Source: a virus
IMG/VR virus record: IMGVR_UViG_3300035670_000105
Span: 26,163 to 90,162 of that record
DNA: 64,000 nt
Reading direction: 5' to 3' (one strand)
Shown: positions 1-64,000 of the stretch, one piece after another
How the letters are laid out: every line of letters begins with the position of its first letter
Position numbering within the stretch: position 1 is the first letter of the stretch
Notes under the pieces: model-generated
Databases searched by the model: none
What the model saw: only the letters and a program-made list of their open reading frames with translations
Told to the model about the DNA's origin: nothing
Program-made: the position numbers and the translations under genes

Positions 1-1
1 C

Positions 2-136
2 GGCCTGCCGGCTGCCGGTGAATCCCAGATGTTCTACATCTCGGGCCCCGACCTGGAGCTGGAGACGGAGAACTTCAAACAGCTGGCGGCCGCCTTCTGG
101 GCCAAGCGCGCCAGCGCCCAACTGCTGGCGGCCTAG
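2..136 (+). CDS. 3' end of an upstream gene (partial), possibly a PD-(D/E)XK exonuclease
   Basis: Open frame from the window edge GLPAAGESQMFYISGPDLELETENFKQLAAAFW... to TAG at 134-136. Confidence 0.4.
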   Translation, partial: GLPAAGESQMFYISGPDLELETENFKQLAAAFWAKRASAQLLAA

Positions 137-681
137 GCCTCCTCAAGCCAAGCCCAACACCGCCCGCCCGGCAACACGCTGTAGATAGTCGACCTCGGTA
201 TCCGCAACTCCCTTGCGAGACACGAGATCGACTTTGAACCTCGTCTTGCGACAAGGCGCCTGATCTCCAGCACTTGCCCCTGATCAAGGCGAGTCCTTGG
301 ATTCCGCGCGCCGCGAGACGCCGTCCCGTCCCTCACGCGATCCAGCTGATTCTGCGAAGGACTCCCATAGGAGAGATTCACCAGTCGGTTGTCCGTCTTG
401 CCCCCAGGGCCATGCAGAACAACCATCCCGTCTGGCCTCTCGCCCAGAAACGCCTCAGCGACAAGGCTGTGAACCATACAGTTCTCGTGAACTCCACACT
501 TGCTCAATACAAGCTGCAAATATCCATAGGTTGTTGTGGAGAACTTCCTGATCCTTCCTTTCCTCTTCACCTGGCCGAATCGCCTATGAGGCACAACGCG
601 ATCAACGCTGCGCACGCGCCCACGATCTGAAACCTCGTAGAGGCCTTCGTAGCCACAAACCGCAACCCACCGTTCTCCCAT
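133..681 (-). CDS. NUMOD4-HNH homing endonuclease
   Basis: ERWVAVCGYEGLYEVSDRGRVRS (NUMOD4) plus VHSLVAEAF...VLH...DNRLVNL (HNH_3); GGAG SD before ATG 681. Confidence 0.9.
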   Translation of the reverse strand: MGERWVAVCGYEGLYEVSDRGRVRSVDRVVPHRRFGQVKRKGRIRKFSTTTYGYLQLVLSKCGVHENCMVHSLVAEAFLGERPDGMVVLHGPGGKTDNRLVNLSYGSPSQNQLDRVRDGTASRGARNPRTRLDQGQVLEIRRLVARRGSKSISCLARELRIPRSTIYSVLPGGRCWAWLEEA

Positions 682-703
682 AGATACTCCAGCTGCAGGC
701 GGC

Positions 704-1366
704 CTAAAGCAGGAACTGTTCCTGCAGGGTGGAGACGGGCCGGCCGAGCAGCTTCGCCAACCCGCCCCACTGGACCTCATTCAGCTCCTGCTCACCACCC
801 GCTTCGATCGCTTCCAGCACGGGGGTGAGCGTGAGGATGGCGGCCAGCTCATCGAACAGCTCCGGTGCCGGCTCCCGCTTCTGGCGGATGAACTCCATCA
901 AGGCCTGGCACTGCAGCTGTGGTGGTGGTGGTGGTGCCGTCGGTTCATCGAGGGCAGAGCCATAGCGCTCCAGCAAGCGGACCAGCTCCCGTGCCAACTC
1001 CAGAGCCGAGAAGGCGACGGGACGCTGACTGAGCAACCGCTGATGCTCCAGCGCAGCCTCGCGGCCGCTCTCCACCCAGATGTAGACGCTGGTGATGTCG
1101 AAGTCGATCACCTTGGCGAGCTGCGCAACCGTGCGTGCCTTGAGCGCGTCGAAGTCGGCGCCGCCGGTCTTGTAGCGATGCAGCATCGTTGAAGAGATAT
1201 GAAGCGACGCGGCCAGTTCGTTCTGGGCACCAAGGACAGCGCCGCGTTCTGCGCCCAGACGCCTGAGGGCGTAGTTGATCAGCTCGGCAAAGCGCTCATC
1301 CCGCAGGCGCCGCTGGGGATCCTGAGGATTCTCAGCCCGCCCGCCATCTGCATCCAAGGCTGCCAT
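704..1366 (-). CDS. HTH (XRE-like) transcriptional regulator, putative repressor
   Basis: QNELAASLHISSTMLHRYKTG helix-turn-helix; divergent from replication genes. Confidence 0.65.
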   Translation of the reverse strand: MAALDADGGRAENPQDPQRRLRDERFAELINYALRRLGAERGAVLGAQNELAASLHISSTMLHRYKTGGADFDALKARTVAQLAKVIDFDITSVYIWVESGREAALEHQRLLSQRPVAFSALELARELVRLLERYGSALDEPTAPPPPPQLQCQALMEFIRQKREPAPELFDELAAILTLTPVLEAIEAGGEQELNEVQWGGLAKLLGRPVSTLQEQFLL

Positions 1367-1566
1367 GGGGCCAGCGCTCCTGTCGAATCGAGTTCCACCG
1401 TTCTAATACAGGCAATTAGCGGTTGTCGCCTGCGGCTGGTGTAACAACCGGCACTGTTGCGGGAATTGCATCACAGGCCTTCACCTGCCGCGGCCCACCA
1501 CCCCATGCCCTGTGCAACTGGGGTTGACCCATCACCTACCCTCAAGCCGAACCCGGGTTCATCGGC

Positions 1567-4089
1567 GTGGGAGAGAGCGTTGGCAGCCAGCCTTTGCTGG
1601 CGTTGGTGTCCCTGCATCACGGCCATCACAACAAGTCCAAGGACTTCCGAACGGCCGATGCCAGTGACACCTGGACCGTCGCGGCCCTGGACTTCGCCGA
1701 TCTGATCGATCACATCAGCTGCGGCAAGGCGTTCCTCAACTGCCAGCTCGACGGCCCTCGCAAGACCGAGAGCTGCCGCGCCTCCAACCTGATCATCCTC
1801 GATGTCGATGGCGACATCACCCTTGAGGAGTTCTGGGCAATCCCCTTTGCCCAGCGCCACTGCGCCTTCACCTACACCAGCTGCTCCCATCTCGATGATG
1901 CCAAGCAGCAGAAGCGACAATCACCGACCAACCACAGCTTCCGCGCCCTTTTCCCGGCCGAGGCGATCGACATCGGTGAGCCGGGCGGGACTGAGCTGTA
2001 CGCCGAGCGCTACCACCTGCTGCTGGAGCGCCTCGGGCTGCAGCTGAAGGACACCTCCCCGGCCAAGCCAGCCCAACCCTGGTATGGCAATGACGCCACC
2101 CAGGTGCAGCTAGGCCAGGCCGTGCCCCTGGACTGGGAGTTCACAGCTGATGCGGTGGACCGGGTACGGGCCAAAGCGATGGGCCGCCAGCGATTGCAAG
2201 CCGCGGCCGCTGCCAGCTTTGACGATGACGGCCTGGATGAGCAGCGCGCCGTCTACCTGCTCGACAACCTGCTGCGGCCCAGCGTCGATGGCGAATTCTC
2301 CAGCTACTGGGTGCAGGTGTTCAACGCCTGCGCTGCCAGTGGCTCGGACGCCGTCCGTGATGCGTTCCTGGCCTGGCACGACCGCGGCCACCACAGCAAG
2401 ACGCAGAAAGGCGTAGCCCGCCGCTACGACAAGGCGGGTAGCCGCAGCGGCCTGGGCAAGCTGTTCGCTCTGGCCAAGGAGCAACACGGCAGCAACTGGT
2501 ACCAGCTGCTGCCCGTGGAGCTGCGGCGCAAGCGCAGCACCTCCACCCCCCCAATCACCCTGATGTCCTCCCGCAGTTGGGATGACATCGCCCCACAACA
2601 AGACTTCTCCTCCCCCATTCCTGATGCCGTCTCGCCGGCCCAGCTCCAACGCATCAGCTTCAATCTCAACTCGCAGGCGCTGGGCTCATCCGCTGCAGAC
2701 GCCCAGACCCGTGAGGCCGTCGATCTACACAATGATCTGCTCTGGCGCATCTACCGCCTGGAAGTCGAGCTGATCCACCAGAAGGATGGCAGCGAGGAGG
2801 CGGTGGATGAAGCAGAAGGCAGCGCCCTGCAAGTCGAATACCGCAACGAACTGGCCAACCTCCTACCGCTCTACGGCCGGGAGAGCTGGCGCATCGACCA
2901 GGCCCTGCTGGACATCTTCAAGCGCGAGCACAACCTGGGCGGTCGCACCAAGCGGGACATCAAACCCCAGAAGCTCAGCGATCACATCCTGGAAGAAGCG
3001 GAGTGGCTCCTGCCGGATCTGATGATGCCCGGCCGCAGCTACATGCTCTACGGCCTGACGGGCACAGGCAAGTCCACGATGGCGCTGATGCTCGCCCGCG
3101 TGATCACCGGCACCCCGGATCACGCCGCTTTCCTCGACTGCAATCCTGTCCCCGGTGAGATCTTCGGCACCCGTCGCGTGCTCTATGTCGCCAGTGATGG
3201 CGGTGATGGAGCCATCACGGATCTCAAGACTTACGCCAAGCGCCACAAGATGGATCAGGCGCAGTGGTGCGAGGACTACCTGCGCGTCATCGGGGAGAGC
3301 ACCTGCAATAACGCCACCCCATGGAAGATGAATCTCTATGAGATGCATCGCCTGGCCGAAATCCTAGAGGAAGCCGCGGCCGAAGGGGTGCCTTACGCCC
3401 TGGTGATCTTCGACTCACTAAAGGCAATCTGCCCGCGCAACGTGCGTGTTGGCGATCAGATCATCACGGACTACATCGAGATCCTGACCAAGATCTGCTC
3501 CTCCCGCGGGGCGGCGTCGCTGTTCATTCACCACCAGGCCAAGGACACCCCGACATTCCAGGGAGCATCAGGCATTGGCGAGATGATCAGTGGCATTTTC
3601 TCCATCAAGAAGAAGGATGAGCAACACCACTTTTGTATCGAGAAAACCCGTGTGAGTCTACGCGGAAATCGAGAGATCCCGTACACCATCAAGGACGGCA
3701 GGCTTGTACAGCTCAACCACTTTGAAGGTGATGATCACAGCACTGATGAAGGCAAGATTCTCGCCATCTTGCAAGAGCACTATGAGCGCCATCGTAGCCG
3801 CGTCGCCCACCTCGATGTCACCGATGAGCTACGCAACTACGCCGGCATCAGCCGCGATGACCTGCGCATCATGCTCAACCAGCGTGGCGGCAATGGCAAG
3901 AGGATCTTCACGAGGCCAGGGCGCAACGACCTTCTCAAGGAGATGGAGTTAACAGGCGCCATCCGCGAACTAACCCACAAGAAGTTCAAGAACTACGCCA
4001 TCGCCAGTGCCAAAGGTTTCTGCGCTGACACCACCGACCAGCTTCAGATGCCAGCTGACACCGTCGATATTTATCCCGGCTGGGATTGA
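1567..4089 (+). CDS. Primase-helicase (prim-pol-like N-terminus, PriCT-2-like domain, RecA/AAA_25-type helicase)
   Basis: ILDVD and YTSCSH in the N-terminus, WVQVFNACAAS...FLAW, Walker A GLTGTGKS, Walker B VIFDSL, FIHH motif. Confidence 0.85.
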   Translation: MGESVGSQPLLALVSLHHGHHNKSKDFRTADASDTWTVAALDFADLIDHISCGKAFLNCQLDGPRKTESCRASNLIILDVDGDITLEEFWAIPFAQRHCAFTYTSCSHLDDAKQQKRQSPTNHSFRALFPAEAIDIGEPGGTELYAERYHLLLERLGLQLKDTSPAKPAQPWYGNDATQVQLGQAVPLDWEFTADAVDRVRAKAMGRQRLQAAAAASFDDDGLDEQRAVYLLDNLLRPSVDGEFSSYWVQVFNACAASGSDAVRDAFLAWHDRGHHSKTQKGVARRYDKAGSRSGLGKLFALAKEQHGSNWYQLLPVELRRKRSTSTPPITLMSSRSWDDIAPQQDFSSPIPDAVSPAQLQRISFNLNSQALGSSAADAQTREAVDLHNDLLWRIYRLEVELIHQKDGSEEAVDEAEGSALQVEYRNELANLLPLYGRESWRIDQALLDIFKREHNLGGRTKRDIKPQKLSDHILEEAEWLLPDLMMPGRSYMLYGLTGTGKSTMALMLARVITGTPDHAAFLDCNPVPGEIFGTRRVLYVASDGGDGAITDLKTYAKRHKMDQAQWCEDYLRVIGESTCNNATPWKMNLYEMHRLAEILEEAAAEGVPYALVIFDSLKAICPRNVRVGDQIITDYIEILTKICSSRGAASLFIHHQAKDTPTFQGASGIGEMISGIFSIKKKDEQHHFCIEKTRVSLRGNREIPYTIKDGRLVQLNHFEGDDHSTDEGKILAILQEHYERHRSRVAHLDVTDELRNYAGISRDDLRIMLNQRGGNGKRIFTRPGRNDLLKEMELTGAIRELTHKKFKNYAIASAKGFCADTTDQLQMPADTVDIYPGWD

Positions 4090-4637
4090 TCACCCGCTTC
4101 ATTTCCTGCTTCTTCAATTCTTTCATTGGTGATCTATAGATCATTCGATCTATAGATACACCTTCTTCCTTGCTACTTTGGAGACATTGCTCCGAGACAT
4201 AGCCATACGCCTCCGGCTGGATCTTAGGGCATGCCGCAACCGCTGTTTGACTGGCTCCAGTCTCAGGCAATGCCATAACGCAGGGGTTCAACAGCTCGGC
4301 GTCCCTGTGGCTGCAGGCCATTCCAATGTTCACTGCATCGGTATCAAGCTGAGACAACCCGGTGAGATCCCAGTCATTGCAATGGATCTCACGGTTCATT
4401 GCATCGAGCCTCGCTTTCCGTGTTTGCCTAGATTCCAGTGTTTGCAAGGGATCTGCAACGATGCTGCATCGCAGGGGGCCTCGTGATGTGCGCGCATGCA
4501 TGCGCGATCTATCTATGCATTCAAAATCACGCCCCTGAATCACAGTTTGTGAAGCACTCGACAGGGACGCCCTGTTCACCCGGGTTGCACAAGCAGTCGA
4601 ATCCCCCTACGCTCTGGACTGTCGTTGCCCCTGTCCC

Positions 4638-5282
4638 ATGCGCGAGGTGTTCGGTGACGCCCGACTCGTCACCACCGCCGATGGCTTTGCCCTGGAGGCT
4701 CTGGGGCTGCATCGCCCCGCCACGCTGATCGCCTCCACCGCTGGCCACGCAGTCCCCGACCTGACGGATTACCTCGGCCGCGTTGTCAGCTTCGTCGGCG
4801 CCCTGGAGGCTCCAGGCGAGAACCTGGAGATCCTGCGCGTCCACGCCAACGAACTGCATCTGGCCCCAGCCGCGGCGGAAGACCCCACCCCCTCGCCTCT
4901 GTGGGCCGTCACCTCTGGCAACCTCGGCCGTGATGGCGACACCGACAAAGCCGCGGCCTACAACCCCAAGGGTGATCGGGTGACGGCATCGCTGGCCTAC
5001 GCCAAGAACGACACCCGCACCTCCTGGCTGCGCATCAGCTGCTACGCCTACTACGCCGCCGCTCCCCTGCTGGCCGAGCTGGAGGCAGGCAGTGCCATCA
5101 CCACCTACGGCGCCCTGGAGAGCTACGACTACAACGGCAAGCCTCGCCTGCAGCTGGCCCTGCGCGGCTTCCAGCTCAGCCGCACCGGTGGCACCGCTCG
5201 CCCCACGCCAATCACCCTGATGTCCTCGCGCAGCCGGGATGACATCGCTCCGCAAACCGACGCTTTCACCTCAGCGGGATGA
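4638..5282 (+). CDS. ssb: Single-stranded DNA-binding protein (probable tandem OB fold)
   Basis: GNLGRD...TSWLRISCY...AGSAITTYGALESYDYNG typical SSB pattern; acidic tail. Confidence 0.75.
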   Translation: MREVFGDARLVTTADGFALEALGLHRPATLIASTAGHAVPDLTDYLGRVVSFVGALEAPGENLEILRVHANELHLAPAAAEDPTPSPLWAVTSGNLGRDGDTDKAAAYNPKGDRVTASLAYAKNDTRTSWLRISCYAYYAAAPLLAELEAGSAITTYGALESYDYNGKPRLQLALRGFQLSRTGGTARPTPITLMSSRSRDDIAPQTDAFTSAG

Positions 5283-5286
5283 ACAC

Positions 5287-5517
5287 ATGGATTGGACAGT
5301 CGACAACAACGGCAACGAATGCGGTAACTGCCTTTGGTTCCAGGAAACCGAGGCCAAAGAAGGCTTCTGCTACTACGAGCCGCCTCAAGTCTTTGCCGTT
5401 TACGACCGCAAAACCAAGCGGATTGAGCGCGTTACATGCCGGCCCGAAGCCTATGCCCGCTCCATCTGCAGCAAACACACGCCCATCCCAGGCGTGACCC
5501 CCACCCCTACCCCCTGA
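5287..5517 (+). CDS. Small Cys-rich protein
   Basis: CGNC...GFCYYEPP...CSKH; operon context. Confidence 0.6.
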   Translation: MDWTVDNNGNECGNCLWFQETEAKEGFCYYEPPQVFAVYDRKTKRIERVTCRPEAYARSICSKHTPIPGVTPTPTP

Positions 5518-5522
5518 CTCCC

Positions 5523-5837
5523 GTGAAGACCGCTGAGTTTCAACTGGGCATGCGCGTTCGCCGCCGCACCGACGAGTCCGCTTTCGTCCGTGATCGCCGC
5601 GATCATCCCAAGCTCAAAGGGCGTCGCCCTGGCATCGTCGTCGGCATGCCCGAGCGACTCGGGGAGCGGCACACCTCTGTTGCCATCCAGTGGGAAGGCA
5701 GCACCCGCGTTGACCATGTCATCATCCACCGGCTGGAACCACTGCCCAAGAAAGACCAGCCCATCGCCCTCGGCGGCACCTGGCAGGCGGAGCCCGGCAC
5801 CATGCTCGCCAAGGCCAAGACCATACCCTCAGCCTGA
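5523..5837 (+). CDS. Hypothetical protein (SH3/KOW-like)
   Basis: GTG start right after the previous stop; FQLGMRVRR...GIVVG...AIQWEG. Confidence 0.55.
   Translation: MKTAEFQLGMRVRRRTDESAFVRDRRDHPKLKGRRPGIVVGMPERLGERHTSVAIQWEGSTRVDHVIIHRLEPLPKKDQPIALGGTWQAEPGTMLAKAKTIPSA
5822..5830 (+). promoter_or_regulatory. CATACCCTC promoter motif
   Basis: 24 nt before ATG 5855. Confidence 0.7.
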
Positions 5838-5854
5838 CTCGTCCACGGCCGGCC

Positions 5855-6310
5855 ATGGCATTTGATGCCTCCAGGATTCCCGCAGACCAGATCAAGAAGG
5901 CGCGGGAAGCCTATGGCGGAATGATTCAGGGGCGGCCCACTGCTAGTGGCATCACCGACGCCGGGGGCGCTGTTGATCCTTTTGACAAGCAACACGACGG
6001 CAGCTATGCGGTCAACCCCTGGACCCACAACTTCAACACAGACCCCAACCGAGGGAACGTGGCGATCACCAACTACAAGGGTGAAACCGAGTCCGTTCCG
6101 TTCTGGCAAGCTGATCGCCGGTTCTCCGCTGACCTCGGCCTCACCGGCTTTGAAGACATCACCAACCAGCTCAACGAACTGACAGCTCGCTTCTCGGACA
6201 GCCTATACCGGCAGACGAAATACGGCTACCAGAATCTCGCCGAACAGACCGACTCCAAGTTCATCCCGATGAAGCACGGCAAGAACGACCGCAAGCAACG
6301 CTGGGGCTGA
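5855..6310 (+). CDS. Hypothetical protein
   Basis: ORF preceded by CATACCCTC motif at 24 nt. Confidence 0.7.
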   Translation: MAFDASRIPADQIKKAREAYGGMIQGRPTASGITDAGGAVDPFDKQHDGSYAVNPWTHNFNTDPNRGNVAITNYKGETESVPFWQADRRFSADLGLTGFEDITNQLNELTARFSDSLYRQTKYGYQNLAEQTDSKFIPMKHGKNDRKQRWG

Positions 6311-6367
6311 ATCCAACGCGCATCGCCGCAGATTCTCCTTACCCCTGCTTCAGGTTGATGCACCTCC

Positions 6368-6802
6368 ATGTCCCGCGATCACCTGGCCGCTGCACTCTTC
6401 GGGCTGCCCCAATCCCCCAGTGAAAGCCAGAAGCGTTTCGCTGCTGCCGCGGCCACTCTGATCCTCAAGGATCTGATCACCCAATGCGCCAAGCATGCGT
6501 CCCGGGAGGGCCCCGGCGCCCTTGTCGTCGCCATCGCTGAGAACCGCAAGGAACGCAGCACCTGGGCCACCTCCCACACCCTGCACCACAACCTCGCCAT
6601 CGCCGAGGAGCTGAACGACACCGCCATGGCTGATGTCCATCGGCGGCTGCTGGAGCGCCTTGGCTGCATCGACACCAGCACCACGGCCCTGCTGCTGTTG
6701 CTGGAGCGCGATGGCGATGGCCACGGCACCGCTCGCGTCTACGAGCTGGACATCGACCGCGATCCCGCTGCCGCTGCTGCCGCCATTCGGGAGATCGGCT
6801 AA
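6368..6802 (+). CDS. Hypothetical protein
   Basis: TAATG coupling to the next gene. Confidence 0.65.
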   Translation: MSRDHLAAALFGLPQSPSESQKRFAAAAATLILKDLITQCAKHASREGPGALVVAIAENRKERSTWATSHTLHHNLAIAEELNDTAMADVHRRLLERLGCIDTSTTALLLLLERDGDGHGTARVYELDIDRDPAAAAAAIREIG

Positions 6803-7494
6803 TGGCTCTCCGCGTTCGCCCCGCCGGCCGCTGCCGCGGCCACCTGCCTGATCCCGATGGCACCGTCCTCATCCCGCCCGAGGACTACATCGCCGCTGTT
6901 CGCAAGACCCTCGGCTGGATCGATCTCGACCCCTGCTCCACCGCCATCGCCCAGCAGTCCATCGACGCGATGGGCTGGTATCGAGCCGAGGACGCAGAGG
7001 CCGCACTCGCCGAACCCTGGGCCGGCCGCGTCTTCCTCCACCCCCACCCTGACGGCATCATCGCCCGCTACCAGCTGCAGAAGCTGCTGCGGGACTACCT
7101 CGCGGATCGCGTCACCGCCGCTGTCCTCCTGCTTGGCAAGTCCGACTGGCTTCGCTCCGAGCCGCTGCTGCTCTCCTTCCCGTTCCTTTTTCACTACCGC
7201 CGCCTCACCCACTGGCGCTGGCTCACCGCAACCCAGGAGCTGGTGCGCATCAACCCCTCCTTCAACTCCGTCTCCCTCTACCTGCCGGCCAAGGCGAACG
7301 GCACCCATTTCGATGACGACGCCCTCGCCCGTTTCCTCGATGCCTTCTCACCCTTTGGCCGTGTCCTGCTGACAGAAGACCTCGGTGAGGACTGGGAGCA
7401 GCACGCCCTGATCGCCACGCGGCGCATGCCCGTGCATCCCGTCCTCACCACCTCGCGCATCGAGCGGCCCACCATCACCGGAGGCGAGCCATGA
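6802..7494 (+). CDS. Phage N6-adenine DNA methyltransferase-like protein with degenerate catalytic motif
   Basis: IDLDPCS and WAGRVFL motifs present, but NPPY is replaced by HPHP. Confidence 0.7.
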   Translation: MALRVRPAGRCRGHLPDPDGTVLIPPEDYIAAVRKTLGWIDLDPCSTAIAQQSIDAMGWYRAEDAEAALAEPWAGRVFLHPHPDGIIARYQLQKLLRDYLADRVTAAVLLLGKSDWLRSEPLLLSFPFLFHYRRLTHWRWLTATQELVRINPSFNSVSLYLPAKANGTHFDDDALARFLDAFSPFGRVLLTEDLGEDWEQHALIATRRMPVHPVLTTSRIERPTITGGEP

Positions 7495-7964
7495 CCGCTC
7501 GCGCCCCGTACTGCACCATCACCGGCCGCGTCATCAATGGCGGCTGCAGTGGCGTTGCCCTTCTCAATGGCCACCCCCGCTGCCGCATCCCTGTCCTGAC
7601 AGCCGGTGCACCATCGATTCAGACCGAAAGCGGCTGGCTCAGACCCGAACGCTCCCTCGTCTACGACAACCCCACCCTCCTACTCCATCACGCCGCAGCC
7701 ACCCACCCAACCGTCATCCTCACCAAGGCGCAGCTGGCTGGCTTCTCCAAGACCGCCACCCGCCTCATCGCCCTTCTGCGCCCCTACCCCTGGGCCATCC
7801 CCCAGCCCCTCGACTGGCCCGAACCTGAACTCCTCCTCTTCTCCACCATCAACAACCCCCTGCTCTTCGATCTCATCCTCCTCAAGCGGCAGCTGCAGCA
7901 AGTTGAAAAGCTCCAGCTCCATACCCTCAGCGGCAGCTCATTCCTCGCCTACCGGCGTTGCTGA
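7491..7964 (+). CDS. Hypothetical protein
   Basis: ATGA overlap with the previous gene. Confidence 0.6.
   Translation: MTARAPYCTITGRVINGGCSGVALLNGHPRCRIPVLTAGAPSIQTESGWLRPERSLVYDNPTLLLHHAAATHPTVILTKAQLAGFSKTATRLIALLRPYPWAIPQPLDWPEPELLLFSTINNPLLFDLILLKRQLQQVEKLQLHTLSGSSFLAYRRC
7920..7928 (+). promoter_or_regulatory. CATACCCTC promoter motif
   Basis: 29 nt before TTG 7958. Confidence 0.55.
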
Positions 7965-7969
7965 TCTCC

Positions 7970-8167
7970 ATGTCTGACTGGTCAGACCCCCTCTGGCATC
8001 AGCTCTACACCTCCCCCCATCAGCAGGCGATCCTCTCCGCACCCACCCCGCCCCAATCCCCCGACCCCGCCTACATCCAGATCCTCCAGCAGGCCGCCCA
8101 GCAGGCCGTCCCCCTGGAGGCCATCACCTTGACGGGGATCGATGAAACCGCTCGCGCCCTCGATTGA
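7970..8167 (+). CDS. Hypothetical protein
   Basis: Fills the operon gap; alternative TTG start at 7958. Confidence 0.45.
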   Translation: MSDWSDPLWHQLYTSPHQQAILSAPTPPQSPDPAYIQILQQAAQQAVPLEAITLTGIDETARALD

Positions 8168-8170
8168 CCC

Positions 8171-8497
8171 ATGAGCTTTCGCGCTTCTGCCGGTGCCCGG
8201 CCCTTCGGCCGCGCTGCCCTCAGCGGCGGCAAGCGCGGACGCCCCACCGCCAATGCCACCTTCCAGTTCGCCGGCAGCGCTGAGCGCCTCAGCCCCCAGG
8301 CCCAGCGACTCATCGCCTCCCAGCGCTGGAATGAACAACGCGGACGGGAGAAACCGGAAACCGCTCCCCAGAACCGCTCCATCTCCTCCGGCGCAGAGAT
8401 CTCCGCCAGCCGCGGCACCTACCGCAGTGAACGCCGCTTCGCTGGTGAACAAACACCCTTCTCCACCGGCTCTGCCGCTGCCAATCCCTTCTCCTGA
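8171..8497 (+). CDS. Hypothetical low-complexity protein (RFAG motif)
   Basis: Tightly packed between neighbours. Confidence 0.55.
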   Translation: MSFRASAGARPFGRAALSGGKRGRPTANATFQFAGSAERLSPQAQRLIASQRWNEQRGREKPETAPQNRSISSGAEISASRGTYRSERRFAGEQTPFSTGSAAANPFS

Positions 8498-8501
8498 TTC
8501 C

Positions 8502-9083
8502 ATGCTCAAGAACGACACCTGGATCCGCGAGCAAGCTGAACGGGGCATGATCGCCCCCTTTACCCCTGAACTCATCCGCCGCGTCGACAATCACGCCGTC
8601 ATCTCCTACGGCCTGTCATCCTTCGGCTATGACCTCCGCCTCTCCTCTGATCAGTTCCTGATCTTCCGCCACATCCCCGGCACCGTCATCGACCCCAAGG
8701 CGTTCAACTCCGCCAACCTGGAGCGCGCCGTCTTGCATCACGACAGCAACGGCAGCTTCTTCATCCTTCCGGCCCACTCCTATGGCCTGGGCGTAGCACT
8801 GGAGCGACTGGAAATCCCCAACGACATCACCTGCCAATTCATCGGCAAGTCCACCTACGCCCGTTGCGGACTCATCGCTAATCTCACGCCCGGCGAAGCC
8901 GGCTGGCGCGGACATCTCACCCTGGAGTTTTCCAACTCCTCCAGTGCTGACTGCCGCATCTACGCCAACGAAGGCATCGTCCAGGCGCTGTTCCTGGAAG
9001 GCGAGGCCTGCGCTACCTCCTACGAGGACCGCCAGGGCAAGTACCAGGATCAACCTGCAGCCGTCACCCTCGCCCGCGTCTAG
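8502..9083 (+). CDS. dcd: dCTP deaminase
   Basis: ISYGLSSFGYDLRL, GKSTYARCG, TPGEAGWRGHLTLE, YANEGIVQ, SYEDRQGKYQDQ. Confidence 0.95.
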   Translation: MLKNDTWIREQAERGMIAPFTPELIRRVDNHAVISYGLSSFGYDLRLSSDQFLIFRHIPGTVIDPKAFNSANLERAVLHHDSNGSFFILPAHSYGLGVALERLEIPNDITCQFIGKSTYARCGLIANLTPGEAGWRGHLTLEFSNSSSADCRIYANEGIVQALFLEGEACATSYEDRQGKYQDQPAAVTLARV

Positions 9084-9312
9084 GCAGCTTCCGCTCCTTC
9101 ACCTCCTCCAGCTCCTTCGCCATCCACGCCGCGCTGCGCAGAATGCTGCTTAACGGCTGGGCTTTCAAGTCCCGCTCGTGGCAGTAGCGCAGCGCAATGC
9201 GGATCCCCTCGGCAGCATTGCCATTGCCAATCACCCGCGCTGCTTCCATCTCCTGCTTCGTCATCCGCAGCGTGTACGACACGCCGCTGGGAATGGGTAC
9301 GCCTCTGGCCAT
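9064..9312 (-). CDS. Small DNA-binding protein (ribbon-helix-helix-like)
   Basis: SYTLRMTKQEMEAARVIGNGNAAEGIRIAL. Confidence 0.55.
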   Translation of the reverse strand: MARGVPIPSGVSYTLRMTKQEMEAARVIGNGNAAEGIRIALRYCHERDLKAQPLSSILRSAAWMAKELEEVKERKLPRRGRG

Positions 9313-9551
9313 CACTCCGCCCTGCTGAACACCTTGCTGCTGGTGTGCAGCTGCGGCACTCGCCACACCACCCCATCGCCATCGATCAGATGCAGATGGG
9401 GGCAGCCCAGCCACAGCTCGCCGCCCACCACCTTCAACGGCTCGGCATGTCCCAGTGCATGCACGGTCCGGCCCAGCTGCCAGCGCCACGGATGAACCAC
9501 ATCATGGCCTGGTGTCTCCGCAATCCGCTGCCGCTTGCTGCGTTGTGCCAT
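9312..9551 (-). CDS. Hypothetical protein
   Basis: TGATG coupling to the downstream gene. Confidence 0.55.
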   Translation of the reverse strand: MAQRSKRQRIAETPGHDVVHPWRWQLGRTVHALGHAEPLKVVGGELWLGCPHLHLIDGDGVVWRVPQLHTSSKVFSRAE

Positions 9552-9789
9552 GGCTCTCGTCCTCCAGAAGTGGTGATTGATCGGTGCATTCCGGCCGTGT
9601 CGCCGGTGGCCCGCGGAGGGCCTCCGCTGTGACGACCACCTGCTGGGCCTCCAGTTCATCCGCGACGGCACGCAACGCCGCGGCCATCCGCTCACTGCTC
9701 GACAACGGAAGGGCGCCATGCTGCAACCCCCAGTAGGCCTGTAGTGCTGCACTCAGCACCTCCTGGTGCCGCAGGTAGGCGGTGCTCAC
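9502..9789 (-). CDS. Hypothetical protein
   Basis: Operon context; RMAAALRAVADEL. Confidence 0.5.
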   Translation of the reverse strand: MSTAYLRHQEVLSAALQAYWGLQHGALPLSSSERMAAALRAVADELEAQQVVVTAEALRGPPATRPECTDQSPLLEDESHGTTQQAAADCGDTRP

Positions 9790-10025
9790 AGCAACTCCTC
9801 CTTGAACGGCCCATCGGCCAGGTACACCTGCTCGATCCCGTCCGCGTCAAACCCGTAGCGCACCACCGCGTCAGGGCAGCACACCTCCTCCACTTGGGCC
9901 GTGTACCAGTGATGCAGGCAACGGCCGCAGCGGCGGCGGCGGATGATCACGCCTTCGCGACTGATCCGCCGCTTCAGCACCTTCCCCTTGCCGCCGCACT
10001 TCGGGCAGCTCACTTCTACGTTCAT
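9786..10025 (-). CDS. NrdR-like N-terminal zinc-ribbon protein (no ATP cone)
   Basis: CPKCG...IIRRRRCGRCLHHWYT. Confidence 0.7.
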   Translation of the reverse strand: MNVEVSCPKCGGKGKVLKRRISREGVIIRRRRCGRCLHHWYTAQVEEVCCPDAVVRYGFDADGIEQVYLADGPFKEELL

Positions 10026-10390
10026 GGCGTCAACTTCGGGCTGAATGGACCGACCTTGGAGCGCCACACCGCCACCGGCCGGCGATGGCAGGCGCGGCGA
10101 AAACTGCGGCGGTACATCCCCGTCCACTCGATCAATCCTTCCCGTGCCGCCTGGCGCACAATCGCCCCCATCGCCCGTGGCTCCGGTGTGCTCACGCCGA
10201 TCTCGCCGAGCCGAAACCAGATGTCATCAGTGGAGAACTCACTGCGCTGCAGTGCCAGGGAACGCAGCACGCCAGCAGCGGCGTCCTTCCATTGCGGATC
10301 AGCGCCGCGTTCGGCCGCGTCAATCGCAGACTGGACGGCTTCGTCCATCCCCTGTGTCGCCCGGGACTGGAGACTGATCGACGGTTCCAT
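10022..10390 (-). CDS. Hypothetical phage protein
   Basis: FSTDDIW...EPRAMGAIVRQAAREGLI pattern seen in phage proteins. Confidence 0.65.
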   Translation of the reverse strand: MEPSISLQSRATQGMDEAVQSAIDAAERGADPQWKDAAAGVLRSLALQRSEFSTDDIWFRLGEIGVSTPEPRAMGAIVRQAAREGLIEWTGMYRRSFRRACHRRPVAVWRSKVGPFSPKLTP

Positions 10391-10999
10391 TCAGCCCTCC
10401 AGCTGCCGCACCAGCTGCCGCGCCTGCAAGGCCAGATCGGCGATGCTCCCGCCATTCCAGATGTCGGCATCGAACCGCCACTGCGCCAGGCCGCCTTCAG
10501 AGGCGTGGGCCAGCACCGTGTCATCCGTCACGCCAGTCGGCCGGCGGATCTGCACCATCACCCCACCAGGCAGCGTCTCGATCAGCGCTGCTTCATTGGG
10601 GAAGCGAACGTCATCAGCGACGACGGATGTGCCTTCGCCCAGGAGGCGCTCCACCTGGCCTTGCCAGCAGCGCAGCCACAGCTCGGGATGCACCTGCTGC
10701 CTCCCCCATTCCGTGCCCAATGTCTGCAGCAGATGCCGCGGCGTGACGCCATCGAGCGCATCGAGCGGCACCTCCTTGCGCACGCTCAGCAGCTCATCGA
10801 TCAGCTCATCGGCGTAGCCCACCGCCTGCAGCAGCAGCCGTGCCATGGCCTTCAGGGTGCCGGCGAATGGCACCCGCACAAAGCCGTCCTCCACCAAAGC
10901 CTGGGCGAAGGTGCTCTTGCCGCTGCCGGGCACCGGCGAGTAGAGCCCGAGCACCAGTGGGCGGCTGCGCTCGGGATAGGGCGGGAGGGCCATCACCAT
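10391..10999 (-). CDS. Deoxynucleoside monophosphate kinase
   Basis: GSGKST, FAGTLK, PRHLLQTLGTEWGR, DDVRFPNEA, HASE. Confidence 0.93.
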   Translation of the reverse strand: MVMALPPYPERSRPLVLGLYSPVPGSGKSTFAQALVEDGFVRVPFAGTLKAMARLLLQAVGYADELIDELLSVRKEVPLDALDGVTPRHLLQTLGTEWGRQQVHPELWLRCWQGQVERLLGEGTSVVADDVRFPNEAALIETLPGGVMVQIRRPTGVTDDTVLAHASEGGLAQWRFDADIWNGGSIADLALQARQLVRQLEG

Positions 11000-11283
11000 G
11001 GCTCCCCCGCGCCCGCCAGGGCCTCCTCGATGGTGAGCTGCCGGCGCTGCTGCTGAACGGCCTGCTCCTCCTCCGCCAGTGCCTTGGCCTCTGCCTCAGT
11101 CTGCAGTTGGGTGATGGCCATCCGCTCGGCCGCGGCCACCACATCGCCAAGGAAATGCGGTGCCAATGCCAGCGCTGGACCGCTTCCCATCTCGATTTCC
11201 ATCACCGTGAATGCCGTCGAGTACATCCGCACGATCTCGGTTGCCGCGCTCTGGAACTGGCGCGCAAAAGCGTCATCCGTCAT
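10993..11283 (-). CDS. Hypothetical protein
   Basis: Overlapping start/stop with neighbours. Confidence 0.6.
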   Translation of the reverse strand: MTDDAFARQFQSAATEIVRMYSTAFTVMEIEMGSGPALALAPHFLGDVVAAAERMAITQLQTEAEAKALAEEEQAVQQQRRQLTIEEALAGAGEPW

Positions 11284-11867
11284 TGGCCGCCAGGGGGTTG
11301 CTGGAACGCGCCGGCCATCGCTTGCCGCTGCCGCCGGGCGAACTCCTCCTGGGCGTTGCGCGCTGCGCTGAACAGCTCAGCCGGCGATGCAGATGCCGCC
11401 TGCTGCGGTGTCATCCCGAAAGCAGGTTGGGCAGTGGCCATCACCGGGTAGCCAACTGGCATCACCGGCGGCGTGGCCACCCGCTGCCGCAGCTCATTCA
11501 CCTCAGCCGCAGCGCGGGAGGCGAAGGTTTCCAGCTGCTCCAGCTGAGCCACCATCCTCTTGGCCGCCTCCGCCTGCCGGGCCTGGAGGTGGCCGAACTC
11601 CTTCAGCGCCGCCTCCTGCTCAGTCGATGCGCTGCGCAGCGCGTCGACATCAACGCAGAGTTGATCAAGTCGCCGGTCCTGGCTGTCGACCTGCTGCTTC
11701 AAGGCCGCATGCCCAGCCCCGAAGCGCTCCAGGGAGGCCTGGCCCACCACCGAATCCGTGGCGAGTTGCTGGCGCAGCTCGCTCACATCGCGGCGGCCGA
11801 TCATCACCCCACCACCGAGGGCGCCGCCGCCAAGGACAAGGCCTAATGCAAACGCAAGTGGATCCAC
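11280..11867 (-). CDS. Membrane-anchored coiled-coil protein
   Basis: N-terminal hydrophobic helix followed by a heptad-rich region. Confidence 0.6.
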   Translation of the reverse strand: MDPLAFALGLVLGGGALGGGVMIGRRDVSELRQQLATDSVVGQASLERFGAGHAALKQQVDSQDRRLDQLCVDVDALRSASTEQEAALKEFGHLQARQAEAAKRMVAQLEQLETFASRAAAEVNELRQRVATPPVMPVGYPVMATAQPAFGMTPQQAASASPAELFSAARNAQEEFARRQRQAMAGAFQQPPGGQ

Positions 11868-11920
11868 ACCGTCAGTTGAAGACTGCGTGAACTGTAGTCC
11901 GAACAGGCAAGCCTGCCAGC

Positions 11921-12112
11921 CTACACAGCAACTTCACTGCGAACCTTGGCCGATGGCGGCTGCTTCCAGGCCTCGGTTGACACCAGCCGCCGCAGATCCG
12001 GCCCCTCATCCGGGTTGCCGTCATGGCCGAACGCCTCACCGGCAAAGCGCGGCACATAGCGCCGGCGAGCCCCCCTGTTCGCGGACTGCTGCTGCTTCAT
12101 CACGCGCTCCAA
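11921..12112 (-). CDS. Small hypothetical protein (RFAG motif)
   Basis: Coupled to the upstream gene. Confidence 0.4.
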   Translation of the reverse strand: MERVMKQQQSANRGARRRYVPRFAGEAFGHDGNPDEGPDLRRLVSTEAWKQPPSAKVRSEVAV

Positions 12113-12939
12113 TGACGAACCTGTGCATCACGCACCTGGGGCAAGGACACCCCATAGGCCCTTTGCCAGGACAGTGTTCCCGCCTTCGCCATCTCGGGAT
12201 CCACCTGCGGCAAAGGCCCCACCTGCACGCCACCCAGCGCGCCGCGGCTCACCGGCTTGAACGAGCCATCCGGCAGCGATGCAGCCGGTGGCGTCGGCGG
12301 CGGCAGGCTCGCCAGCGGTGCATTCACCCCCGCCGCCGCCAGCATCGGCGCCGCCAGCTTCGGGTTGGCCGCGGCCCATTGCTTCATGTCCTCCCGCTCC
12401 CAGTACGCCGCACTCATCGGATCCCGGCTCCGCCCCGGATCCCCCGCAGCCGCCCTCCAGTCCGCCGCCGCCGCCGCCAGGGGCGGACTCGATTCCTGGG
12501 TGGCTGTGGTGGGGGCAGCTCCCGGGGCGGGGGTGGCATTGCCCGGGTTGGGCAGTGCCATCGCGTAGCTGCCATCCGGCTGCTTCCACCGGCCCGTTCC
12601 CAGGTACTCCAGCTGCTGCGCGTTCAGGCCTGGGCGGTCCTTGCGTTTGGCCAGGTGCACATGCGTGCCATGGCCCGCATCGCCAGGACCAAGCACCTCA
12701 TCGAACGTGCCCAGCTCACGCGCCCTCTGCATCAGGCGCTTCGTGCGCTCCTGCCAATGCAGCGATGGCCCGCCTTCGTACTCGGGCCCTTCATCGGCGC
12801 GGTGATCGGTGACATCGATCGCCTCGTCGTGGTAGTGGTACGAGTTCTCGGCATGCTTGCCGACAGGGCCAAACGCCTTGTGCTGCCCGACGCGCAGGCC
12901 GTAACCCTGCAGCGCCTTCCCGATGTCAACGATCGGCAT
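12100..12939 (-). CDS. Peptidase M15-like (LAS family) peptidoglycan hydrolase domain plus low-complexity tail
   Basis: HAENSYHY...AIDV...GHGTHVH zinc-ligand pattern. Confidence 0.65.
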   Translation of the reverse strand: MPIVDIGKALQGYGLRVGQHKAFGPVGKHAENSYHYHDEAIDVTDHRADEGPEYEGGPSLHWQERTKRLMQRARELGTFDEVLGPGDAGHGTHVHLAKRKDRPGLNAQQLEYLGTGRWKQPDGSYAMALPNPGNATPAPGAAPTTATQESSPPLAAAAADWRAAAGDPGRSRDPMSAAYWEREDMKQWAAANPKLAAPMLAAAGVNAPLASLPPPTPPAASLPDGSFKPVSRGALGGVQVGPLPQVDPEMAKAGTLSWQRAYGVSLPQVRDAQVRHWSA

Positions 12940-13255
12940 CGCTCTCCTCCTCTTCGCACTCGGCTGTGTCGATCAAGCCGTCGTTGAGGAGCACATCGAA
13001 GGGCAGAAACCCTTCTGGGTACGCCACTTCCAGCTGGATGTCCATCGCCTGCAGGTGCTGGCGCACCACCTCCCTCTCCACCAGCCAGCCCCGCCATGTC
13101 GCCACCAGCACATGGCGCAGCTCCTCCTCATCCAACTCGTCGATCTGCAGTTCGACGCTGCGCAGCAACAGCTGGGCTGTTGGTGGCAGCAGTTCATCCA
13201 ACCAGGGACCGACACCCGTGGCGTCATCACCAAAGGGAACCGATTGCAGCTCCAT
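12926..13255 (-). CDS. Hypothetical acidic protein
   Basis: ATG 13255 lies 20 nt after the CCTACCCTC motif. Confidence 0.6.
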   Translation of the reverse strand: MELQSVPFGDDATGVGPWLDELLPPTAQLLLRSVELQIDELDEEELRHVLVATWRGWLVEREVVRQHLQAMDIQLEVAYPEGFLPFDVLLNDGLIDTAECEEEESDADR

Positions 13256-13362
13256 GGACAGTGCGCTGTTGGCCTGAGGGTAGGGAAGGTGGCAACTGAA
13301 GTTGTTGCTTTTCACGCCTGTTCCATTCACCCTGTCGACTACAACGCCTTTGACACACACCG

Positions 13363-14253
13363 GTGTCCACCGACTTTCTCAGTCGCACCGCCGCCCGCTA
13401 CCCCCTGCTGCGCCCCGACGAGGAAATCGAGCTGGGGCGCCAGATTCGCGCCTGGCAGGATCATCCTGACGGCCCGGACCAAGCCCCTGCTGCAGTGCAA
13501 CGACGGGGCAGGCGAGCGCAGGATCGCTTCCTCCTCTGCAACCTTCGCCTCGCGCACTACATCGCCCGCCGCTTCAACAATCGCGGTGTGCCGATGGAGG
13601 ATCTCGTCCAGTCCGCCACCGAAGGGCTGCTGCAGGCCGTACGCCGCTTTGAGCCGGCCAATGGCTTTCGCTTCTCCAGCTATGCGGTGTGGTGGGCGCA
13701 GCAGAGCTGCCAGATCGCCGTCGCCACGCAGGGCGGCGCCCTCAGGCTTCCCACCACCGTCAGCGAGGGATTGCGGCGTGTCGCCCGCGCTGGCGCTCGC
13801 CTGCGCGCTGAACTGAACCGCCCACCAACCGACGCCGAGATTGAAGAAGCGGCCAACCTCAAGCCCGGCCAGCTGCGCAATCTCCGCGCTGCCGCCAGGG
13901 CGGCGGACACCCGCTCCCTGCATGACCACGCCAGGCAGGGGGGCGGCTCCGATCCCAGCAGTGGAGACGCCACCTGGCTCGATCTCCTCGCTGACGACGA
14001 CCAGCACGCCAAGGAGCTGGAGCAGCGCGATCTCAACCGCAGCCTGCGTCAGCTGATTGAAACCACGCCCACTCTCACTCCCCAGCAGCGGGAGGTGCTG
14101 CGATGCCGTTACCTGACCCCCACGCCACTGACCCATGTGCAGATCGCCTCGCGGCTGAACATCAACCGGGACACCTGCCGCAGGCTGGAGCGCAGCGCCC
14201 TGACCGTGCTCAAGGCGCGGGGGGTGCGGATCCGGGTCTTCCTGCCGAGCTGA
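13363..14253 (+). CDS. Phage-encoded RNA polymerase sigma70 factor (RpoD/SigA-like, lacking region 1.1)
   Basis: RYPLLRPDEEIELGR (1.2), NLRLA, DLVQ...GLLQAVRRFEP..GFRFSSYAVWW (region 2), region 4 HTH. Confidence 0.93.
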   Translation: MSTDFLSRTAARYPLLRPDEEIELGRQIRAWQDHPDGPDQAPAAVQRRGRRAQDRFLLCNLRLAHYIARRFNNRGVPMEDLVQSATEGLLQAVRRFEPANGFRFSSYAVWWAQQSCQIAVATQGGALRLPTTVSEGLRRVARAGARLRAELNRPPTDAEIEEAANLKPGQLRNLRAAARAADTRSLHDHARQGGGSDPSSGDATWLDLLADDDQHAKELEQRDLNRSLRQLIETTPTLTPQQREVLRCRYLTPTPLTHVQIASRLNINRDTCRRLERSALTVLKARGVRIRVFLPS

Positions 14254-14613
14254 TTCAACCCCTGGAACTGCTGTTGCTGGCTGCCCCGCATGGGCAATGG
14301 CAAGGCGCTGCGTGCAGCTACGGCCTGGTACTGGAAGTGCTCAGCCTCAGTGAGCGGGCCCTGCGTCAGAGCGGGCTGCACACCAGTGCCGGCCAGCTGG
14401 AGGCCCTGGCGCGGGAGTTTCGCCGCCAGCGGCGCAGCCCACTGCTGATGGGCGATCTACCGCCACAGCGGCAACGGCAGATCGATGCGCTTCCCGTCCG
14501 CGAGCCACGCCAGCGGCGGCGGCGGCTGCCGCGCATCAAACCGCAGTAGCGCACGGGCGGTTGTGCCAATGACCGCTCCGCCTGTTAGCTTTGCGTGCAG
14601 TTGCCCTCCTGCC

Positions 14614-14835
14614 GTGCCCGCCCGCCGCGCCACCCGCAGCGCCACCTGGGCCACCACATCCCAGTTGGCGGAAGAGATCGGCGTCTCCACTCGCACCATC
14701 CAACGGCTGCTCAGCCGCGGCCTCTTTCAACCCCAGGTGCACTGGCGGCCCATCAATCCCCTGATGGAGCACAGCCCCCGGCTGTGGCATCGGCAGCGTG
14801 TGGCCCAACTGCTCTGGAGCACTCATGAATCCTGA
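14614..14835 (+). CDS. HTH DNA-binding protein, candidate excisionase
   Basis: WATTSQLAEEIGVSTRTIQRL; start uncertain. Confidence 0.55.
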   Translation: MPARRATRSATWATTSQLAEEIGVSTRTIQRLLSRGLFQPQVHWRPINPLMEHSPRLWHRQRVAQLLWSTHES

Positions 14836-15130
14836 TCCGGCGCTGCTCGCCGACGACCGGTCCCGCGTCCTGCAGCTCGCTGCGCTACCTGCGCCGGACG
14901 AGCTGGCCTTGATTGACGCAGCGCGGCTGCTGATGCGCTACAGCCTGGAGGGATTCGGCAGTGATCTCCACCATCAACTGCAGGCGGTGATCGAGCACTG
15001 GGGGCTGACACGCCTGCAACTGCACGAGCGCACCCGGGCGCTCTGGGCCTCTGGTTGGCGACCCCGTCAGGATCCCGCCCAGCAGCTGGATGGCGTCAGC
15101 ATCGGCTCTGGCGCTGATGTCGGAGGTTGA
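14825..15130 (+). CDS. DUF3288-like cyanobacterial protein
   Basis: LIDAARLLMRY...WGLTRLQLHERTRALWASGWRP...GSGAD. Confidence 0.75.
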   Translation: MNPDPALLADDRSRVLQLAALPAPDELALIDAARLLMRYSLEGFGSDLHHQLQAVIEHWGLTRLQLHERTRALWASGWRPRQDPAQQLDGVSIGSGADVGG

Positions 15131-15132
15131 CG

Positions 15133-15552
15133 ATGACTGAACCGAACCTCCGTGCGCTGTGCGCTGAGCTGTTGAGCGCTATGGATAAGCTTTATAGGCA
15201 GTCCGTGACAACTCCGTATTCTCAGACGATTGAAATTGACGGCATTCGACACGCAATCCCTATCGGGAAAGATATTCTTGCTCAGGATGCTGTTTATGCG
15301 GACTTGATGGACCGCGCCCGCGCCATACTGGCCCAGCCCGAGCTGCAGGGGCCAAGTGATGAAGCAATCATGCGACTTGCATGTATTTCGCTTGGCTATG
15401 AGTACACTCCATCTCTGCTCTCCAGTCCAGAAAACGACATTGGAGCACTGGACGCATTGCCCTCGGAGTTGCTGGCCTTCGCCCGCGCCGTCCTGCAACG
15501 CTTTGGCCGCCCCGACATTGAGCCGGTGGCGCAGCAGCAGGAGGTGGAGTGA
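15133..15552 (+). CDS. Modular array protein, type A
   Basis: LRALCAEL...RARAILAQPELQG...FGRPDIEPV. Confidence 0.75.
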   Translation: MTEPNLRALCAELLSAMDKLYRQSVTTPYSQTIEIDGIRHAIPIGKDILAQDAVYADLMDRARAILAQPELQGPSDEAIMRLACISLGYEYTPSLLSSPENDIGALDALPSELLAFARAVLQRFGRPDIEPVAQQQEVE

Positions 15553-16304
15553 TGAGCACTGACTGGAAGGCGCTTTGCGCTGAGCTGGTACTACAGATGG
15601 ATGCGATGGATGACTCTCGCCATTGGGACGACTCTCTTTATGAACGCGCCTGCGCCGCCCTGGCCCAGCCCGAGCCGCAGGGGGCGACGGATGAGGAGTT
15701 GGATACCTTTTTTCAGCAATGGAGAGATGTCAATACAGATGCTGAAAGCTGGTTGACTGATGAACAAGAGCGTCGCCTTGCCCGCGACCTGTTCGCCCGC
15801 TACGGACTGGCCCAGTCCGAGCCGCAGGGAGTGAGGCAAGAAGCAGTCCTGGACTGGCTGCGTAACGACGAAGCCTGGGGAACGATTGTCGCGCCGAAAA
15901 GCTGGCGAGCCCAAGATGACAAACTTTTGAACCTTCTACTACGAGCCATCGCTCATTTTGGCCGCGCCGCCATCAAGCCGGTGCCTGTCGCTGAGCGGTT
16001 GCCAGAACCCCACACGAAAGTCATCGCCCACTATCTGAACGATCTCGGAAATTCTCGGACCATTCTTGCTGAGTGGGTGCCAGCAAAGTCACGGACCGAT
16101 GACTGCTTAGTGGATGACGACTTTGCCGAATACGACGAAGAAGCCGATGAATACTATTGGCCGGAAGGCTGGTATGAAAGCATTGAGAACTGGGATGATT
16201 ACGGGGCTGTGTTTGTTCACGAAGGCATGATTACGCACTGGCAGCCGCTTCCGCGTGGGCCCCACTACGCCCTGCCGGTGTCGCAGCAGCAGGAGGTGAA
16301 GTAA
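15552..16304 (+). CDS. Modular array protein, type A with DUF551-like C-terminus
   Basis: WKALCAEL, AQPEPQG, PVAERLP...ITHWQPLP. Confidence 0.75.
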   Translation: MSTDWKALCAELVLQMDAMDDSRHWDDSLYERACAALAQPEPQGATDEELDTFFQQWRDVNTDAESWLTDEQERRLARDLFARYGLAQSEPQGVRQEAVLDWLRNDEAWGTIVAPKSWRAQDDKLLNLLLRAIAHFGRAAIKPVPVAERLPEPHTKVIAHYLNDLGNSRTILAEWVPAKSRTDDCLVDDDFAEYDEEADEYYWPEGWYESIENWDDYGAVFVHEGMITHWQPLPRGPHYALPVSQQQEVK

Positions 16305-16822
16305 TGAGCACTGACTGGAAGACGTCTTGCCGCCCTGAGTGCTTCGATTTTGCCCTAGATGTTGTTGGCGATCCTGAGGCAACAGAGTTGCGGCTCTACG
16401 TTGAAGCGCTAGAGGCCCGTTGCACCGCCGTAGCCCAGCCTAAGCCGCAGGGGGCGACGCTTGATGACATTGTGGAGCTGTGCGCCGAACACGAATTCAT
16501 GCTTGGCGTTGACGGTGCCAATGAGGACGAGAGTGCCGAAGGGCTTTTGGAAATCGCCTGCGCCGTCCTCGCCCGCTGGGGGCGCCCCGTCATTGAGCCG
16601 GTGCCTGTCACTGAGCGGTTGCCGGGAGAGGGAGATAAAAACGAGGAGGGTGAAGTATGGGTTGAAGAACCGGGCTATTCGCATTCGCTTGCGGACACAG
16701 GTGACTACGACTGGGAGCCACACCGCTATGTCCTACGTGATATTCAAGACCGAGACCATCGCCGTAACCATCGCTGGGTTCCCCACTGGGCCCTGCCGGT
16801 GCCGCAGCAGGAGGTGGAGTGA
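16304..16822 (+). CDS. Modular array protein, type A
   Basis: MSTDWK, AQPKPQG, GRPVIEPVPVTERLP, PHWALPVPQQEVE. Confidence 0.75.
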   Translation: MSTDWKTSCRPECFDFALDVVGDPEATELRLYVEALEARCTAVAQPKPQGATLDDIVELCAEHEFMLGVDGANEDESAEGLLEIACAVLARWGRPVIEPVPVTERLPGEGDKNEEGEVWVEEPGYSHSLADTGDYDWEPHRYVLRDIQDRDHRRNHRWVPHWALPVPQQEVE

Positions 16823-16866
16823 TGACTGACACTTTCCGTGCGCTATGCGATGAGGAGGAGAACTAA
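16822..16866 (+). pseudogene. Truncated type-A module remnant (MTDTFRALCDEEEN*)
   Basis: Follows the junction repeat and SD; matches the RALC N-terminal module but stops after 14 codons. Confidence 0.6.
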
Positions 16867-17405
16867 TGGCTGAGGACATTGACCTGGTCCGCACGATGGA
16901 CTCACGGACGTGGGCCGCTGAGTTCATGCGAATTACGGGCGGCGCGATTGACGAGCAGACCATGATCTCTTGGTTTGCCAACGCAATCATGTGCGGCTGG
17001 GATCATCACTACTGGCAGTCCGACGAGTACAAGCAAGCGGTGGCGAGTGCGCTGCAGCCGGAGCTGGTGCAGGAGTGGCGAGCAGCAGTAGGAGGTGGAG
17101 TGATGACACCTCTCTCACCAGAAGCTCAGGCTGTGCTGGATGCGCTCACGCAAAAAGAATACGGCCTAGATCCTGCGGACATTCCAAATGAAGCTCGGCG
17201 CCTGGCCTGTATAGCCGCCGCCGTATTGCGTGAGGCTGCGGATCAGGTGGTGCCAGAGCTTGGCAGGCCCCGCACGGCAGACGAGCGCACTTTGTACCAC
17301 GAAGGACGGCTTGATGCGGTCATTCGACACAGGCAGCATCTCCTCACCATCGCCGCCGAGCTGGAGCAGGTGGCAAATATCAACACTACGGAGGCAGCAT
17401 CATGA
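16866..17405 (+). CDS. Chimeric array protein (unique N-terminus fused in frame to a type-B gene starting at ATG 17103)
   Basis: Internal junction repeat with SD and ATG at 17082-17106. Confidence 0.7.
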   Translation: MAEDIDLVRTMDSRTWAAEFMRITGGAIDEQTMISWFANAIMCGWDHHYWQSDEYKQAVASALQPELVQEWRAAVGGGVMTPLSPEAQAVLDALTQKEYGLDPADIPNEARRLACIAAAVLREAADQVVPELGRPRTADERTLYHEGRLDAVIRHRQHLLTIAAELEQVANINTTEAAS

Positions 17406-17740
17406 GCAACGAACACCTGATCACCCCGCCGCCAGAACTGAGGCGGGAATGGCGCGAAAAGGCCACTGAAGCCGGGCTCGTTGACGAGGAAATCTTCGCC
17501 GCTTTCTCTATCCAATGGGGAGCCGACCAGGAACTGAAGGCGTGCTGTGAGTGGCTCATCGCTTGGGACACCTGCGAAGGTGAGAAACTTGCTTCTCTTT
17601 TGCGCGAAGGACGCCGCCCGCAGCCGCCGAGTTTGAAGGAGCAGGCACTGGAAGCTCAGCAACGCATGGGGGACGGAGGTTGCACACATGAGGACTGGCA
17701 GCTTGTCCGCCGCGCACTGGAGGCTCTGCCCAATGACTGA
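17402..17740 (+). CDS. Modular array protein, type C
   Basis: EHLITPPPEL...QWGADQELKAC...PPSLKEQAL...ALEALPND. Confidence 0.75.
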   Translation: MSNEHLITPPPELRREWREKATEAGLVDEEIFAAFSIQWGADQELKACCEWLIAWDTCEGEKLASLLREGRRPQPPSLKEQALEAQQRMGDGGCTHEDWQLVRRALEALPND

Positions 17741-18020
17741 CCTATCACCCGCTGCCCAGGCGATAAAGGATGCCGTGCTTGCGCTCTATGCCGATGAAAT
17801 GGTTCACAAGTTCGGATGGCAGCTTGACGCGCCCACTGTTGCTGCCGCCCTGCGAGCTGCTGCAGATCAGGTGGTGCCGGAGCAGGCGCTTGAAGACGTG
17901 CCTGGTCGCTTTGTCAAGGGCTGCTGCCACGCCCGACTGCAGGACACACGCGCCGAACTTCTCGCCATCGCCGCCGAGCTGGAGCAGGCGGCTTCCAACA
18001 ACATTACGGAGAAACCATGA
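17733..18020 (+). CDS. Modular array protein, type B
   Basis: LSPAAQA...AAALRAAADQVVPE...LLAIAAELEQ. Confidence 0.75.
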   Translation: MTDLSPAAQAIKDAVLALYADEMVHKFGWQLDAPTVAAALRAAADQVVPEQALEDVPGRFVKGCCHARLQDTRAELLAIAAELEQAASNNITEKP

Positions 18021-18415
18021 ACACTGAACACCCGATCACCCCGCCGCCGGAGCTGGTGCAGCAGTGGCGAGCAGCAGCCAGCAACGTGCCAGCAACGTAC
18101 TTCTGTGAGGGAGTTCGCTTTGACTACATCGACTACATCGCCACCCGCGCCGCCCAATGGGGTGCCGACCAAGAGCTGGAGGCGTGCCGCATGGAGATCA
18201 TAGATGGAGCAGGACGTGCCTACATCAATGAAACTTGCAATCGCGTTTGCTTGGCCGATGACATTTGGTCCGCCCGACGCCCCAAGCCGCCGAGCTTGAA
18301 GGAGCAGGCACTAGCCGTGCTACCAGAAAGGCTTGGTAGTGGATTCATGGCAACAATCAACGACAAGGAACTTGACATCCTCCGCCGTGCTATCGAGGCC
18401 CTGCCCAATGACTGA
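18017..18415 (+). CDS. Modular array protein, type C
   Basis: EHPITPPPELVQQWR...QWGADQELEAC...PPSLKEQAL...AIEALPND. Confidence 0.75.
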   Translation: MNTEHPITPPPELVQQWRAAASNVPATYFCEGVRFDYIDYIATRAAQWGADQELEACRMEIIDGAGRAYINETCNRVCLADDIWSARRPKPPSLKEQALAVLPERLGSGFMATINDKELDILRRAIEALPND

Positions 18416-18842
18416 CTCAAAGCAACAACACCGCGCCACGCCTGAGCAGTGGGCGAGTATTGACGACCCAGAGAATCCATTTGCCTACGAGGTTTGCATC
18501 CTCGAATTGCGCGACCGCATCGCAGCGCTGGAAGCAGGGCAAACCTGCCCGCACATCGTCACCAGCGACGAAGGGACCAGCTACTGCGCGTTGGCCGAGC
18601 AGACGCATTCCAAGCCAACTCCTAATGATCGCCAAATTAGGAGTTCGCCTGACCATTTTGAGCAGGTCAACAAAATGGTCACCAGCTCGCTGGTGGAGCG
18701 GGTTCAGAGTGCGATAAGTGATGTGGAGTTTCCGCATGGCACCGACGAAGCCCGCGCCGCGATTCGTGAGGTGGCGGCTTGGATACGGGAGCGCGGTTGG
18801 GACTTGGGAGCCCGAGCGCTGGAGCGGGAGGCCGAGGGATGA
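18408..18842 (+). CDS. Hypothetical array-associated protein
   Basis: Starts in the shared CCCAATGACTGAC junction. Confidence 0.7.
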   Translation: MTDSKQQHRATPEQWASIDDPENPFAYEVCILELRDRIAALEAGQTCPHIVTSDEGTSYCALAEQTHSKPTPNDRQIRSSPDHFEQVNKMVTSSLVERVQSAISDVEFPHGTDEARAAIREVAAWIRERGWDLGARALEREAEG

Positions 18843-19588
18843 TCACTGACGCCGACTTCCAGGTTCTCGCCGCCAACAATCGCGTTCCAGCGCTTGACCT
18901 CGCTCAGGTCTTCAGTGCTGGCGAACGCCAGAAACGAATTGACAGCTGGATGACTCAGCTGGAGCAACTCGGCGTCCTGACCGGCTACGACCGCAACGTG
19001 CTTCAGCAGTGGCAAGATGCCGGCTATCCAGGTGCACGCCCCCAGCTGTCGATCGAGATCAACGCTCCCTACAGAGAACAGGACGAAGAAAAGCAACAGA
19101 CCGCTGCTCAGCGACTAATTCGACAAGAGCAGCGCATGCTTGACGAATGGCTTAGACATGGGCAATTACGCACCGAAGTAGAACAAGAACAGCGCCTGCT
19201 GCGGCACTACCCCATCTCTTATCCCGCTTTCATCCGGCGTCAACAGGAACTGGAGCAAGCTCGCAAGGAAGCACTTCGCGCCCAACTCATCGCCGACCGC
19301 GAACGTCAAAAAGCTGAACAACTGGAAAGAGAAGCGCTTGAGTCCCTCAAGCGGCAAATGGAAGAAGATCGCAGGCAGCTCACCGCAAGGGTCGAGGCTT
19401 ACGTCGAAGACCCGCTGGGCAGCACCTTCGACCTGACCGAAGGCGAGTTCACCCACTGGTGCGACGAGATCGCCACCCCTGAGCAACTGGATGCGCTCAC
19501 CAATGCCTTGGCAGCCCGTGGCCGCTACAACGCGCTGCCACCCTGGCAGCGCTGGTTGCTCACGCGCCTTGCTCCCTTACTCGCCTAG
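18839..19588 (+). CDS. Hypothetical coiled-coil protein
   Basis: ATGA overlap; Q/E/R-rich. Confidence 0.65.
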   Translation: MITDADFQVLAANNRVPALDLAQVFSAGERQKRIDSWMTQLEQLGVLTGYDRNVLQQWQDAGYPGARPQLSIEINAPYREQDEEKQQTAAQRLIRQEQRMLDEWLRHGQLRTEVEQEQRLLRHYPISYPAFIRRQQELEQARKEALRAQLIADRERQKAEQLEREALESLKRQMEEDRRQLTARVEAYVEDPLGSTFDLTEGEFTHWCDEIATPEQLDALTNALAARGRYNALPPWQRWLLTRLAPLLA

Positions 19589-20934
19589 TCGCTGCTCCCG
19601 CCCGAACCCAGCAGCTGCTGCAGTGCTGCCATCTGCAACCGCAACTGCTCCAGCTCCTGCCTCTCCCCATCAGCCAACACATCACGCCGCGCTGCGTCAA
19701 ACTGCTGCTGCTGGTGGCGGCGCATTCGACCTGGCGGCAGCCATCGCAGGTAGATGCGCTGATGCACCTCCCAGCTGTGCCCAAGCCATGCCGCTTGCTG
19801 CTCTGGATCCACGCCGGCCGTCTCAGCACTGGTGGCGCAGCGGATCGCATAGCTGTGCCGCAAGTCATACGGCCGCAGCCAATCCACACCCTCTCCCTCC
19901 GCCACTGGCGCCACCAATCGCTGCACGCCGCGCAGGGTGAACTGCTTGCGCAGGTACTGACCCAACTCAGCATTGTTCACCGGAATCATCACTCCGCCGC
20001 GCTGCTCCCATCTGATCGGCCAACGCTCCAGCAACTGGCCGCGGCGCCAGGGCCATTGCTCCGCCAGTCGGTAGCGCTGCAGCCAGCGGCCTGGCACCGG
20101 CGGCGCAAAGTGCGCCCTGGCGGATTTGGTGCGCATCTCACCCGGGATCGTCACCCATCCCCTCGCATCCACCCCCTCGATGTGCCACAGCTCATGCGGG
20201 CGGATGCCATAGGTGGCTGCCACGGCGAACACCCACTGGTTGAAGCCGTCCAACCCATCCAGCCATGCCTCGATCGCGCTGTCGCTGGGCACCAGCCGCA
20301 CCCGTAGCCCCTGGGCTGCAGCCAGTCGCACCGCCGCACCTCGCGGCCGGCGATTGCGCAGCTCGGCCAGCACTGGCGGCAGAGCCAGCTCAGGCGCAAC
20401 CCGATCGATCCAGCTGAGCACTTCCAGCCTGCGGTTGTAACTGCGCCGCTGCTCCAACGGATCCACCTGCCGGGCCCATTCACCCAGGGCCTGCGCCGAT
20501 GGCACGCCCTGGAGCTGGGCGATCCGCAGCCGCAGATCGTTGAGCAGATGCACCCGGCTGCCCTGCTTCGGGATCGCCTTGATCACCTCCGCACTCACCT
20601 GCTCCGCCAGCACCTGCCAGCTGCTGCCGCCACTGGAGCGCTGCTGAGGCCGTGGCTGCGGCCAGCCCTTCTGCTTCACCGCCAGCAGGCACAGCTCCGC
20701 CGCGGCCGTGATGTCCTCGCTGCGATCACAGCGCAGGGGGGCCAACGAGAACCGCTCCACCGTCATCCCCACCTCCATCCGCCGCACCCAGAGATGGGGC
20801 GAATCGCGGCGGCGCCACAACCGCCAGGGGCTGCCGGCCGCCTGTAACCGGCGCAGCGCCAGTAACCAGTGCGCCTCCACCTCCCCATCACCCCATCCCG
20901 CCTGTCTTGCCTGTGATGACGGATGAGACGACAT
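19585..20934 (-). CDS. int: Tyrosine integrase (cyanobacterial type)
   Basis: Catalytic set YGIRPHE, TKS, YDLRHSYAIR, LGHS..VH..IY; adjacent to attP; start approximate. Confidence 0.9.
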   Translation of the reverse strand: MSSHPSSQARQAGWGDGEVEAHWLLALRRLQAAGSPWRLWRRRDSPHLWVRRMEVGMTVERFSLAPLRCDRSEDITAAAELCLLAVKQKGWPQPRPQQRSSGGSSWQVLAEQVSAEVIKAIPKQGSRVHLLNDLRLRIAQLQGVPSAQALGEWARQVDPLEQRRSYNRRLEVLSWIDRVAPELALPPVLAELRNRRPRGAAVRLAAAQGLRVRLVPSDSAIEAWLDGLDGFNQWVFAVAATYGIRPHELWHIEGVDARGWVTIPGEMRTKSARAHFAPPVPGRWLQRYRLAEQWPWRRGQLLERWPIRWEQRGGVMIPVNNAELGQYLRKQFTLRGVQRLVAPVAEGEGVDWLRPYDLRHSYAIRCATSAETAGVDPEQQAAWLGHSWEVHQRIYLRWLPPGRMRRHQQQQFDAARRDVLADGERQELEQLRLQMAALQQLLGSGGSSD

Positions 20935-21043
20935 TCCATGCACGCTGGCGTGCACGAATCCTGCCGCATCCGGTCCATCTCTGTCCCTGTCTGTCACCCG
21001 TTGGACAGGCGGGAAGATCGGTGAGACGCCAGTGCTGGCCAAT

Positions 21044-21068
21044 AAAAAACCCCGCCGGAGCGGGGTTT
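21044..21068 (-). terminator. Intrinsic terminator downstream of the tRNA fragment
   Basis: Minus strand AAACCCCGC-TCCG-GCGGGGTTTTTT. Confidence 0.85.
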
Positions 21069-21075
21069 GTGAGAA

Positions 21076-21117
21076 TGGCTCGGGGGAGACTTGAACTCCC
21101 GACCTTGGGGTTATGAA
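21076..21117 (-). other. attP core: 3' half of tRNA-Met(CAT), anticodon loop to discriminator
   Basis: Minus strand TTCATAACCCCAAGGTCGGGAGTTCAAGTCTCCCCCGAGCCA with T-arm GGGAG-TTCAAGT-CTCCC; no 5' half upstream. Confidence 0.88.
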
Positions 21118-21198
21118 CCCATCGACAAACCCCTGAGAAACCCCTGCTATCACAGGCTTCTCCATGCACGCCCCGCAGGCTGCCGTGCACGCCGGCTC

Positions 21199-21408
21199 TC
21201 AGTTCTCCTCCAACAGCAACCGGAACACCGTCAGCAGGCAGCTCTCCAGCAGTGCCTGCTGCAGGGCAGCCAGGCTGCACTCACCGCGGCGGTAGCGGCC
21301 CAGCGCGCCCTGCACATCGAGCAGCAACACCTCAGCCACCTCAGCCCCCTGAAACCCCTGCCGCTTCACCTGCTGCCGCCAGCGCAGTGGAATGATCCGC
21401 TTCCACAT
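21199..21408 (-). CDS. Small hypothetical protein
   Basis: ATG just after the lysin stop. Confidence 0.4.
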   Translation of the reverse strand: MWKRIIPLRWRQQVKRQGFQGAEVAEVLLLDVQGALGRYRRGECSLAALQQALLESCLLTVFRLLLEEN

Positions 21409-21413
21409 CGTCC

Positions 21414-22616
21414 TCAGCCCCCATCCACCAAGAAGCGATGCACCCACATCCCGCCGCGGTTCAGATCCAGCGTGTTGCTCAGGTACACCCGGGCCGCGTC
21501 CGCAGCGCTGCTGCCTGCCACGCACGCGGCGTAGATGCACTGATCGCTGTAGAACCCATCGAAGAACTTCTCTGGACCGCGATACCGCCAGCTCTGCGCG
21601 TAGAACTCCCCCCAGGGATCCTTGACATCGAAGTCGTGACGCTTGCCGCCATCACGGCTCTTCAGTCCATCCAGCGCAATCACGTGGCCGCTCACCGTGA
21701 ACCAACCATGGGTGATCAGGAACTCACCAGCCTTCAGCCATTCACAGCACATGGCCAGCGATGCGCTGGCCTCGTAGCGGTAGGGCCTCCTGTAGCTGCG
21801 GATCACCGCGGCCATCACGCCAGGGCTGCCGGCTGAGCTGCCCTGCCGCTTAGCCTCCGCATCCAGCTTGCGGCGAATGCCCAGCACATCGGGATCGCCC
21901 ACCGCCATGCCGATCGCCGCGGCCTGACAGGTGCGGCTGTCGGGCTGGCTGATGTTCAAGGCCTTGATCGCCGTCACCCACTGCGTTCGCTCTGCCGGCT
22001 TCACCGCTGGCAAAGGTGGTGGCAGGGGGGCGTGTTGATCCATCAACGCCACGAGCTTGCTCGCGTAGGCCGGATCGGTGGCATACCCCTCCAGCACCAG
22101 CAATCGCGCCGCCTCCTTGCGATCCGCAGCGCGGTTCACCCCATGCCAGCGCTTGCCTTCGCTGCTGGTGTAATCGCGGTACCAGCGATCCACCAGATAC
22201 TTCACTGCCGCGTCCAGGCTCTCAAAGTCCTTGAACTCAGCGCGGATGGCCACCGGCTTGCCGTTCAGCACCTCTGTCGTGTTCTTCCAGGTGCCAGTGC
22301 CCTTCAGCCCGAACGGATTGTTCCTCCCTGAGAAGCTCTGGCCATGCCCGCTCTCCAGTGCCCACTGCGCTGCCACCAGCTCAGGGAACGCCGCCCCATG
22401 CCGCTGCGCCGCATGTGCGATCCCGCCCCAGCTATTACCCGCCACTTGGCTGCCACCCATCTCACCTTTGACCGGTGGCTCGGCGCGGAACATCTCCAGG
22501 AACTCCTCCTGCTGCTGCTTGCTCAGCAGTGTCCACGCCCAGTTCCACGCCGCATCCTGATGCGGCAACCGCTTCTCCCGATCTGTGTACCGCGCTGCAC
22601 TGAGAAAATCGGGCAC
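21414..22616 (-). CDS. Endolysin: GH73 glucosaminidase plus C39-like peptidase domain
   Basis: AQWALESGHG...NNPFGLKG...GYATDPAY; Q..SRTC...GHVIALDG...DPWG; GTG start 20 nt after the promoter motif. Confidence 0.88.
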   Translation of the reverse strand: MPDFLSAARYTDREKRLPHQDAAWNWAWTLLSKQQQEEFLEMFRAEPPVKGEMGGSQVAGNSWGGIAHAAQRHGAAFPELVAAQWALESGHGQSFSGRNNPFGLKGTGTWKNTTEVLNGKPVAIRAEFKDFESLDAAVKYLVDRWYRDYTSSEGKRWHGVNRAADRKEAARLLVLEGYATDPAYASKLVALMDQHAPLPPPLPAVKPAERTQWVTAIKALNISQPDSRTCQAAAIGMAVGDPDVLGIRRKLDAEAKRQGSSAGSPGVMAAVIRSYRRPYRYEASASLAMCCEWLKAGEFLITHGWFTVSGHVIALDGLKSRDGGKRHDFDVKDPWGEFYAQSWRYRGPEKFFDGFYSDQCIYAACVAGSSAADAARVYLSNTLDLNRGGMWVHRFLVDGG

Positions 22617-22636
22617 AGCATCGCCGCCAGTCCCCG

Positions 22637-22645
22637 GAGGGTATG
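22637..22645 (-). promoter_or_regulatory. CATACCCTC promoter motif
   Basis: 20 nt before the lysin GTG. Confidence 0.7.
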
Positions 22646-22693
22646 AGGGTGCCAGGGGCACCTCATGCACACTTGAGTGCTTGGGTGGTGGCG

Positions 22694-22996
22694 TCAGGGA
22701 CGGGCGTGACGCTCAGCTGTCACCCGTGGATCAAAGCGCTGCCACAAGGGGTCAAGATTCACGTTGCTCCAGTCCTCGCCAGTCAGCTCCTCCGCCAGTT
22801 GCCGCACACGGTTCTCCAACTCTGCACCACTGCATTCCCCCACCCATTGCGGGAAGTTCTGATCCAGATGCTGCAGCAGAAGTGGCGCAGCTCTCAAGAC
22901 CTGCCGCTGGACAAGCTGCTTGACCACTGGCTTGATCAGCGCTTCCACAACACCCAGCGCTGCAAGAAACCAAATCGCATCAAGAATCAAACGCAT
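22694..22996 (-). CDS. Small membrane protein (lysis module)
   Basis: N-terminal TM helix, upstream of the lysin. Confidence 0.55.
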   Translation of the reverse strand: MRLILDAIWFLAALGVVEALIKPVVKQLVQRQVLRAAPLLLQHLDQNFPQWVGECSGAELENRVRQLAEELTGEDWSNVNLDPLWQRFDPRVTAERHARP

Positions 22997-23006
22997 TGCA
23001 GTGCAC

Positions 23007-23444
23007 CTACCAGATCGACTCCAGCGCCCGCCAGTCCTTCTTGGTGAAGTCGTAGATGCCGTTCATTTGCGGCTGCATCAGGCTGTTGGCGCCAAGTGGC
23101 GCATGACCCAGGCCGAGCACGTGGCCCAACTCATGGCGGAACACCGTGGTGGAGAAGCTGCCGGTGCCGGGCATGCGAATCTCCCAGCCTTGCGAATCCC
23201 ACACTGCACTACCGGAAGTGCCAGGTGCCAGCTCACCATGATTGATGATCAGGTCGGCATCTTTGGGTTTGACGCGCTCGAACTTGATGCCCGTCAGGCG
23301 GTCGTCCACTTCGGCAATGATTTCGCGCATGAGATCGCGGTAGAGCGGCGTGTAGCTGCCCTTGGCGAAGCCATAGGTGAGCGTGTCGTTCTTGCCGAGA
23401 AACGACTGGGTGTGGTCTACCAGTTCGCGTTCAATGAGGCTCAT
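23007..23444 (-). CDS. Matrixin/M10-like zinc metalloprotease
   Basis: HELGHVLGLGH plus SLM Met-turn. Confidence 0.85.
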   Translation of the reverse strand: MSLIERELVDHTQSFLGKNDTLTYGFAKGSYTPLYRDLMREIIAEVDDRLTGIKFERVKPKDADLIINHGELAPGTSGSAVWDSQGWEIRMPGTGSFSTTVFRHELGHVLGLGHAPLGANSLMQPQMNGIYDFTKKDWRALESIW

Positions 23445-23569
23445 GGTTTGGCCTTGCGTTTGGGAGGTTTGACCGGCGGCTCAGGTTTGCCGGGTCGTTT
23501 GCTCATGCGCTCAGCAGCCTGCTGCTTGACCTTCGGATGTTTCTTGGCAGCTCTGATGTAAGGATTCAT
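23441..23569 (-). CDS. Small basic protein (42 aa, not in the ORF track)
   Basis: MNPYIRAAKKHPKVK...KPPKRKAKP; ATGA overlaps at both ends. Confidence 0.55.
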   Translation of the reverse strand: MNPYIRAAKKHPKVKQQAAERMSKRPGKPEPPVKPPKRKAKP

Positions 23570-23895
23570 GCGAGCATCTCCTGCAGGGTTGCATCATCAG
23601 GTGCCTGAGTAGCACCACCAGCGAAGATCCGACTGGGAGAGTTCACCACCACCAGGTATTGATCCCAGGCCTCAGGTGCCAGATTCAGGGTATTGACGTG
23701 CCAACCGGTCAGAGCAGTCGGCGCGGTGATGACTTCACCATCAGGGCCATACTCGCCGCCTTGGTAGATTGTGCCGATCTCGTCGATGGCATGCGTGTGG
23801 CTGCTGGTGATCAGGTTGCCGTCAGCGTCGATGAGGCCCTGCGCTGCCGCAAGAGTGCGGAACTGTTGGCGGGTGGGAAAGCGGAAACAGTACAT
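23566..23895 (-). CDS. Fibre-associated hypothetical protein
   Basis: Directly follows the fibre gene; DEIGTIY...GWHVN. Confidence 0.65.
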   Translation of the reverse strand: MYCFRFPTRQQFRTLAAAQGLIDADGNLITSSHTHAIDEIGTIYQGGEYGPDGEVITAPTALTGWHVNTLNLAPEAWDQYLVVVNSPSRIFAGGATQAPDDATLQEMLA

Positions 23896-23897
23896 GG

Positions 23898-25772
23898 CTA
23901 TTGGGTTATGGATTGCAGCGTGGAGTTGGGGAGGCGTTGAGGCCAATATGTCAAGCGGCGGATGGGGCCGTTGGTGAACGTGGCTATACCCAAGTAAGAC
24001 CCAATCCGCAGCGTGGTGATTCCAGCTGTCATAGTTGAACCGCCGGTATCGCTTCCAAAACTGCCGCCCGCAACATTGCTCGCAATGGCGGCATTATTGG
24101 ACTGGTTGGCGGCGGCGAGCTTTAGGTTTATGGCTGGGTTTAATGGTACGCCTGCTGAAGCTGCTCCATCTTGAACGCCAGCCTTCCAAGAACTAAATCC
24201 TACGCCGCTACTAAAACGCGCCTCCCATCTGTCGTTCGGCACGCCATCGTCAAACATGAAGATGCGGCCACCGTTAACGACTGACGCAACATCAGCAAAC
24301 ACCGTCCCCTCATCCTGCCGATACCACGAACTGAAATTCGCTCCAGTAATCGACACCACATCAGCCGTGCGCGTCGCGGCGGTGCCGGTGGTGGGGATGT
24401 AACTGGACGGTGGACCGGAGCCGGCTTCTAGTTGGGCGCCCCAGAGGAACAGGCCGCTGGTGCCATCACCCAGATACGCAGTGACAGAATTGACTGAGGG
24501 AAATACGGATACGCGGATTGACGTAACACTGCCCCCCACGCTGCCGGTAATGGAAGCTCTGTACCATCCATTAGATAGTGCAATAACTGCGCCTGACGAA
24601 TAAGTGCCGGTGCCAAACGCTGCTGAACCGGACACACCAGAGGCAGAGGCATATGCAGCAAATCCACTAACTCCGTCAAAGGAGTCAACGTACAACTGCA
24701 CCTGCGAACGCTCGGCAGGCTTGAAGAAGATAGAGAATGTTACAGTTGCGGCTGCAGTAATTGTTAGACTACCTTGCACTAGCCGATGCGTGTTGTTAGA
24801 TGTGTCTTCAACTAACTTGTCTGCAGTTGTTACACCATCTGGTGACACTCCAGCATTAGCTGTAGCAGAGCATCTGGTTTTCGTCCAACTCGCATTATCA
24901 AACTCCTCACTCCTGAGCAGCAAATTCGTCCGCTGCTCCTCGGGCAGCAACCCCAGGCACTCGCCCGTGAGCGGGTTGTGGTCAAACCGTGGCGCTGAGT
25001 TGATGGTGCTGGTGGTGGGGATGTATGGCCCGACTGTGCTGGCTTGCTCTAGTTGGGCGCCCCAGAGCAGCAGGCCGCTGGTCCCGTCTCCTGTGTAGTT
25101 ATTTGACACCGCATTGCGCACCATAATAAGTAACGATGCGGTGCCCGTTGTACTTGTTGCGCCGCTTTCGGTGACTACTATTCTCCACCATCCATTACCA
25201 GCGCTGAATACAGTGATAGACTGCCCGGCGACCGATCCCGCAGCTGAGCCAGTAAGTAGATCCACAGTCCATGAACCTTTTGCCGCAGCAGACCTGAACT
25301 CGATTCCTACTGTTGAACGCTCTCCTGCTTTTGCGTAGAAAGAGCCTGTATATGCTAGGCCTGCTGTGCAAGGCACCCCAGAGTTAAATACGCGATGCAG
25401 TCCCGTAGATGTATCTTCAACAATTTTGTCTGCTGTCTGCGTTCCGTTTGGCGCGGTCACTGCATCAGCTGTGGATCCACTGCCAAACGCTAGTATTCCA
25501 TTTTTTGTCCAGTACGCATTATCAAACTCCTCACTTCTGAGCAGCAGATTCGTCGTCGCGCTGCGGATCACCCCATCGGAATCCACAAACGTCCCTGTAG
25601 ACGCCCTGCTGAACGTGATCAGGTTCTGACCACTGACAGAATCGACGAGGGACTTGGATTCGGCAAAGCGCAGATCCAGCGACGGCACTGCACGCGCACG
25701 ACGCCACAGCTCATTGCGAGCCCAGGCGCCCGGTAGCAATGCACCTCGACGGCTGCTTAACGCCAGGCTCAC
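23898..25772 (-). CDS. Head/tail fibre or spike protein with a duplicated lectin-like module
   Basis: TNLLLRSEEFDNAxWTK...ADKxVEDTS...GDGTSGLxLWGAQLE...YIPTT occurs twice. Confidence 0.8.
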   Translation of the reverse strand: MSLALSSRRGALLPGAWARNELWRRARAVPSLDLRFAESKSLVDSVSGQNLITFSRASTGTFVDSDGVIRSATTNLLLRSEEFDNAYWTKNGILAFGSGSTADAVTAPNGTQTADKIVEDTSTGLHRVFNSGVPCTAGLAYTGSFYAKAGERSTVGIEFRSAAAKGSWTVDLLTGSAAGSVAGQSITVFSAGNGWWRIVVTESGATSTTGTASLLIMVRNAVSNNYTGDGTSGLLLWGAQLEQASTVGPYIPTTSTINSAPRFDHNPLTGECLGLLPEEQRTNLLLRSEEFDNASWTKTRCSATANAGVSPDGVTTADKLVEDTSNNTHRLVQGSLTITAAATVTFSIFFKPAERSQVQLYVDSFDGVSGFAAYASASGVSGSAAFGTGTYSSGAVIALSNGWYRASITGSVGGSVTSIRVSVFPSVNSVTAYLGDGTSGLFLWGAQLEAGSGPPSSYIPTTGTAATRTADVVSITGANFSSWYRQDEGTVFADVASVVNGGRIFMFDDGVPNDRWEARFSSGVGFSSWKAGVQDGAASAGVPLNPAINLKLAAANQSNNAAIASNVAGGSFGSDTGGSTMTAGITTLRIGSYLGIATFTNGPIRRLTYWPQRLPNSTLQSITQ

Positions 25773-26380
25773 AGTCCAGCCTCCAGCGCCAACACCCGCA
25801 GATCAAGCACCGTGCCGCTGGTGGGTGTGTATGCACCGCGAGTTTCCAGCTCGGCAAACAGTGACGTACTGTTCGCTGCCAACTTAACCAACGTGCCGCA
25901 GTAATCACACTGCGTCACCAGCGTGCTACCCAGATCCTGCGGTGTTGGCAGATCAATGAATCCGGCGTAGTTCGCCACTTCGCCACTCGTCAGATCAAAG
26001 GCCGCGTTATCCAGGATGGCCGTAGGGCTGGCGGTATAGAGATGCAAGCGGAAGCCCGCCATCCCGGCTGTTACGGCGCTCAGACCGATCATCAGCCGCA
26101 CGCTTTGCACCAGCGCATAGCCGCCACTGGGGCCGATATTGGGCAGCGTAATAACGGCTGAACCAGCGTTAGCTGGCGTGCCCGAGTCAGCGACGCCGAT
26201 CACATCACCAGCGGTGTAGGCCGTGGTGTTACTCGGGCGGGTGATCGCCACCGCCGCCCGGTACGCCTTGCTGTCAACCGTCAGCGACTCGCCGTCATCG
26301 CCAATCGGAATCGCCGTGCTCTGATCACCTCGCAGGGCGACAACGGCATAGCGTGTGTTGCCCCTGGTCTGCACCGCCAT
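25769..26380 (-). CDS. Putative virion structural protein
   Basis: ITRPSNTTAYTAGDVIG; own promoter motif. Confidence 0.65.
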   Translation of the reverse strand: MAVQTRGNTRYAVVALRGDQSTAIPIGDDGESLTVDSKAYRAAVAITRPSNTTAYTAGDVIGVADSGTPANAGSAVITLPNIGPSGGYALVQSVRLMIGLSAVTAGMAGFRLHLYTASPTAILDNAAFDLTSGEVANYAGFIDLPTPQDLGSTLVTQCDYCGTLVKLAANSTSLFAELETRGAYTPTSGTVLDLRVLALEAGL

Positions 26381-26405
26381 ACCACTTGCTCACGCTCACT
26401 GCCCA

Positions 26406-26414
26406 GAGGGTATG
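26406..26414 (-). promoter_or_regulatory. CATACCCTC promoter motif
   Basis: 25 nt before ATG 26380. Confidence 0.7.
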
Positions 26415-26419
26415 GATGC

Positions 26420-27115
26420 TCAGCTCTCCTCCACCCAGGCCTCATTCACCTCCGCCGTGGCTGGGTTGTCGCCGTGATACGTGCCATCGGCGTGGCGGGC
26501 CCGCTTGCGTGTCTTCACCGCAGGGCTGACCACAGGGCGGGAAGCACTGTCTTCCACAGCGGTAGCCACGGTGTCGGGATCCAGAGGCTCAGCCACCAGA
26601 CCATCAGCAGCCACCGGCTGCTCAATCGCAGTGGGCTGTGTGTCATCGGCCGGACCCTCCACCGGGGCAGTGGGGCGCACCTCGCGGGCCTCGATCCGCA
26701 GCCGGCTCACTGCCACCTGCCGCTCACCCGCCGGCACCAGCAGCTGCACCGTCAATGGACCGCCATCCAGTGGGAGTGCTGGGATTCCAAAGCGATCCTC
26801 CCGCCAGCTGCCGCCTGGCGTGATGGTTTCCGCCAGCAGTTGGTGTTCGCCCTGGTGCACCACCACATTCAGCGGCGCCGGAGTGCCGGTGCCACTGACG
26901 CGCCCCTGGCACATCCGCTGACTGCGCACCACCAGCTCGCTCGCGCTCACCGGCAGTTGATCCTCCATCGCCAGCGCCAGGCTGGCGCCACCTTCATCCC
27001 GCAGCTCCGAGCACAGGTAGGTGGCGTCATCCAACATGCCGATGTCCTGGACATCGGCCACCTCGCCGCACCATCCATCTCGATGGATCACGGCCGCTGC
27101 CTGGATGATCAGCAT
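26420..27115 (-). CDS. Hypothetical protein
   Basis: Promoter motif 23 nt upstream; C-terminal RARHADGTYHGDNPAT.EVNEAW. Confidence 0.65.
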   Translation of the reverse strand: MLIIQAAAVIHRDGWCGEVADVQDIGMLDDATYLCSELRDEGGASLALAMEDQLPVSASELVVRSQRMCQGRVSGTGTPAPLNVVVHQGEHQLLAETITPGGSWREDRFGIPALPLDGGPLTVQLLVPAGERQVAVSRLRIEAREVRPTAPVEGPADDTQPTAIEQPVAADGLVAEPLDPDTVATAVEDSASRPVVSPAVKTRKRARHADGTYHGDNPATAEVNEAWVEES

Positions 27116-27138
27116 CGCCTGCCTGTCTGCACTGGGGC

Positions 27139-27147
27139 GAGGGTATG
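27139..27147 (-). promoter_or_regulatory. CATACCCTC promoter motif
   Basis: 23 nt before ATG 27115. Confidence 0.7.
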
Positions 27148-27151
27148 GACC

Positions 27152-27457
27152 TCAGCCCCGCTCCCGCTTTGTGAAGCGGCCATGCTCATCGCGGCCAGTG
27201 GCTGGCTCGTCCTCCTTGCGCAGCGCGGGGTTGTAGGTGTTGTACCCCAGCGCATAGGCGCCGCGGCCCGTCACGCCCAACCCCATCAAGGGCATCGCCG
27301 TGAAGTAGCAGGAATCCACAGCCTCACGGCTTTGCGTCTTGCTGGAGAAGCGGCAGTCCGCCAGGTACACCACGCCGAGAATGATGGCCAGGTTGCTGGC
27401 GACGGTGAGCAGCTTGCCTGCGCCGCCCATCGCCGCCAAGGCCGTGGTCAGTTTCAC
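27152..27457 (-). CDS. Small two-TM membrane protein (holin/spanin-like)
   Basis: GTG start 22 nt after the motif; two hydrophobic segments. Confidence 0.5.
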   Translation of the reverse strand: MKLTTALAAMGGAGKLLTVASNLAIILGVVYLADCRFSSKTQSREAVDSCYFTAMPLMGLGVTGRGAYALGYNTYNPALRKEDEPATGRDEHGRFTKRERG

Positions 27458-27479
27458 GCCATCTCCAGCAGTTGCCTGT

Positions 27480-27488
27480 GAGGGTATG
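27480..27488 (-). promoter_or_regulatory. CATACCCTC promoter motif
   Basis: 22 nt before GTG 27457. Confidence 0.7.
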
Positions 27489-27495
27489 AACGGCG

Positions 27496-28236
27496 TCAGC
27501 GGGCGTTCTGCGATCCGACGCCGCCACCCCTGAGCTTCATCCACAGCCGGCGCAGCGGGCCTGGATGGATGATCCTCCGGCGCATGATCACGGCGATCTC
27601 CTCGTAGAGATCCTCCAGGAGCTTGCAGTGGGGCTCGGCGCTCACCGGCGGCTGCCGCCGTTCGCCCTGGTCGTATTGCAGCGAGAGGATACCGATCGGC
27701 AGGTTGCCCACCCGCACCAGGCGGTTATACATCCGGCCGATGTTGTTCTTGTTGAGGTGGTCCCGGCAGGGCGCCGGCAGGCTCTCCCGGTACTCCGTGA
27801 CGCTCCAGCACTCACCAGCTGGATCCAGCATCGTCTCCAGCTCCACCATGATCCGCCCGACGGGCAGATCGCGGATCGGCACTGTCATCGGCAGTCGCCC
27901 CGGGGCCGTGTAGCTGTTGATCGTCGAGAGCTTGGTGAGGTGATAGCCGCAGCTGTCGATGGCGCCGTTGTGAAAGGCCGCCAGCACCACCCGGCTGGCA
28001 TTGGTGATCACGCCAACCTGTGCCAGCAGGTTGTTGAGCATCCGCTCTTCCTCGATCGGGGCGAACACGCCATCAAGCCGTGACACCACCTTGCTCTTGA
28101 ACAGCCGATCCCATGCCAGCCAGCTCAAGGCCAGCAAGGCGATCAGCCCATCACCTGTCAGTGTCACGCTTAACCCGCCTTGCTCCTTGGCGGGTTGCGG
28201 CGGCGGCGCAACCTGCGCCTGCGTCGGACCCACCAT
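27496..28236 (-). CDS. TM plus GAF-like protein, possible T4 gpT-type holin
   Basis: N-terminal TM followed by ASRVVLAAFHNG...KLS...IGILSLQY. Confidence 0.4.
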   Translation of the reverse strand: MVGPTQAQVAPPPQPAKEQGGLSVTLTGDGLIALLALSWLAWDRLFKSKVVSRLDGVFAPIEEERMLNNLLAQVGVITNASRVVLAAFHNGAIDSCGYHLTKLSTINSYTAPGRLPMTVPIRDLPVGRIMVELETMLDPAGECWSVTEYRESLPAPCRDHLNKNNIGRMYNRLVRVGNLPIGILSLQYDQGERRQPPVSAEPHCKLLEDLYEEIAVIMRRRIIHPGPLRRLWMKLRGGGVGSQNAR

Positions 28237-28264
28237 GGCTACTCAGGTTCCCAGCTCTACGGCA

Positions 28265-28273
28265 GAGGGTATG
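28265..28273 (-). promoter_or_regulatory. CATACCCTC promoter motif
   Basis: 28 nt before ATG 28236. Confidence 0.7.
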
Positions 28274-28306
28274 GAGCGCTTCGACTGGACCGACTGCCTG
28301 CGGCCC

Positions 28307-28489
28307 TTACCCCACCTCGGCTTCCACGGTCTCGGCGGGCAACTCCTCGGCACTGGCTTCAGGCTTGATCAGCTCCACCTGCTGCAGGAATTGGCTGAGC
28401 TGGGAGGTGGCAAATTGCTGAAGCAGTCCATTGCCAGAGGCACGGGCGGCGGCGTAGCTCTCGATCAGCGCGGCGAGTTGCTCCTTCAT
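28307..28489 (-). CDS. Small hypothetical protein
   Basis: ATGA overlap. Confidence 0.55.
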   Translation of the reverse strand: MKEQLAALIESYAAARASGNGLLQQFATSQLSQFLQQVELIKPEASAEELPAETVEAEVG

Positions 28490-28911
28490 ACCTGAGGAGG
28501 GGTGAGAGTGTAGATCGAATCCAGATTACTGAGTTCAAGGACAGTTTGAAGTTCAGTCAGTTGCTCAGCGCTGAAAGTGCCGGCCTGCAGGATGGCCAGC
28601 ATTGACTGTTGGATCGCTGCTTCATACGGCCGCCCGGCTTTGGCGTCACCCAACAAGGCAATGAACTCGGTGCCGAGGGTGTTCATCGGCAGGCTGACCA
28701 TCGATTGCTCGCGGATGGCGGCATAGAGGCTGCTGGCCATCAGGCCCTCCCAGAAGGCGAAGTAGTCGGGCGCCGGGGGTGGATCGCTGGCAGGGATGCC
28801 AGGGTTCTCCGCCTCAGCCCGTTCGGCATCGGTGAGCGGGAAGTCATCGGGATGCCCGATCTGGCCGTCGTATTCGATGGTGCCGTTCGGGAAGATGTTC
28901 TGGAGGGTCAT
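28486..28911 (-). CDS. Putative fibre assembly/chaperone protein
   Basis: Directly downstream of the long fibre gene. Confidence 0.5.
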   Translation of the reverse strand: MTLQNIFPNGTIEYDGQIGHPDDFPLTDAERAEAENPGIPASDPPPAPDYFAFWEGLMASSLYAAIREQSMVSLPMNTLGTEFIALLGDAKAGRPYEAAIQQSMLAILQAGTFSAEQLTELQTVLELSNLDSIYTLTPPQV

Positions 28912-28913
28912 GA

Positions 28914-31900
28914 TCAGGCGATGCGATAGGTGATGAAGGTGTTGGCGGCAGTCTTGCGGGTCAGGAAGCGACCGCTGCTGTTGGCAGCAACGACCATGTT
29001 GCCGACGACTGTGTGCCCGGTGTTCTGCACCACCGTGATGGCGTGAGTGGCAGCTGCGAGGTTGACGACACTCCATTCAAACGACTGTTCTGTCTGCAGC
29101 TCCTGGAAGGCCGCATCCATGTTGGTGCCAGTGGGCAGGGTGTAGTTAATGGCTGCCGCTGGTGTACCGGTGCGCAGTCCATCCAGCATGGATGCTGCGG
29201 TGATCGTGACACTGGTGTTTGATGCGGCAGCAGCAGTGTTGTATGTGACGGTAGTGCCGCTGCGAACATCCCCGGCGAAGTAATTCGGGGCGGTGCCAGC
29301 GGCGTAGAAGTTCCAGCGGCCTGTGGTTGAACTGAGATTGCCGTAGAAGCCGTAGTTGTCGGTTGCTTGCGTGAGGTTGGCGTTCGCATGAAAGCCGATC
29401 TGAGTCGTGATTGTCGATCCGGCGCCCTTGGTTTGACCGGTTGCATGGAAGTGCTGGAGGCTTGGAAGTGTGAATGTTGCAGCGGCGGTAGTTAGTTGGG
29501 TGACGTAGCCATAGGCGGCGGCTGTTACATCGCTTTGAACCGTAGATACAGTGAAATTGGCATAAGAAGTAGTGCCACCCGTGATTGCCCCTTGGTTGTA
29601 AAGCGTGACAGTTGCAGCGCCCCCACCTCCAATCGCAACATTGCCATCCCCACGGACGCGAATCCGCTCGGTGCCGGCAGTGCTGATTCCGATGGTGTCC
29701 CCCGCAGGGCGGAAGAACCCAGTGTTCTCATCGCCGTCCCAGGTAAAGCCAGGAGCGCCAGCCGTGTCGGCGCCGATGCCTTGGATTTGGCCATTGAACC
29801 GAGCGCTTCCGGCGACATACAGAAGATCGCCGGTATCACTGGTGCTGCCAATTCCCACGCGCCCAGCAAAGTAGTTGGGGGCATCGCCATCCATGTAGGT
29901 GTTCCAGCAACCCGCATTCGCCGGCAAGGTCGCCCTGAAGGCGTAGTTGCTGACGCCACCAACCATCGTGGAGTCAACCCTGAAGCCATGCTGGCCAGTA
30001 ACTACTGAGCCAGCTCCAAACGTTGTTTGCGACGCTCGGTAGTGGTCGAGGTTGACCACCGTAAAAGCTGCTGCCGCCGTGCCGAGCAATGTTCGGTAGC
30101 CATAAGCCGTGGCTGTTACATCGCTCTGAACTGTTGCAGTGGTGTAGTTGGCGTAAGCTGTTGTTGCGCCTGTAATTGGCCCCTGATTGCGGAAGGTTGA
30201 ATCGGCGCCGCCACTGCCCCCAATCGCAACATTCCCATCACTGCGGATCCGCATCCGCTCAACAGCGGTGCCGCTGCCTGCAGGGGTGGTGCTGAAGATC
30301 AGGCGACCGGGCATGACACCCGCACTCGGGGTGCCATCCACTTGACAGGTAATCTCGCCGGCCTTGATGAAGTTTGTGCCATCAGAGCCGACCCAATCGT
30401 GGACACCCAAACCAAAACCATTGGTGACAATCAAATGGGTGCCGATTGTCGTGCTTGCGCTTGCGGCTTGGCGCCAGACAGGTGTTGTACCGAAATGAGC
30501 CTGCGTGCTGATCCTGCCGTTATTGGCACCACCAGCTTGTATTTGGAATATCCCAACGGAGCCAGCCCCATCATTCAGTATGGTGCTACCACCAACAATC
30601 AGGCGTGCATTCGTGAAAATACCTCCGCTGCTTAGCGTGAGTCTCTCCGTGCCACCCGTCGCAATTCCAACCGTGTTCGCCGCTGGCAGGTAGAGCCCGT
30701 TAGCCGGAACCGTGGCACTGGTGGGGATGAAGCTGCCGGATGTAAATGTTCCTCCTGCCGTGATGTTGCCATCACTACCAATCCGCATCCGCTCCGTGAG
30801 CGTGTTCCCCGCACCACTCCCCGTCGTCCAGAAGGTCAGCGCCTGATCGGCACCAGTGGTATCCGCCACGGTGTTGGCGATCTTGGAGCGCACCATTGCT
30901 CCAGGGCCGTTGGCATCAGCGGAGAAGAACTCCAGCGCCGAGCTGTCGGTGTTGGCGGTGAAGGCGCCGCTGTAAGTGTCTCGCAGGCGGATGACGGGGC
31001 CTACGGTTGTTGAGGTCCCGGCCTTGGCAACTTCAAGGCTGACGCCTGGCGTCGTGATGCCGATGCCGACATTGCCGGCGAAGTAGTTATCGGCTGTACC
31101 ATTGGCGTAGAAGTTCCAACGACCAGCGGCTGAGGCCAGGTTGCTGTAGAAGCCGAAGTTGTTGGTGGCGTCTGTCAGGGTAGAAGCCGCTACAAAACCA
31201 TACTGATTAGTTATGGTTGAGCCGGCGCCTTTTGTAGTTGCGTTTGCAGAGAAGTGATGAATGTTTACAACGGTAAAAGCTGCTGCTGCAGTCGTGAGGC
31301 TAGTCGAGTAACCAAGCGCGGTTCCGGTTACATCGCTCTGCACGGAGCTGGCTGTCAGATTTGCGTATGCACTCGTCCCCCCTGAGATAGTTGTTTGGTT
31401 GTAAAGCCCCACGATGGCAGATCCCGTGCCTCCAATCCCGATATTCCCGTCACTGCGGATCCGCATCCGCTCCAATGGGCCATTGGCACCTTCCGGGGTA
31501 GTCCTGAAGCGAAGATCACCCGGCATTGCTGTGCCGGAAACCGTGCCAGCACAGAACCCTTGAATATCAGCAGCGCGAGTGAAGATCGTCCCGTTGGAGC
31601 CCTGGAACTGAAAAGAGCCAAGCAGGGTGCCGCTTATGACAGCCGTGTGTGCGCCAATCGTATCAGAATTGCTTTTTGCAACGACGAATGCCGGAGCAAC
31701 GGTTGTCAGGAATCCGTTGTAGAAACCGATTGCAGTGTTATGTGTAAAACCGCCAAAAGTTCCCGCCATTGTCCATCCGGCGGCTATATTGCCAAGATCA
31801 TTATCCGACCTGCTGATATTAATTACTGACGCCGAGTTGAGCCTTGCTGTGCCAATTGAATCAACAAACAGTCGGCCCACGCCACCCGTCGCAATCCCAA

Positions 31901-33203
31901 CCGTGTTCGCCGCCGGCAGGTAGAGCCCGTTGGTCGGAACCGTGGCGCTGGTAGGGATCAGGCTGGCGCCTGTGATCGTCCCCGTGGTGCTGACCGCCTG
32001 GCTGCCGAAATCAGGGCTGATCTTGGTGCCAGCGATGGCAGCCGTATCGCTGACATCGGCATTGACGATGGAGCCAGCAGCAATCGCAGTGGCGAAGCTG
32101 ATGTTGCCGCTGCCGGTCCAGCTACCGGATACACCAGTCACGTCCCCGGTGAGTGTGATCGTGCGGCCGGTGGCCCAGGCTGATGCCGTGGCGGCGTTGC
32201 CCGTGACAGAGATGCCCCAGGTGCCGGAGGCGTTCGTTCCCGTCGTGCTCGGGGCGCCCACCGTGTTGTAGCTGACGGTCAGAGCCGAGCCGCCATTGAA
32301 GGTGGAGCCGGAGGCGCCGCCAGAGCCAGCGCTGTTAAAGGTGAGGCCGTTGCCGGTGTTGGCGGTGATCGTGATATTGGCGCTGCCGTTGAAGCTGACG
32401 CCATTGATGTTGCGGGGCGTTTGCAGAGTGGTCGCTGTGCTCGCGTTACCGCTCAATGCGGCGGTGATTGTACCGGCCGAAAAATTGCCCGAGGCGTCGC
32501 GGGCCACGATTGCTGATGCCGTGTTGCTGCTGGCAGCGGTGGTGGCGCTGTTGGCCACCTTGCCGGCGGTGCTGATCGTCGCCAGCTTGCTGTCGGTAAT
32601 CCCCGCAGTGGCATTGATGTCGTCGTTGACGATGGCGCCGGGGGCGATCATCGCCGATGTCACCGTGCCGCTGTCAGCACTGGTGATGATGGTGCCGCTG
32701 CGGTCAGGGGCGATGAGCTGGCGGTTGCCGCTCAGCGCATCCGGCCGCAGCGTCACCCGATAGCTGCTGCTCCCACCAGCGCGGCCGGCGATGATGATTC
32801 CATCCTCAGCAGCGGTGTCGGTGCCAAAGATCTGACCGCTGCTATCCAGGAAGCTGTTGGCGCCTGTGAAGACGTTGTTGGCGCCGCTGCTGACATCGCC
32901 GAGGGTGGTGATGCTGTCAAGCTTGGTCTTGTCCGCTGCGCTCATCACCCCCGCCAGGGATGTCGTGGCGACAGGAAGCACCGCGTCATTCCCTGTGGCA
33001 CCGACCGTGACCGTGGTGCCATTGCGGCTGACGGTCAGATCAACACGCTTGTAGGGCAGGTCGCTCCATGCCGTGACACCATCGCCAACCTTCTGCAGCG
33101 TGGTGTCGCTTTCTGTTCCGATTTCACCGGCGCCCAGGATGGGATTGACGCTGCTCCAGTTGGCAGCGGTGTCAGTGCGCGGCAGGATCTGCCTGACTTC
33201 CAC
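28914..33203 (-). CDS. Long tail fibre protein
   Basis: N-terminal TAANWSSVNPILGAGEIGTESDT..KVGDGVTAWSDLPY; G/T/A/S-rich; ERMRIxSDGN-type repeats. Confidence 0.85.
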   Translation of the reverse strand: MEVRQILPRTDTAANWSSVNPILGAGEIGTESDTTLQKVGDGVTAWSDLPYKRVDLTVSRNGTTVTVGATGNDAVLPVATTSLAGVMSAADKTKLDSITTLGDVSSGANNVFTGANSFLDSSGQIFGTDTAAEDGIIIAGRAGGSSSYRVTLRPDALSGNRQLIAPDRSGTIITSADSGTVTSAMIAPGAIVNDDINATAGITDSKLATISTAGKVANSATTAASSNTASAIVARDASGNFSAGTITAALSGNASTATTLQTPRNINGVSFNGSANITITANTGNGLTFNSAGSGGASGSTFNGGSALTVSYNTVGAPSTTGTNASGTWGISVTGNAATASAWATGRTITLTGDVTGVSGSWTGSGNISFATAIAAGSIVNADVSDTAAIAGTKISPDFGSQAVSTTGTITGASLIPTSATVPTNGLYLPAANTVGIATGGVGRLFVDSIGTARLNSASVINISRSDNDLGNIAAGWTMAGTFGGFTHNTAIGFYNGFLTTVAPAFVVAKSNSDTIGAHTAVISGTLLGSFQFQGSNGTIFTRAADIQGFCAGTVSGTAMPGDLRFRTTPEGANGPLERMRIRSDGNIGIGGTGSAIVGLYNQTTISGGTSAYANLTASSVQSDVTGTALGYSTSLTTAAAAFTVVNIHHFSANATTKGAGSTITNQYGFVAASTLTDATNNFGFYSNLASAAGRWNFYANGTADNYFAGNVGIGITTPGVSLEVAKAGTSTTVGPVIRLRDTYSGAFTANTDSSALEFFSADANGPGAMVRSKIANTVADTTGADQALTFWTTGSGAGNTLTERMRIGSDGNITAGGTFTSGSFIPTSATVPANGLYLPAANTVGIATGGTERLTLSSGGIFTNARLIVGGSTILNDGAGSVGIFQIQAGGANNGRISTQAHFGTTPVWRQAASASTTIGTHLIVTNGFGLGVHDWVGSDGTNFIKAGEITCQVDGTPSAGVMPGRLIFSTTPAGSGTAVERMRIRSDGNVAIGGSGGADSTFRNQGPITGATTAYANYTTATVQSDVTATAYGYRTLLGTAAAAFTVVNLDHYRASQTTFGAGSVVTGQHGFRVDSTMVGGVSNYAFRATLPANAGCWNTYMDGDAPNYFAGRVGIGSTSDTGDLLYVAGSARFNGQIQGIGADTAGAPGFTWDGDENTGFFRPAGDTIGISTAGTERIRVRGDGNVAIGGGGAATVTLYNQGAITGGTTSYANFTVSTVQSDVTAAAYGYVTQLTTAAATFTLPSLQHFHATGQTKGAGSTITTQIGFHANANLTQATDNYGFYGNLSSTTGRWNFYAAGTAPNYFAGDVRSGTTVTYNTAAAASNTSVTITAASMLDGLRTGTPAAAINYTLPTGTNMDAAFQELQTEQSFEWSVVNLAAATHAITVVQNTGHTVVGNMVVAANSSGRFLTRKTAANTFITYRIA

Positions 33204-33226
33204 TTCGGCGCGTCTTCGTCTGAAGG

Positions 33227-33235
33227 GAGGGTATG
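33227..33235 (-). promoter_or_regulatory. CATACCCTC promoter motif
   Basis: 23 nt before the fibre start. Confidence 0.7.
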
Positions 33236-33242
33236 GAGCGGC

Positions 33243-33710
33243 TCAGGCCACCAAAGTGGCAATGCCGCGCAACAGCACCATCCGCTTCTCCGATGGATTG
33301 ATCTGCAGCAGATCCCAGTGGGTGACATCCGGCAGCAAGCCGATCCAGGCGGCGCCGCCACTGAGCGGTTCACTGGAGAACACCGTGGCTGCGCTGCCGC
33401 CGCTCAGTGGCGGCGGATCGCCGGTTTCGTCCGCGTTCCCGCCACTGATGGGCTCATCACTGGTGAGGATGCCGCGAGCAACGGCCGATGTGAGCTGCAG
33501 CGTCAACCCACCATTGCCGCCATCCACCACCGGCACCTCCAGATCGAGGTAGTGGGTGGAGCGATCCAGCGCCCACAGCTGGGCCAGGTAGCGATACCCC
33601 TGCAGCATGACCGCTGCTGAGCCACCATGACAGCGCAGCTGGATGTCCTGCAGGAAGCCGCTGTCCCTGGAGATCGGCAGGTCAAAGGTGGCTGGCGATG
33701 GTGTCGTCAT
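33243..33710 (-). CDS. Putative baseplate/fibre adaptor protein
   Basis: YLAQLW...GLTLQLT...WDLLQINP...LLRG pattern. Confidence 0.5.
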   Translation of the reverse strand: MTTPSPATFDLPISRDSGFLQDIQLRCHGGSAAVMLQGYRYLAQLWALDRSTHYLDLEVPVVDGGNGGLTLQLTSAVARGILTSDEPISGGNADETGDPPPLSGGSAATVFSSEPLSGGAAWIGLLPDVTHWDLLQINPSEKRMVLLRGIATLVA

Positions 33711-35845
33711 CAGGCCTGGAAGCGATAGATCCTGACCTCGCCCCGTGCGCCGGCACCGGAGCTGCTGCCGGTCTGCGTGCCGCCACCGCCACCGCCGGGA
33801 ATCTGTCCGCCCTGGCCGGACGATGTGGTGCCGCCAGCGCCGCCGGTGCCAGCGAGCAGGGAGCTGCCGCCACCACTGCCGCTGCCGGTGCTGCGCCCGC
33901 CGCCACCGCCGCCGAACATCGAGGGCCCGCCATTGCCGCCACCACCGCCGTACACCGACGGCTGACCGCTGGCGCCGCCGATAAATCCGCCCTCTGCAAA
34001 GCCGGACAGGCTGATCGCGTCGGGGTCGAACACCCCGCCACCCGCTCCGCCATTGCCAGTGGAGATGCCGCCGCGGCCTCCGAAGACGCCGAGGTGCAGG
34101 CCAAATGCGCTGGTGCCGCCGGCATTGCCGTTGGCGCCGCCCAGGGCCGTCACTGCGCCACCGCCGGCGCCAACCGTGACGGCTTCGGTGCTGGCGATCG
34201 CCGATGCGGCCATGAAGCGACTGACCATACCACCACCACCGCCGCCGCCGGCCGGATCACTGGTGGCACTGCGGGCGCCACTGCCGCCGCCGCCGATCAC
34301 CTCGATCCAGTAGGCGATGTCCTTGGGATCCTTGGCGAAGGTGCCATTGGCGGTGAACACCTCCAGCACCACGCTGGTGGAGGGCCCCAGGGCGCTGATC
34401 GCCTGCGCCACCCGCTCCGGTGTCATCAGCTTGGTGCTGATCACGCCGGCTTCCGCTTCCGCCTGACTGGCGATCGTGGGTGAGATGACGGGGTTGGCGG
34501 AGACGCCATCACCGTTGGCCACGGTGATGCCATTGCCGCCGGTGATGCTGCGAGCCGTCACCGTGCCGTTGCCGGTGCGGGTGATCAGGCCGTTGCTGGC
34601 CAGCTGATGCAGGGCGAGGGCCTGCCCGGTCAACGCCAGGTTGCGATCGGCGCCGAGGTTGCCGCCGCCACTGAGGCCCGTGCCTGCTGCGGTGTTGATC
34701 GCCCGGGTGGTGTCCACCTTGCCGGCAACCGCCTGCGCCGTCCGCAGGGGGGACATCACCACATCCGTTGCGCTGCCGGCCTCGGCCTGCACCTGCGACG
34801 CGAAGGACACCGTCAAGGTGCGGGAGGCCGAGAGATCCCCGCCGCCGGTGAGGCCCGTGCCGGCAATCACCTGCCGGCTGTTCGGCACCTTGTTGTCGTT
34901 CAGCGCCTTCCCCTGCGCTGCCGACAGCGGGCTGTCGGTGCTGCTGGACGACAGATCGTTGACGGTGCGGGCGCTGATCGCCTGATGCACCCGCAGGGGG
35001 CTGCAGCTGGTGCTCGCATCCACGCCGGCCTGCGCCTGCGCCTGGGAGGAGAAGGCAACCGCGAAACTCCGGTCCGCCGAGAGATCACCGCCGCCGCTGA
35101 GCCCCGTGCCGGCAGTGATGCTGCGGCTGGTGTTCACCTTGCCGGCAACGGCCTGCGCTGTCCGCAGGGGAGACATCACCACATCTGTTGCACTGCCGGC
35201 CTCGGCCTGCACCTGGGAGGCGAACTCCACCGACAGGGTGATATTGCCGCTGAGGGCGCCGCCGCCATCGAGGCCTGTGCCGGCTGTCACCGTGCGGGAA
35301 GCTGGGACCGGGCCGGAGGCCAGCAGCTGCGCCGCATCCACCACGCGGCCGGCGGTGCCGGCTGCAATGGCAGCACTGTCCGCCAGCTGCACCACGCCAA
35401 CGGCGGAGGTGGTGGCCGCGGCCACAGCGATCAGGGGTGTGGTGCTTCCGTTGGTGACGCTGACTGGCGCGGTGCCGGACACCAGCGACACCGAGCCCGG
35501 GGTGCTGGCTGCACCGAGGGCGTGGAGGGTGCCGTCAGGATCGATCTGGCAGCTGGTGCCATCGGCCTTGATGCCGCCCAGCACCGTTGTCGTCGCCGGC
35601 GGCAGGCTGTAGTTGTTGGCGCCGGCCTCGATGCCGTCGAGCTTGGCCTGATCACTGATCGAGAGGCCGCCGGCAGGGGAGAAGATCAGATCGCCGTTGT
35701 CGTCGGTGACGATGAACGGCTGCGCCAGATCCCGCGCCCAGACCAGCTCGCCTTCCAGCAGATCGCCAGCGGCGAGTGCAATGTCAAGATCTGCCTTGTC
35801 GCCGCGGCCGGGCCGTATGGGTGTGCGCTGCTCCGGTGTTGCCAT
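33710..35845 (-). CDS. Tail fibre protein with glycine-rich C-terminal domain
   Basis: TAGTGLxGGGxL and ASQxxAEAG...MxPLRTAQA repeats; GGGGGG...GARGEVRI. Confidence 0.8.
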   Translation of the reverse strand: MATPEQRTPIRPGRGDKADLDIALAAGDLLEGELVWARDLAQPFIVTDDNGDLIFSPAGGLSISDQAKLDGIEAGANNYSLPPATTTVLGGIKADGTSCQIDPDGTLHALGAASTPGSVSLVSGTAPVSVTNGSTTPLIAVAAATTSAVGVVQLADSAAIAAGTAGRVVDAAQLLASGPVPASRTVTAGTGLDGGGALSGNITLSVEFASQVQAEAGSATDVVMSPLRTAQAVAGKVNTSRSITAGTGLSGGGDLSADRSFAVAFSSQAQAQAGVDASTSCSPLRVHQAISARTVNDLSSSSTDSPLSAAQGKALNDNKVPNSRQVIAGTGLTGGGDLSASRTLTVSFASQVQAEAGSATDVVMSPLRTAQAVAGKVDTTRAINTAAGTGLSGGGNLGADRNLALTGQALALHQLASNGLITRTGNGTVTARSITGGNGITVANGDGVSANPVISPTIASQAEAEAGVISTKLMTPERVAQAISALGPSTSVVLEVFTANGTFAKDPKDIAYWIEVIGGGGSGARSATSDPAGGGGGGGMVSRFMAASAIASTEAVTVGAGGGAVTALGGANGNAGGTSAFGLHLGVFGGRGGISTGNGGAGGGVFDPDAISLSGFAEGGFIGGASGQPSVYGGGGGNGGPSMFGGGGGGRSTGSGSGGGSSLLAGTGGAGGTTSSGQGGQIPGGGGGGTQTGSSSGAGARGEVRIYRFQA

Positions 35846-35858
35846 GCCAGCGCCTCCT

Positions 35859-36266
35859 TCAGCTCATGCGCAGGGAGAGATCGCCCTGCAGGAAGATCGC
35901 CGGATCACCTTCCAGCACTTCTGCTGCTGGATCGACGGTGCCGTAGAGGAGGCGATTGCCGCCGCTGCTGGCATCCCAGATCGCAAACGATCGGACCTCA
36001 ACAGTTGCCGTCGCCAGATCGGAGATGAAGGCCTGAATGTTCACCACCTGGCGGGTGCCTTCGCTCAGGCCATCGAGGAACCGCGTAGTGGAGAGCAGGG
36101 ATTGATCGATGGCGATGCGACCGCCCAGCACCGATGTGACATCGGCGCCGCTGCTGGCGATCGTGTCACTGTGCAGAGAGAGATAGAGCGCGGCAGGTGG
36201 CGACGGAAAAGCATTGCCTCGCAACCAATCGAGCACGCCATCCTGCAGAGTTCGATCGAGCGCCAC
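35859..36266 (-). CDS. Putative tail protein
   Basis: LYLSLH...FAIWDASSGGNRLLYG. Confidence 0.65.
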   Translation of the reverse strand: MALDRTLQDGVLDWLRGNAFPSPPAALYLSLHSDTIASSGADVTSVLGGRIAIDQSLLSTTRFLDGLSEGTRQVVNIQAFISDLATATVEVRSFAIWDASSGGNRLLYGTVDPAAEVLEGDPAIFLQGDLSLRMS

Positions 36267-36290
36267 CGCAATCCTCTGATCCTCAGTGGC

Positions 36291-36299
36291 GAGGGTATG
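36291..36299 (-). promoter_or_regulatory. CATACCCTC promoter motif
   Basis: 24 nt before GTG 36266. Confidence 0.7.
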
Positions 36300-36311
36300 G
36301 AGCGCAGTGAA

Positions 36312-36542
36312 TCAGTCCGAGAAGATGCCACCGTCGGCGATCTGCGCCATCGGCAACAGCACCATGGCGCCAGTGCCGAAATCTCCGCCATCAGCGGGGC
36401 GATCCGGGTGGCCGCTGGACAGCCCCGTGCGCCAGTCACCACCATCCAGCCCAAGCAGTTGCCGGGCTGCCGCCAGTGCCGATGGCGGCTGGCTGGCGCT
36501 GTAGCGCACCACGCCATTGCGCAGCTCCGCCGGCCTGACCAT
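36312..36542 (-). CDS. Hypothetical protein
   Basis: TGATG coupling; ADGGDF motifs. Confidence 0.5.
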   Translation of the reverse strand: MVRPAELRNGVVRYSASQPPSALAAARQLLGLDGGDWRTGLSSGHPDRPADGGDFGTGAMVLLPMAQIADGGIFSD

Positions 36543-36883
36543 CAGCTGCTCACCACCAGGGATGCGGTGATCTCAAACGCATTGCCGATCGACGCCGTGC
36601 CCCGCAGTCGCTCGCCGGCCTTGAGCACCAACTTGCCATTGCCTTCGATCAGCTCCTGGCGGCTGTCGGCCAGCAGTGCCTCCTTGTGGGCGTAGCGACT
36701 GATGGTGGCGCCGCCGCTGTTGACGATCGAGATGATCACATCGGCAGTGTTGCTGCTGACGTTGCAGACATTGAGGCCGATCACCAGGGCTCGCTCATTG
36801 CCCGTCACATTCGGCACTGCATAGATGTCAGTGGCATTGGTGTTGGTGAGAACGGCGCTGGCGCGCTCCAGGACATCGGCCAT
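36542..36883 (-). CDS. Putative virion structural protein
   Basis: IYAVP...LNVCN...KLVLKAGERL. Confidence 0.65.
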   Translation of the reverse strand: MADVLERASAVLTNTNATDIYAVPNVTGNERALVIGLNVCNVSSNTADVIISIVNSGGATISRYAHKEALLADSRQELIEGNGKLVLKAGERLRGTASIGNAFEITASLVVSS

Positions 36884-36902
36884 GGCATTGCGGCAAGTGG
36901 AT

Positions 36903-37112
36903 TCAGCTGTAGGCCATCGTCAAGGCAATGCCGCGCTGCTGGGCGCTGATCGCCTGAGCCGTGCGCAGCGGTGTCATCAGCCCGGTGTTCAACACGCCGG
37001 CCTCCGCTTCCGCCTGACTGACTGCTGCCGGTGTGTCACCAGCTTCCCCCTGGGGCCCCGGAATCAGCACCTCCAGGGTGGTGTTGTTGGTGACGGTGGT
37101 GATCGCCGGCAT
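36903..37112 (-). CDS. Small fibre-repeat protein
   Basis: SQAEAEAG...MTPLRTAQAISA shared with the 33710-35845 fibre; SD GGAGG and promoter motif. Confidence 0.6.
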   Translation of the reverse strand: MPAITTVTNNTTLEVLIPGPQGEAGDTPAAVSQAEAEAGVLNTGLMTPLRTAQAISAQQRGIALTMAYS

Positions 37113-37132
37113 GGAGGTGCCTCCTACCAGTC

Positions 37133-37141
37133 GAGGGTATG
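37133..37141 (-). promoter_or_regulatory. CATACCCTC promoter motif
   Basis: 20 nt before ATG 37112. Confidence 0.7.
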
Positions 37142-37145
37142 GCGA

Positions 37146-38192
37146 TCAGGGATCTGGCGTGCTCACGCCCCAGCGCACGGTGACATCACCAGTGAGCAGG
37201 TAGGCCAGGGCGCCGGTGCCATCCACCGCGCTCAGATCAAACACCACCACCTCACCGTCGTAGAGCCCCACCGCCGCACTCTGCTCCGGCGTGAGCGCAC
37301 TGATCACTGGCCCGCCGGCAGTGGGGGACGTGATGGTGATGGAGCACAGGGCGTAGCGCTGGCTGCGGTCCTGGTTCCAGATCGCTCCAGTGAACGTCAG
37401 ATCACTGAGATCACGCAGAGCGCCGGTGCCTTGATCGACCAACCGGACGATCACAGCCCAGTCCGTTCCAGTCACCAGTTCGGGGGCATCCAGCGCCGCG
37501 GGGACGATGAAGATCCCGGCGCCCATCTCGCGGCCCTGATCATCCACCCAGGTCATCGGCGCCAGCTGGGCAGTGGCTGAACCACTGCCGGCGGCAATCG
37601 AGCGGCAGCGGGCAGTGGAGCCCTGCACTGCCAGGATCTGCCCCTGTCCGCCGCCGCCGCCGCCACCCTGCCCCTGCAGTGCCGGTTGCTCCAGCCTGAG
37701 CTGATGGGGACTGGCGCCGCTGGCGATGAGCGGAATGCCGCGGCCCAGCCGTCCACTGCCGCCGCCCTGGCCAGCGGCGATGGCATTGGCGAGGCGAACC
37801 CGATGCGGCCTGGCCTCGATCGTCAGCCCAAGCTCCACCTGCTCGGGAATCAACAGGGCGGCGATGATGCGGTAGTCGCCGGCCGGCAGCTGCTGCCACT
37901 CCAGTTGGCCGCAGGCGCTGGTGACAGCCGCCACCGCTTGACCAGTGCTGTCGATCAGGGTGATCTGGATGTGAACGGCGTAGCGATCACTGCCATCCCG
38001 CGCCAGCCGCAATTCAAAGCGGCGGGGGCTGCTGATCCCATACACCGCCGTGGATGGCAGTGCTTCATATCCCAGCTGCTGCCGCCGCTCGATCGGCGCT
38101 GGATTGACGCGGGAGAGATCGATGGCAACCGGGATGGGCCGGCCGATGGTGCCGCCGCTGGCCGCGCCCTCCCGCCTGACCGTCAACGCCAC
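37146..38192 (-). CDS. Putative virion/baseplate protein
   Basis: C-terminal DLSDLTFTGAI...ALTPEQS...FDL. Confidence 0.55.
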   Translation of the reverse strand: MALTVRREGAASGGTIGRPIPVAIDLSRVNPAPIERRQQLGYEALPSTAVYGISSPRRFELRLARDGSDRYAVHIQITLIDSTGQAVAAVTSACGQLEWQQLPAGDYRIIAALLIPEQVELGLTIEARPHRVRLANAIAAGQGGGSGRLGRGIPLIASGASPHQLRLEQPALQGQGGGGGGGQGQILAVQGSTARCRSIAAGSGSATAQLAPMTWVDDQGREMGAGIFIVPAALDAPELVTGTDWAVIVRLVDQGTGALRDLSDLTFTGAIWNQDRSQRYALCSITITSPTAGGPVISALTPEQSAAVGLYDGEVVVFDLSAVDGTGALAYLLTGDVTVRWGVSTPDP

Positions 38193-38228
38193 GCTGTCCC
38201 CCCCCGCCTGCGGCTTGAGGGTATTCAG

Positions 38229-39752
38229 CTATGGCGCCAGCAACGGGGGTTCAGTTGATGGCAGATAGAAGGGCTGATCCAGCAGCTCACCAGGGCCCAG
38301 GTAGGGAAAGCTGTGCGCCTGGGTGAGCCGGCCGGCCCAGACATCGCCCAGCAGGGAGTCTTCCGCGGCCTGGGGTTCCGCTGTCAGCTGCTGCTGGTTG
38401 AACCGCGGTGCGCAGTTCCCCGGGAAGGTGCCATCGATCTGATTGGGCGGCAGGCCGATCCGCTCCACCGTCACCGTCCAGGCATCGCCGACAGCACCAG
38501 TGGTGATGGTGCTGGCCAGCCCCTTCCAGGCCTCGGCATCAAAGGCCTGACGGTTGAGGCGCTCAATGAAACCTGCCGATGCCAGCGGTGCGTTGAACTC
38601 CTCCAGCGGCAGCACTTCACCGGCCTCCATCGACGTGTCGCTGCCGATCACCACCAACACATCGCTCGGCTCAGCGGTGGGGGCGCCGAGGGCGAACCGT
38701 GCGGCGTGGCAATGCTTGCAAGCCTCCTCCGGCAACCGCCGCCAATCCAGCAGTGCAAACCGCCGCGCTGCACCCTCCATTGCGTCGACCGGCCGCTTCT
38801 CCGGTTCCTGCCGCAGGATGGCATCGAGGACATCGCGCAGGGGCAGCTGCAGGTCCGAGGCACCGCCGGGGCCGCGCTGGGGGAACAGCCCCTGGCTGCC
38901 CAGTGGCGTGTCCGGCCGCAGGCGGCCATAGGCCACGCCCAGATGCGCGGGACAGTTGCAGCTCACCACCGTGGACTGGGTGAGATGGCGGCCAGCCCGA
39001 AACCGCAGGGGTGGATCCTCCGGCCGCCGCTGGATGCGCCGCAGCAGCAGTGAGCCATCCCGCTGCCGCTGCCGCTGCCAGAACTGCGATCCATCGAAGA
39101 CCATCAGCCCGTCGTCCTGGTAGACGGCGACGCAGAGCAGGGCGATGCCGTCGGCGGGATCAGGATCCAGAGCTGTTGCGCTGATCGCCGAGTCCTCGAT
39201 CAGCTCACCGATCAAGCCGCTGCCGGCGGCGAGCGCGCCGGGCTGCCAGCAACCGGGCAGCTGTACAACCAGCAGTGGCGTCACCTGGCCGTCATCGGTG
39301 CTGGCGGTGACATCGAACTGGGCGTTGGCGCCGATCGCCACCGGCGCAATCTCCGTACCCCGCGGCTTGATCACTGTCGTCCAGCGGCCTTCAGGGCTGA
39401 GGCGAGAGGTGAAGCCGATCGCCAGGGATCGCCGGCTGATGAACCCATCCTGCGGACTGAACTCCGGTAGGGAGAGCACTTCGATCGGCTGATACTGACT
39501 GGTGTTGCGGTTCAGCTGCGTGAACGCCAGCTCCATCCCCCGCCGCCAGCTCGCCCATGACCCCCGCTGGTTCCAGTGGCGGAAGAGATCGGGAAAGGCC
39601 GCCTCCCCGATCTGCCCGTGGCCGCGGCCCTTGCGCGGGTAGACGCCCGACGGCTGCGCGCTGCCGACATCCAGGCGATCAGGGCGATTGAAACCAGAGA
39701 GCCCTTGATCAAAGCGCCCGCCGCCGCCAAAGCCATCACCACGCCGGCCCAC
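38229..39752 (-). CDS. SWIM-type zinc-finger-containing protein
   Basis: VSCNCP ... CKHC (CxC-xn-CxH); start uncertain. Confidence 0.6.
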   Translation of the reverse strand: MGRRGDGFGGGGRFDQGLSGFNRPDRLDVGSAQPSGVYPRKGRGHGQIGEAAFPDLFRHWNQRGSWASWRRGMELAFTQLNRNTSQYQPIEVLSLPEFSPQDGFISRRSLAIGFTSRLSPEGRWTTVIKPRGTEIAPVAIGANAQFDVTASTDDGQVTPLLVVQLPGCWQPGALAAGSGLIGELIEDSAISATALDPDPADGIALLCVAVYQDDGLMVFDGSQFWQRQRQRDGSLLLRRIQRRPEDPPLRFRAGRHLTQSTVVSCNCPAHLGVAYGRLRPDTPLGSQGLFPQRGPGGASDLQLPLRDVLDAILRQEPEKRPVDAMEGAARRFALLDWRRLPEEACKHCHAARFALGAPTAEPSDVLVVIGSDTSMEAGEVLPLEEFNAPLASAGFIERLNRQAFDAEAWKGLASTITTGAVGDAWTVTVERIGLPPNQIDGTFPGNCAPRFNQQQLTAEPQAAEDSLLGDVWAGRLTQAHSFPYLGPGELLDQPFYLPSTEPPLLAP

Positions 39753-39763
39753 TGCGCTGGGCC

Positions 39764-40261
39764 TCAGAAGTAGCCGCCCTGCACCAGGATGTTGGGTGCG
39801 GTGGCCACCGGCGTGCTGCTGTTGCACGCGGCCCACAGCGCCCAGCCCTTGGCCAGCCTGAGCCCACTGAACTGGGGAATGGCGTCAGTGGCTGCGTCAT
39901 TGCCGCCGCTGTGCGGCACCGGTGCCAGCAGGGATGGCAGGGGGAAGACGGCGGTGGCGCCGGGATCACCGCCGCCGGAGAGATTGAACTGGGCCAGGAA
40001 GAACGCATCGGCGCCCAGTAGTCCGGCATTGGTGGAGAGGTAGAGGTTCACCGATGTGGTGTTGCCCGCCACCCGCTGTACCAGCTGCACCACCTCGATC
40101 AGTGCGCCGTCATTGGCGGTGCAGTCGACCAGCAGGGCAGCGTTGGTGCCGGATGCTGGATCGACCGAGCCGGCCGGCGTGCTGGTGCCGTCGAGACGCT
40201 TGATCTCCAGCAGTGGCCGATCAATCAGCAGCGGCGCCTTGTTGGTGCTGGTGCTCGCCAT
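39764..40261 (-). CDS. Putative virion structural protein
   Basis: MASTSTNKAPLLIDRP...VQGGYF; promoter motif. Confidence 0.65.
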   Translation of the reverse strand: MASTSTNKAPLLIDRPLLEIKRLDGTSTPAGSVDPASGTNAALLVDCTANDGALIEVVQLVQRVAGNTTSVNLYLSTNAGLLGADAFFLAQFNLSGGGDPGATAVFPLPSLLAPVPHSGGNDAATDAIPQFSGLRLAKGWALWAACNSSTPVATAPNILVQGGYF

Positions 40262-40286
40262 CTCAGATCACGGGACTGCTTGCGCC

Positions 40287-40295
40287 GAGGGTATG
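40287..40295 (-). promoter_or_regulatory. CATACCCTC promoter motif
   Basis: 25 nt before ATG 40261. Confidence 0.7.
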
Positions 40296-40300
40296 GCGGT

Positions 40301-41170
40301 TCAGGCCATCACCATCGCGTTCAGCCGATCACGGAAGGCAGCGGATGCAGCGAAGGTGCGCGACAGCTCGGCGTTGTCCTCTGGGGTTCCGCCGGGGCTG
40401 ATGTTCCAGCTCTCGCTGCCATCGGTGCGCGGCGGTGTCCAGTCGCTGGAGCTGGGGTAGCCGTCACGGATGGGGCCAAGGGAGGTGTTGGACTGCATGA
40501 TCGGCGCATCGCGGTCGATGCCGTCACTGCCCGTCGCCCGGCTGGTGTAATCCCGCAGAAACTCCTCCCCCCAGGTGGGGCGAGCGGGGACATCGAACAG
40601 CCCGCTGTTGATGGCCTCATTGGCGGCATCGCTGCCGCCGAATTCGCCGCCACCAGGCGATGAATCCCGCGCCGGCTCAGGACGCTTCCGCTTGCCATCC
40701 CGCTCCCGTTCCCGTTCGCGCTCGGGCCGGGCGCCGTAGATCGGCACGAACTCCTTGCCGCCCGGCAGTTCGCCATCTCCTATTGCACCGCCCCTTGCCC
40801 ACATCCAGGGTGCACCGCCCGTCCTGGTGGGCTCCAGGTGCACCTCCTTGTAATCCACGATCGGTGCGCCCTTGCCGCCTCGCAAGCTGTTGCCGCTGCG
40901 CTCCAGATAGCGGTTCAGCTTGTCAGCGGAATGGGCGGTGGCCTGGCGGTTGTAGCGCCAGCCCATGCCGTCATCCGTGTCCATCCAGTCCGTGTTGATG
41001 TCGCTGTCACGCCCTGCGACACCGCCATCCTTGTTCAGCCAGAGCCGGTGGCCGGAGGTGCCTGGCAGCTTGGTGGAATGCTGCTTCCACGCCTTCTGCT
41101 CGCGCTCATCCCTGCCGTCTGCGCCACCACCGCCGCGGTTGCGATCGTCTTCCCGTCGATCCCGGCTCAT
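40301..41170 (-). CDS. Hypothetical low-complexity protein
   Basis: Promoter motif 20 nt upstream. Confidence 0.65.
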   Translation of the reverse strand: MSRDRREDDRNRGGGGADGRDEREQKAWKQHSTKLPGTSGHRLWLNKDGGVAGRDSDINTDWMDTDDGMGWRYNRQATAHSADKLNRYLERSGNSLRGGKGAPIVDYKEVHLEPTRTGGAPWMWARGGAIGDGELPGGKEFVPIYGARPERERERERDGKRKRPEPARDSSPGGGEFGGSDAANEAINSGLFDVPARPTWGEEFLRDYTSRATGSDGIDRDAPIMQSNTSLGPIRDGYPSSSDWTPPRTDGSESWNISPGGTPEDNAELSRTFAASAAFRDRLNAMVMA

Positions 41171-41190
41171 AACAGCAACTGCGCTGGGGT

Positions 41191-41199
41191 GAGGGTATG
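41191..41199 (-). promoter_or_regulatory. CATACCCTC promoter motif
   Basis: 20 nt before ATG 41170. Confidence 0.7.
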
Positions 41200-41207
41200 G
41201 ATCGCCA

Positions 41208-42089
41208 CTACAACCCGAGGCTCACGCCATAGCGCTTCTGCTCGTCTTCTTCCAGCAAAGATCGCGGCTGAAGGCTGCTGGGGCTGACCGATGGGCTGCT
41301 GCTTCCCCAGCTACTGCGGGTGCTGTCGATGAACTGGTTGGCTTCGCTCACCGCGTCGCGCAGTTGACTGGACAGCGCAGTCGGCCGGTAGTTGTTGAAC
41401 ACCTTCGCTTCCAGATCCGGCTCATAGGTGTCGATCGCATTCAGCTCGGCGTTGAGCCAGCCGTCCCGATCCGCCGTGCCGTAACTCTGCCCGGTGGCCG
41501 GCGGTGGCGTGGCCGGCTCGCTGCTCCCTGTCCCGGTGCTGCCCAGCAGCTCCCCGATCGCCTGGGCGCCGCTGCTGTGATGCACGGCCGCGGCCTTCTC
41601 CTTGGCCGCCGCGGCCTTGTCCTGCCAGCGGTTGATCTTCCGCTCTGCCCCGGGCTTCACCGCCTTGACCTGATCGGCGACTTTCCCGATCTGCTTGAGG
41701 CTGTAGCCGTCCTGCTTGAGATCCTTCGCTTCTCCCTTGCTTAGCTTCTTGCCGACCGCGTCCAGGCCTGCTGCAACCGTCGGCCGGGCGTCATTGCCAC
41801 CTCGGCCGCTGCCCATTCGATCCAGCAGGGGCTGGGCGCTCTGGCCTACTTGATCCACCCGGCCAGCCACCTTCTGAATCTGGCTGCCGCTGTAACCCTG
41901 CTGCTTGAGATCCTTGACATCTTTCCTGTTCAAGGTGTTGCCCACCTGTGCTGCAGCCTGCTTGACCGAGCCGCCCTGGCTGGAAGATTGCGACTGCCGG
42001 GCTTTCTGCTGGGCAGCCTCAGCTCTCTGCTTGGCCTCCTGTGCCTTGCGGCGTGCTTCGTCTGAGCTGCCGCCTTTCTTCTTGCTCAT
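41208..42089 (-). CDS. Hypothetical protein with internal repeat
   Basis: KDLKQxGYSxxQIxKVA occurs twice. Confidence 0.65.
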   Translation of the reverse strand: MSKKKGGSSDEARRKAQEAKQRAEAAQQKARQSQSSSQGGSVKQAAAQVGNTLNRKDVKDLKQQGYSGSQIQKVAGRVDQVGQSAQPLLDRMGSGRGGNDARPTVAAGLDAVGKKLSKGEAKDLKQDGYSLKQIGKVADQVKAVKPGAERKINRWQDKAAAAKEKAAAVHHSSGAQAIGELLGSTGTGSSEPATPPPATGQSYGTADRDGWLNAELNAIDTYEPDLEAKVFNNYRPTALSSQLRDAVSEANQFIDSTRSSWGSSSPSVSPSSLQPRSLLEEDEQKRYGVSLGL

Positions 42090-42241
42090 CAGCGCTGGCC
42101 CTCGCTGCTCACCGGCAGGGTATTGCCGCTCAAGGCCTGCACCTGTCCATAGGCCTCAGCTCGCGCTGCCGTGTGCTGCGGCAGTGACTGGTTGATGAAG
42201 TCCACCAGGAAAGCCTGGCCGGGATGAACCTGCTGCGTCAT
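42089..42241 (-). CDS. Small hypothetical protein (50 aa, not in the ORF track)
   Basis: MTQQVHPGQAFLVDF...; GAGGA SD; TGATG coupling. Confidence 0.45.
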   Translation of the reverse strand: MTQQVHPGQAFLVDFINQSLPQHTAARAEAYGQVQALSGNTLPVSSEGQR

Positions 42242-42249
42242 CGAAATCC

Positions 42250-42930
42250 TCAAGCGGTGGGTGGCATGGTGGGCGGCTTGCCCTTGCCCTTCATCTCCCC
42301 CTTGATCGAGGGGAACTGGGCCATGGCCGGATCGCCGATCACCGTCTGCGGAGCAAAGCGAGGATCGAGATCCATCGATGCCGGCATCGGCGCCTGCCCC
42401 ATCTGCACCGGTGCGGCCAGATCACTGAAGTCCTGCAACGGCTGAGACGGCAGCGGGGCGCCCTGGTAGCCATAGGGCCCCGGCATCGAGGGCGGCTGGT
42501 TGCTCAGCACCCACTCATTGGGCGGCTGCTGGACAGGGGAGAAGCCGGTGCGCGCCTGCATCTGCGGCAGCTTGAGGCCCTCCTGCATTGCCAGCGCCTC
42601 GTTCTGCTGCCACGGCTGGGTGATCAGCTTCGCGGCGGGTGGTGTCGGCGGCCTCTCCATCGCGGCGGTGCCAGGCTGCAGCTGCTGCCAGTCGCCATAG
42701 AGGTTGCTGCGCACCACCGGGTTGGCAGCATCGCTGTGGCTATCGAAGTTGCGCGGGTTGTTGGGCACGCTGCGCTGCTCCGCTGGTGACGCCAGCCCCA
42801 GCTGCTTGTAGAAGGTGTCGGCGCGGCCCTGCTCCCGCTTGTTCAACACCCCGCTGCCTTCTGGATCACTGCCCTTGCTGAGGTAGGCCCCGGGATCCAT
42901 CCGGCGTGCCGCCCGTGCTGTTGGATTCAT
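42250..42930 (-). CDS. Pro/Gln-rich hypothetical protein
   Basis: GGAGG SD. Confidence 0.65.
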   Translation of the reverse strand: MNPTARAARRMDPGAYLSKGSDPEGSGVLNKREQGRADTFYKQLGLASPAEQRSVPNNPRNFDSHSDAANPVVRSNLYGDWQQLQPGTAAMERPPTPPAAKLITQPWQQNEALAMQEGLKLPQMQARTGFSPVQQPPNEWVLSNQPPSMPGPYGYQGAPLPSQPLQDFSDLAAPVQMGQAPMPASMDLDPRFAPQTVIGDPAMAQFPSIKGEMKGKGKPPTMPPTA

Positions 42931-42940
42931 CGATGCCTCC

Positions 42941-44416
42941 TCAGCGGTTGTAGAAGTTGAAGCCCGCCGGCGGCGTCACAAACGACGGCCCCCGCTGCAT
43001 CCGCCGCGCTTCTTCCACCTGCTCAGGCGTGAGCATCGGCAGCTTGGTGGTGGCGCCAGCCTTGGGTGCGCCCAGCCCCAGCGCCAGTGCATTGGTGGCG
43101 CCATACATCGACGCCATCTCCGGCGGAGTGAGTGCCTTGGCATCCACCCCGGCATTCGCCAGTGCTGAAAGAGCGGTGGGGTTCATCTCGCCGCCGACAC
43201 CAGGCACTGCCTGGGCATTCACCTGATACGGCAGGGTGCCGGTGCCCGCCACCTTGAAAGCCTCCTGGCCCCGGGCCCGCAAGGCCTCGTCGGCCGCGGC
43301 CGTCATCGAGAACGCCGGGGCTGCGGCAGCAGCCGCCGCCCCTGGCACCTGCGCGTTGAAAGCGACCGCCGGATCGATCCCGCTGCTCTGCAGATCAGCG
43401 CTGGAGAGCGAGAAGTTCTGCGGCATGGGCGAATTGCCTTTGGCCGCGGCTGATGGTGCCTGGCCGCCCTTGACCTGGGCCAGGTAGCCCTCCAGCTGCT
43501 TCATCGACATCGGCCGCATCTGATTGCTGTCGGCGGCGAACGTCTGTAGATCCCCGCCTTGGGCGGCAATCTCATCAGCCATCACCAGCCGCGCACGGCG
43601 CATGCCCTCCATGGAGTCGGGTGCATCGAGAAAGGCGCGGCGGCGGCGGCTCTCCAAATCACCACCAGCAGTGGGCTCTGCAGCCGCCGGGTTGAAGTTG
43701 GTGGCCGCGGCAGTGCCACCGCCCAGGTTCAACTGCGGTGCATTGGCCCCGAACGCCACGGCCGGATCGATGGTGCCCTCGCCGCTCATCGCACCGGGCT
43801 GTGGCTGCCAACCGCCCATCATCTTGCCGCCATCAACAGCGGGTGCAGCGGTTGTCATGGCGCTACTCCAATCCATCCCGCCGCCGGCGCTGCCGCGGCC
43901 CAGGCCCAGGGCCTGCAGCTGCGCGGAGGCATTGGCCAGATCACTGGCGCCCGGCGCGATCGGACTGGCCATCGTCTTGCTGGCACTGACTGCCGGCGCA
44001 CTGCCGCTCCCGACTGAAGCTGGAGCCGTGGCGGCCACCCGGGCCATCGTGCGCTGCGCAGGGGGGACGCTGCCACCACCGGGCGGCGGAGGCGCAGCGG
44101 GAGGGGCAGCGCCAGGCACAGGAGGCTGGCGGTTGCCAGACGGTGGGGGGCCCACCTGAATACCCGCCCGCGCCATCTGGCTGTATTCCGCCTGACGGTT
44201 GGCAAAGCGGGAGGGAGGACGCCCTGCAGGGACGCCGCCAGCAGGGGGGACTGCTGCATTGGCCGGGTTGGGGGCGCTGGGTCGCGGTGCCATCCCGTAC
44301 CGGGCCCGCTCGTCATCCGCCATCGACCGAATGCCAGAACCGAAGAAGTTCTGAATGCCCTGCCAGGCACCCGCATTCAAATTGCTGTTTTGCCCCGAGC
44401 GGGTGGTGGGTGGCAT
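42941..44416 (-). CDS. Ala/Pro/Gly-rich protein, candidate internal virion protein
   Basis: Promoter motif; RRRAFLDAPDSMEGMR. Confidence 0.6.
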   Translation of the reverse strand: MPPTTRSGQNSNLNAGAWQGIQNFFGSGIRSMADDERARYGMAPRPSAPNPANAAVPPAGGVPAGRPPSRFANRQAEYSQMARAGIQVGPPPSGNRQPPVPGAAPPAAPPPPGGGSVPPAQRTMARVAATAPASVGSGSAPAVSASKTMASPIAPGASDLANASAQLQALGLGRGSAGGGMDWSSAMTTAAPAVDGGKMMGGWQPQPGAMSGEGTIDPAVAFGANAPQLNLGGGTAAATNFNPAAAEPTAGGDLESRRRRAFLDAPDSMEGMRRARLVMADEIAAQGGDLQTFAADSNQMRPMSMKQLEGYLAQVKGGQAPSAAAKGNSPMPQNFSLSSADLQSSGIDPAVAFNAQVPGAAAAAAAPAFSMTAAADEALRARGQEAFKVAGTGTLPYQVNAQAVPGVGGEMNPTALSALANAGVDAKALTPPEMASMYGATNALALGLGAPKAGATTKLPMLTPEQVEEARRMQRGPSFVTPPAGFNFYNR

Positions 44417-44437
44417 AACAACCTGACGATCTCAGGC

Positions 44438-44446
44438 GAGGGTATG
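44438..44446 (-). promoter_or_regulatory. CATACCCTC promoter motif
   Basis: 21 nt before ATG 44416. Confidence 0.7.
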
Positions 44447-44452
44447 AAGCGC

Positions 44453-44947
44453 TCAGGCCCAGGCCATTCCGCCGGAGGCCTCCAGCAAGCGTGTACCCAC
44501 CGATGTATCCGCAGGGCCTGGCACCGCCAGAATGAACTCACCGCCGCTGCGCTCAAACGCATACCGCCGCACTTCCTCGCGGCGGTAGTTCGCCAGATAG
44601 AGCGTCTCCGCCAGCCGATCGACTTCCCTGAGGTAGATCTCCCGGTACTGGGTATCCGCTGAGAGGGGATCGGCGATGCTGATCGCCCGGTTGGCATCCC
44701 CGAAGATTGTCTGGGTGCGGCTGGGAGCGATCTGTCCGGTGGTGGACACCGCCCGCAGCACCTCGGAGGCATCCCAGGCTCGATCACAGCGATCCAGCTG
44801 GTTGATGATCCGCTCGTACCAGTGGCTGTTCGGAACGCGATTGACCGCCTCGTGGAAGCGCGCCATGTCCCCAGCAGGGACTGTCGCGCCTTCATTCATG
44901 CCGAGGTGAAAGGCGGCCCTGTCAATGTCGTGCTGATTGAGCCGCAT
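44453..44947 (-). CDS. Putative head-completion/adaptor protein
   Basis: Position downstream of capsid; FHLG...LAETLYLANY...PGPADTSVG. Confidence 0.45.
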   Translation of the reverse strand: MRLNQHDIDRAAFHLGMNEGATVPAGDMARFHEAVNRVPNSHWYERIINQLDRCDRAWDASEVLRAVSTTGQIAPSRTQTIFGDANRAISIADPLSADTQYREIYLREVDRLAETLYLANYRREEVRRYAFERSGGEFILAVPGPADTSVGTRLLEASGGMAWA

Positions 44948-44987
44948 CGGCCACTCGCCCCCTGCTCAGCAGGGTATGGCCGCGGCC

Positions 44988-45431
44988 TCAGCTCACGTAG
45001 AGCGTGTTGCTGGAGAAGACGGTGTCCCAGTTCACGCGGGTGCTGGCAGAGCGCAGCTGATCGAGCGTGCGGTACACCTCGCCGGGCTGGGAGAGCTGGT
45101 TGGCCTTGATCGTCTTGGCCACCCGGTAGCCCACGCCTGGCACGCGCTTGGCGATCTCCTCCGCTGTCGCGGTGTTGACGTTGAGCCGCGTCTCGGCGAT
45201 GTCGATGATCGGATCAGGGATCGGCTCATCAGGCTCCTCACCCACCCGGCCGGCAGCGGTGGTGGAGTAATCGGGCGTTCCCTGCTCGTCGCAGGGCAGC
45301 AGGTTGGAGAGCAGGGCGTAGTAGGGGACGTTGTCCTGGCCCTTGACCAGGACGAACTCCTCCTTGCCTCCCTCGGCGCCGACGCGCTTCACCCGCTTGC
45401 CTGTGCGCTTGTCCTGATAGATGGTGGACAC
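44988..45431 (-). CDS. Helix-hairpin-helix (ComEA-like HhH_3) protein
   Basis: RLNVNTATAEEIAKRVPGVGYRVAKTI. Confidence 0.75.
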   Translation of the reverse strand: MSTIYQDKRTGKRVKRVGAEGGKEEFVLVKGQDNVPYYALLSNLLPCDEQGTPDYSTTAAGRVGEEPDEPIPDPIIDIAETRLNVNTATAEEIAKRVPGVGYRVAKTIKANQLSQPGEVYRTLDQLRSASTRVNWDTVFSSNTLYVS

Positions 45432-45509
45432 GACTGTGGCTGGCTGGACTGGTGTGAGGGTAGATGCAACTGCGGTTGTTGCACAGGGGATTGCCGGTGA
45501 CGACTGGGC

Positions 45510-45539
45510 AAAAAAAAGCCCGGCCACAAGGACCGGGCT
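45510..45539 (-). terminator. Intrinsic terminator of the capsid operon
   Basis: Minus strand AGCCCGGTCCTTGTGGCCGGGCT followed by a T run. Confidence 0.85.
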
Positions 45540-45601
45540 CTCGCTCGGAGTCAAGCCTCCCCGAAGCGAAGTACAACCTACACCGAAGTCAGACTACCAG
45601 C

Positions 45602-46372
45602 TCAACCGGCGTAGCCGGAATACTGGGCCCCGGGCAGGGAGACGGAATCCATGCCGGCCACCCCTTCGGGGACCAGATAGACCACCTCGCCCACCACGTA
45701 GCAGCCGCCGGTGAGGGCGGAACTGATGGCACTGCCGGCGGTGTTGCCGGCGGTGGCGATGGAGTAGAGCTTGAGGGTCAGATCGGTGTTGGTGACAACG
45801 GGCGACCCGAAGGCGGTCTGCACCAGCTCAAAGCCGGTGGGCACCTGACCGGCTGCATCGACCACGATCTTGGCAGTGCCGTCCGACGCGGTGCGGACGG
45901 CACCAGCGGCGATCGAGCCAGTGGCGGATGCGGAGATCGCAGCCGTGGAGATGGCGAGCAGATCGGTGGCCGTACCGACCAGGCCGCTGCCCAGATCATC
46001 AGCCTCCTGACGACTGCCGGAGCTGTAGTAGCCAGGCTGGGCATTGACCGCAGGAACGCGGAAGCCAGCGCGGATGACGACAGAACCGGAGGGAATGAAC
46101 AGCCCGGTGATGTCAGCACGGGGCTTGTCATCAGGGCGCAGATCCGGCGAGAGGATTTTGAAATCCCAGCTGGTAGCGCCGGCCGTGATGTGAGCGACAC
46201 CCACCTTCCGCACGGCCAGCCAGCCGGGGCAGAACATCAGGGCCTGCTGCTTGCGATCACGGGGATCACCAGAAGCACGGCCATTGGCGGAGAAGTCGTC
46301 GTTGGGCGATGCGTAGGCGTTCAGGTGAGCGACGGCATTGCCGGGATAGATCTTCTTGTAAGACTCAGCCAT
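45602..46372 (-). CDS. Putative capsid-associated structural protein
   Basis: Immediately downstream of capsid, before the terminator; GAGG SD. Confidence 0.6.
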   Translation of the reverse strand: MAESYKKIYPGNAVAHLNAYASPNDDFSANGRASGDPRDRKQQALMFCPGWLAVRKVGVAHITAGATSWDFKILSPDLRPDDKPRADITGLFIPSGSVVIRAGFRVPAVNAQPGYYSSGSRQEADDLGSGLVGTATDLLAISTAAISASATGSIAAGAVRTASDGTAKIVVDAAGQVPTGFELVQTAFGSPVVTNTDLTLKLYSIATAGNTAGSAISSALTGGCYVVGEVVYLVPEGVAGMDSVSLPGAQYSGYAG

Positions 46373-46413
46373 GGAAAGTTACCTCTTGGATGGGTGAAAT
46401 GTCCTCCTTAGAT

Positions 46414-47168
46414 TCAGACGGAGTAGATGAAGCTGTGGGCGATGGTGACGAAATCGAGATTCAGATTTTCGAAGCCCGCGAACAGGCTCCAGATGAGAAT
46501 CACATAACGCGAAAAGTCATCATTGCTGTTGATGAGGACTTGCGCATTGTTCCCGCCGACACCAATGCCGATTGCCTGCGGCCCGAAGAACATCGCTGTA
46601 GCAGCTCGGGTGCTCTTCGCGGTGTTGGCCGAGAAGCCCGACGCACCATCAATCGACACCGAATAGTTATATTCGGGGACGTTAGTCGACTCGAAGAAGC
46701 GACACCCCTCAAACAGAAATCCCTGCGGCATCGTTGGCGCTCCGGCTACAAAGCCGGCTTGGCCATAGGCGGGGCCCATTCCCAGGAAATTCGATGCGTT
46801 AGGCGCCATGAATGGCTGCATCGGATTCACCATCCCGTTGCCAGGATAGCGTGCGATCTCCCTGAAATCTTCGTCCTGCCTGAGGTGCATGAGGAAGGCA
46901 GGATCGACCAGTGCTCGATAGTAACCATCCGCAAACGTCGGGACGTTGCGAGCACGCATATCGGTGACGACCTTGAGTAGATCGTTCTTCACCGAGAACT
47001 TGGCCTGGTTCTCATCACCAGCACCGGAGACATCATAGCCAGGTGTTGCCAGACCGGCTTCACTCAGGCCGCCAGGGAAGTAGTAACCACCCTGCTCTTC
47101 ATTGGCTTGACCGCGAGAGTAAGCCTTGTAGAGTTCGTTGATGAACACACGATCGCGCCAGCGGCGGT
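46414..47168 (-). CDS. Major capsid protein, exon 3
   Basis: Joining T|AC gives ...LLDD-Y-RRWRDRVF...; ends NDDFSRY..IWSLFAGF. Confidence 0.88.
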
Positions 47169-48373
47169 CTACCGAACCCGCTTTGGGAAGCGAGCCGCGG
47201 GGCTCTTTATCCCCGCGTCTACCCTTTGTCATCGAGTAGAGTCAGACTATATCTTCATCCGCTTTCAAGTGCTCGTCCCACTACGCGACCTCGGTATTGA
47301 GGCCATGGAAAGACTCACGGATACGATGAGCGACGCTGAAATCAGCGCTCTCTACGGCCTCACGAGAACCGCTGCTACCCACGCCAGGAAGCAGCTAGGT
47401 GTGAAGTCGTATGCGGAGAAGCACGGCAAGCGTCGCTACCGCGACAGCTACGAGCCAAAGCCCGGTGCCAAGCGTGTCTTCTCCCATCGCCTTTCCGGTG
47501 TTGACGAGCACTACTTCAGTTCCATTGGAACTGAAGACAGGGCCTACTGGCTTGGCTTCTTTCTTGCAGATGGCTGGATCGTCACGGAGAAAGGGACCCC
47601 CACTGGCTTTGCCATCGCCCTGCACGAGCGAGACAAAGAGGCCCTGCAGGACTTACAGAACCGCCTTGGTGGAAGCAACATGCTCCGAAGAACCAGGCCA
47701 GGCAGCAACCTACTGCAACTCAAATTGACCTCAGGCGTAGCTGCGAGACAGCTCATCCTTCACGGGGTCGTCCCCCGAAAGTCAAGAGTCGCCACTCTTC
47801 CCAAGCTATCCGACGAACTGATGCCCCACTTAATCCGGGGCTACTTCGACGGTGACGGGTCTATCAGCGTAAGAGGCGTCACGCTAACTATGGATTTCAC
47901 CTCTGGTAGCAAGGTTTTACTTGACCAGATAAGAGTCCATCTTGAGCGTGTGGCTGGCGTCAAACCAAACCTTACACCTGACCGCGCCTCTTGGAAGTTG
48001 CGTTTTTACGCAGAGAACGCTGTTCGCCTCGGCTGCTATATATATGGGCGTCCAGCCCATAACCTGTTCTGCCTTAGTAGAAAGAAGCAGAAATTCCTGT
48101 CTTATCTTGAAACGGATGCGGGGCACTCGTGGGAGCAATTACTGCCCGTTCTGGGCTCGGCTCCTAGTCGTTGAACCTTCCGTCCTGTTCCCAGGAGGGC
48201 TTGGCTGCTGATTACCCATGCGGCGTGGATCTTTTCAAGCCGTCGCGTCTGCCCTCTCAGGCTCCGCTGTGGCGACCCAGCTTTTTCCCTTGCTGAAGGG
48301 GGAAGGGCTTCCAGCAATTCACCCCGTATTGCCCTGACAGTTACCTGTCAGGCGACCACCAGCCTTTCGGCCG
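47169..48373 (-). mobile_element. Group I intron 2 of the capsid gene (1205 nt), carrying a homing endonuclease in L8
   Basis: Exon U / terminal G; P AATTGCTGGAA 48309-48319; Q AATCAGCAGCCAAG 48200-48213; R GTTCAACGACTA 48165-48176; S AAGATATAGTCTG 47243-47255; P1 with U.G pair. Confidence 0.93.
47305..48174 (+). CDS. Double-motif LAGLIDADG homing endonuclease, antisense to its intron
   Basis: YWLGFFLADGWI and HLIRGYFDGDGSI; N-terminal HTH-like part; alternative GTG start at 47269. Confidence 0.9.
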   Translation: MERLTDTMSDAEISALYGLTRTAATHARKQLGVKSYAEKHGKRRYRDSYEPKPGAKRVFSHRLSGVDEHYFSSIGTEDRAYWLGFFLADGWIVTEKGTPTGFAIALHERDKEALQDLQNRLGGSNMLRRTRPGSNLLQLKLTSGVAARQLILHGVVPRKSRVATLPKLSDELMPHLIRGYFDGDGSISVRGVTLTMDFTSGSKVLLDQIRVHLERVAGVKPNLTPDRASWKLRFYAENAVRLGCYIYGRPAHNLFCLSRKKQKFLSYLETDAGHSWEQLLPVLGSAPSR

Positions 48374-48779
48374 AGTCATCGAGCAGAGTGAGTGAACCAA
48401 TGCTCTGGTGGAAGACGCCGATGTTGCCAGTATCCAGCAACAGGCGCTGAGCGGTGAGCAGGTTTTCCCGGCTCACCTTGAAGGTGCTGGGCTGATCGGG
48501 CTCCACCGGATCTGCGGGGCCCGTATATTCATGAAGCGTCACCAAGACCTTCTGCTTGGTGATGTTCCGGCTGCTGGCAGTGCCGATGGTTTGATCAGGA
48601 TTCCGCTGACGGGTTTCCTTAGAACCAGGCGCTCCCCAGTAGCTATAACGATCAAGCTGAACTGTCTGTCCTGGCATCTTGCTAAAGTCGTGAACTACGA
48701 CCGGCTCGATTGCCATCTCGGCCACATAAGTGGGGTGCGGCCTATAAAGCTCAGCCCCAAGAATCTTGGGGAAATCACT
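48374..48779 (-). CDS. Major capsid protein, exon 2 (N4-gp56-like, HK97 fold)
   Basis: SDFPKILGAELYRPHP...DFSKMPGQTVQLDRY. Confidence 0.88.
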
Positions 48780-49129
48780 CAAGGGATCCCTGGTTTCCCA
48801 GGGGCTTGGACCATCTCATCATCCTCCACCGTTGAGGATGTCGGGCGCTCGTGCTGGTTATTAAGGGGGCTGAACCCCTCCAGTGGCCTCTGCACCTTCC
48901 GGCGGTGTACCGCCGGCTTGGCTCAGGATTACCCGTGCCTGCGCTTCTGAGACGCAAGCACTTTCAGGCACACCAGCGGCAGTGGATGCTGCAGCTGTCG
49001 CTGGTGCTCAGTTGTCAAGGTTCCCAGCTGCTGCTGGTCTGCTCAGAAGTGATGCCGATGGGGCTTCCCTGAATTCACCCGATGCTCACTCGACCGTTGC
49101 CGATCGAGGGGACAGTGTGAGGTTCACCT
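48780..49129 (-). ncRNA. Group I intron 1 of the capsid gene (350 nt, ORF-less ribozyme)
   Basis: Exon U / terminal G; P AATTCAGGGAA 49065-49075; Q AATCCTGAGCCAAG 48917-48930; R GTGCAGAGGCCA 48884-48895; S ATGAGATGGTCC 48808-48819. Confidence 0.9.
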
Positions 49130-49141
49130 ATCAATCCACAA
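49130..49141 (-). CDS. Major capsid protein, exon 1 (TTG TGG ATT GAT = MWID)
   Basis: GGAGG SD at 49153-49157; joins in frame to SDFPK; spliced CDS is 1173 nt = 390 aa. Confidence 0.8.
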
Positions 49142-49210
49142 AACGGAAAGCGCCTCCTGCGCGAATTCGGTGTGGAGGCAACCGGGGTTGTTCCCGTGTG
49201 CCTTACGGCG

Positions 49211-49226
49211 GATGGTATGTACCCTT
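49211..49226. promoter_or_regulatory. Back-to-back motif variants: CATACCATC (-, capsid) and TACCCT (+, degenerate LAGLIDADG)
   Basis: gatggtatg at 49211-49219 abuts taccct at 49220-49225, 24 nt before ATG 49250. Confidence 0.55.
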
Positions 49227-49249
49227 ATGCCTGTGTAAGAGCAACTGCA

Positions 49250-50104
49250 ATGGCTGGCACGCCACGGACAATCCTCAACCCCTATGAATCGGCGGCCTTG
49301 ACGCGACTGGTGATGTCCTTCTGTTTGGGCAAGGGCTCGCTCTGCCTGTACAGCCGTTGCTATGTCCTGCAGATCGCCCAACCCAATCGCGCTGGCGACT
49401 ACGCCCACTACCAGTGGCGGCGCATCTGCCAGTTCATTCCGACCGCCAAGGCACCGCGCTTCCATCCCCTCGGGCCCGATGGCGAGGGGGAGGGAGATGA
49501 TCGCGGCCAGTGGCGGCTGCGCATCACCAGCCGCTGGTTTGAGACGGCCTACAACATGCTCTATCCGCTGAGCGGTGCGGATCCCGAGAGTGGCTTTCGG
49601 CCGTTCCGCATCGAGCAGCCGGCGCTGGAGTTGCTCGGCGCAGAGGCCATCGCGTCACTGTGGGCGGATCGCGGCCGCGTCCTGCGCGGCACTGGAGCAC
49701 TCAAGGGCCAGCTGAACCTCAGCCGCATCTCCTTTGAAGAAGCGGATCTACTGGCTGCCTGGATCAGCCGGCTGACGGGTGCCAGCGGTGAAGTGGACCG
49801 CAGCCCCCGCAACGCCAATGCCCCGATGCTTTTCCTGGATCAGGACGATCTGCTGGCGATGCTGCAGGCCTTGCGCCCCACCTGGATGGCGCAGGCTCCC
49901 TGCCTGCTGAGCAAGTTCCAGCCGGAGCTGCCGCCGCCATCGAAGGCAATCCCGCGTCGCTCGCGCCGCCGTCGCCTGGCACTGTCGGCTGCGATCGAAT
50001 CAGGCCCTGCCGGTGTGGCGCCGGTGCCAGCGGAGCGGAAGCGCAACCGGCGCATCCCGGTACAACGGCCGATGCTGCCGCCGCTGCTCAACCAAGCAAG
50101 TTGA
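49250..50104 (+). CDS. Degenerate LAGLIDADG (I-SceI/LAGLIDADG_2-like) protein lacking catalytic Asp residues
   Basis: SFCLGKG and AIASLWADRG at the two motif positions; spacing and intervening pattern fit the fold; basic C-tail. Confidence 0.65.
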   Translation: MAGTPRTILNPYESAALTRLVMSFCLGKGSLCLYSRCYVLQIAQPNRAGDYAHYQWRRICQFIPTAKAPRFHPLGPDGEGEGDDRGQWRLRITSRWFETAYNMLYPLSGADPESGFRPFRIEQPALELLGAEAIASLWADRGRVLRGTGALKGQLNLSRISFEEADLLAAWISRLTGASGEVDRSPRNANAPMLFLDQDDLLAMLQALRPTWMAQAPCLLSKFQPELPPPSKAIPRRSRRRRLALSAAIESGPAGVAPVPAERKRNRRIPVQRPMLPPLLNQAS

Positions 50105-50918
50105 GTGCTTCCAGGAAGTAGGGGGACTGGGCGAAGCGCCTCTGGCCCGTCCCCTCCAGATCAGCGCTGACGGCCTGGGCGGCTGGCCTGGACTTGAGGC
50201 TGCTGCCCAGATCGGCGATCAAGGTGTTGAGGTTCTGGCTGCTGCTGATCGCCGCGGCCGTCAATGGCGACACGTTGCTGCTGGTGCCGGCGAGCAGGGG
50301 GGTGAGATCAGCGCCGCTGCCGCCGTTGCGTGCTGCCAGGACCGCCAGCAGGGCGCCTGCATCGCCGTTGCCATCGGATGACACGGCTCCGCCGCCGGGA
50401 GCGGCTACCGCAGGCGCTGGAGCGCTGCTGGCGGGGACTGGTGTACCGCTGTTGCCCGGGTTGGGCGCAGCTCCCAGTCGTCGGTTGTAGAAGTCGAGGA
50501 GCCCCTGGCGGTCTTTCACCGGCTGGCCGTAGAAGCTCTTGCCGGCGCTGGTGGGCAGGGACGCCCACTCCGGTGCCAGGCGATTGAGCGCAGCGCCGTC
50601 GAGCGGCTTGGTGGGATCGACGCCGCGGCGACGCACCAACTCCAGGGCGGCCCTGTCCTGGTTTTCCGGCGTCATCGCCAGGTTCTGGCCGCTGTTGGCG
50701 CCCTTCCAGGTGGGGGAGAGGAACTGATAGGCGCCGGTGGCATCCGAGGCGTAGCCGCCGCTGCTCACCACCCGCCCCGGGTGGGGCTTGGATGGATCCA
50801 CCTTCTGATACCCGAAGGTGATGTCATAGCGAGGGCGACTGGCCTTGCTGTCCCAGGTGCCCTCGGCGTAGCTGATGGTGTCCAGCAGGGCGCGTTGTTG
50901 CGCCGTGATGCCACTCAC
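50088..50918 (-). CDS. Lambda-lysozyme-like (GH104) muramidase plus low-complexity tail
   Basis: RALLDTISYAEGT, ATGAYQFL, PENQDRAA, EWASLP. Confidence 0.9.
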   Translation of the reverse strand: MSGITAQQRALLDTISYAEGTWDSKASRPRYDITFGYQKVDPSKPHPGRVVSSGGYASDATGAYQFLSPTWKGANSGQNLAMTPENQDRAALELVRRRGVDPTKPLDGAALNRLAPEWASLPTSAGKSFYGQPVKDRQGLLDFYNRRLGAAPNPGNSGTPVPASSAPAPAVAAPGGGAVSSDGNGDAGALLAVLAARNGGSGADLTPLLAGTSSNVSPLTAAAISSSQNLNTLIADLGSSLKSRPAAQAVSADLEGTGQRRFAQSPYFLEALNLLG

Positions 50919-51244
50919 CGCCGTGCTCCGCTGAGCATCTGGTAACGGCGTGAGGGAGCAGGGCGCTCGCCGGTCTGCTGAGCGCGTTCGGCTTCCTGCG
51001 CTGCGGCGTCATCGCTGAGGCCCTTGGAGCGGAGGTTGGCGTGATCTTCGCGGAACTGCTCGATGCGCCGCTCGCGCTCCAGCTTGCTTTCACCGCCGCG
51101 GCCGATGTTGCGTTCACCGGCAAAGCGAGGGCGTGGGCCGGCCTTGGCCTCAGGGCGGCCTTCGCCCGGTTGCGCCGCGGTGGGCGACTGGGTGTGGCGT
51201 GCTGCAGCAGCAGCCACCTCATTCGATCCCGCGAAGCGTCTCAA
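50915..51244 (-). CDS. Hypothetical protein (two RFAG motifs)
   Basis: TTG start 20 nt after the promoter motif. Confidence 0.55.
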   Translation of the reverse strand: MRRFAGSNEVAAAAARHTQSPTAAQPGEGRPEAKAGPRPRFAGERNIGRGGESKLERERRIEQFREDHANLRSKGLSDDAAAQEAERAQQTGERPAPSRRYQMLSGARR

Positions 51245-51264
51245 GGTTTCGCCGTAGCTGCGGA

Positions 51265-51273
51265 GAGGGTATG
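51265..51273 (-). promoter_or_regulatory. CATACCCTC promoter motif
   Basis: 20 nt before TTG 51244. Confidence 0.7.
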
Positions 51274-51310
51274 GAACCCAGCCAACTTGCGCCGACTGGG
51301 TTCTACCGCG

Positions 51311-51811
51311 TCAGACCATTGGCATGGTGCCGGGTGTCTGACTGTCGCCGTTGAGCGCATCAATGGCACTGAGCAGACCCCAGGAGCCGACGCCAGTGGC
51401 CAGGACGCCGGCGGCAACCTGCTCGGCGGTTTGCCCGCCGCGATGGTTGATCCAATCCTGGCCCTGCTGCGCCGCCCAGTTGCGGACATGGCCACCCAGG
51501 GGCGCCTGGATGAAGTTGCCCTTGGCCGCCATCAGCCGCTGCTCAGGGGTGAGATCGTTCCACCCCAGGGCCTGTTGATAGCCGCCGAAGCCTTCAAAGC
51601 GCCCATCGGCCGCCACCGCCGTAGCAGTGGCACCACGAACCGGAGCTGCTTCGCCCCGTTCATAGGCGGCGCGTTCGGCGACTTTCCCAGCCCGGCGACC
51701 AGGGGTATCCCGGAAGCGAACAGCATTGGGCCAAGCATCAGCCGCGGCCTGGTTACGCAACTGCTGAGCGCCCTGCGCCACCGGTGGGAGCAGGTGAAGC
51801 GAGGGGTTCAT
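51311..51811 (-). CDS. Hypothetical protein with C-terminal hydrophobic helix
   Basis: TGATG coupling. Confidence 0.65.
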   Translation of the reverse strand: MNPSLHLLPPVAQGAQQLRNQAAADAWPNAVRFRDTPGRRAGKVAERAAYERGEAAPVRGATATAVAADGRFEGFGGYQQALGWNDLTPEQRLMAAKGNFIQAPLGGHVRNWAAQQGQDWINHRGGQTAEQVAAGVLATGVGSWGLLSAIDALNGDSQTPGTMPMV

Positions 51812-52368
51812 CAGCCCACCCTCTGCGAGAGGCGAAGCATGGTGTTGTCCACCACCTGCCGGCCCTGGGCTGGCATCACATCCCAGATCGCCTGGTTGGC
51901 GAACTCCTGCGCCTTGACGAACGCATCAGTGGTGTCGGGCTGTTGATAGCCCGCACTCGCGCCGCGCAGAGCGTCCAGCTGGCGCTGAGTGGCCTGGGCC
52001 GGAGCGACCGTCTCTGCCAGTCGCATGGCGTTCTCGCCATCGATCTGTGCGTTCTGCAGTTGGCGGTTGCTGCTGAAGTGCAGCTCCCGGGCCATCGCCT
52101 GCTGAGGGGTGTCCGCCGCAATCGTCCGCGTCTGCGGCGATGCCGGAGCACCGGGGGAGAACACCTCACCGCTGAGCTGGCGGTTGGCCTCCATGTCCAT
52201 GTCGAGCTGCCGCTGCAGTGGTTGCATCGGCGGCGCCTGGGGTGCGGCGGGAGTGCCAGCCAGGCGGAAATCGCCGCCCTGGTACTCCATCAGGGCGGCA
52301 GCATCCTGCTGTCCCTTCATCCCCGGGGCCATCATCTCCCCGAGGTTCTTCCGAAATTGAATCGCCAT
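51811..52368 (-). CDS. Hypothetical Q/A-rich protein
   Basis: GGAGG SD. Confidence 0.65.
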   Translation of the reverse strand: MAIQFRKNLGEMMAPGMKGQQDAAALMEYQGGDFRLAGTPAAPQAPPMQPLQRQLDMDMEANRQLSGEVFSPGAPASPQTRTIAADTPQQAMARELHFSSNRQLQNAQIDGENAMRLAETVAPAQATQRQLDALRGASAGYQQPDTTDAFVKAQEFANQAIWDVMPAQGRQVVDNTMLRLSQRVG

Positions 52369-52382
52369 CAGATCCTCCTGGG

Positions 52383-53249
52383 TTAGGCGTAGGCGTTGAG
52401 GGCCTGCATTGCTGCGGCGTACTCCACCGGGTTGGCCTGCTGCTGACCCTGGGCGATCAGGTGATTGGCCAGGGCCAGTCCTGCAGCACCGGTGCCAGCG
52501 GCGAGAGCGCCGTAGGCCATGCCGGTTTGCACGGGGGAAAGGTTGTTCATCCGCGGCATCCAGCTGGGCATGCCGATGTCCGCGGGAGGCCTGACAGAGG
52601 TGGTGGCGCCAAAGCGCGAGGCAAGGGCGTCCTTCTCCAGGCCAAGGATTTTCATGGCCAGCAGCTGTTGCTCCTCGCTTTCGCCCATCAGATCGACACC
52701 CAGCTGCTGCGCTGCGCGGCCGGCGCCGTGGGCCATGCCCATCAGATGGCTGCTTGTCAGCTCCTGGTTTGCCCGCATCTTGCCCGCCGTGATCTCACGG
52801 GCCTGGGCCATTACATCGGGAGTGGCATTGGCCAGCGGGATTTCGCTCACCTCCTCGATGATCTCAAGCGGTGTGCGGCCGCTGTTTTCAGATGCCTTCT
52901 TCAAGGCCGTATCCAGCGGCTCCTCCACCCACTGGCCATTCACCTTGTACTTGTGAAGGACGGGTGCATAGGGGATGGTGCGACCATTCTTCTCGTAATT
53001 GAAGATGGCAAACCCACCCTGATCCTGGCCAGCCCTGGCCTTCCCGATGATGGTGCGCTCCTCCCGCCAGGTCTTGCCGTTTTCCTTAACGGCCTGCGCG
53101 AGATACTCTTCAACCGCTGGATCTTCAGGGGGGTAATCCCCACCCCCACCGGAGGTGCGGCGAGGGGCGGCGCCAGGCGCTGCGGCAGCGCCCTCCTCAT
53201 AGGTGGGGGTGTCACTGACGACACCTCGGCCTTTCAGTGAGCGAGGCAT
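52383..53249 (-). CDS. Hypothetical protein with C-terminal hydrophobic helix
   Basis: Operon context. Confidence 0.65.
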   Translation of the reverse strand: MPRSLKGRGVVSDTPTYEEGAAAAPGAAPRRTSGGGGDYPPEDPAVEEYLAQAVKENGKTWREERTIIGKARAGQDQGGFAIFNYEKNGRTIPYAPVLHKYKVNGQWVEEPLDTALKKASENSGRTPLEIIEEVSEIPLANATPDVMAQAREITAGKMRANQELTSSHLMGMAHGAGRAAQQLGVDLMGESEEQQLLAMKILGLEKDALASRFGATTSVRPPADIGMPSWMPRMNNLSPVQTGMAYGALAAGTGAAGLALANHLIAQGQQQANPVEYAAAMQALNAYA

Positions 53250-53252
53250 GGC

Positions 53253-54380
53253 TCAACCCTCCATGAAGAGCACCTTGCGGCGCACGGCGTCAGCCGGGGC
53301 GGTGGCCAGCACCTTCCAGGCGTCCTGAGGATTGGTGTCCATCAGCTGCGAGAACTGGGACCAGGGATCACCAATCTGGCCACTGGAGGCCGCGGCGGGG
53401 TTGGGCATCGGGGGCATCTGCGGACGCTGGAACGCCTGGGCCTGGGCCTGCTGTTGAGCCAGCGCTTCGCCGTAGGGATCCATCCGGGGGTTCTCGGCGC
53501 GGGGCATCAGCGGTTCACCGCTCTGCACCATCCCCTGCTCCAGCGCGGCCTGGGCAGCTTCCGCCGGGGTTTGCACCGGATAGGGGCCGTCCTCCGAGAA
53601 GAACTTGAGGGTGTAATCGCTGAGGGTGGCGGGATCGGTGAGGATCGTCATCATCGCCTCACGATCTGCGGAAGCAGCCTGCAGGACAGCCTGCACGCGC
53701 TCGATGTAGTCGCGCTGCTCGGCGATCACCTGGGACTGCTGCTGCTGGTGGCCCAGGGACTCCAGCAGGGCGTCTTCCACCTGGATGGAATAGGCGTTCA
53801 GCTTGGCGGGGGTTTCCGCGCCGAAGTGGCTGAGGACTTCCAGCGACTCATCGGAGATGGCGCTGAGGTAGCCGTCAGCGGCGGGAGCGGCGGGTTGCTG
53901 CTGGACGATCTGCGCCGCCGCGGCCTGCTGCGCCCACTGGGCCACTTCCACCGGGCTGGGGGAGTACGCCTGAGTTGCTGGGGGCGAGTAGGTCTGGGCT
54001 GCCATAGGCGAGGGCATTGCCTGCGGCATTTGCGGGACTGCCCAGTTGCCCGTCTGCGCTGCCGTCAACCCTTGTGGGGTCATAGCTGAGGGTGCCGCCC
54101 ATGCCATAGATGGCTGCTGCGGCATCGGGGCGCCGATCAGCTGGTTGAACGCCGCCTGCCAGGGCTGAGCCTGGGGCTGCGCTGCCGAATCCCAGCTGGG
54201 CTGTGTAGGCACCACCGCCTGCGGTTGCATCTGAGGCATGACCCCAGGTGGCATCGAGGCGCTGGGCGGCATTGGCGCGGCGGTCGGCGCGGCCGCGTTC
54301 CAGCTCGGTTGGCTCGCCGCGGGTGGCGCGTAGGCGATCGGCGTCGCTGAGGGTTGGGGGGATACTTGCGAAGTCGACAT
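53253..54380 (-). CDS. Putative capsid scaffolding protein
   Basis: Between portal and capsid; P/Q/A-rich N-terminus, coiled-coil core, short conserved-looking C-terminus. Confidence 0.6.
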   Translation of the reverse strand: MSTSQVSPQPSATPIAYAPPAASQPSWNAAAPTAAPMPPSASMPPGVMPQMQPQAVVPTQPSWDSAAQPQAQPWQAAFNQLIGAPMPQQPSMAWAAPSAMTPQGLTAAQTGNWAVPQMPQAMPSPMAAQTYSPPATQAYSPSPVEVAQWAQQAAAAQIVQQQPAAPAADGYLSAISDESLEVLSHFGAETPAKLNAYSIQVEDALLESLGHQQQQSQVIAEQRDYIERVQAVLQAASADREAMMTILTDPATLSDYTLKFFSEDGPYPVQTPAEAAQAALEQGMVQSGEPLMPRAENPRMDPYGEALAQQQAQAQAFQRPQMPPMPNPAAASSGQIGDPWSQFSQLMDTNPQDAWKVLATAPADAVRRKVLFMEG

Positions 54381-56163
54381 CGGAATACTGACCGGAATAG
54401 GAGAGTTCTCGCCTGAGGTGATCAAGTGTCCTGTAGATGTACGGGACGAGATCGAGCTGTGGATCAGCGGCGAGTGGCAGATCCGGCTCTTGTGGATGCG
54501 GCACTTGGAAGCCGCTTCTGATCAAGTCGATGAAAATTCCAGCTGAGCGTTGTGTCGCTTCAACCATGCGGAACGGATAGCCGCTCAACATGGCAGCGCG
54601 CTCTTCTGGTGTTTTCTGCGGGAACAGGTACTGGAGTCCCTCGATCGAGGAGACACCAAGTTCCTGCAGGTTCCGGCAGACGATGGAGTTGTTGAGGATG
54701 TCCTGTGGCGAGTCTTCAAAAACCTGACCCGTCCAGCGCCAGTCTACCCGTGCATCACCATCAGGGATCAAGCCGACAACATCCGACGGGATGTCGCCGG
54801 TCTGCTTGACCTCTTCAATGGCTTCTGCCACCTGCTGCTGCCAGCTGGTGAACGCCTTGTCGTACTTGGCGCGGGCTGCATCCACCTCCTCCGGCGGCAA
54901 CTGCTCTGGCAGCACTGGTTCTGGTTTGACCAGGCCCAATGCCTGCGCCAATGACTCACGGAAGATCGTCTCTTCGTGATGAATCATCAGCGCGAAGATC
55001 CGGCAGAAGCCGTATTCCATCAGATCCCGGTTCTTGCGGGTGGCCGTTGTTGCGACGCGGCCATAGAGCGTGCGCACCTCAAAGGCGGTGGCACCGGAAG
55101 AGATGGAGAGATCATCAACGCCGCCGAGGGCAGCGCGGATCATCTCTTGGTACGCCTGGGCGTAGGCGGTGAGATCACCGCTGACCGGATCCGGCGTGAT
55201 GTAGCCGACGCGATCGGCGGCCTCGACATTGGCGATGATCCGCGGCACCCGCAGGCCCTCGGAGTAGCCGCCACCGGTGGGCTGGGAGACACGGGTGGAA
55301 GCCCGGTTCAGGCCGACGAAGCCACTGGAGGAGGAGATGGTGGCGCGTTGAGCGGTGCTCGACTCGCTGTCAGGCTCAACCAGATCGTGGCGCGGGCGGC
55401 TGGAGACGAGGGTGGGTGTCCCGAAGAAGCGCAGGTTGCCCTTGATCGCCTTCACCATCCGATCGTGCTGAAGGATGTAGCCACCCACCCAGTCGAACTC
55501 GCCGTGGCCGCTGCCGGCCTGCAGACCGCGGTTGTTGAAGACCTCGGTGGCGGGGATGAAGCCAAGGGAGTTGACCAGGGTTTCGCCGGGCCGGCCGGCG
55601 ACCAGCTCTTCCCCGAACTGGGGACGCTCGGGGGAGATTGCCTGCTCGATGCGATCAGCGAAGACGCGCAGCCGAATCCAGCGCAGCTCGCCATTGCTGG
55701 CACCAGCGAAGAACCGCTCCTCTGCGCCGCCGAGCTGACTGGTGCCAAGGGCGCTGCCGAAGCCCCGGGGCGGACGCACCTTGAAGGAGTAGATGATCTG
55801 GACTTCTTCCAGGAAGCCGTCCTCGTCGTAGTAGGTGCGGTACTGATCCTGGGAGAAGTAGTGGATGCGGTAGAGATCGCGGGCGGGGCGGAAGTAGAGC
55901 AGCCCTTTGCCATCGATCAGGAACGAGTCGATGATCGACTCAAAGCGGGAGGACAGCTCGTTGAAGTCCACCACGCGGCGAAGGAACTCGCGGCGCTGGT
56001 TGAAGGAATCCTGCCGTGCGAAGAACTCGATGCCCTGGCGGAGCATGAACAGCCGCATCTGGCTGAGATGGGCCGCCACGACCATCGTGTCGACGCCATC
56101 GCCCACGGTGCGGTTGCGGGCCGCCTCAAGGATGGACTGAAAGCGTGTGGCGTCGAAGCTCAC
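53875..56163 (-). CDS. Portal protein
   Basis: Size and position after terL; GKGLLYFRP, GFIPATEVFN, GHGEFD, SGATA motifs. Confidence 0.75.
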   Translation of the reverse strand: MSFDATRFQSILEAARNRTVGDGVDTMVVAAHLSQMRLFMLRQGIEFFARQDSFNQRREFLRRVVDFNELSSRFESIIDSFLIDGKGLLYFRPARDLYRIHYFSQDQYRTYYDEDGFLEEVQIIYSFKVRPPRGFGSALGTSQLGGAEERFFAGASNGELRWIRLRVFADRIEQAISPERPQFGEELVAGRPGETLVNSLGFIPATEVFNNRGLQAGSGHGEFDWVGGYILQHDRMVKAIKGNLRFFGTPTLVSSRPRHDLVEPDSESSTAQRATISSSSGFVGLNRASTRVSQPTGGGYSEGLRVPRIIANVEAADRVGYITPDPVSGDLTAYAQAYQEMIRAALGGVDDLSISSGATAFEVRTLYGRVATTATRKNRDLMEYGFCRIFALMIHHEETIFRESLAQALGLVKPEPVLPEQLPPEEVDAARAKYDKAFTSWQQQVAEAIEEVKQTGDIPSDVVGLIPDGDARVDWRWTGQVFEDSPQDILNNSIVCRNLQELGVSSIEGLQYLFPQKTPEERAAMLSGYPFRMVEATQRSAGIFIDLIRSGFQVPHPQEPDLPLAADPQLDLVPYIYRTLDHLRRELSYSGQYSDVDFASIPPTLSDADRLRATRGEPTELERGRADRRANAAQRLDATWGHASDATAGGGAYTAQLGFGSAAPGSALAGGVQPADRRPDAAAAIYGMGGTLSYDPTRVDGSADGQLGSPANAAGNALAYGSPDLLAPSNSGVLPQPGGSGPVGAAGRGGADRPAATRRSRR

Positions 56164-56175
56164 GGGGAACCCTCG

Positions 56176-57564
56176 CTACGCCGGAGGGTATGGCGGTTGC
56201 TCGGGGCTGCTGGATTGCAGCTGCATCGCCGCGGCCACCAGCGCAGCGCTGCCACCGAGGCCCGCCATCCACGGCCAGGCCTGACCGGCGAAACGGCGGG
56301 CATCATCGAAAAAACTGAGCTGCTCCGCCACTGGCACCTTCGCCGTTGCAGAGGTGGTGGCCTGGGGGCGCTCCTGCTGGATCCAATCGCTCAGGGCGTT
56401 GAGGTGGATGAACTCCTCCTCGGGCTTGTAGTAGCCAATCCGCTTGCCCTCTAGCCCCAACAGGGCTGCGCGCCACTGGGGATCGGCAGCCTTCTCGCGG
56501 ATCAGCTCACCGAATTTCTCCGTGGCCTGCTGACGGGTGTAGCGCCCGCCAGCATCATCGGCGACATAGGGGTTGCCCAGCCAGCCCGGCTCGCCTGGCG
56601 CCTTGACGGTGGCCATCGTCTGGCCGTTCTGGCGCATGCCCAGAACATCGAACTTGCCGCGATTGGAGACGACCTGAAACGCCCGCTGAGCGCCAGGTAG
56701 CACTGTTGCGTCGGCCGCAGGCGAGGCCTGGCGTGCCGTCAGCAGCTCGGTGAGAACCACGGCCGGGTTCTGCGTTGTCCTGGCCCGGGGATGCACCAGC
56801 CTGGCGCCAGCGGATGCCTGCGCCAGCTCATCCATCAGGGCGGGATTCTCCTGGGCGAAACGGCTGTAGAGATCCCGATAGACCCCCTCGTAGTCGAAGC
56901 CCTGAACCTTCGCCGGCCGCCCCTTGCCCTGCTTCCAGGAGGGGTAGCCCTTGGCCTGCTGGTAGGCCTCTTCAATGGTGCGGCCATCACTGAGCCGGGC
57001 CACCAGTGGGCTGAACTGCCGCCCAATGGGATGGGATGCCGTCGAGTCGATGAGAAAGGTGGCATCACCAGCGGCCGCGGCCTTCTGCGCCGCCAGTAGC
57101 TGGATGGCATCGAGGCTGCCGCCACGCGCATCCCACACCGGCAGCCCCTGCTCCTGGGCCACCTTGACCATGTGATCGGTGCCGCGTCCGCCGGGCATCA
57201 CCAGCACGGCATCGGCGTTCTGCGCCATCAGCGCATTGCGAGCAAAGCCGGCATTGGCGTTGTAGGGCCGTCCCTGGCGGTTCGTGCGAACGACCGCACC
57301 GGGGGCGCCGATGTCGTCCCAGGCGGCGGGATAGCGCTGGATGGGCACGCCGGCAGCTTTCGCCCATTGTTCCCCGAGGGCATCGGCGCCGCGGGCACCG
57401 CCGCTGACGATCTGCAGCGGCCCGTAAGGGTGGGCCTCATCGAGCTGCTGCAGTAGCTCAGCCGGGCCGTAGTCCTGCAGGGAGCGCTGCAGGGCCTGAT
57501 CCAGGAAAGCCGGATCCTGGAAGTCCCGGCCGCCGGCAACGACCAAGCGAAAGGGCCGGCTCAT
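56176..57564 (-). CDS. Multidomain SLOG (YspA/DUF2493-like) + NADAR-like + DUF4326-like protein
   Basis: VVAGGRDF, VSGGARGAD, AGFARN, PGGRGT; FSPLVARLSDGRTIEEAYQ; GWLGNPY...LEGKRIG. Confidence 0.7.
   Translation of the reverse strand: MSRPFRLVVAGGRDFQDPAFLDQALQRSLQDYGPAELLQQLDEAHPYGPLQIVSGGARGADALGEQWAKAAGVPIQRYPAAWDDIGAPGAVVRTNRQGRPYNANAGFARNALMAQNADAVLVMPGGRGTDHMVKVAQEQGLPVWDARGGSLDAIQLLAAQKAAAAGDATFLIDSTASHPIGRQFSPLVARLSDGRTIEEAYQQAKGYPSWKQGKGRPAKVQGFDYEGVYRDLYSRFAQENPALMDELAQASAGARLVHPRARTTQNPAVVLTELLTARQASPAADATVLPGAQRAFQVVSNRGKFDVLGMRQNGQTMATVKAPGEPGWLGNPYVADDAGGRYTRQQATEKFGELIREKAADPQWRAALLGLEGKRIGYYKPEEEFIHLNALSDWIQQERPQATTSATAKVPVAEQLSFFDDARRFAGQAWPWMAGLGGSAALVAAAMQLQSSSPEQPPYPPA
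56184..56192 (-). promoter_or_regulatory. CATACCCTC promoter motif
   Basis: 20 nt before the portal GTG. Confidence 0.7.
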
Positions 57565-58496
57565 CAGGACCGCCCCGCCAGCTGCGCTTCCAGTTCACGG
57601 ATCTTGCGATCCTTGGGCGTCTCCAGCCCCAGCTGGTTGGCGGCGAGCATGCCGACACCCACGCCACCGATGATGCCCACCTCGTCACCGATGAAGCGCC
57701 CCACGGCCCGACCTACGTGCTCACCGGTGATGGGTGCGGCGTCGTTGTCGGCAACGGCACGCAGCAGTTCTGGCGTCACCAGCGGCATCTTCTGCACGGC
57801 TGTGGTGTCGCCAAGGCGATCCGCCAGGCGATGCAAGCCCTCGGGCATCGACGCATTGGCGCGGTTGACCAGATCTGCTTCCAGGCCCGCCAAGGCATCG
57901 AGATCAATCCCTGACTGCTGCAACAACTGCTGGCGCAGGGCGGGGTTGTTGATGGCCTGGCGCAGGGTGGCGCTGTCGGCCGCCAGGGCAGCGTCAAGCT
58001 GCTTGCGGATTGCTGGTGGTGCGTTGCTGATGGCATCGGCAAAGCCATTGGCCTGGCGCAACCCCATCAGCTGATCCATCACGGCCTGAGGCACTTCGCC
58101 ATCGCGCACCATCTGAGTGGCCTGGCGGTTCACCAGATAGTCCGCCACCTGGGAACGCAGCATCTTGCCGCTCTCCTCCAGCGCCTTGCCGATCGTCTCC
58201 TGACCGCCGATGCGACCGATGGTGGCCGCCAGCCCAGCCTGATCCTCCAGTGGTGCGCCCTTTCGATACCGCCCGCCAAGCCAGGCACCGACGCGCCGGC
58301 CCGCCATCCCCATGCCGATACCACCCAGGATGGCGCTGGCTGTTGTCAGGGCAGCGGCGCCGGGATGGGCGTCACCCTGCATGGCGATGGGCACACCTGC
58401 CATCAAGCCGCCGAGGGTGCCCTCCAGCACTTCTTCTCCGAAGGGGGTTTGCGCCCAGGCAATGAGCCGATCCGCCGCAAACGGTGATCCAGCCAT
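57564..58496 (-). CDS. Gly-rich membrane-like virion protein, paralog A
   Basis: EVLEG, GRRVGAWLGG, ITGEHVGRAVGRFIGDEV. Confidence 0.65.
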   Translation of the reverse strand: MAGSPFAADRLIAWAQTPFGEEVLEGTLGGLMAGVPIAMQGDAHPGAAALTTASAILGGIGMGMAGRRVGAWLGGRYRKGAPLEDQAGLAATIGRIGGQETIGKALEESGKMLRSQVADYLVNRQATQMVRDGEVPQAVMDQLMGLRQANGFADAISNAPPAIRKQLDAALAADSATLRQAINNPALRQQLLQQSGIDLDALAGLEADLVNRANASMPEGLHRLADRLGDTTAVQKMPLVTPELLRAVADNDAAPITGEHVGRAVGRFIGDEVGIIGGVGVGMLAANQLGLETPKDRKIRELEAQLAGRS

Positions 58497-58518
58497 CCAT
58501 CCCACCCGCCGTCACCGG

Positions 58519-58527
58519 GAGGGTATG
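58519..58527 (-). promoter_or_regulatory. CATACCCTC promoter motif
   Basis: 22 nt before ATG 58496. Confidence 0.7.
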
Positions 58528-58530
58528 GCC

Positions 58531-59547
58531 TCAGCCCTTGCCATAGCGCTTGCGGATCCCCTTAACGCCTTCCTCCCCGAGCACTGTGTATTTCGCCAGC
58601 AATTCACTGCTGTCATTGCCAAGGGTGCCATCCTCGGCGGCGCGGATCACTCCTACCGAGTCCATCAGTCCGCCGCCCAGGCCAGAGCTGACCAAGCCGA
58701 ACGCCGCCCCGGGAATCACACCAAGGGCTACCTCGCCCATGGTGGGCTGGGGCGCTGGATCGGGTGTTGCATCCATGGCCTGCGCCAGGGCGAGAGCACC
58801 AATGGCGCCGCCAACACCAAACACCTCGTCGCCCACGGCACGGCCCAAGGCGCGGCCGTACTCCCGTCCGGTGATCACCGGCGCAGGGGTTGTGCCCATC
58901 ATGTCGCTGATGGGATCCATCAAGTCCTCGCGGCCCATCACCCGGCCCAGGTTGCTACCGAAGCTGCCCTCCTTGAGCTGAGCGGGATGCAGTCTGCCGC
59001 CAATCTCGGCGCCAATCCGCCGCGCTGCAGCACCGCCCAGGGTGGCTGCGGCGATACCCCCCAGGAGGGCGGCGGCGCGTTCGTTGCCATCCTGATTCGG
59101 CATCAGAGCCACTGGTAAGGCGATGCCGCCGCCAACCAGCAGGCCTTCCAGGACATCTTCACGGACGAACTCAGGAATCTGCTTGTAGCGCTCCATTAGC
59201 TCCTCCATGAAGGGGCGCGAGCCGGCAAACACCATGCCCTTGACGGATGGGGCCGGCAGATCAGCAACGGTGGCAGCGTCATTGGCGGCGAGCACCGCCG
59301 CGGGGAGGGCCTCATTGGCGGTGGGAGCAGGGGCGGCGTCAGCAACGGTGTCAGCGCCGTACTCATCGGCGTACATCCGCCGCAATGATTCCACCTGTTC
59401 GCGGGCGAAATCCTCCGCCGTGGGCAGCGCATCCGACGCCAGCTCACCGGATTGAACCCGGGCCCGCATCTCCTCGTACTTTGCGGGAGCGTCCTGCAGG
59501 ATTTTCGCCTTGCCGGCCTCAAACCGCGCCCGCGCTGCAGCGTTCAT
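58531..59547 (-). CDS. Gly-rich membrane-like virion protein, paralog B
   Basis: DVLEG, ARRIGAEIGG, ITGREYGRALGRAVGDEV. Confidence 0.65.
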   Translation of the reverse strand: MNAAARARFEAGKAKILQDAPAKYEEMRARVQSGELASDALPTAEDFAREQVESLRRMYADEYGADTVADAAPAPTANEALPAAVLAANDAATVADLPAPSVKGMVFAGSRPFMEELMERYKQIPEFVREDVLEGLLVGGGIALPVALMPNQDGNERAAALLGGIAAATLGGAAARRIGAEIGGRLHPAQLKEGSFGSNLGRVMGREDLMDPISDMMGTTPAPVITGREYGRALGRAVGDEVFGVGGAIGALALAQAMDATPDPAPQPTMGEVALGVIPGAAFGLVSSGLGGGLMDSVGVIRAAEDGTLGNDSSELLAKYTVLGEEGVKGIRKRYGKG

Positions 59548-59569
59548 CCAACCCACCTGCCGTCACCGG

Positions 59570-59578
59570 GAGGGTATG
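59570..59578 (-). promoter_or_regulatory. CATACCCTC promoter motif
   Basis: 22 nt before ATG 59547. Confidence 0.7.
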
Positions 59579-59588
59579 GCCGCAACAT

Positions 59589-59870
59589 CTACCGCACCCA
59601 TCCCATCTGCCGGGCGTGATCCAGGGTGCCATCACCCACGGGCCTTGCGTTGACGGTACGGGTGAAGATGCCGACTTTCGGGATGGCCTTCAGACCCAGA
59701 TCCACGGCACCCATCCAGGCCGGCCGCGGCGGTAACTGAGGCTTGCTGATCGAGCCACCGATCGAGCCGCCAATCACCCCGGGTTGCTGCATCAAATCAC
59801 GGAGACTCGATCCACCCTGGCCAAAGCGGCGAACCATCTCCTGATCGATCATCCCCTGGAGTGGATCCAT
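59589..59870 (-). CDS. Small hypothetical protein
   Basis: Promoter motif 23 nt upstream. Confidence 0.55.
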   Translation of the reverse strand: MDPLQGMIDQEMVRRFGQGGSSLRDLMQQPGVIGGSIGGSISKPQLPPRPAWMGAVDLGLKAIPKVGIFTRTVNARPVGDGTLDHARQMGWVR

Positions 59871-59893
59871 CCCTGTGCGCTGGCGCTGAAAGC

Positions 59894-59902
59894 GAGGGTA
59901 TG
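59894..59902 (-). promoter_or_regulatory. CATACCCTC promoter motif
   Basis: 23 nt before ATG 59870. Confidence 0.7.
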
Positions 59903-59905
59903 ACC

Positions 59906-61453
59906 TCAGCCGTCTTCATCCCGCCATTCACCCCAGCTGGGCTGGAGCCGGCCCACACCAACCAGGGCCCGCACCATCAGCACAAAGGCATCGACGCAGT
60001 CGTCGTGCTCGCCGGCGCCGAAGTTCATCATCTCCTGCCAGAACGGCTCCCAGTTGAGGAAGCGATTCCAGAGCACGCGGCCGGTCTGGAACAACCCGAA
60101 GGTGCCGCGGAAGCGGGTGAGCTTGTCACCGCGGTAGCCGGTGACGGCCTTGAGGACGATGTTGTGCAGGCCGCGTTCATCCAGCAGGATCTTGCGGGCA
60201 TCGGCCTGCATCGACTGCTGGTAACTGATCGCTTCAATGTTGATCGTGACGGGGACATCGGTGGGGAACCACTGATCAGCGTGCTCGCCATCGCCCTCGA
60301 CGATCACGCCCCAGTCAGCCAGGAGCGCGCAGAGTTCATCGAGCTTCTCCAGGTTGCCCATCGAGCGGATGCGGCGATAGTCGATCACCTCAACGCGATC
60401 GCCGATGATTCCGCCCAGCACCATCACGGTGAAGTCGTTGCGCTCCTTGAGGCCGGAGGAGAGATCGATGCCGACCGCCAGGGCGTCATAGGACTCGATC
60501 AGCTCACCGCTCTTGAGCCAATCAGCCGGGAAGTCCACCTCGCTGCGGGAGACGGGCAGGTTCTGGAACTGGAAGGAGAAGCTGATGGCATCCTCCGAGC
60601 GCAACCGGCGGAGGTGTTCCAGGGAGTAGAAGTCCGGCCAGTAGCTCTCCTCCAGGCCGTCGTCCCGGGTGACGATGGCCTGCTGGGTGACGACGCGCCA
60701 GCCGTTCTTCTCGTTGAAGGTGGTGGCGAAGATGTCCACCGTGGAGAAGCGTGTGCCCAGGGCGATGGTGCGCCCGCCTTCTAACAACGTGGGCTGCACC
60801 ACCTCCTGCCAGTTCGTGATCAACTTGCGGCGGATCTCCGGGTTCTGGATCGACTCGGAGGATTTGACCACGTCGTCAAGCACGATCAGCTGCGAGCGGC
60901 GGGAGGTGATGGAACCCGAGAGGCCTTGAGCGCAAACCGAGAACGGATCCTCACCGCTGTAGTCCACCTCGGCAAAGTCGTAGTCGATGCTCCACAACTC
61001 ATCCGACTGCCTGGTCTTGGACAGGCGCACCATCGGGAAGACCTCCTGGAACTCCTTGCCATTGATGATGGCCTTGATCGTGTGAGAGCGAGAACGAGCG
61101 ATGTCCAGGGAGTAACCCAAGTAGAGCACCCGCAGCATCTTCCCGGCCTGGGCGTGGATGCCGATCAACCAGGCAACCAGCAGGCCAAGAGTGGTGCTCT
61201 TACTGGAGCCCCTGGGAGCGAGGATGGCGGTGTTCGGGCCACCACAGCGCAGGAGCTGGCTGCTGTCGTTGTCTGTGATGAACTCGCGGTGCCAAACCCG
61301 GTGGTGCTCAGCCGGTGGCTTGCCGAGGTGGCAACAGAACGCCGAGAAGTCACTGCGAGCACAGCGCACTTCGACTGGCACCTCAAACTCGACGCGCTCT
61401 ACCCCGGACGCCAACGCCTTGGCGCGATGCAGGTGGGCCAGCGCCAGCTCCAT
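59906..61453 (-). CDS. terL: Terminase large subunit
   Basis: APRGSSKST, LIVLDD, LGTRF, GIDLS...DFT, HDDCVDA. Confidence 0.93.
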   Translation of the reverse strand: MELALAHLHRAKALASGVERVEFEVPVEVRCARSDFSAFCCHLGKPPAEHHRVWHREFITDNDSSQLLRCGGPNTAILAPRGSSKSTTLGLLVAWLIGIHAQAGKMLRVLYLGYSLDIARSRSHTIKAIINGKEFQEVFPMVRLSKTRQSDELWSIDYDFAEVDYSGEDPFSVCAQGLSGSITSRRSQLIVLDDVVKSSESIQNPEIRRKLITNWQEVVQPTLLEGGRTIALGTRFSTVDIFATTFNEKNGWRVVTQQAIVTRDDGLEESYWPDFYSLEHLRRLRSEDAISFSFQFQNLPVSRSEVDFPADWLKSGELIESYDALAVGIDLSSGLKERNDFTVMVLGGIIGDRVEVIDYRRIRSMGNLEKLDELCALLADWGVIVEGDGEHADQWFPTDVPVTINIEAISYQQSMQADARKILLDERGLHNIVLKAVTGYRGDKLTRFRGTFGLFQTGRVLWNRFLNWEPFWQEMMNFGAGEHDDCVDAFVLMVRALVGVGRLQPSWGEWRDEDG

Positions 61454-62163
61454 CAGCCCTGCCCCTCGGGCGACACGGGTGGGAACTTCTTGGCCTTGTG
61501 CAGCTCCCAGGCCCGCTTGTAGGGAATGTCCGCCCGCTCAGCCGCCTCGGCCAGGGACATCGTCTCTCCCCCGTGGAAGACCCAGAGCGTGGTGCGACGG
61601 TTGCGCGCTTGCGTCTTGGGAAGCACCCAGGCCACATTGCCGGGCTCGTAATTCCCGTTGTTGTCCAGTCGCTCCAGGGTGTGACGAGGACTGGGGCGTG
61701 GGCCGACATCTTCAATGAAGGCCCCGAAGTCATCACGCCAGACCCGCCACACCTCGATCCCCCTGCCGCCGTACTCGGGGTAGTCCTTGCACGACTTCAG
61801 GTAGCAGCGGCGGCGCATCGCCAGCCAAACGCGATGCTCCGGGGTTCCGCTCCTGCCGTGCTCCACCTGACGCTTTCCCGTCTCCGCCGCGGCCTCGCGC
61901 TGCAGGCAGCCACAGCTCTTACTCCTCCCCGCCTTCAACTCAGACAGCAACTTGACCCGCCGCGTCTTGGCTGGGCAGTCGCACTCCACCAGAACAGCAC
62001 TGTGGAGCGACCAACCACGGCGCATCTTCCGATCCGTCACGCGAACGGGCTCGGCTTGCTCCACAACTACCCAGCGTCCGAACCGCGCTCCCACTTCAAC
62101 CGAGCTGCGCGACCTGGCGACAGGCTTCTCGGGTAGCTCGACAAAAATGGAACGGCTCAACAC
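61453..62163 (-). CDS. Free-standing HNH homing endonuclease
   Basis: RFGRWVV, CDC, SCGC, YGGRGI, TLERLDNNGNYEPGN. Confidence 0.88.
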   Translation of the reverse strand: MLSRSIFVELPEKPVARSRSSVEVGARFGRWVVVEQAEPVRVTDRKMRRGWSLHSAVLVECDCPAKTRRVKLLSELKAGRSKSCGCLQREAAAETGKRQVEHGRSGTPEHRVWLAMRRRCYLKSCKDYPEYGGRGIEVWRVWRDDFGAFIEDVGPRPSPRHTLERLDNNGNYEPGNVAWVLPKTQARNRRTTLWVFHGGETMSLAEAAERADIPYKRAWELHKAKKFPPVSPEGQG

Positions 62164-62249
62164 TTTTTGTCTGGCGGCGTTGTGGCCGGAGGGTAGGGGT
62201 GAAGGGCCTCGCCTGCGCGAGGGAATTTCATCAGAAAAATTTCCAGGGC

Positions 62250-62777
62250 CTACTTGCCCTGATGCTTGGACTCGATGTCCGCCCAGGCTGATTCCAACGT
62301 CGCTTCAATGGCCGGCCAGACCTGCGCATCGCGGCCGAAGACCTTGCGCAGCAGCTTGCTGGCGATCTCCACACCGGCCAGCAGAAGACTGCGGCGATCG
62401 TGGGTGCCGACATCCTTGCCGACCTGCTCGATGTGCCCGCGCAGTTCCTTGGAGAGGTAGGAGATCTTGGTGGCCGCATCACCAGCACGGAGGCGGCCTT
62501 CTTCCACCTGGCGGCGCAGCTCGGCGATGTCCCCGTGCAGGGCCATGATCTCCGTCTCCAGCAGGGCGCGGTGATCGAGCTTCTTCCAACGGGAGAGGAC
62601 AAATGCTTCCCATTCATCCACCGAGGCATCACAGCCCAGGAGTGCGGCGTAGAGGTAGGAGAGGACGGCGGAGCGCTCAGCAGCGGCGTACTGGAGGACA
62701 GCTGAGCGGCGGCGCTCATCGACACGCATCAGCCAGGCTTCCACCGGCTGTTCATGTTGAACGAGCAATTCACTCAT
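62250..62777 (-). CDS. Helical protein, candidate terminase small subunit
   Basis: Position upstream of terL; size 175 aa. Confidence 0.4.
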   Translation of the reverse strand: MSELLVQHEQPVEAWLMRVDERRRSAVLQYAAAERSAVLSYLYAALLGCDASVDEWEAFVLSRWKKLDHRALLETEIMALHGDIAELRRQVEEGRLRAGDAATKISYLSKELRGHIEQVGKDVGTHDRRSLLLAGVEIASKLLRKVFGRDAQVWPAIEATLESAWADIESKHQGK

Positions 62778-62801
62778 CAGGCAACAGCTGTTGCACTGAG
62801 A

Positions 62802-64000
62802 TTAGGCCCGGCGTGACATCCGTGTCGCCAAACCTGCAGCGTGTTCGCGTTCATCACGCACGGAATAGCGCCCCTCCTCCGCCTGGGTGCGGATGTTGCG
62901 GCGCGACTGCTCACCTTCTGTCTCAATCGTTCGGCGGGATTCTTCGCCCTGCTTGCCGATGTTGAGACGCGCCTCGCTGCCCGTCAGGCCAATCTGCCGC
63001 TCCTGGCTGGCAAGGTTCATGCCAGTGCGCGTGGTTTCGCCGGCATCCTGCAGCCGCACGCCAGAGAGTCCCCAGCTGCCGCTGATGTTGGCGACATCGC
63101 GGGCCGTATTGCCCTCGGTTTCTGCAATCCCCAGCTGAGTGCGGCCCTGAATACCAGCCACATCCCGTGCGGTGCTGCCTTCTTCGCGGGCGACATCCCG
63201 AGCCGCGCCGGCTTGCGTGGTGGCGACATTTTCAGCACCGGCACGCTGTTGCTCGCTGACGTACTGCTCAGCAAAGGCCTGGGCGCGGGCTGCATCCAGG
63301 CCGCGATCTGCGCCATACCGCTGAGCGCCGGCTTGCGTGGAGGCGACATCTCGCGCCGCCCCAGCTTCTGTTGTGGCGACGCCCAGTGCTGCGAGACGCT
63401 GCTGATCTGCGCCATACCGCTGCGCGCCAGCCTGGGTGGAGGCGACATCCCGAGCAGCGCCAGCCTGGGTGGAGGCGACATCCCGAGCAGCGCCGGCTTC
63501 TGTTGTGGCGACGCCCAGCGCTGCAAGACGCTGCTGATCTGCGCCATACCGCTGAGCACCGGCCTGGGTGGAGGCGACATTTTCAGCGCCGGCCCGCTGC
63601 TGCTGGGCGCCATACATGTCGGCACCGGCCTGAGTGCCAGCGACGTTTTCCGCCGCGGCCCGCTGCTGCTTGGCGACATCAATCGCGCCGGTGTTCTGCA
63701 GGTACTGGAGGCTGCGATCCTGTTCGCCTTGGGCGGCGATGTTGGCGCGGGACTGGGCGCCCTCAGCGGAGAGGTAGTCCTTGGAGAGAGCGTTGGCTGT
63801 CTGCAGGCCTTCGATTTTGAACTTCTGCTCGCCGGCCATCAGATCCAGCGTGTTGCGCCGATCGAGATCAGCGCTGAGCTGCATCAGGCCTTTCTCGTCA
63901 TTGGTGGCCGCGGCCGAGAGGGCGCGGGTGAGTTCGTAGTTGAGGCCCTTCTCGGCGGTGGACATCATGAAGGCGTCCTTCATGGCGCCCCAGTCCTGGT
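62802..64000 (-). CDS. Repeat-rich Ala/Gln/Gly protein (5' partial), candidate internal virion protein
   Basis: Frame open to the window edge; 11-aa-based repeats. Confidence 0.65.
   Translation of the reverse strand, partial: QDWGAMKDAFMMSTAEKGLNYELTRALSAAATNDEKGLMQLSADLDRRNTLDLMAGEQKFKIEGLQTANALSKDYLSAEGAQSRANIAAQGEQDRSLQYLQNTGAIDVAKQQRAAAENVAGTQAGADMYGAQQQRAGAENVASTQAGAQRYGADQQRLAALGVATTEAGAARDVASTQAGAARDVASTQAGAQRYGADQQRLAALGVATTEAGAARDVASTQAGAQRYGADRGLDAARAQAFAEQYVSEQQRAGAENVATTQAGAARDVAREEGSTARDVAGIQGRTQLGIAETEGNTARDVANISGSWGLSGVRLQDAGETTRTGMNLASQERQIGLTGSEARLNIGKQGEESRRTIETEGEQSRRNIRTQAEEGRYSVRDEREHAAGLATRMSRRA
63190..63660 (-). repeat. Coding tandem repeats (AGAARDVASTQ / AGAQRYGADQQ / RLAALGVATTE)
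   Basis: 33-nt-period near-identical DNA units. Confidence 0.85.

Follow-up and report, generated by a model that had tools for sequence, protein, structure and literature searches.

The array and its setting

The window, a stretch of 64,000 nucleotides within a 90,162-bp virus record, carries at 15133-18842 a tight row of small genes that the initial annotation had described as eight coupled ORFs in the order A-A-A-(remnant)-X:B-C-B-C-D. The ORF list and our reads of the sequence agree with this description, and all the genes lie on the + strand. The overlap between each start and the stop before it is 1, 4 or 8 nt. D is followed by another coupled gene, E (18839-19588), which was absent from the earlier list. 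The features of the locus are given below.

14566..14835, + strand: excisionase-like gene of the HTH kind, upstream of the array; matches phrog_66 (E 4.3e-05), 'excisionase and transcriptional regulator'
14798..15130, + strand: DUF3288 gene; PF11691, E 9.4e-12, 45.2 bits (cut-off 25); coupled to A1 via GGAGG-N-ATG
15133..15552, + strand: A1, an A-type N-module only, which stops right after the '...IEPV' block with a QQQEVE tail and is without the C-terminal module
15534..15555, + strand: A-type junction, copy 1; QQEVE tail, then an SD-like GGAGG, the stop and the start
15552..16304, + strand: A2, A-type, with the AQPEPQG-type module internally repeated and a DUF551 C-terminal domain
16286..16307, + strand: A-type junction, copy 2; exact repeat
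16304..16822, + strand: A3, A-type, its N-module followed by a C-terminal module that ERLP and HWALPVP delimit; no Pfam match
16804..16825, + strand: A-type junction, copy 3; forms a direct repeat with copy 4 around a 281-nt insertion of remnant and X
16822..16866, + strand: A-type remnant, a mini-ORF of 14 codons, the cut-off 5' end of an A-type gene (MTDTFRALC...), coupled at both ends
16866..17405, + strand: X:B1, consisting of X (aa 1-62), a fragment of the C-type N-terminal motif, an A-type 3' junction in another frame and a complete B gene (ATG 17103)
17085..17106, + strand: A-type junction, copy 4; inside the X:B1 frame
17402..17740, + strand: C1, full-length member of phrog_32006 (E 8.4e-19, profile positions 3-114 of 116)
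17726..17741, + strand: C-type junction, copy 1; the ...LPND stop overlaps the MTD start, ATGACTGA
17733..18020, + strand: B2, three-helix B family by alignments
18017..18415, + strand: C2, full-length member of phrog_32006 (E 1.2e-23, profile positions 2-114 of 116)
18401..18416, + strand: C-type junction, copy 2; the ...LPND stop overlaps the MTD start, ATGACTGA
18408..18842, + strand: D, a fourth family; MTD..ATPEQW / LELRDRIAALEA / SLVERV / C-terminal helix
18839..19588, + strand: E, the last coupled gene, with an ATGA overlap with D; charged, probably a coiled-coil protein
19585..21165, - strand: tyrosine integrase; phrog_1, E 2.5e-08, aa 294-485

The array had been placed between a candidate excisionase and an integrase, and there are phrog_66 and phrog_1 matches on either side. 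The Pfam MerR/HTH_17 matches of the excisionase-like gene were all under their cut-offs. The listed start of the integrase ORF is probably too far upstream; its first codons contain a tRNA-like fragment and a terminator-like hairpin. The tail genes are situated apart from the array at 28914-35845. The array occupies the lysogeny or early region of a temperate cyanophage-like virus, for which three Synechococcus phage isolates, 4 of 12 MAG titles and the DUF3288 gene are the only pointers to the probable host. A tblastn search of the whole 90-kb record with the array genes found no paralogs outside the array. The GC3 of the array genes was 0.61-0.66, compared to 0.75-0.85 in most of the neighbours. 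No promoter-like site was found in 13000-21500 (shuffle mean 1.1), and the only + strand terminator-like site within the array (15369-15383) was inside A1. Many ORFs of the record had no family.

The A genes have no Pfam family of their own. In A2, residues 147-238 matched PF04448 (DUF551) with an E-value of 5.9e-05 and 24.3 bits, above the gathering cut-off of 22 bits; A1 and A3 gave no match to it at E<=0.1 and so are not placed in that family, and at E<=0.01 only one of the 19 members of the A-type alignment matched. As in A1, no more than 15 aa follow block 3 in 29 of 54 A-type relatives. The C-terminal part that A3 and A2 have in common comprises the bounding motifs ERLP and HWALPVP only, and the middle of this module in A3 resembles that of a related locus (L061) from which the N-module segments of A3 differ. 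The remnant is related to the start of A1 (15149-15168 and 16835-16854, 90% identical, repeat family D20), and 17054-17088 in X:B1 is 94% identical to 18043-18077 in C2 (repeat family D6). B, C and D have no Pfam family, and D has no PHROG match either; by tblastn the D family was found in 51 of 251 related loci. In these 251 loci there was no match to the X part, to E or to the DUF3288 gene, and E also lacked a PHROG match and a Pfam match above the cut-off.

Constant blocks and gene junctions

The genes had been described as assembled from recurring DNA blocks with named peptide motifs. The repeat families from a self-repeat search coincide with the named blocks, the near-invariant columns of 98 C sequences are exactly these blocks, and the same holds for B (25 and 134 sequences). 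The constant blocks are framework motifs of each phage family, roughly helix cores, of 13-19 codons (39-57 nt), and the variable cassettes between them have about 15-27 residues. The lower GC of the inserts is real in three of the four genes compared, with GC3 values for constant and variable parts of 0.81 and 0.55 in C2, 0.74 and 0.57 in C1, and 0.65 and 0.56 in B1, but equal values (0.65 and 0.65) in B2. In the models of B2 (helical, pLDDT 78.6) and C2 (five helices, pLDDT 79.7) the blocks, rich in Ala, Leu and Glu, lie inside helices. Foldseek gave no match at E<=0.001 for either model, and the best Z in a VIA-align 2 fold comparison was 6.0, a generic helical similarity.

The paralogs in the window are far apart. 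In MAFFT alignments the other two A genes were 43% and 35% identical to A1, and B1 was 48% identical to B2. C1 and C2 were 49% identical in these alignments and 44% in a comparison with other phages, in which each was nearer to genes of those phages (0.58 and 0.57) than to the other. Where C1 and C2 have identical residues, the codons were identical in a fraction of 0.63, and 39% of 1741 between-phage pairs reach this value (mean 0.59, sd 0.10). To judge from these comparisons, the window paralogs are old.

The gene borders are themselves exact repeats carrying stop and start, as had been stated. The A-type junction GCAGYAGGAGGTGRAGTRATGA has four copies (15534, 16286, 16804, 17085) and the C-type junction CTGCCCAATGACTGAC two (17726, 18401); neither occurred in 100 shuffles. 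The X:B fusion of the initial annotation is indeed one open frame on the + strand, but the fourth junction copy lies inside it and is read through in another frame. Contigs from the community show the joint 16824->17112, that is, across the remnant and X stretch, and in these contigs and in a related locus (L176) the A end is joined directly to the B start with no X between. Among relatives, 80 of 138 C genes and 37 of 134 B genes end in an 8-nt overlap junction, and 10 of 138 and 15 of 134, respectively, in a spacer-type junction (TAG-TC-N5-CACT core); the junction types are common to the families, and those of the window are of the overlapping kind. Gene order in the relatives varies (CB, CA, CC, CCCCCC, DCBC, CBAAA), and so does copy number.

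Assortment of the variable segments

For comparison we used 134 unique B genes, 138 C genes and 54 A N-modules, almost all on short-read metagenome contigs. Confirmation was obtained for at least 597 of 613 candidate stretches in C, at least 242 of 617 in B and 183 of 235 in A; the regular expression that picked out the A set missed A3. Duplicates were removed only where exact, so the pair counts given here are swollen by related lineages. In 8911 pairs of B genes, the identity was 0.71 in the blocks, 0.17 in V1 and 0.185 in V2, with a Spearman correlation of 0.010 between the identities of V1 and V2. Both segments were shared in 11 pairs, V1 only in 140 and V2 only in 151, and there were 19 four-gamete quartets. 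C behaved similarly, with blocks 0.75 identical, variable segments 0.18-0.23 identical and correlations between segments of 0.003, 0.043 and -0.016; pairs sharing both segments against one alone numbered 7 vs 46+71, 2 vs 82+69 and 1 vs 58+95, and all 138 triple combinations of segments were distinct. In the A N-modules, both segments were shared in 2 pairs, V1 only in 40 and V2 only in 14. In the three families measured, the identity of one variable segment is thus no guide to that of its neighbour. In D the pattern was seen by inspection only: the D of L176 has the blocks of the window D and other inserts.

Where a segment is shared, DNA identity was 0.81-0.89 in that segment and 0.44-0.51 in the remaining ones. 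The 300-nt flanks were 0.52-0.54 identical, which is background, and the adjoining blocks were slightly raised. On these identities, similarity comes as patches with unrelated flanks, not as arms. Each segment type is conserved, with pS at 0.30-0.52 and pN at 0.055-0.098, the latter biased downward because the pairs were picked at >=60% amino-acid identity. At 81-89% DNA identity of the shared segments, most exchanges are old and not fresh.

The genes of the window display the same patchwork. In B2, V1 is 0.91 identical to that of L085/L086, whose V2 is only 0.31 identical, and V2 is 0.88 identical to that of L084, whose V1 is at 0.14. C1 shares V2 with L003 (0.82) and V3 with L004 (0.72), the other segments being at most 0.29 identical. 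The first 155 nt of A2 are 94% identical to L176 and the rest is unrelated; the drop falls at a block. By these alignments B2, C1 and A2 are mosaics. In C2, V2 is 0.67 identical to that of L133, against 0.19 for V1 and 0.18 for V3. Neither variable segment of B1, nor V1 of C1, nor V1 and V3 of C2, was common to any other gene sampled.

Origin and possible role of the mosaic genes

How the mosaics came about may be explained in several ways. The blocks might be slow motifs and the inserts fast loops of ordinary old tandem paralogs, with no exchange at the blocks. The 0.44 identity of C1 and C2, their greater closeness to other phages, their ordinary codon sharing of 0.63 and the family-wide nature of the blocks would all fit such a history. 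However, tree-like divergence predicts that segments are kept together, and the counts of both against one were 11 vs 291 in B and 7 vs 117, 2 vs 151 and 1 vs 153 in C. The background flanks of shared segments, the fall of A2 against L176 from 94% to no alignment at a block, and the differing gene order and copy number of relatives also speak against it, and we consider it the least probable of the explanations. Slightly less improbable, but still very unlikely, is that assemblers joined different phages at shared blocks. Blocks are >=90% identical across many genomes of the same samples, k=31 contigs break there, and the homologues are nearly all short-read contigs. Ordinary reads are generally longer than blocks of 39-57 nt, and so they would span a block and both of its neighbours. 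In a small subset of 15 B and 13 C genes found identical in at least two datasets, taken with the window genes (17 and 15 genes), discordant sharing persisted (B 4 vs 0; C 1 vs 1, 3 vs 0 and 4 vs 0). Independent k=31 contigs reproduced B1 and C1 of the window whole (16795-17762, 0 differences), and the shared segments show synonymous divergence.

The initial annotation had proposed a diversification system inside the genome. Such a device would act in each genome or infection through gene conversion from silent cassettes, a DGR, a shufflon or some unrecognised recombinase for which the blocks are sites. The array's architecture of constant handles, variable cassettes, several copies and standard borders resembles antigenic-variation loci, GC3 is lower in the variable parts than in the blocks, and the many ORFs without a family might include an unfamiliar enzyme. 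Nevertheless, the record holds no match to PF00078 (reverse transcriptase; the control search was positive in 3 of 14 genomes) or PF00239 (resolvase/invertase), in keeping with the earlier statement that no RT or dedicated invertase is present, and no RecT or ERF; the one tyrosine recombinase found is the integrase. A DGR was rejected on the lack of an RT, on variable segments that are unequal in length and cannot be aligned between copies, and on the lack of a near-identical long repeat pair in 14500-19500. A shufflon was rejected because PF00239 is missing, all genes are on the + strand, and the inverted repeats are weak and scattered (14-27 nt, 75-89% complementary). Segment sharing was no more frequent within contigs than between them (B 1/44 vs 330/8867; C 3/53 vs 273/9400), shared segments differ at 11-19% of bases, and the contigs of the virus's own sequence that tile the array, taken from four runs, carry 0 differences, although contigs drop rare variants. 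With the old age of the paralogs added, this part of the earlier proposal is not sustained, and we give such a device only a marginally better chance than a joining artefact.

We therefore favour, with a probability of about 0.78, a population-level shuffling of cassettes at blocks and junctions. The array is a single row of small accessory genes, mostly helical and coupled in translation, from four phage-specific families, A, B, C and D. The independence of the cassettes from each other and from flanking DNA shows that crossovers inside the 13-19-codon blocks have repeatedly exchanged sub-gene patches in frame. Crossovers at the standard stop/start junctions have exchanged, duplicated, truncated or deleted whole genes and left frame and coupling intact. 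The mosaic B2, C1 and A2, the A1 without its C-terminal module, the 14-codon remnant and the X:B1 chimera between two junction copies are footprints of these events. The exchange probably took place between co-infecting or resident relatives over evolutionary time, by general or relaxed homologous recombination and not by machinery of the virus's own genome. The idea that blocks and borders act as recombination handles is supported by the free assortment, the patch-wise DNA similarity, the window mosaics and the variable gene order. In the same community the depth of the blocks is 10-100 times that of unique parts, and contigs end there; across related contigs the locus shows variable order and copy number with breakpoints at blocks, not collinear genes of uniform divergence. 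Swapped pieces between fixed blocks thus point to a row produced by unusually fine-grained recombination, with no built-in switching device. The pattern goes beyond C to B and A, where it was measured, to the gene junctions and, judged by eye only, to D.

Known systems share parts of this design. According to Trojet et al. 2011 (PMC3157838), the gp38 adhesins of phages of the T2/T6 type have hypervariable segments between conserved glycine-rich motifs. The likeness is one of architecture only, namely conserved motifs separating independently exchanged variable segments; gp38 is a virion tail-fibre adhesin with known outer-membrane receptor targets, whereas the array consists of four unrelated non-structural helical families in tandem in the early/lysogeny region. 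The array genes have no Pfam/PHROG adhesin match, glycine-rich motifs, tail-fibre context or fold relation to gp38. PeSLs, according to PMC2839356, are intergenic promoter and terminator elements, short conserved border sequences of a hyperplastic region whose small genes are not essential, and at them whole genes are gained, lost or replaced. Our borders are similar in being short conserved sequences that would serve as recombination points for whole genes, but they mostly overlap stop and start without a spacer (ATGACTGA, ATGA, TGATG), and exchange also occurs inside genes. PeSL-type cassettes were rejected, as the array has no sigma-70-like promoters, no intergenic space and its sole + terminator-like site within A1. 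Integron cassettes would be a poor match too, for the overlapping stop and start codons leave no room for an attC hairpin.

PMC10834534 describes the exo-xis region of lambda and Stx phages as small non-essential early genes beside xis/int that are said to influence the lysis-lysogeny decision. In its ea22 mosaic, common N-terminal and coiled-coil parts carry swapped C-terminal domains, and Ea22_V2 is DUF551, a 'portable domain'. The array resembles this region in its small early genes near xis/int and in the DUF551 of A2. It differs in that DUF551 is in A2 only, no further homology to exo-xis proteins was detected, and the mosaic units, at 15-27 residues, are much smaller, with reassortment in three measured families.

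The proteins may be putative binding modules under diversifying selection, for host takeover, lysogeny control or counter-defence, with specificity set by the variable segments. The segment pools contain at least 64-85 types per segment in our sample. As a tentative idea, and one that we consider rather less likely than not to hold in full, the arrays might be a phage-borne combinatorial library of scaffolded binders, in which four unrelated helical scaffolds, with two or three specificity segments each, are re-dealt by recombination in the blocks and the overlapping borders let whole genes plug in and out of one operon. If this is true, each phage would carry a non-redundant set against variable targets of the host or of rival phages, among them defence systems, regulators and superinfecting phages, and the arrays would be a non-structural, early-protein counterpart of adhesin or antigen cassette systems.

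Layout of the array and its surroundings

The row of coupled open reading frames made of recurring blocks, as described in the initial annotation, was confirmed, and each start overlaps the preceding stop. Its genes fall into four small-protein families, A to D, in which constant blocks alternate with variable segments (V1, V2, V3). X:B1 is one open frame holding a unique N-terminal part (X), a C-type fragment and a complete B gene.

Features of the array and its neighbours (window coordinates)
13363-14253, sigma-70 factor
14566-14835, excisionase-like HTH gene, before the DUF3288 gene
14798-15130, DUF3288 gene, first in the row and coupled to A1
15133-15552, + strand, A1
15552-16304, + strand, A2
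16304-16822, + strand, A3
16822-16866, + strand, 14-codon A-type remnant
16866-17405, + strand, X:B1
17402-17740, + strand, C1
17733-18020, + strand, B2
18017-18415, + strand, C2
18408-18842, + strand, D
18839-19588, + strand, E, a further coupled gene
19585-21165, - strand, tyrosine integrase, after the array

The border sequences carrying a stop and a start recur as had been proposed, in four copies (A-type, QQEVE tail) and two copies (C-type), with none in 100 shuffles. Direct-repeat families at the DNA level fall on the named peptide blocks, and no paralogs of the array occur elsewhere in the virus record. The inserts had also been described as lower in GC; their GC and GC3 were below those of the blocks in all but one of the four window genes, and the same contrast holds family-wide between blocks and variable stretches (0.73 versus 0.53 in C, 0.62 versus 0.54 in B). 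No promoter-like site was found at 13000-21500, and the lone terminator-like site on the + strand within the array lies inside A1 (15369-15383); together these argue, if weakly, that the array is likely a single transcript.

Proteins of all four families begin with MT(D/E/N/Q) because the start sits within the end of the preceding gene. Among relatives, an 8-nt overlap was seen at the gene end in 80 of 138 C and 37 of 134 B genes, ATGA in 29 and 52, and a TAG-TC-N-CACT spacer in 10 and 15, respectively. The spacer junction follows A, B and C genes in lower-GC relatives and reads TAG, TC, about five bases, CACT, 4-9 bases and ATG (for example, in contig loci L036 from 5358, L035 from 5322 and L049 from 6037); in these relatives it has no Shine-Dalgarno-like purine run. 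Two more ATGACTGA stop/start overlaps occur on the + strand of the whole record at 12042 and 12286 (window -14121 and -13877) and none on the - strand; there may be a second coupled small-gene row around these positions.

The virus record (90,162 bp), of which the window covers bases 26163-90162, is rated complete by CheckV. A primase-helicase-like gene, a dCTP deaminase and a dNMP kinase lie near the array, as does the sigma factor; the integrase is followed by an endolysin, beyond which are the tail, head and terminase genes. DUF3288 is a chiefly cyanobacterial Pfam family. The closest isolates with a C-type gene are the Synechococcus phages S-CBS2, S-RIP1 and S-H1 (38-44% identity, 5 records), and in S-CBS2 this gene likewise has small genes around it and a sigma factor upstream. 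X, E and the DUF3288 gene had no tblastn matches in the 251 related loci. In cellular genomes, confirmation succeeded for 13 of 485 candidates; these fall in 12 loci, every one a MAG contig, with mixed labels, and are too unreliable for host assignment.

Several other elements were observed in the same phage. A tRNA-like 3' fragment at about 21120-21076 on the - strand comprises an anticodon-arm-like GGGTT-CATAA-CCCC, a T-arm and an acceptor end, and a strong terminator-like hairpin comes next (21068-21047); ARAGORN found no whole tRNA at 21047-21120. The fragment is probably an attachment-site copy of a host tRNA with a CAT anticodon. Both elements fall among the opening codons of the integrase frame as listed, and their position suggests that the true integrase start is further downstream. 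A group I intron occupies 48787-49173 on the - strand among structural-region genes (Rfam RF00028, 70.6 bits, full model), and a LAGLIDADG-type endonuclease frame lies about 600 bases from it on the opposite strand (47107-48174, +; PF14528, E 1.8e-14). Upstream of the window, a fusion of an ArdC-like protein and a zincin metallopeptidase (ArdcN, E 4.4e-18; MPTase-PolyVal, E 1.5e-32) at L163:7887-8972 (whole record 20887-21972) is a candidate anti-restriction gene.

Mosaic genes and free assortment of segments

The window genes are mosaics. Identity of B2 to L085/L086 was 0.91 in V1 and 0.31 in V2, and to L084 it was 0.88 in V2 and 0.14 in V1. In C1, V2 matched L003 at 0.82 and V3 matched L004 at 0.72, and in C2, V2 matched L133 at 0.67; all other segments in these comparisons were at or below 0.29. 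A2 aligned to a gene of L176 at 94% DNA identity over 155 nt spanning block 1, V1 and block 2, after which there was no alignment until the next block. The variable segments of B1 had no partner in the homologue sample. Events at the level of whole genes were also found. Between junction copies 3 and 4 lie 281 nt comprising the A-type 5' remnant, X and a C-type N-terminal fragment (17054-17088) that is 94% identical to C2, and L176 and abundant contigs of the community have an A end running straight into a B start. The gene order in L176 is methylase-A-B-B-D, with the same QQEVE junction as in the array. Across 81 loci, relatives differ in how many A, B, C and D genes they carry and in what order (C alone 31, CB 9, CA 8, CC 6, up to CCCCCC). 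Within A2, at 15780-15850, the third A-type block (ARxxxARxG) leads directly into a second AQxEPQG block, which looks like an internal N-module duplication by the joining of two different blocks; repeated modules also occur in L034 and L080.

Each family was cut into blocks and variable segments by profile alignment, and all pairs of genes were compared, counting those sharing both segments (at least 0.6) against those sharing only one (the other at most 0.25). Among 134 unique B genes (8911 pairs), identity was 0.71 in the blocks, 0.17 in V1 and 0.185 in V2, with a Spearman correlation of 0.010 between segments; 11 pairs shared both, 140 only V1 and 151 only V2, and 64 by 64 segment clusters gave 125 combinations and 19 four-gamete quartets. 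The 138 unique C genes behaved alike (blocks 0.75, variable segments 0.18-0.23; Spearman 0.003, 0.043 and -0.016), with 7 versus 117, 2 versus 151 and 1 versus 153 pairs sharing both or one only, and all 138 triple combinations were distinct. In the 54 A N-modules, a set chosen by regular expression that missed A3, the values were 0.68 for blocks, 0.21 for V1 and 0.15 for V2 (Spearman -0.056), with 2 pairs sharing both and 40 + 14 sharing one. The A tail past the third block had at most 15 residues in 29 genes and at least 45 in 25, with none intermediate, so the C-terminal module is a present-or-absent unit.

Shared segments had a DNA identity of 0.81-0.89, compared with 0.44-0.51 for the remaining segments of the same gene pairs. 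The 300-nt flanks on both sides were at the random-pair background (0.52-0.54), and identity was slightly raised in the adjoining blocks. Exchange has thus involved short patches inside genes, bounded by crossovers in the blocks, rather than chromosome arms. Among segments of one type, pS was 0.30-0.52 and pN 0.055-0.098 in pairs picked by amino-acid identity, and for such pairs the many synonymous and few non-synonymous differences indicate old and constrained types. Sharing of protein segments was no commoner within a contig than between contigs: it occurred in 1 of 44 B pairs from the same contig versus 330 of 8867 from different contigs, and in 3 of 53 versus 273 of 9400 C pairs. The arrays hold non-redundant segment sets. 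If these were ordinary paralogs, uniform divergence without mosaic breakpoints would be expected. We looked for this outcome and did not see it, since segments assort freely and occur as patches with unrelated flanks.

Families, assembly and age of the paralogs

The constant blocks are motifs that hardly vary within widespread phage families. Both C1 and C2 match the full profile of phrog_32006; for C, B and A, scans of viral contigs confirmed at least 597 of 613, at least 242 of 617 and 183 of 235 candidates, respectively. The near-invariant columns (98 C genes; 25 and 134 B genes) coincide exactly with the blocks first noted. B and C as distant homologues were rejected (hhalign probability 1.2%), and Pfam DUF551 was reached by A2 alone among 19 A-type proteins. 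The predicted models have three helices for B2 (pLDDT 78.6) and five for C2 (pLDDT 79.7), with the blocks placed inside helices and the variable parts in loops and helix ends. At E<=0.001, Foldseek gave no PDB match for C2 (84 rows at E<=10) or B2 (148 rows); for C2, a VIA-align 2 wide search reached a best Z of 6.0, under the level meaningful for helical models, and the ESM Atlas gave only unnamed viral clusters.

Misassembly at the blocks could also produce apparent mosaics. The blocks were 10-100 times deeper than the unique parts (in X3, up to 10,352 versus about 115) and k=31 contigs terminate there, which means that the community contains many relatives combining these blocks with other inserts. 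However, 20 B and 16 C genes were identical in more than one locus, 15 and 13 of them in different datasets by contig names, and among these multi-dataset genes and the window genes discordant versus concordant pairs numbered 4 versus 0 in B and 1 versus 1, 3 versus 0 and 4 versus 0 in C. The window was also matched without differences over whole genes (e.g., 16795-17762 and 15655-16819) by independent k=31 contigs, which came from four runs in a single study. Variation of the phage itself was judged on assembled contigs; we read the 86 'joints', which in the 15 listed have short sides of 20-50 nt at 90% likeness, as other family members in the community and not as rearrangements of the present phage.

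The divergence of the window paralogs shows that they are old: in the family alignment, C1 and C2 have an identity of 0.44, and each is nearer to genes of other phages (0.58 and 0.57). Identical codons exceeded the codon-usage expectation in C1/C2 (32 versus 19.1 of 52), B1/B2 (23 versus 14.6 of 41) and A2/A3 (46 versus 26.3 of 65), as recent gene conversion would predict. However, this explanation was rejected, because the same excess occurs between phages and is therefore a family property: identical codons at identical residues made up 0.63 in C1/C2, compared with 0.59 (sd 0.10) in 1741 between-phage pairs of like divergence. Recent homogenisation within the genome was thus not seen.

Mechanism and biological meaning

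The blocks had been proposed as recombination handles of a diversification system. This proposal is partly supported: the handles are real, but a dedicated system is not supported. No reverse transcriptase, serine recombinase, RecT or ERF was found in the virus record, and Pfam gave no recombination protein among 65 further frames, most of which had no family at all. Because such enzymes were not found in the record, we read the exchanges as recombination between related phages, which would be homologous, possibly relaxed, and would have acted on an evolutionary time scale; there is no support for a programmed device.

The array resembles the lambda exo-xis region in lying beside xis and int and in A2 carrying a DUF551 module; ea22 of that region is reported to be mosaic, and DUF551 is called a portable domain (PMC10834534). 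In architecture, the nearest analogue is gp38, in which conserved motifs separate hypervariable segments (PMC3157838), and at gene level it is the PeSL cassettes (PMC2839356). Literature outside subscription journals offered the gp38 and PeSL analogues, but neither the families nor such a pattern among early genes was found described there. Accounts of phage mosaicism commonly concern genes and domains. In this array, what is exchanged is a patch of 15-27 residues set between framework blocks of 13-19 codons, and the design is common to no fewer than three small-protein families, mutually unrelated, which travel together, with hundreds of homologues per family confirmed in viral contigs. The array is a form of known modular shuffling, notable for its fine grain and its recurrence in several families at once. 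In practice, the blocks fragment short-read assemblies and raise depth locally, and identity-based clustering will mis-group the array genes.

The combination of a conserved scaffold with segments that are discrete, constrained and freely re-dealt is the signature of proteins whose binding specificity is under diversifying selection. To our knowledge, the host-takeover, lysogeny-control and counter-defence factors of picocyanobacterial phages are largely unknown, and this signature makes the array proteins strong candidates for such factors.

Follow-up and report, generated by a model that had tools for sequence, protein, structure and literature searches.

The window analysed here (the whole stretch of DNA, 64 kb) is the right-hand part of the 90-kb genome of an uncultured phage, a relative of the Synechococcus phage S-EIVl. 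The genome is metagenome-derived, the viability of the phage is assumed, and the completeness of the record is given as 100% by CheckV. The minus strand of the window carries a capsid gene that is divided into three exons by two group I inserts, and a LAGLIDADG gene lies on the opposite strand within the second insert (Table 1).

Table 1. Features of the divided capsid locus, in positions of the window
Feature	Positions	Strand	Remarks	Basis
Shine-Dalgarno AGGAGG	49158-49153	minus	11 nt upstream of the TTG start	sequence
Exon 1, TTG TGG ATT GAT (M-W-I-D)	49141-49130	minus	4 codons	
Intron 1, group I	49129-48780	minus	350 nt, without endonuclease gene	RF00028
Exon 2	48779-48374	minus	codons 5-139 and first base of codon 140	
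Intron 2, group I	48373-47169	minus	1205 nt, within codon 140 (phase 1)	RF00028
Exon 3	47168-46414	minus	remainder of codon 140 to stop	
LAGLIDADG homing endonuclease gene	47305..48174	plus	289 aa, antisense to intron and capsid gene	
Hypothetical promoter, TTGTCA-18 nt-TATCTT	47226..47255	plus	upstream of the endonuclease gene	consensus scan
Hypothetical weak terminator, hairpin and T-run	48216..48238	plus	42 nt past the endonuclease stop	consensus scan

The divided gene and its product

An earlier note on this DNA had read the locus as a major capsid gene with two group I introns and a first exon of four codons. This core reading is supported by RF00028 and by the homologues, and all the sequence statements that accompanied it hold on recheck. 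Joining the three exons indeed gives a coding sequence of 1173 nt (390 aa) whose sole stop codon is the terminal one. Exon 2 starts with AGT GAT TTC and ends with GAT GAC T (at 48374), and exon 3 begins with AC CGC CGC TGG. The predicted spliced product is identical to the protein of the intron-less homologue P0001 at 374 of its 390 positions, and residues 1-159 are fully identical; exon by exon, the protein of exon 2 is 100% identical to residues 5-139 of P0001, and that of exon 3 has 94% identity and also matches PHROG 1357 (E 7.1e-13). P0001 begins with MWIDSDFPK and contains LLDDYRRWRD unbroken, and the alignment to intron-less homologues agrees with the proposed joints in that the MWIDSDFPK N-terminus and DDYRRWRD are both contiguous; this contiguity falls exactly over both junctions, which is far beyond chance.

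The assignment as a major capsid protein, made in the earlier note, is backed by PHROG 1357 (major head protein), which the product matches over residues 34-385 (E 4.8e-20), and by Foldseek, where the AlphaFold model of P0001 (a 96%-identical homologue; pLDDT 80.6) had exclusively phage capsids as top matches (E 1.8e-12 to 1e-8). A profile search against PDB also returned a major capsid protein (E 0.0023). The Pfam search of the capsid protein gave no match, Pfam being without a model for the S-EIVl-like capsid family, and an initial AlphaFold run on a shallow alignment was discarded (pLDDT 32). Together, the profile match and the predicted fold of the P0001 model support the view that the product is an HK97-fold major capsid protein.

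Intron-less relatives retain the identical Shine-Dalgarno sequence and TTG start (L003-L006 keep the GG(A/G)GG block at the same spacing), and in them the same 12 nt as exon 1 run straight into the Ser-Asp-Phe codons; the N-termini of the homologues read MWID, MFID or VFID. Ahead of the capsid start lies a conserved block that is present in a single copy in the window and is therefore not a repeated promoter motif. It could be proposed that exon 1 is unused, translation starting at the in-frame TTG at 48782-48780 (MSDFPK...) and intron 1 being an element of the 5'-leader, since the ORF listing gives an ORF from this TTG. However, the ribozyme ends with these very three bases, no Shine-Dalgarno sequence stands before them, (M/V)-(W/F)-I-D precedes xDFPK in S-EIVl and the intron-less relatives alike, with a shared Shine-Dalgarno sequence, and W2 and D4 are invariant among the 13 aligned homologues, so that a start at this downstream TTG is very unlikely.

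Structure of the two introns

Both inserts gave covariance-model matches to RF00028 with Infernal, on the capsid strand. Intron 1 scores 70.6 bits in the search of the entire 64-kb window (E 6.7e-16; gathering threshold 50 bits). Intron 2 scores 47.3 bits in a local search (E 1.3e-10), 2.7 bits under the 50-bit gathering threshold, because 836 nt sit in its P8 loop; its homologues score 37-50 bits. Intron 1 starts with AGG TGA and ends with CCCTTG (last base G48780), intron 2 ends with GGTAG (last base G47169), and both conform to the earlier description of a U ahead of the 5' splice site and a terminal G. The U.G pair assigned to each 5' splice site is likewise present: U49130 is paired with G49113 in P1 of intron 1 (49132-49111; GAU with GUC), and U48374 with G48357 in P1 of intron 2 (UGACU with GGUCG; exon strand 48378-48374, guide sequence 48357-48353). 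The exonic share of P1 is short, with 3 bp in intron 1 and 5 bp in intron 2, and the P10 pairing described for intron 1 (AGUG with CACU) is found as well. An in-frame UGA at 49126-49124 occupies nt 4-6 of intron 1, which confirms that the unspliced RNA reads MWIDR and then stop. The P1 that Infernal itself drew for intron 1, with the splice after U49164, was ruled out, since intron-less alleles are contiguous through TTGTGGATTGAT.

The pairings are maintained in relatives. An RNAalifold structure of intron 1 and three same-site relatives has 102 pairs, 28 of them compensatory, in a small sample of 4 sequences, and P1 of intron 1 is itself maintained by compensatory change. The intron 2 family, folded without the loop, has 114 pairs with 21 compensatory, also in a small sample (3 sequences). 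P8 of intron 2 joins 48118-48106 with 47269-47256, and the loop between these strands contains the endonuclease gene.

These observations bear on the possibility that the gene is dead, either in a decaying phage or through insertions that no longer splice. The genome is known from metagenomes only, which would allow such a reading, but none of the three exons is disrupted and their identity to the intron-less homologue is 96%, compensatory changes accompany the conservation of the ribozyme cores, assemblies from several runs (one independent study included) agree on this structure, no second capsid gene was seen, and CheckV puts the record at 100% completeness. A dead capsid gene is thus highly improbable.

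A plus-strand ORF of 310 aa upstream of the capsid gene (49172-50104) was also considered as a collaborative-homing nuclease for intron 1. It was rejected because it has no match to a nuclease family in Pfam or PHROG and is conserved at the same position in intron-less relatives.

The antisense LAGLIDADG gene

The plus-strand gene in the P8 loop matches the Pfam family LAGLIDADG_3 (PF14528) with 54.2 bits, where the cut-off is 22.5 (1.8e-14), and phrog_4645 with 2.6e-33; the protein sequence gave no match in PDB. This gene is absent from the earlier note. It is intact, and its product carries two LAGLIDADG motifs, LGFFLADGW and GYFDGDGS; the aspartate of each is invariant in 12 homologues. In each of the 8 contigs examined (this one and 7 more), the gene runs antisense. 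Its start codon varies among relatives, ATG 47305 being the first ATG within the P8 loop, and over its last 23 codons and the TGA (48106-48174) it is reverse-complementary to the ribozyme core, in the stretch from P8 5' via P3' to P7 5'.

An antisense endonuclease gene would need its own promoter. The promoter-like sequence of Table 1 reads, on the complementary strand, as the P9 loop and the AAGAUA of the conserved core; among 7 related introns, 5 keep both of its hexamers unchanged, and the P9 stem between them covaries. Taken alone, the promoter and terminator scans gave no excess over shuffled controls, and ribozyme constraint alone could be the cause of the conservation of these consensus matches. 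A tentative and rather improbable reading would join the two strands into one composite: an antisense promoter with its -35 in the P9 loop and its -10 at AAGAUA, the last 23 codons and the stop would all lie opposite the ribozyme core, on its complementary strand, and, together with an intron 1 splice site inside the footprint of the initiating ribosome, they could separate an early nuclease from a late capsid and make the capsid yield dependent on splicing. If this were true, one strand of this DNA would specify a catalytic RNA and the opposite strand a unit that is transcribed and translated.

Distribution, mechanism and comparison with known systems

More than 130 related loci are without introns. 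About 11 intron insertion sites, with at most 4 per gene, are found in the S-EIVl-like capsid family, and they coincide with invariant protein blocks; the site of intron 2 lies in the invariant DDYRRW codons and is occupied by homologous introns in seven further loci (L083, L125, L151, L152, L154, L155 and L156). At least 5 divergent alleles have an intron at the 4-codon site, and homologous introns at the same two sites are carried by phages with capsid proteins about 61-97% identical to P0001. Alleles with and without the intron are present together in metagenomes at the identical site. For each of the two introns, an independent marine study has contigs in which it is complete (99% identical), and exact intron-less joints at the two sites were found in that study and in others. 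An assembly chimera, by which foreign intron-like DNA would have been joined into the capsid gene, can draw on the related intron cores that occur on many other contigs of the same metagenomes. However, every exon-intron junction is bridged by independent contigs with 0-1% mismatches, and the insertions are base-exact relative to the intron-less alleles, so that a chimera is extremely improbable.

We therefore consider it very probable that the locus is a capsid gene with two group I introns which encodes a protein of 390 residues and has an antisense nuclease in intron 2. Both introns would leave the late pre-mRNA by two transesterifications, the first being the attack of guanosine after the U of the P1 U.G pair and the second the ligation of the exons after the terminal G; with intron 1 unspliced, MWIDR would be the sole product. 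The endonuclease would presumably cleave the intron-less capsid alleles of co-infecting relatives, and repair of the break would copy intron 2 with flanking exon sequence, intron 1, 406 bp away, possibly being copied along. Intron 1 is 98.6% identical to the same-site intron of L085, the coding sequences of the two being only 87.9% identical, and the capsid mismatches between them cluster beside the intron sites.

Splicing could moreover act, as the earlier note suggested, as a timing gate for capsid synthesis, as an addition to the two-intron explanation and not as its replacement: initiation and P1 formation would be mutually exclusive, and the output would be set by the splicing rate. The geometry is compatible with such a gate: a ribosome in initiation would cover the 5' splice site, which is 12 nt away from the start codon, about 50 nt take in the Shine-Dalgarno sequence, the start, the splice site and the guide sequence together, and the UGA follows at once in the intron; the repeated occupation of the 4-codon site among divergent alleles also speaks for it. 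However, when the leader was folded in its unspliced and in its spliced form, the predicted accessibility of the Shine-Dalgarno sequence and start codon was unchanged, no regulatory need is evident because most relatives do without intron 1, and placement in invariant protein blocks is what is expected of the targets of selfish homing introns. A timing gate thus seems unlikely. Regardless of this, the 12-nt exon 1 is a handy case for studying translation initiation versus ribozyme folding, and the series of about 11 sites, with the nuclease sense, antisense or absent and with alleles of both kinds together, could be used for work on homing, exon co-conversion and phage competition.

Gene callers split or truncate the intron-bearing capsid gene; therefore capsid-based classification and counts of this widespread cyanophage lineage will miss or fragment such genes. 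In the cultured relative S-EIVl, the capsid gene is intron-less yet mis-annotated.

The established understanding of how group I introns work is left unchanged by these findings. The T4 introns of td, nrdB and nrdD (I-TevI, I-TevII, I-TevIII) are also mobile phage group I introns, which home by double-strand-break repair with co-conversion of exons (PMC2988022), and their endonuclease ORFs likewise run into the sequence of the ribozyme core (PMC3073962, Table 1). However, the T4 nucleases are co-oriented with their host genes, which belong to nucleotide metabolism, whereas the gene described here is antisense, and it is the complementary strand of the core that it overlaps. A nuclease opposite to the ribozyme strand that needs its own promoter is known from group I introns of nuclear rDNA, namely I-DirII of Didymium and L2066 (PMC3073962, PMC9548176), but these belong to a eukaryotic setting with Pol I and Pol II, His-Cys box enzymes, spliceosomal introns and polyadenylation.

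The cyanophages S-PM2 and Pf-WMP3 resemble our phage in having group I introns in protein-coding genes, but the host genes are different and the endonuclease of Pf-WMP3 is sense-oriented. The endonuclease of the S-PM2 psbA intron is free-standing. The psbA intron of S-PM2 is a group I intron as cited in PMC3706429, and the intron of Pf-WMP3 lies in the DNA polymerase gene and carries I-PfoP3I (PMC3428280).

Capsid-gene introns in phages are already in print (PMC3706429, PMC7886860). In the Delta and Zeta groups of crAss-like phages, capsid genes are cut by several group I introns, one such gene into five pieces (Yutin et al., 2021, PMC7886860); these introns were recognised computationally via their endonuclease domains, they belong to another phage order and capsid family, and the same paper describes neither an antisense endonuclease nor a micro-exon. 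In mycobacteriophage LittleE (Cluster J), the major capsid gene has a probable group I intron, with a U before the 5' splice site and a G at its end. This intron contains a bottom-strand LAGLIDADG-like ORF that is transcribed against the direction of the capsid gene. The intron is missing in related phages, and RT-PCR together with N-terminal sequencing demonstrated that it is spliced out (Pope et al., 2013, PMC3706429). In a tblastn search of cultured phages with our endonuclease, LittleE was absent among the 20 matches listed (there were 141 more records), the best of those listed having 34% identity. The two-intron layout described here is thus, on good evidence, a well-supported fresh instance of an arrangement that has already been published. 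It differs from LittleE in the host phylum and the phage lineage and in being known from DNA alone, and where LittleE has one capsid intron, here there are two, one of them only 4 codons from the start.

The split capsid gene and its uninterrupted relatives

The earlier note had proposed a major capsid gene split by two group I introns, and all of its coordinates and sequences proved correct when the minus strand of the window was read again. The three joined exons give 1173 nt (390 aa), in which the sole stop is the terminal one. The source record has 90,162 bp, of which the window covers bases 26163-90162, and its completeness is 100% (CheckV).

Features of the capsid locus and its surroundings
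Feature	Position	Strand	Basis or remark
Shine-Dalgarno AGGAGG	49158-49153	-	sequence reading
Exon 1, TTG TGG ATT GAT	49141-49130	-	sequence reading
Insert 1, 350 nt, AGG TGA at start, CCCTTG at end	49129-48780	-	sequence reading
Exon 2, AGT GAT TTC ... GAT GAC T	48779-48374	-	sequence reading
Insert 2, 1205 nt, GGTAG at end	48373-47169	-	sequence reading
Exon 3, AC CGC CGC TGG ... stop	47168-46414	-	sequence reading
Conserved P9 loop of intron 2, GAUGACAAA	47225-47233	-	
GAUGAC repeated in P9 loop	48375-48380	-	
P6-P7 core of intron 2	48163-48304	-	
LAGLIDADG ORF, 289 codons, antisense to intron 2	ATG 47305 to TGA 48172-48174	+	LAGLIDADG_3, phrog_4645
Promoter-like TTGTCA-18 nt-TATCTT	47226-47255	+	upstream of endonuclease ORF
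310-aa ORF, divergent from capsid gene	49172-50104	+	
20-nt block CTTACACAGGCATAAGGGTA	49220-49239	-	~80 nt upstream of capsid start
Gene with lysozyme/endolysin-like N-terminal domain	50088-50918	-	phrog_90, 2.7e-24

Pfam holds no model for this capsid family, and PHROG 1357 (major head protein) covers residues 34-385 with an E-value of 4.8e-20. The AlphaFold model of P0001, the closest intron-less homologue, has a pLDDT of 80.6 (alignment of 39 sequences); its top Foldseek matches are all phage capsids, led by those of the cyanophages P-SCSP1u, Pan3 and A4 (E 1.8e-12 to 1e-10 for the leading ones).

Exon 3 retrieved 774 relatives, mostly of 379-397 aa. The best of them, P0001 (390 aa), starts with MWIDSDFPKILGAELYRPHP and has an unbroken LLDDYRRWRDRVF, and so the contiguity across both junctions, which the earlier note had named as a check, was found. 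The spliced protein of the window matches P0001 at 374 of 390 positions and is identical to it over residues 1-159. The DNA of four intron-less loci (L003-L006) has the same GG(A/G)GG box, TTG and 12 nt and then goes directly to Ser-Asp-Phe, and the gene of the cultured Synechococcus phage S-EIVl (62% identical) is likewise uninterrupted, its VFIDTDFPK start lying just after a stop codon. Because these genes run uninterrupted from the same start region, the four-codon exon 1 is, on comparative grounds, real. The GenBank record of S-EIVl omits this intact capsid gene with its non-ATG start (KJ410740.1 60784-62010); in its place stand a 157-aa 3' fragment and an overlapping ORF of the opposite strand.

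The divergent 310-aa ORF has no match in Pfam or PHROG; intron-less relatives encode a conserved counterpart in the corresponding position (47-52% protein identity), and more distant relatives have a tandem pair of paralogues there. The block CTTACACAGGCATAAGGGTA, present once in the window, is nearly invariant in relatives with diverged flanks and could be a late promoter or operator. The lysozyme/endolysin-like gene has a low-complexity C-terminus and shares 17 nt at its 3' end with the 3' end of the 310-aa ORF.

Group I character of the two inserts

Insert 1 is the single RF00028 match in the whole window at the Rfam gathering threshold (70.6 bits, E 6.7e-16). Insert 2 matches the same model in a local scan with 47.3 bits (E 1.3e-10), just below the threshold of 50 bits because its P8 loop holds 836 nt. 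Covariance models thus agree with the group I claim for both inserts, and a scan of the whole genome revealed no further group I introns.

In both inserts the 5' splice site is preceded by a U, which can pair with G in P1, and the final base is G. The P1 of intron 1 (slash, splice site) is GAU/AGGUGA-ACC-UCAC(A)CUGUC, and the adjoining CACU pairs with bases 1-4 of exon 2; this P10 of 4 bp is possible because the window has AGT as codon 5, compared with TCC in intron-less relatives. Intron 2 has the P1 UGACU/CGGCC-GAAA-GGCUG(GU)GGUCG and a P10 of 3 bp. Four codon-4 introns (those of the window, L085, L086 and L084) share a common fold of 102 pairs, 28 of which are changed on both sides, one of these in P1. 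Among three codon-140 introns, folded after removal of the P8 loop, 21 of 114 pairs are compensatory. Both inserts are, very probably, functional group I introns whose splicing is required for the capsid protein. The more upstream P1 that Infernal proposed for intron 1 is ruled out by the contiguity of the intron-less homologues.

That splicing gates expression, as had been suggested, is possible on purely geometric grounds. Leader folding predicted no change in the accessibility of the Shine-Dalgarno sequence or the start codon, and the absence of introns from most relatives counts against gating.

The antisense endonuclease gene and probable intron mobility

The ORF antisense to intron 2, unmentioned in the earlier note, matches LAGLIDADG_3 (1.8e-14) and phrog_4645 (2.6e-33); the sense strand of the intron has no comparable ORF. 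The encoded protein has both motifs, LGFFLADGW and GYFDGDGS, and the aspartates of these do not vary among 12 homologues. Homologous introns at this site, each with an opposite-strand endonuclease gene whose product is 36-56% identical to that of the window, occur in the related loci L083 (on one contig with L153), L125, L151, L152, L154, L155 and L156. The ribozyme core, read as its reverse complement, supplies the final 23 codons and the stop of the ORF: DAGHSW is complementary to the CCACGAGUGCCCCGCAUC stretch and PSR-stop to the conserved UCAACGACUAGG. This complementarity explains the conservation of the C-terminal tail.

The promoter-like hexamers are complementary to the 9-nt P9 loop and to the core AAGAUA. 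Five of seven related introns have both hexamers unchanged, and the P9 stem between them covaries. We hypothesize an antisense promoter for the endonuclease ORF, which fits the conservation of the hexamers; a constraint on the RNA could explain it equally. The P9 loop also repeats GAUGAC, the final six exon bases ahead of the U at the 5' splice site of intron 2. The loop might mimic the P1 substrate, or it may be no more than the -35 box of the antisense gene.

None of the 80 best loci for a full-length capsid profile has an intron, and a C-terminal profile retrieved ~90 contigs, two of them with introns. In an independent marine study, each intron is present in metagenome contigs that include both of its junctions (1 and 13 mismatches), and exact intron-less joints at both sites occur in that study and in others. 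One 4.2-kb contig without either intron has 99% identity with the window in exon 3 but only ~90% in exon 2. Intron 1 is 98.6% identical to its counterpart in L085, compared with 87.9% for the coding sequences, whose mismatches cluster at the flanks of the intron sites. Homing with co-conversion, together with recent lateral spread of intron 1, would fit this pattern; ribozyme constraint could contribute. Homing of intron 2 is likely driven by its endonuclease, and intron 1 may plausibly hitch-hike through co-conversion.

Many other metagenome contigs, some with far greater depth, align with intron 2 only in its P6-P7 core, and their peripheral loops are different. A large family of related introns is therefore present elsewhere in those communities.

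Capsid genes as intron targets

Group I introns mapped across related contigs, nearly all with RF00028 matches, lie in the capsid family at codons 4/5, 7, 17/18, 31/32, 36 (L084), 37, 48/49, 108/109, 133, 140 and 216/217; a further intron of L156 lies near codon 35 (position approximate). The maximum is four per gene (L084 and L143), and the checked sites coincide with blocks of invariant residues. The introns at codons 37, 48 and 108 have sense-oriented putative endonuclease ORFs, with LAGLIDADG-like motifs in those of codons 48 and 108. Small introns (~230-250 nt) at phase-0 sites (L143 1-1151; L084 947-3117; L086 9275-10188) start with UAA, and so translation of their unspliced RNA would end at the splice site itself. 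L084 also has an internal micro-exon of 12 codons (37-48).

Capsid genes and antisense ORFs both go unmentioned in a 2014 review of bacterial group I introns. Antisense endonuclease genes are known in nuclear rDNA introns (PMC3073962, PMC9548176), and capsid genes of crAss-like phages have up to four group I introns each (Yutin et al., 2021, PMC7886860). Splicing of the capsid gene of mycobacteriophage LittleE was demonstrated by RT-PCR and N-terminal sequencing by Pope et al. (2013, PMC3706429), who also cite a capsid-gene intron of lactococcal phage Tuc2009 and noted a bottom-strand LAGLIDADG-like ORF in the LittleE intron, an arrangement shared by intron 2 of the window. Capsid-gene introns with an antisense LAGLIDADG ORF are therefore already published, and the window is a further sound example.

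Follow-up and report, generated by a model that had tools for sequence, protein, structure and literature searches.

The major capsid gene of the virus studied here is interrupted by a group I intron that carries, inverted within its P8 loop, an intact predicted homing-endonuclease gene, antisense to both the intron and its capsid host. The analysed stretch (the window, 64,000 nt) corresponds to bases 26163-90162 of a 90,162-base IMG/VR record rated complete by CheckV, and we class the virus as S-EIV1-related and cyanophage-like, its sole relative in the GenBank phage collection being Synechococcus phage S-EIVl (KJ410740). We consider it probable that the intron is a mobile phage element of IA type, that its LAGLIDADG gene in P8 is expressed independently of the host gene, and that the overlap between the end of this gene and the complement of the catalytic core is a by-product. 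Intron endonuclease genes of phages and bacteria have been described as sense-oriented, and here a virus of bacteria appears to have arrived at a stable antisense solution. A review from 2014 on group I introns of bacteria (PMC3984707) leaves antisense or opposite orientation unmentioned and assigns to most phage introns GIY-YIG, HNH, PD-(D/E)xK or EDxHD enzymes, in agreement with the first-pass annotation, which had named GIY-YIG and HNH. We met no antisense intron endonuclease of a phage or bacterium in the literature searched, which covered few subscription journals and leaves absence unproven, nor, within the same coverage, any capsid introns in S-EIV1-like phages.

Two group I introns in the capsid gene

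The structural genes of the window lie on the - strand, where the capsid gene is split into three exons by two introns (Table 1). These are the only two RF00028 matches in the whole 90-kb record, which also contains a single LAGLIDADG_3 gene. The capsid ORF of S-EIVl is uninterrupted (383 aa, L001 5581-6732). The borders of intron 1 were set by the near-identical intron-less contig L004, which reads unbroken TTG TGG ATT GAT TCA GAC TTT CCC; the true 5' splice site is after T49130 and the last base of the intron is G. The P1 offered by Rfam for this intron (start 49173) was rejected, as it had swallowed the capsid ribosome-binding site and start codon. Intron 2 is bounded by U48374|C48373 and G47169|A47168, with exon 3 opening as AC CGC CGC TGG directly after the terminal G47169. 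Its excision is predicted to restore the capsid reading frame: the join CTCGATGACT|ACCGCC is translated as LLDD-Y-RRWRDRVF, the same as in the S-EIVl capsid ORF and in intron-less L004 and L013. A 246-nt intron in L043 was considered as an ORF-less version of intron 2 and rejected, since it sits 3 nt upstream with different ends and represents a separate insertion.

Table 1. Features of the capsid locus, in coordinates of the window
Feature	Position	Strand	Remarks
Capsid exon 1	49130..49141	-	TTG TGG ATT GAT = M-W-I-D
Group I intron 1	48780..49129	-	350 nt, ORF-less, after capsid codon 4; RF00028 70.6 bits
Capsid exon 2	48374..48779	-	Between both introns; recombination patch relative to L004
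Group I intron 2	47169..48373	-	1205 nt, IA-like with P7.1/7.2; after first base of Tyr140 codon
Major capsid protein exon 3, including stop codon	46414..47168	-	tblastn, S-EIVl capsid ORF residues 141-377
Antisense endonuclease gene (predicted)	47269..48174	+	N-terminal three-helix HTH-like domain and two LAGLIDADG domains
P8 5' arm (intron nt 256-268)	48106..48118	-	Rfam alignment; complement codes part of endonuclease tail
P8 3' arm (intron nt 1105-1118)	47256..47269	-	Endonuclease GTG begins at the arm's last base
Invariant GGUUCAACGACUA (P6 3' strand, J6/7, P7 5' strand)	48165..48177	-	Identical in 5/5 aligned introns
Candidate promoter TTGTCA-18-TATCTT	47226..47255	+	Consensus scan; present in 5/5 introns
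orfX, free-standing, LAGLIDADG_2-like	49172..50104	+	Divergent from capsid gene; same direction as intron endonuclease gene

On the - strand, RF00028 matches 47219-48391 over the full model (1-253), interrupted by a single large insert at the P8 loop (47.3 bits, E 3.6e-10), and it is because of this ~830-nt insert that the score stays below the gathering score of 50. P1 is formed by GACU (48377-48374) and GGUC (48357-48354), with its extension capped by GAAA; the last exon base is a U within P1, and the last intron base is G (complement of C47169). P2 carries a GNRA loop, and extra P7.1/7.2 helices are found between P7 and P3', in the style of phage IA introns. Across five aligned homologous introns (window, L026, L033, L035 and L046), P7 (GACUA/UAGUC) and P3 (CGGGG/CCCCG) are invariant, and the 57 proposed pairs of the 5' domain are paired in 96.8% of cells. 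Compensatory changes on both sides occur in 17 of these pairs, against 0-2 with slid partners, and none of 500 shuffles matched the observed value; covariation is also present in P8, P9 and P9.1. The arms of P8 were missed by a repeat search due to a bulge and were confirmed by duplex folding (13 pairs, one bulge, -16 kcal/mol), enclosing an 831-nt loop. We therefore treat intron 2 as a structurally conserved group I ribozyme of the - strand.

Intron 2 resembles the T4 td, nrdB and sunY introns (IA2, I-TevI etc.) and the DNA polymerase intron of cyanophage Pf-WMP3 with I-PfoP3I (PMC3428280) in having P7.1/7.2 and residing in an essential protein gene, in an endonuclease ORF looped from a peripheral helix, in a host frame that ends a few codons into the intron and, probably, in homing with co-conversion of the flanking exon. 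The ORFs of those introns are sense and of GIY-YIG or HNH type, whereas that of intron 2 is an antisense LAGLIDADG_3 gene with an HTH-like domain and, in the window's lineage, runs opposite the core.

The inverted endonuclease gene and its probable mobility

The ORF at 47107-48174 (+) matches Pfam LAGLIDADG_3 (PF14528) at 1.8e-14. Its TTG at 47107 was rejected as the start, since the ATG starts of relatives align with GTG 47269, the position at which most gene calls of the family begin, 12 codons before ATG 47305 of the window; the protein is 301 aa long from the GTG, the usual length in the family, and 289 aa from the ATG. A database search returned ~35 protein clusters with 43-65% identity over nearly the full length, and all 42 columns invariant in an alignment of 26 sequences are present in the window's copy. 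Both motifs (YWLGFFLADGW and IRGYFDGDGS) retain their catalytic aspartates, of which Asp89 in motif 1 is invariant and Asp184 in motif 2 is conserved in at least 90% of the same alignment. We take the + strand frame to be under purifying selection, with dN/dS of 0.06-0.19 between the five DNA-level relatives in comparisons with unsaturated synonymous sites.

The AlphaFold (AF2) model (pLDDT 84.8, pTM 0.71) places a three-helix bundle at the N-terminus, followed by a linker and two domains, both folded as alpha-beta-beta-alpha-beta-beta-alpha (secondary-structure elements 77-152 and 173-247). The top Foldseek matches are I-Tsp061I, bI3 maturase and I-AniI, with I-OnuI also among the best (probability 1.00 to I-Tsp061I, I-AniI and I-OnuI), and a profile search also retrieves I-Tsp061I (2dch, 7.7e-5). 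The monomeric two-domain LAGLIDADG fold is thus predicted to be shared with I-Tsp061I, I-AniI (1p8k) and bI3 maturase (2ab5) at Foldseek E of 4e-10 to 7e-8 and at only 15-19% identity; unlike these proteins, that of the window has an additional HTH-like domain at its N-terminus and ends in a disordered tail encoded by the core complement. The RF00028 and PF14528 matches, the frame-restoring splice and the P8 duplex bear out the first-pass annotation in its central claim, a double-motif LAGLIDADG ORF seated on the + strand in the P8 loop of an intron that, like its host gene, is on the - strand.

Comparison with L004, which is without both introns, fits recent movement of the intron. Identity between the two sequences is 98.3% across a 2165-nt stretch whose end is exactly 49130 and 98.25% across the 1543 nt from 47166 onward, and yet exon 2 is only 86.7% identical, with nearly all differences synonymous. 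Over the 1173 nt of capsid coding sequence, 62 of the 78 differences fall between the two splice junctions and both amino-acid differences fall outside this stretch; against a background of ~1 difference per 60 nt the ends of the patch are not placed more finely. Close relatives therefore differ in the presence of the introns at the same site and at the same time in the flanking exon, which fits the pattern left by gap repair with co-conversion. As one unit, the two introns and the exon 2 between them may equally have come in from a diverged donor or have been replaced by recombination with an intron-less allele, and the pattern suggests that the ORF-less intron 1 travels along with intron 2. 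In the mechanism that we propose, the gene filling the P8 loop in inverted orientation would encode a double-motif monomeric LAGLIDADG_3 enzyme with an HTH-like domain, able to cut, in co-infecting relatives, capsid alleles that have no intron at this site (...CTCGATGACT^ACCGCC...). Repair of the cut allele would copy intron 2 in and, as we propose because of the exon 2 patch, would also bring exon 2 and the ORF-less intron 1, ~400 nt away.

In 'collaborative homing' a free-standing endonuclease acts beside an ORF-less intron, as with phage PhiI and with F-CphI at the cyanophage S-PM2 psbA intron. The capsid locus is alike in that the ORF-less intron 1 lies ~400 nt from the endonuclease-bearing intron 2 and 43 nt from the free-standing orfX, and in that exon 2, between the introns, carries the co-conversion-like patch. 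It differs in that orfX is present with or without intron 1 and is without the motif-1 Asp.

Across 41 related viral contigs, the mapped capsid protein of S-EIVl showed gaps at residues ~37, 48, 108, 140, 216-222 and 282-290, plus codon 4, which makes the capsid gene a hot spot for introns: at least seven sites have received one, and a single gene (L043) contains up to four. The large introns at sites 37, 48 and 108 have sense ORFs of the LAGLIDADG_2 family, and all LAGLIDADG_2 intron ORFs in the capsid introns are sense-oriented; the introns at 140 and 282-290 have antisense ORFs of the LAGLIDADG_3 + HTH type. Close relatives of the window's endonuclease are found antisense between capsid exons at residue ~140 in every recovered contig, and the same antisense layout is present in ~11 contigs (L026/L045, L033, L035, L046, L132, L133, L134, L137/L138 and L139). 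Nearly all these capsid introns have a common 3' domain (GAGAUAGUC, L9 GAUGRNAAA and GGAUAAAGAGCC), which implies that one intron family colonised the capsid gene. Orientation tracks the endonuclease family and depends on neither intron nor site: the antisense layout is clade-conserved and tied to LAGLIDADG_3, whereas LAGLIDADG_2 genes of the same intron family are sense. Among 40 viral loci with distant LAGLIDADG_3 genes, three have an Rfam-detectable group I intron nearby, in all cases on the same strand as the gene, a count to be read with the caveat that introns with large inserts can escape the RF00028 gathering threshold.

Probable expression from the + strand

Purifying selection on the + frame demands a + strand transcript, and we infer that the endonuclease is made from its own. 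A consensus promoter scan of 3.5 kb found two sites (0.7 +/- 0.9 expected from shuffles), both on the + strand and just upstream of the gene: TTGACC-16-TAGAGT at 47107-47134 and the candidate promoter listed in Table 1. In the latter, the -35 hexamer is complementary to the L9 loop GAUGACAAA and the -10 hexamer to J8/7-P7. ORF-less and sense-ORF introns also keep L9 GAUGRNAAA and GAGAUAGUC, and because these ribozyme elements persist where there is no antisense ORF, conservation of the hexamers gives no argument for a promoter. A transcript from the candidate site would lead to a nearly leaderless GTG start, and endonuclease expression would thereby be independent of the strong late capsid transcript. 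Folding of the same stretch in five relatives revealed no conserved terminator after the gene; a hairpin with a T-run at 48216-48238 was set aside as a terminator, being weak and without conservation in the relatives. Expression from a silent prophage (lysogeny) was also dropped, as a PF00589 search of the 90-kb record found no integrase.

Another + strand gene, orfX, lies 1 kb downstream of the endonuclease gene and is conserved opposite the capsid strand in most recovered related loci (98-30% identity). It aligns with intron-encoded LAGLIDADG_2 ORFs, with the motif-1 Asp replaced by Lys, and its homologue in L006 matches PF03161 (7e-5); a relationship to LAGLIDADG_3 was rejected (hhalign probability 0.2). 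With only 30 nt between the starts of orfX and the capsid gene, the orfX promoter should lie antisense within the capsid 5' region, and + strand transcription across this region is likely in the whole clade. The conservation of orfX, implying local + strand transcription, would also agree with an endonuclease gene that has no promoter of its own and is part of a longer + strand unit with orfX. We consider this unlikely, since the endonuclease gene is the upstream one of the two and would still need its own start site at or before 47269, and there is no + strand gene within ~20 kb upstream of it.

In the literature searched, which also yielded one fungal mitochondrial-genome paper, a comparable arrangement is documented in eukaryotes, where antisense His-Cys box endonuclease genes occur in nuclear rDNA group I introns and a separate Pol II promoter, along with the risk of antisense interference, has been discussed (PMC9548176). 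In Didymium Dir.S956-2 and Dsq.L2066 / I-DsqI, as in intron 2, a gene in a peripheral loop runs opposite to the ribozyme and needs a separate promoter (PMC9548176). The Didymium introns are of eukaryotic group IE; they sit within rRNA genes, encode His-Cys box enzymes and involve Pol II transcription, polyadenylation and spliceosomal introns (PMC9548176), in contrast to intron 2 with its bacterial virus, protein-coding host gene, LAGLIDADG enzyme and insertion in P8.

Overlap of the gene with the ribozyme core

The last 22 codons of the endonuclease ORF and its stop (48106-48174) overlie the complement of the P8 5' arm, the P3 3' strand, P7.1/7.2, the P7 5' strand (48169-48165) and J6/7. The first-pass annotation had noted this overlap, counting ~23 codons, and had put the TGA (48172-48174) inside R/P7; the stop does lie in a core element, although its exact place is J6/7, 2 nt 5' of P7, where it is complementary to U200-C201-A202 of the invariant GGUUCAACGACUAGG. 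The complement of GGUUCAACGACUAGG also contains TAG in a second frame, so that incoming antisense frames are closed in two of the three frames.

Relatives do not consistently share the overlap. A TGA directly next to the P8 5' arm, on its loop side, keeps the ORF out of the core in L026, L035 and L046, and in L132, L133 and L139 the ORF also ends at the loop side of P8, whereas in the window and in L033 the P8-side stop is missing and reading continues for 22 codons into the core complement. In the 26-member alignment the long tail (...AGHSWEQLLSDLDSAPSR) is present in 12 clusters, three end midway (...GSGAGHS) and 11 end at P8. For the additional 23 residues, disorder is predicted over most of their length (pLDDT <55). 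They are more conserved than the enzyme body but no further than the RNA beneath them, as would be expected if the RNA were imposing the conservation. As about half of the family ends before the core, the overlap looks incidental, a lineage-specific read-through: in a sub-lineage without the P8 stop, translation would read on until the invariant J6/7 provides a TGA.

What could the antisense transcript do to splicing? Any + strand endonuclease mRNA would be complementary to at least ~830 nt of intron 2 and, in the window's genome, also to P8, P3', P7.1/7.2 and P7; with no convincing terminator after the TGA, it may continue over the rest of the core and exon 2. It might then act as an antisense RNA on the core and the P8 insert, inhibiting or timing the splicing of capsid pre-mRNA, and for nuclear rDNA introns whose endonuclease genes are antisense, the literature treats such interference as a problem (PMC9548176). 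We regard such a function as quite unlikely, since the overlap between ORF and core is missing in about half of the family and looks unselected in itself. In addition, late capsid transcripts normally far outnumber endonuclease mRNAs. Very unlikely, in our opinion, is the broader scheme in which an early + strand mRNA pairs with the P8 insert and the core and delays capsid splicing, and one endonuclease also mobilises a two-intron cassette of intron 1, exon 2 and intron 2. If it were true, capsid splicing would be held until late transcription swamps the antisense mRNA, and a selfish element would double as a timer of capsid production.

That the gene is carried as a passenger whose nuclease activity has been lost here, or is a recruited maturase aiding intron folding, as could be argued from bI3 maturase and bifunctional I-AniI being among the closest solved folds, from FDGNGS as motif 2 in two family members and from the lost motif-1 Asp of neighbouring orfX, seems highly improbable in view of both catalytic aspartates and all 42 invariant positions in the window's copy, the strong selection on its frame, and the intron polymorphism and exon patch that argue for recent mobility.

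A mobile intron with an inverted, independently expressed endonuclease gene remains the reading that we favour, and the capsid locus would offer a natural system for studying how an endonuclease gets expressed against a very strong late transcript, whether convergent transcription or antisense pairing affects splicing, and how endonuclease genes invade introns. It also bears on the annotation of the abundant freshwater S-EIV1-like phages, in which intron-rich capsid genes are easily split or missed, the GenBank record of S-EIVl being an example.

Introns in the capsid gene and the stretch between them

Across 41 related viral contigs (L004-L044), the major capsid gene in this phage clade is an intron hot spot: at least seven insertion sites can be placed in it (codon 4 and residues ~37, 48, 108, 140, 216-222 and 282-290) and up to four introns are found in a single capsid gene (L043). 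Where these introns carry ORFs, orientation follows family, with LAGLIDADG_2 genes lying in sense and LAGLIDADG_3 genes in antisense. The structural model from Rfam misplaces P1 of the first intron of the window, as its version (start 49173) takes in the capsid ribosome-binding site and the TTG start codon.

Intron 1 and the divergent gene orfX in the window
Feature	Position	Strand	Description
Group I intron 1	48780-49129	-	350 nt, without ORF; inserted after capsid codon 4
orfX	49172-50104	+	310 aa, conserved, divergent from the capsid gene

Exon 2, the capsid stretch between the two introns (48374-48779), is only 86.7% identical to positions 2169-2551 of L004, a near-identical contig lacking both introns, while each flank is 98.3% identical. 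The differences are synonymous nearly throughout, and the serine codon just past the intron 1 junction is AGT in the window and TCA in L004. On these comparisons we regard exon 2 as a recombination or co-conversion patch, the limits of which are the outer splice junctions.

Intron 2 core and the endonuclease tail

The L9 loop of intron 2 (47240-47233, - strand) contains an invariant CUCGAUGAC(A), which repeats the final bases of exon 2, CUCGAUGACU (48383-48374). The repeat could be a coincidence, or it could be an exon mimic capable of pairing with the internal guide sequence. In the alignment of 26 endonuclease proteins, the translation of one member, P0012, extends beyond the usual TGA opposite J6/7 (...NQTWPLVVEPSLLLPERLGC). 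This implies either that the frame has shifted or that the core element of the P0012 intron, invariant elsewhere, carries a substitution.

Genes around the capsid locus

The starts of orfX and the capsid gene are separated by 30 nt, and this opposite-strand placement is found in most related loci recovered, some with two tandem copies. The product is LAGLIDADG_2-like, its motif 1 reading LGKGS with lysine in place of the aspartate, a position occupied by arginine in contigs L006, L008 and L009; orfX may be a domesticated or nicking derivative. The Pfam Phage_integrase model (PF00589) gave no matches at E <= 0.001 across the whole 90-kb record.

In Synechococcus phage S-EIVl a continuous capsid ORF of 383 aa runs along L001 5581-6732, and the GenBank CDSs over it are one on the - strand and one short one on the + strand (L001 5506-6732, corresponding to KJ410740 60784-62010). 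Judging from this reading frame, the S-EIVl capsid gene appears to be mis-annotated in GenBank.
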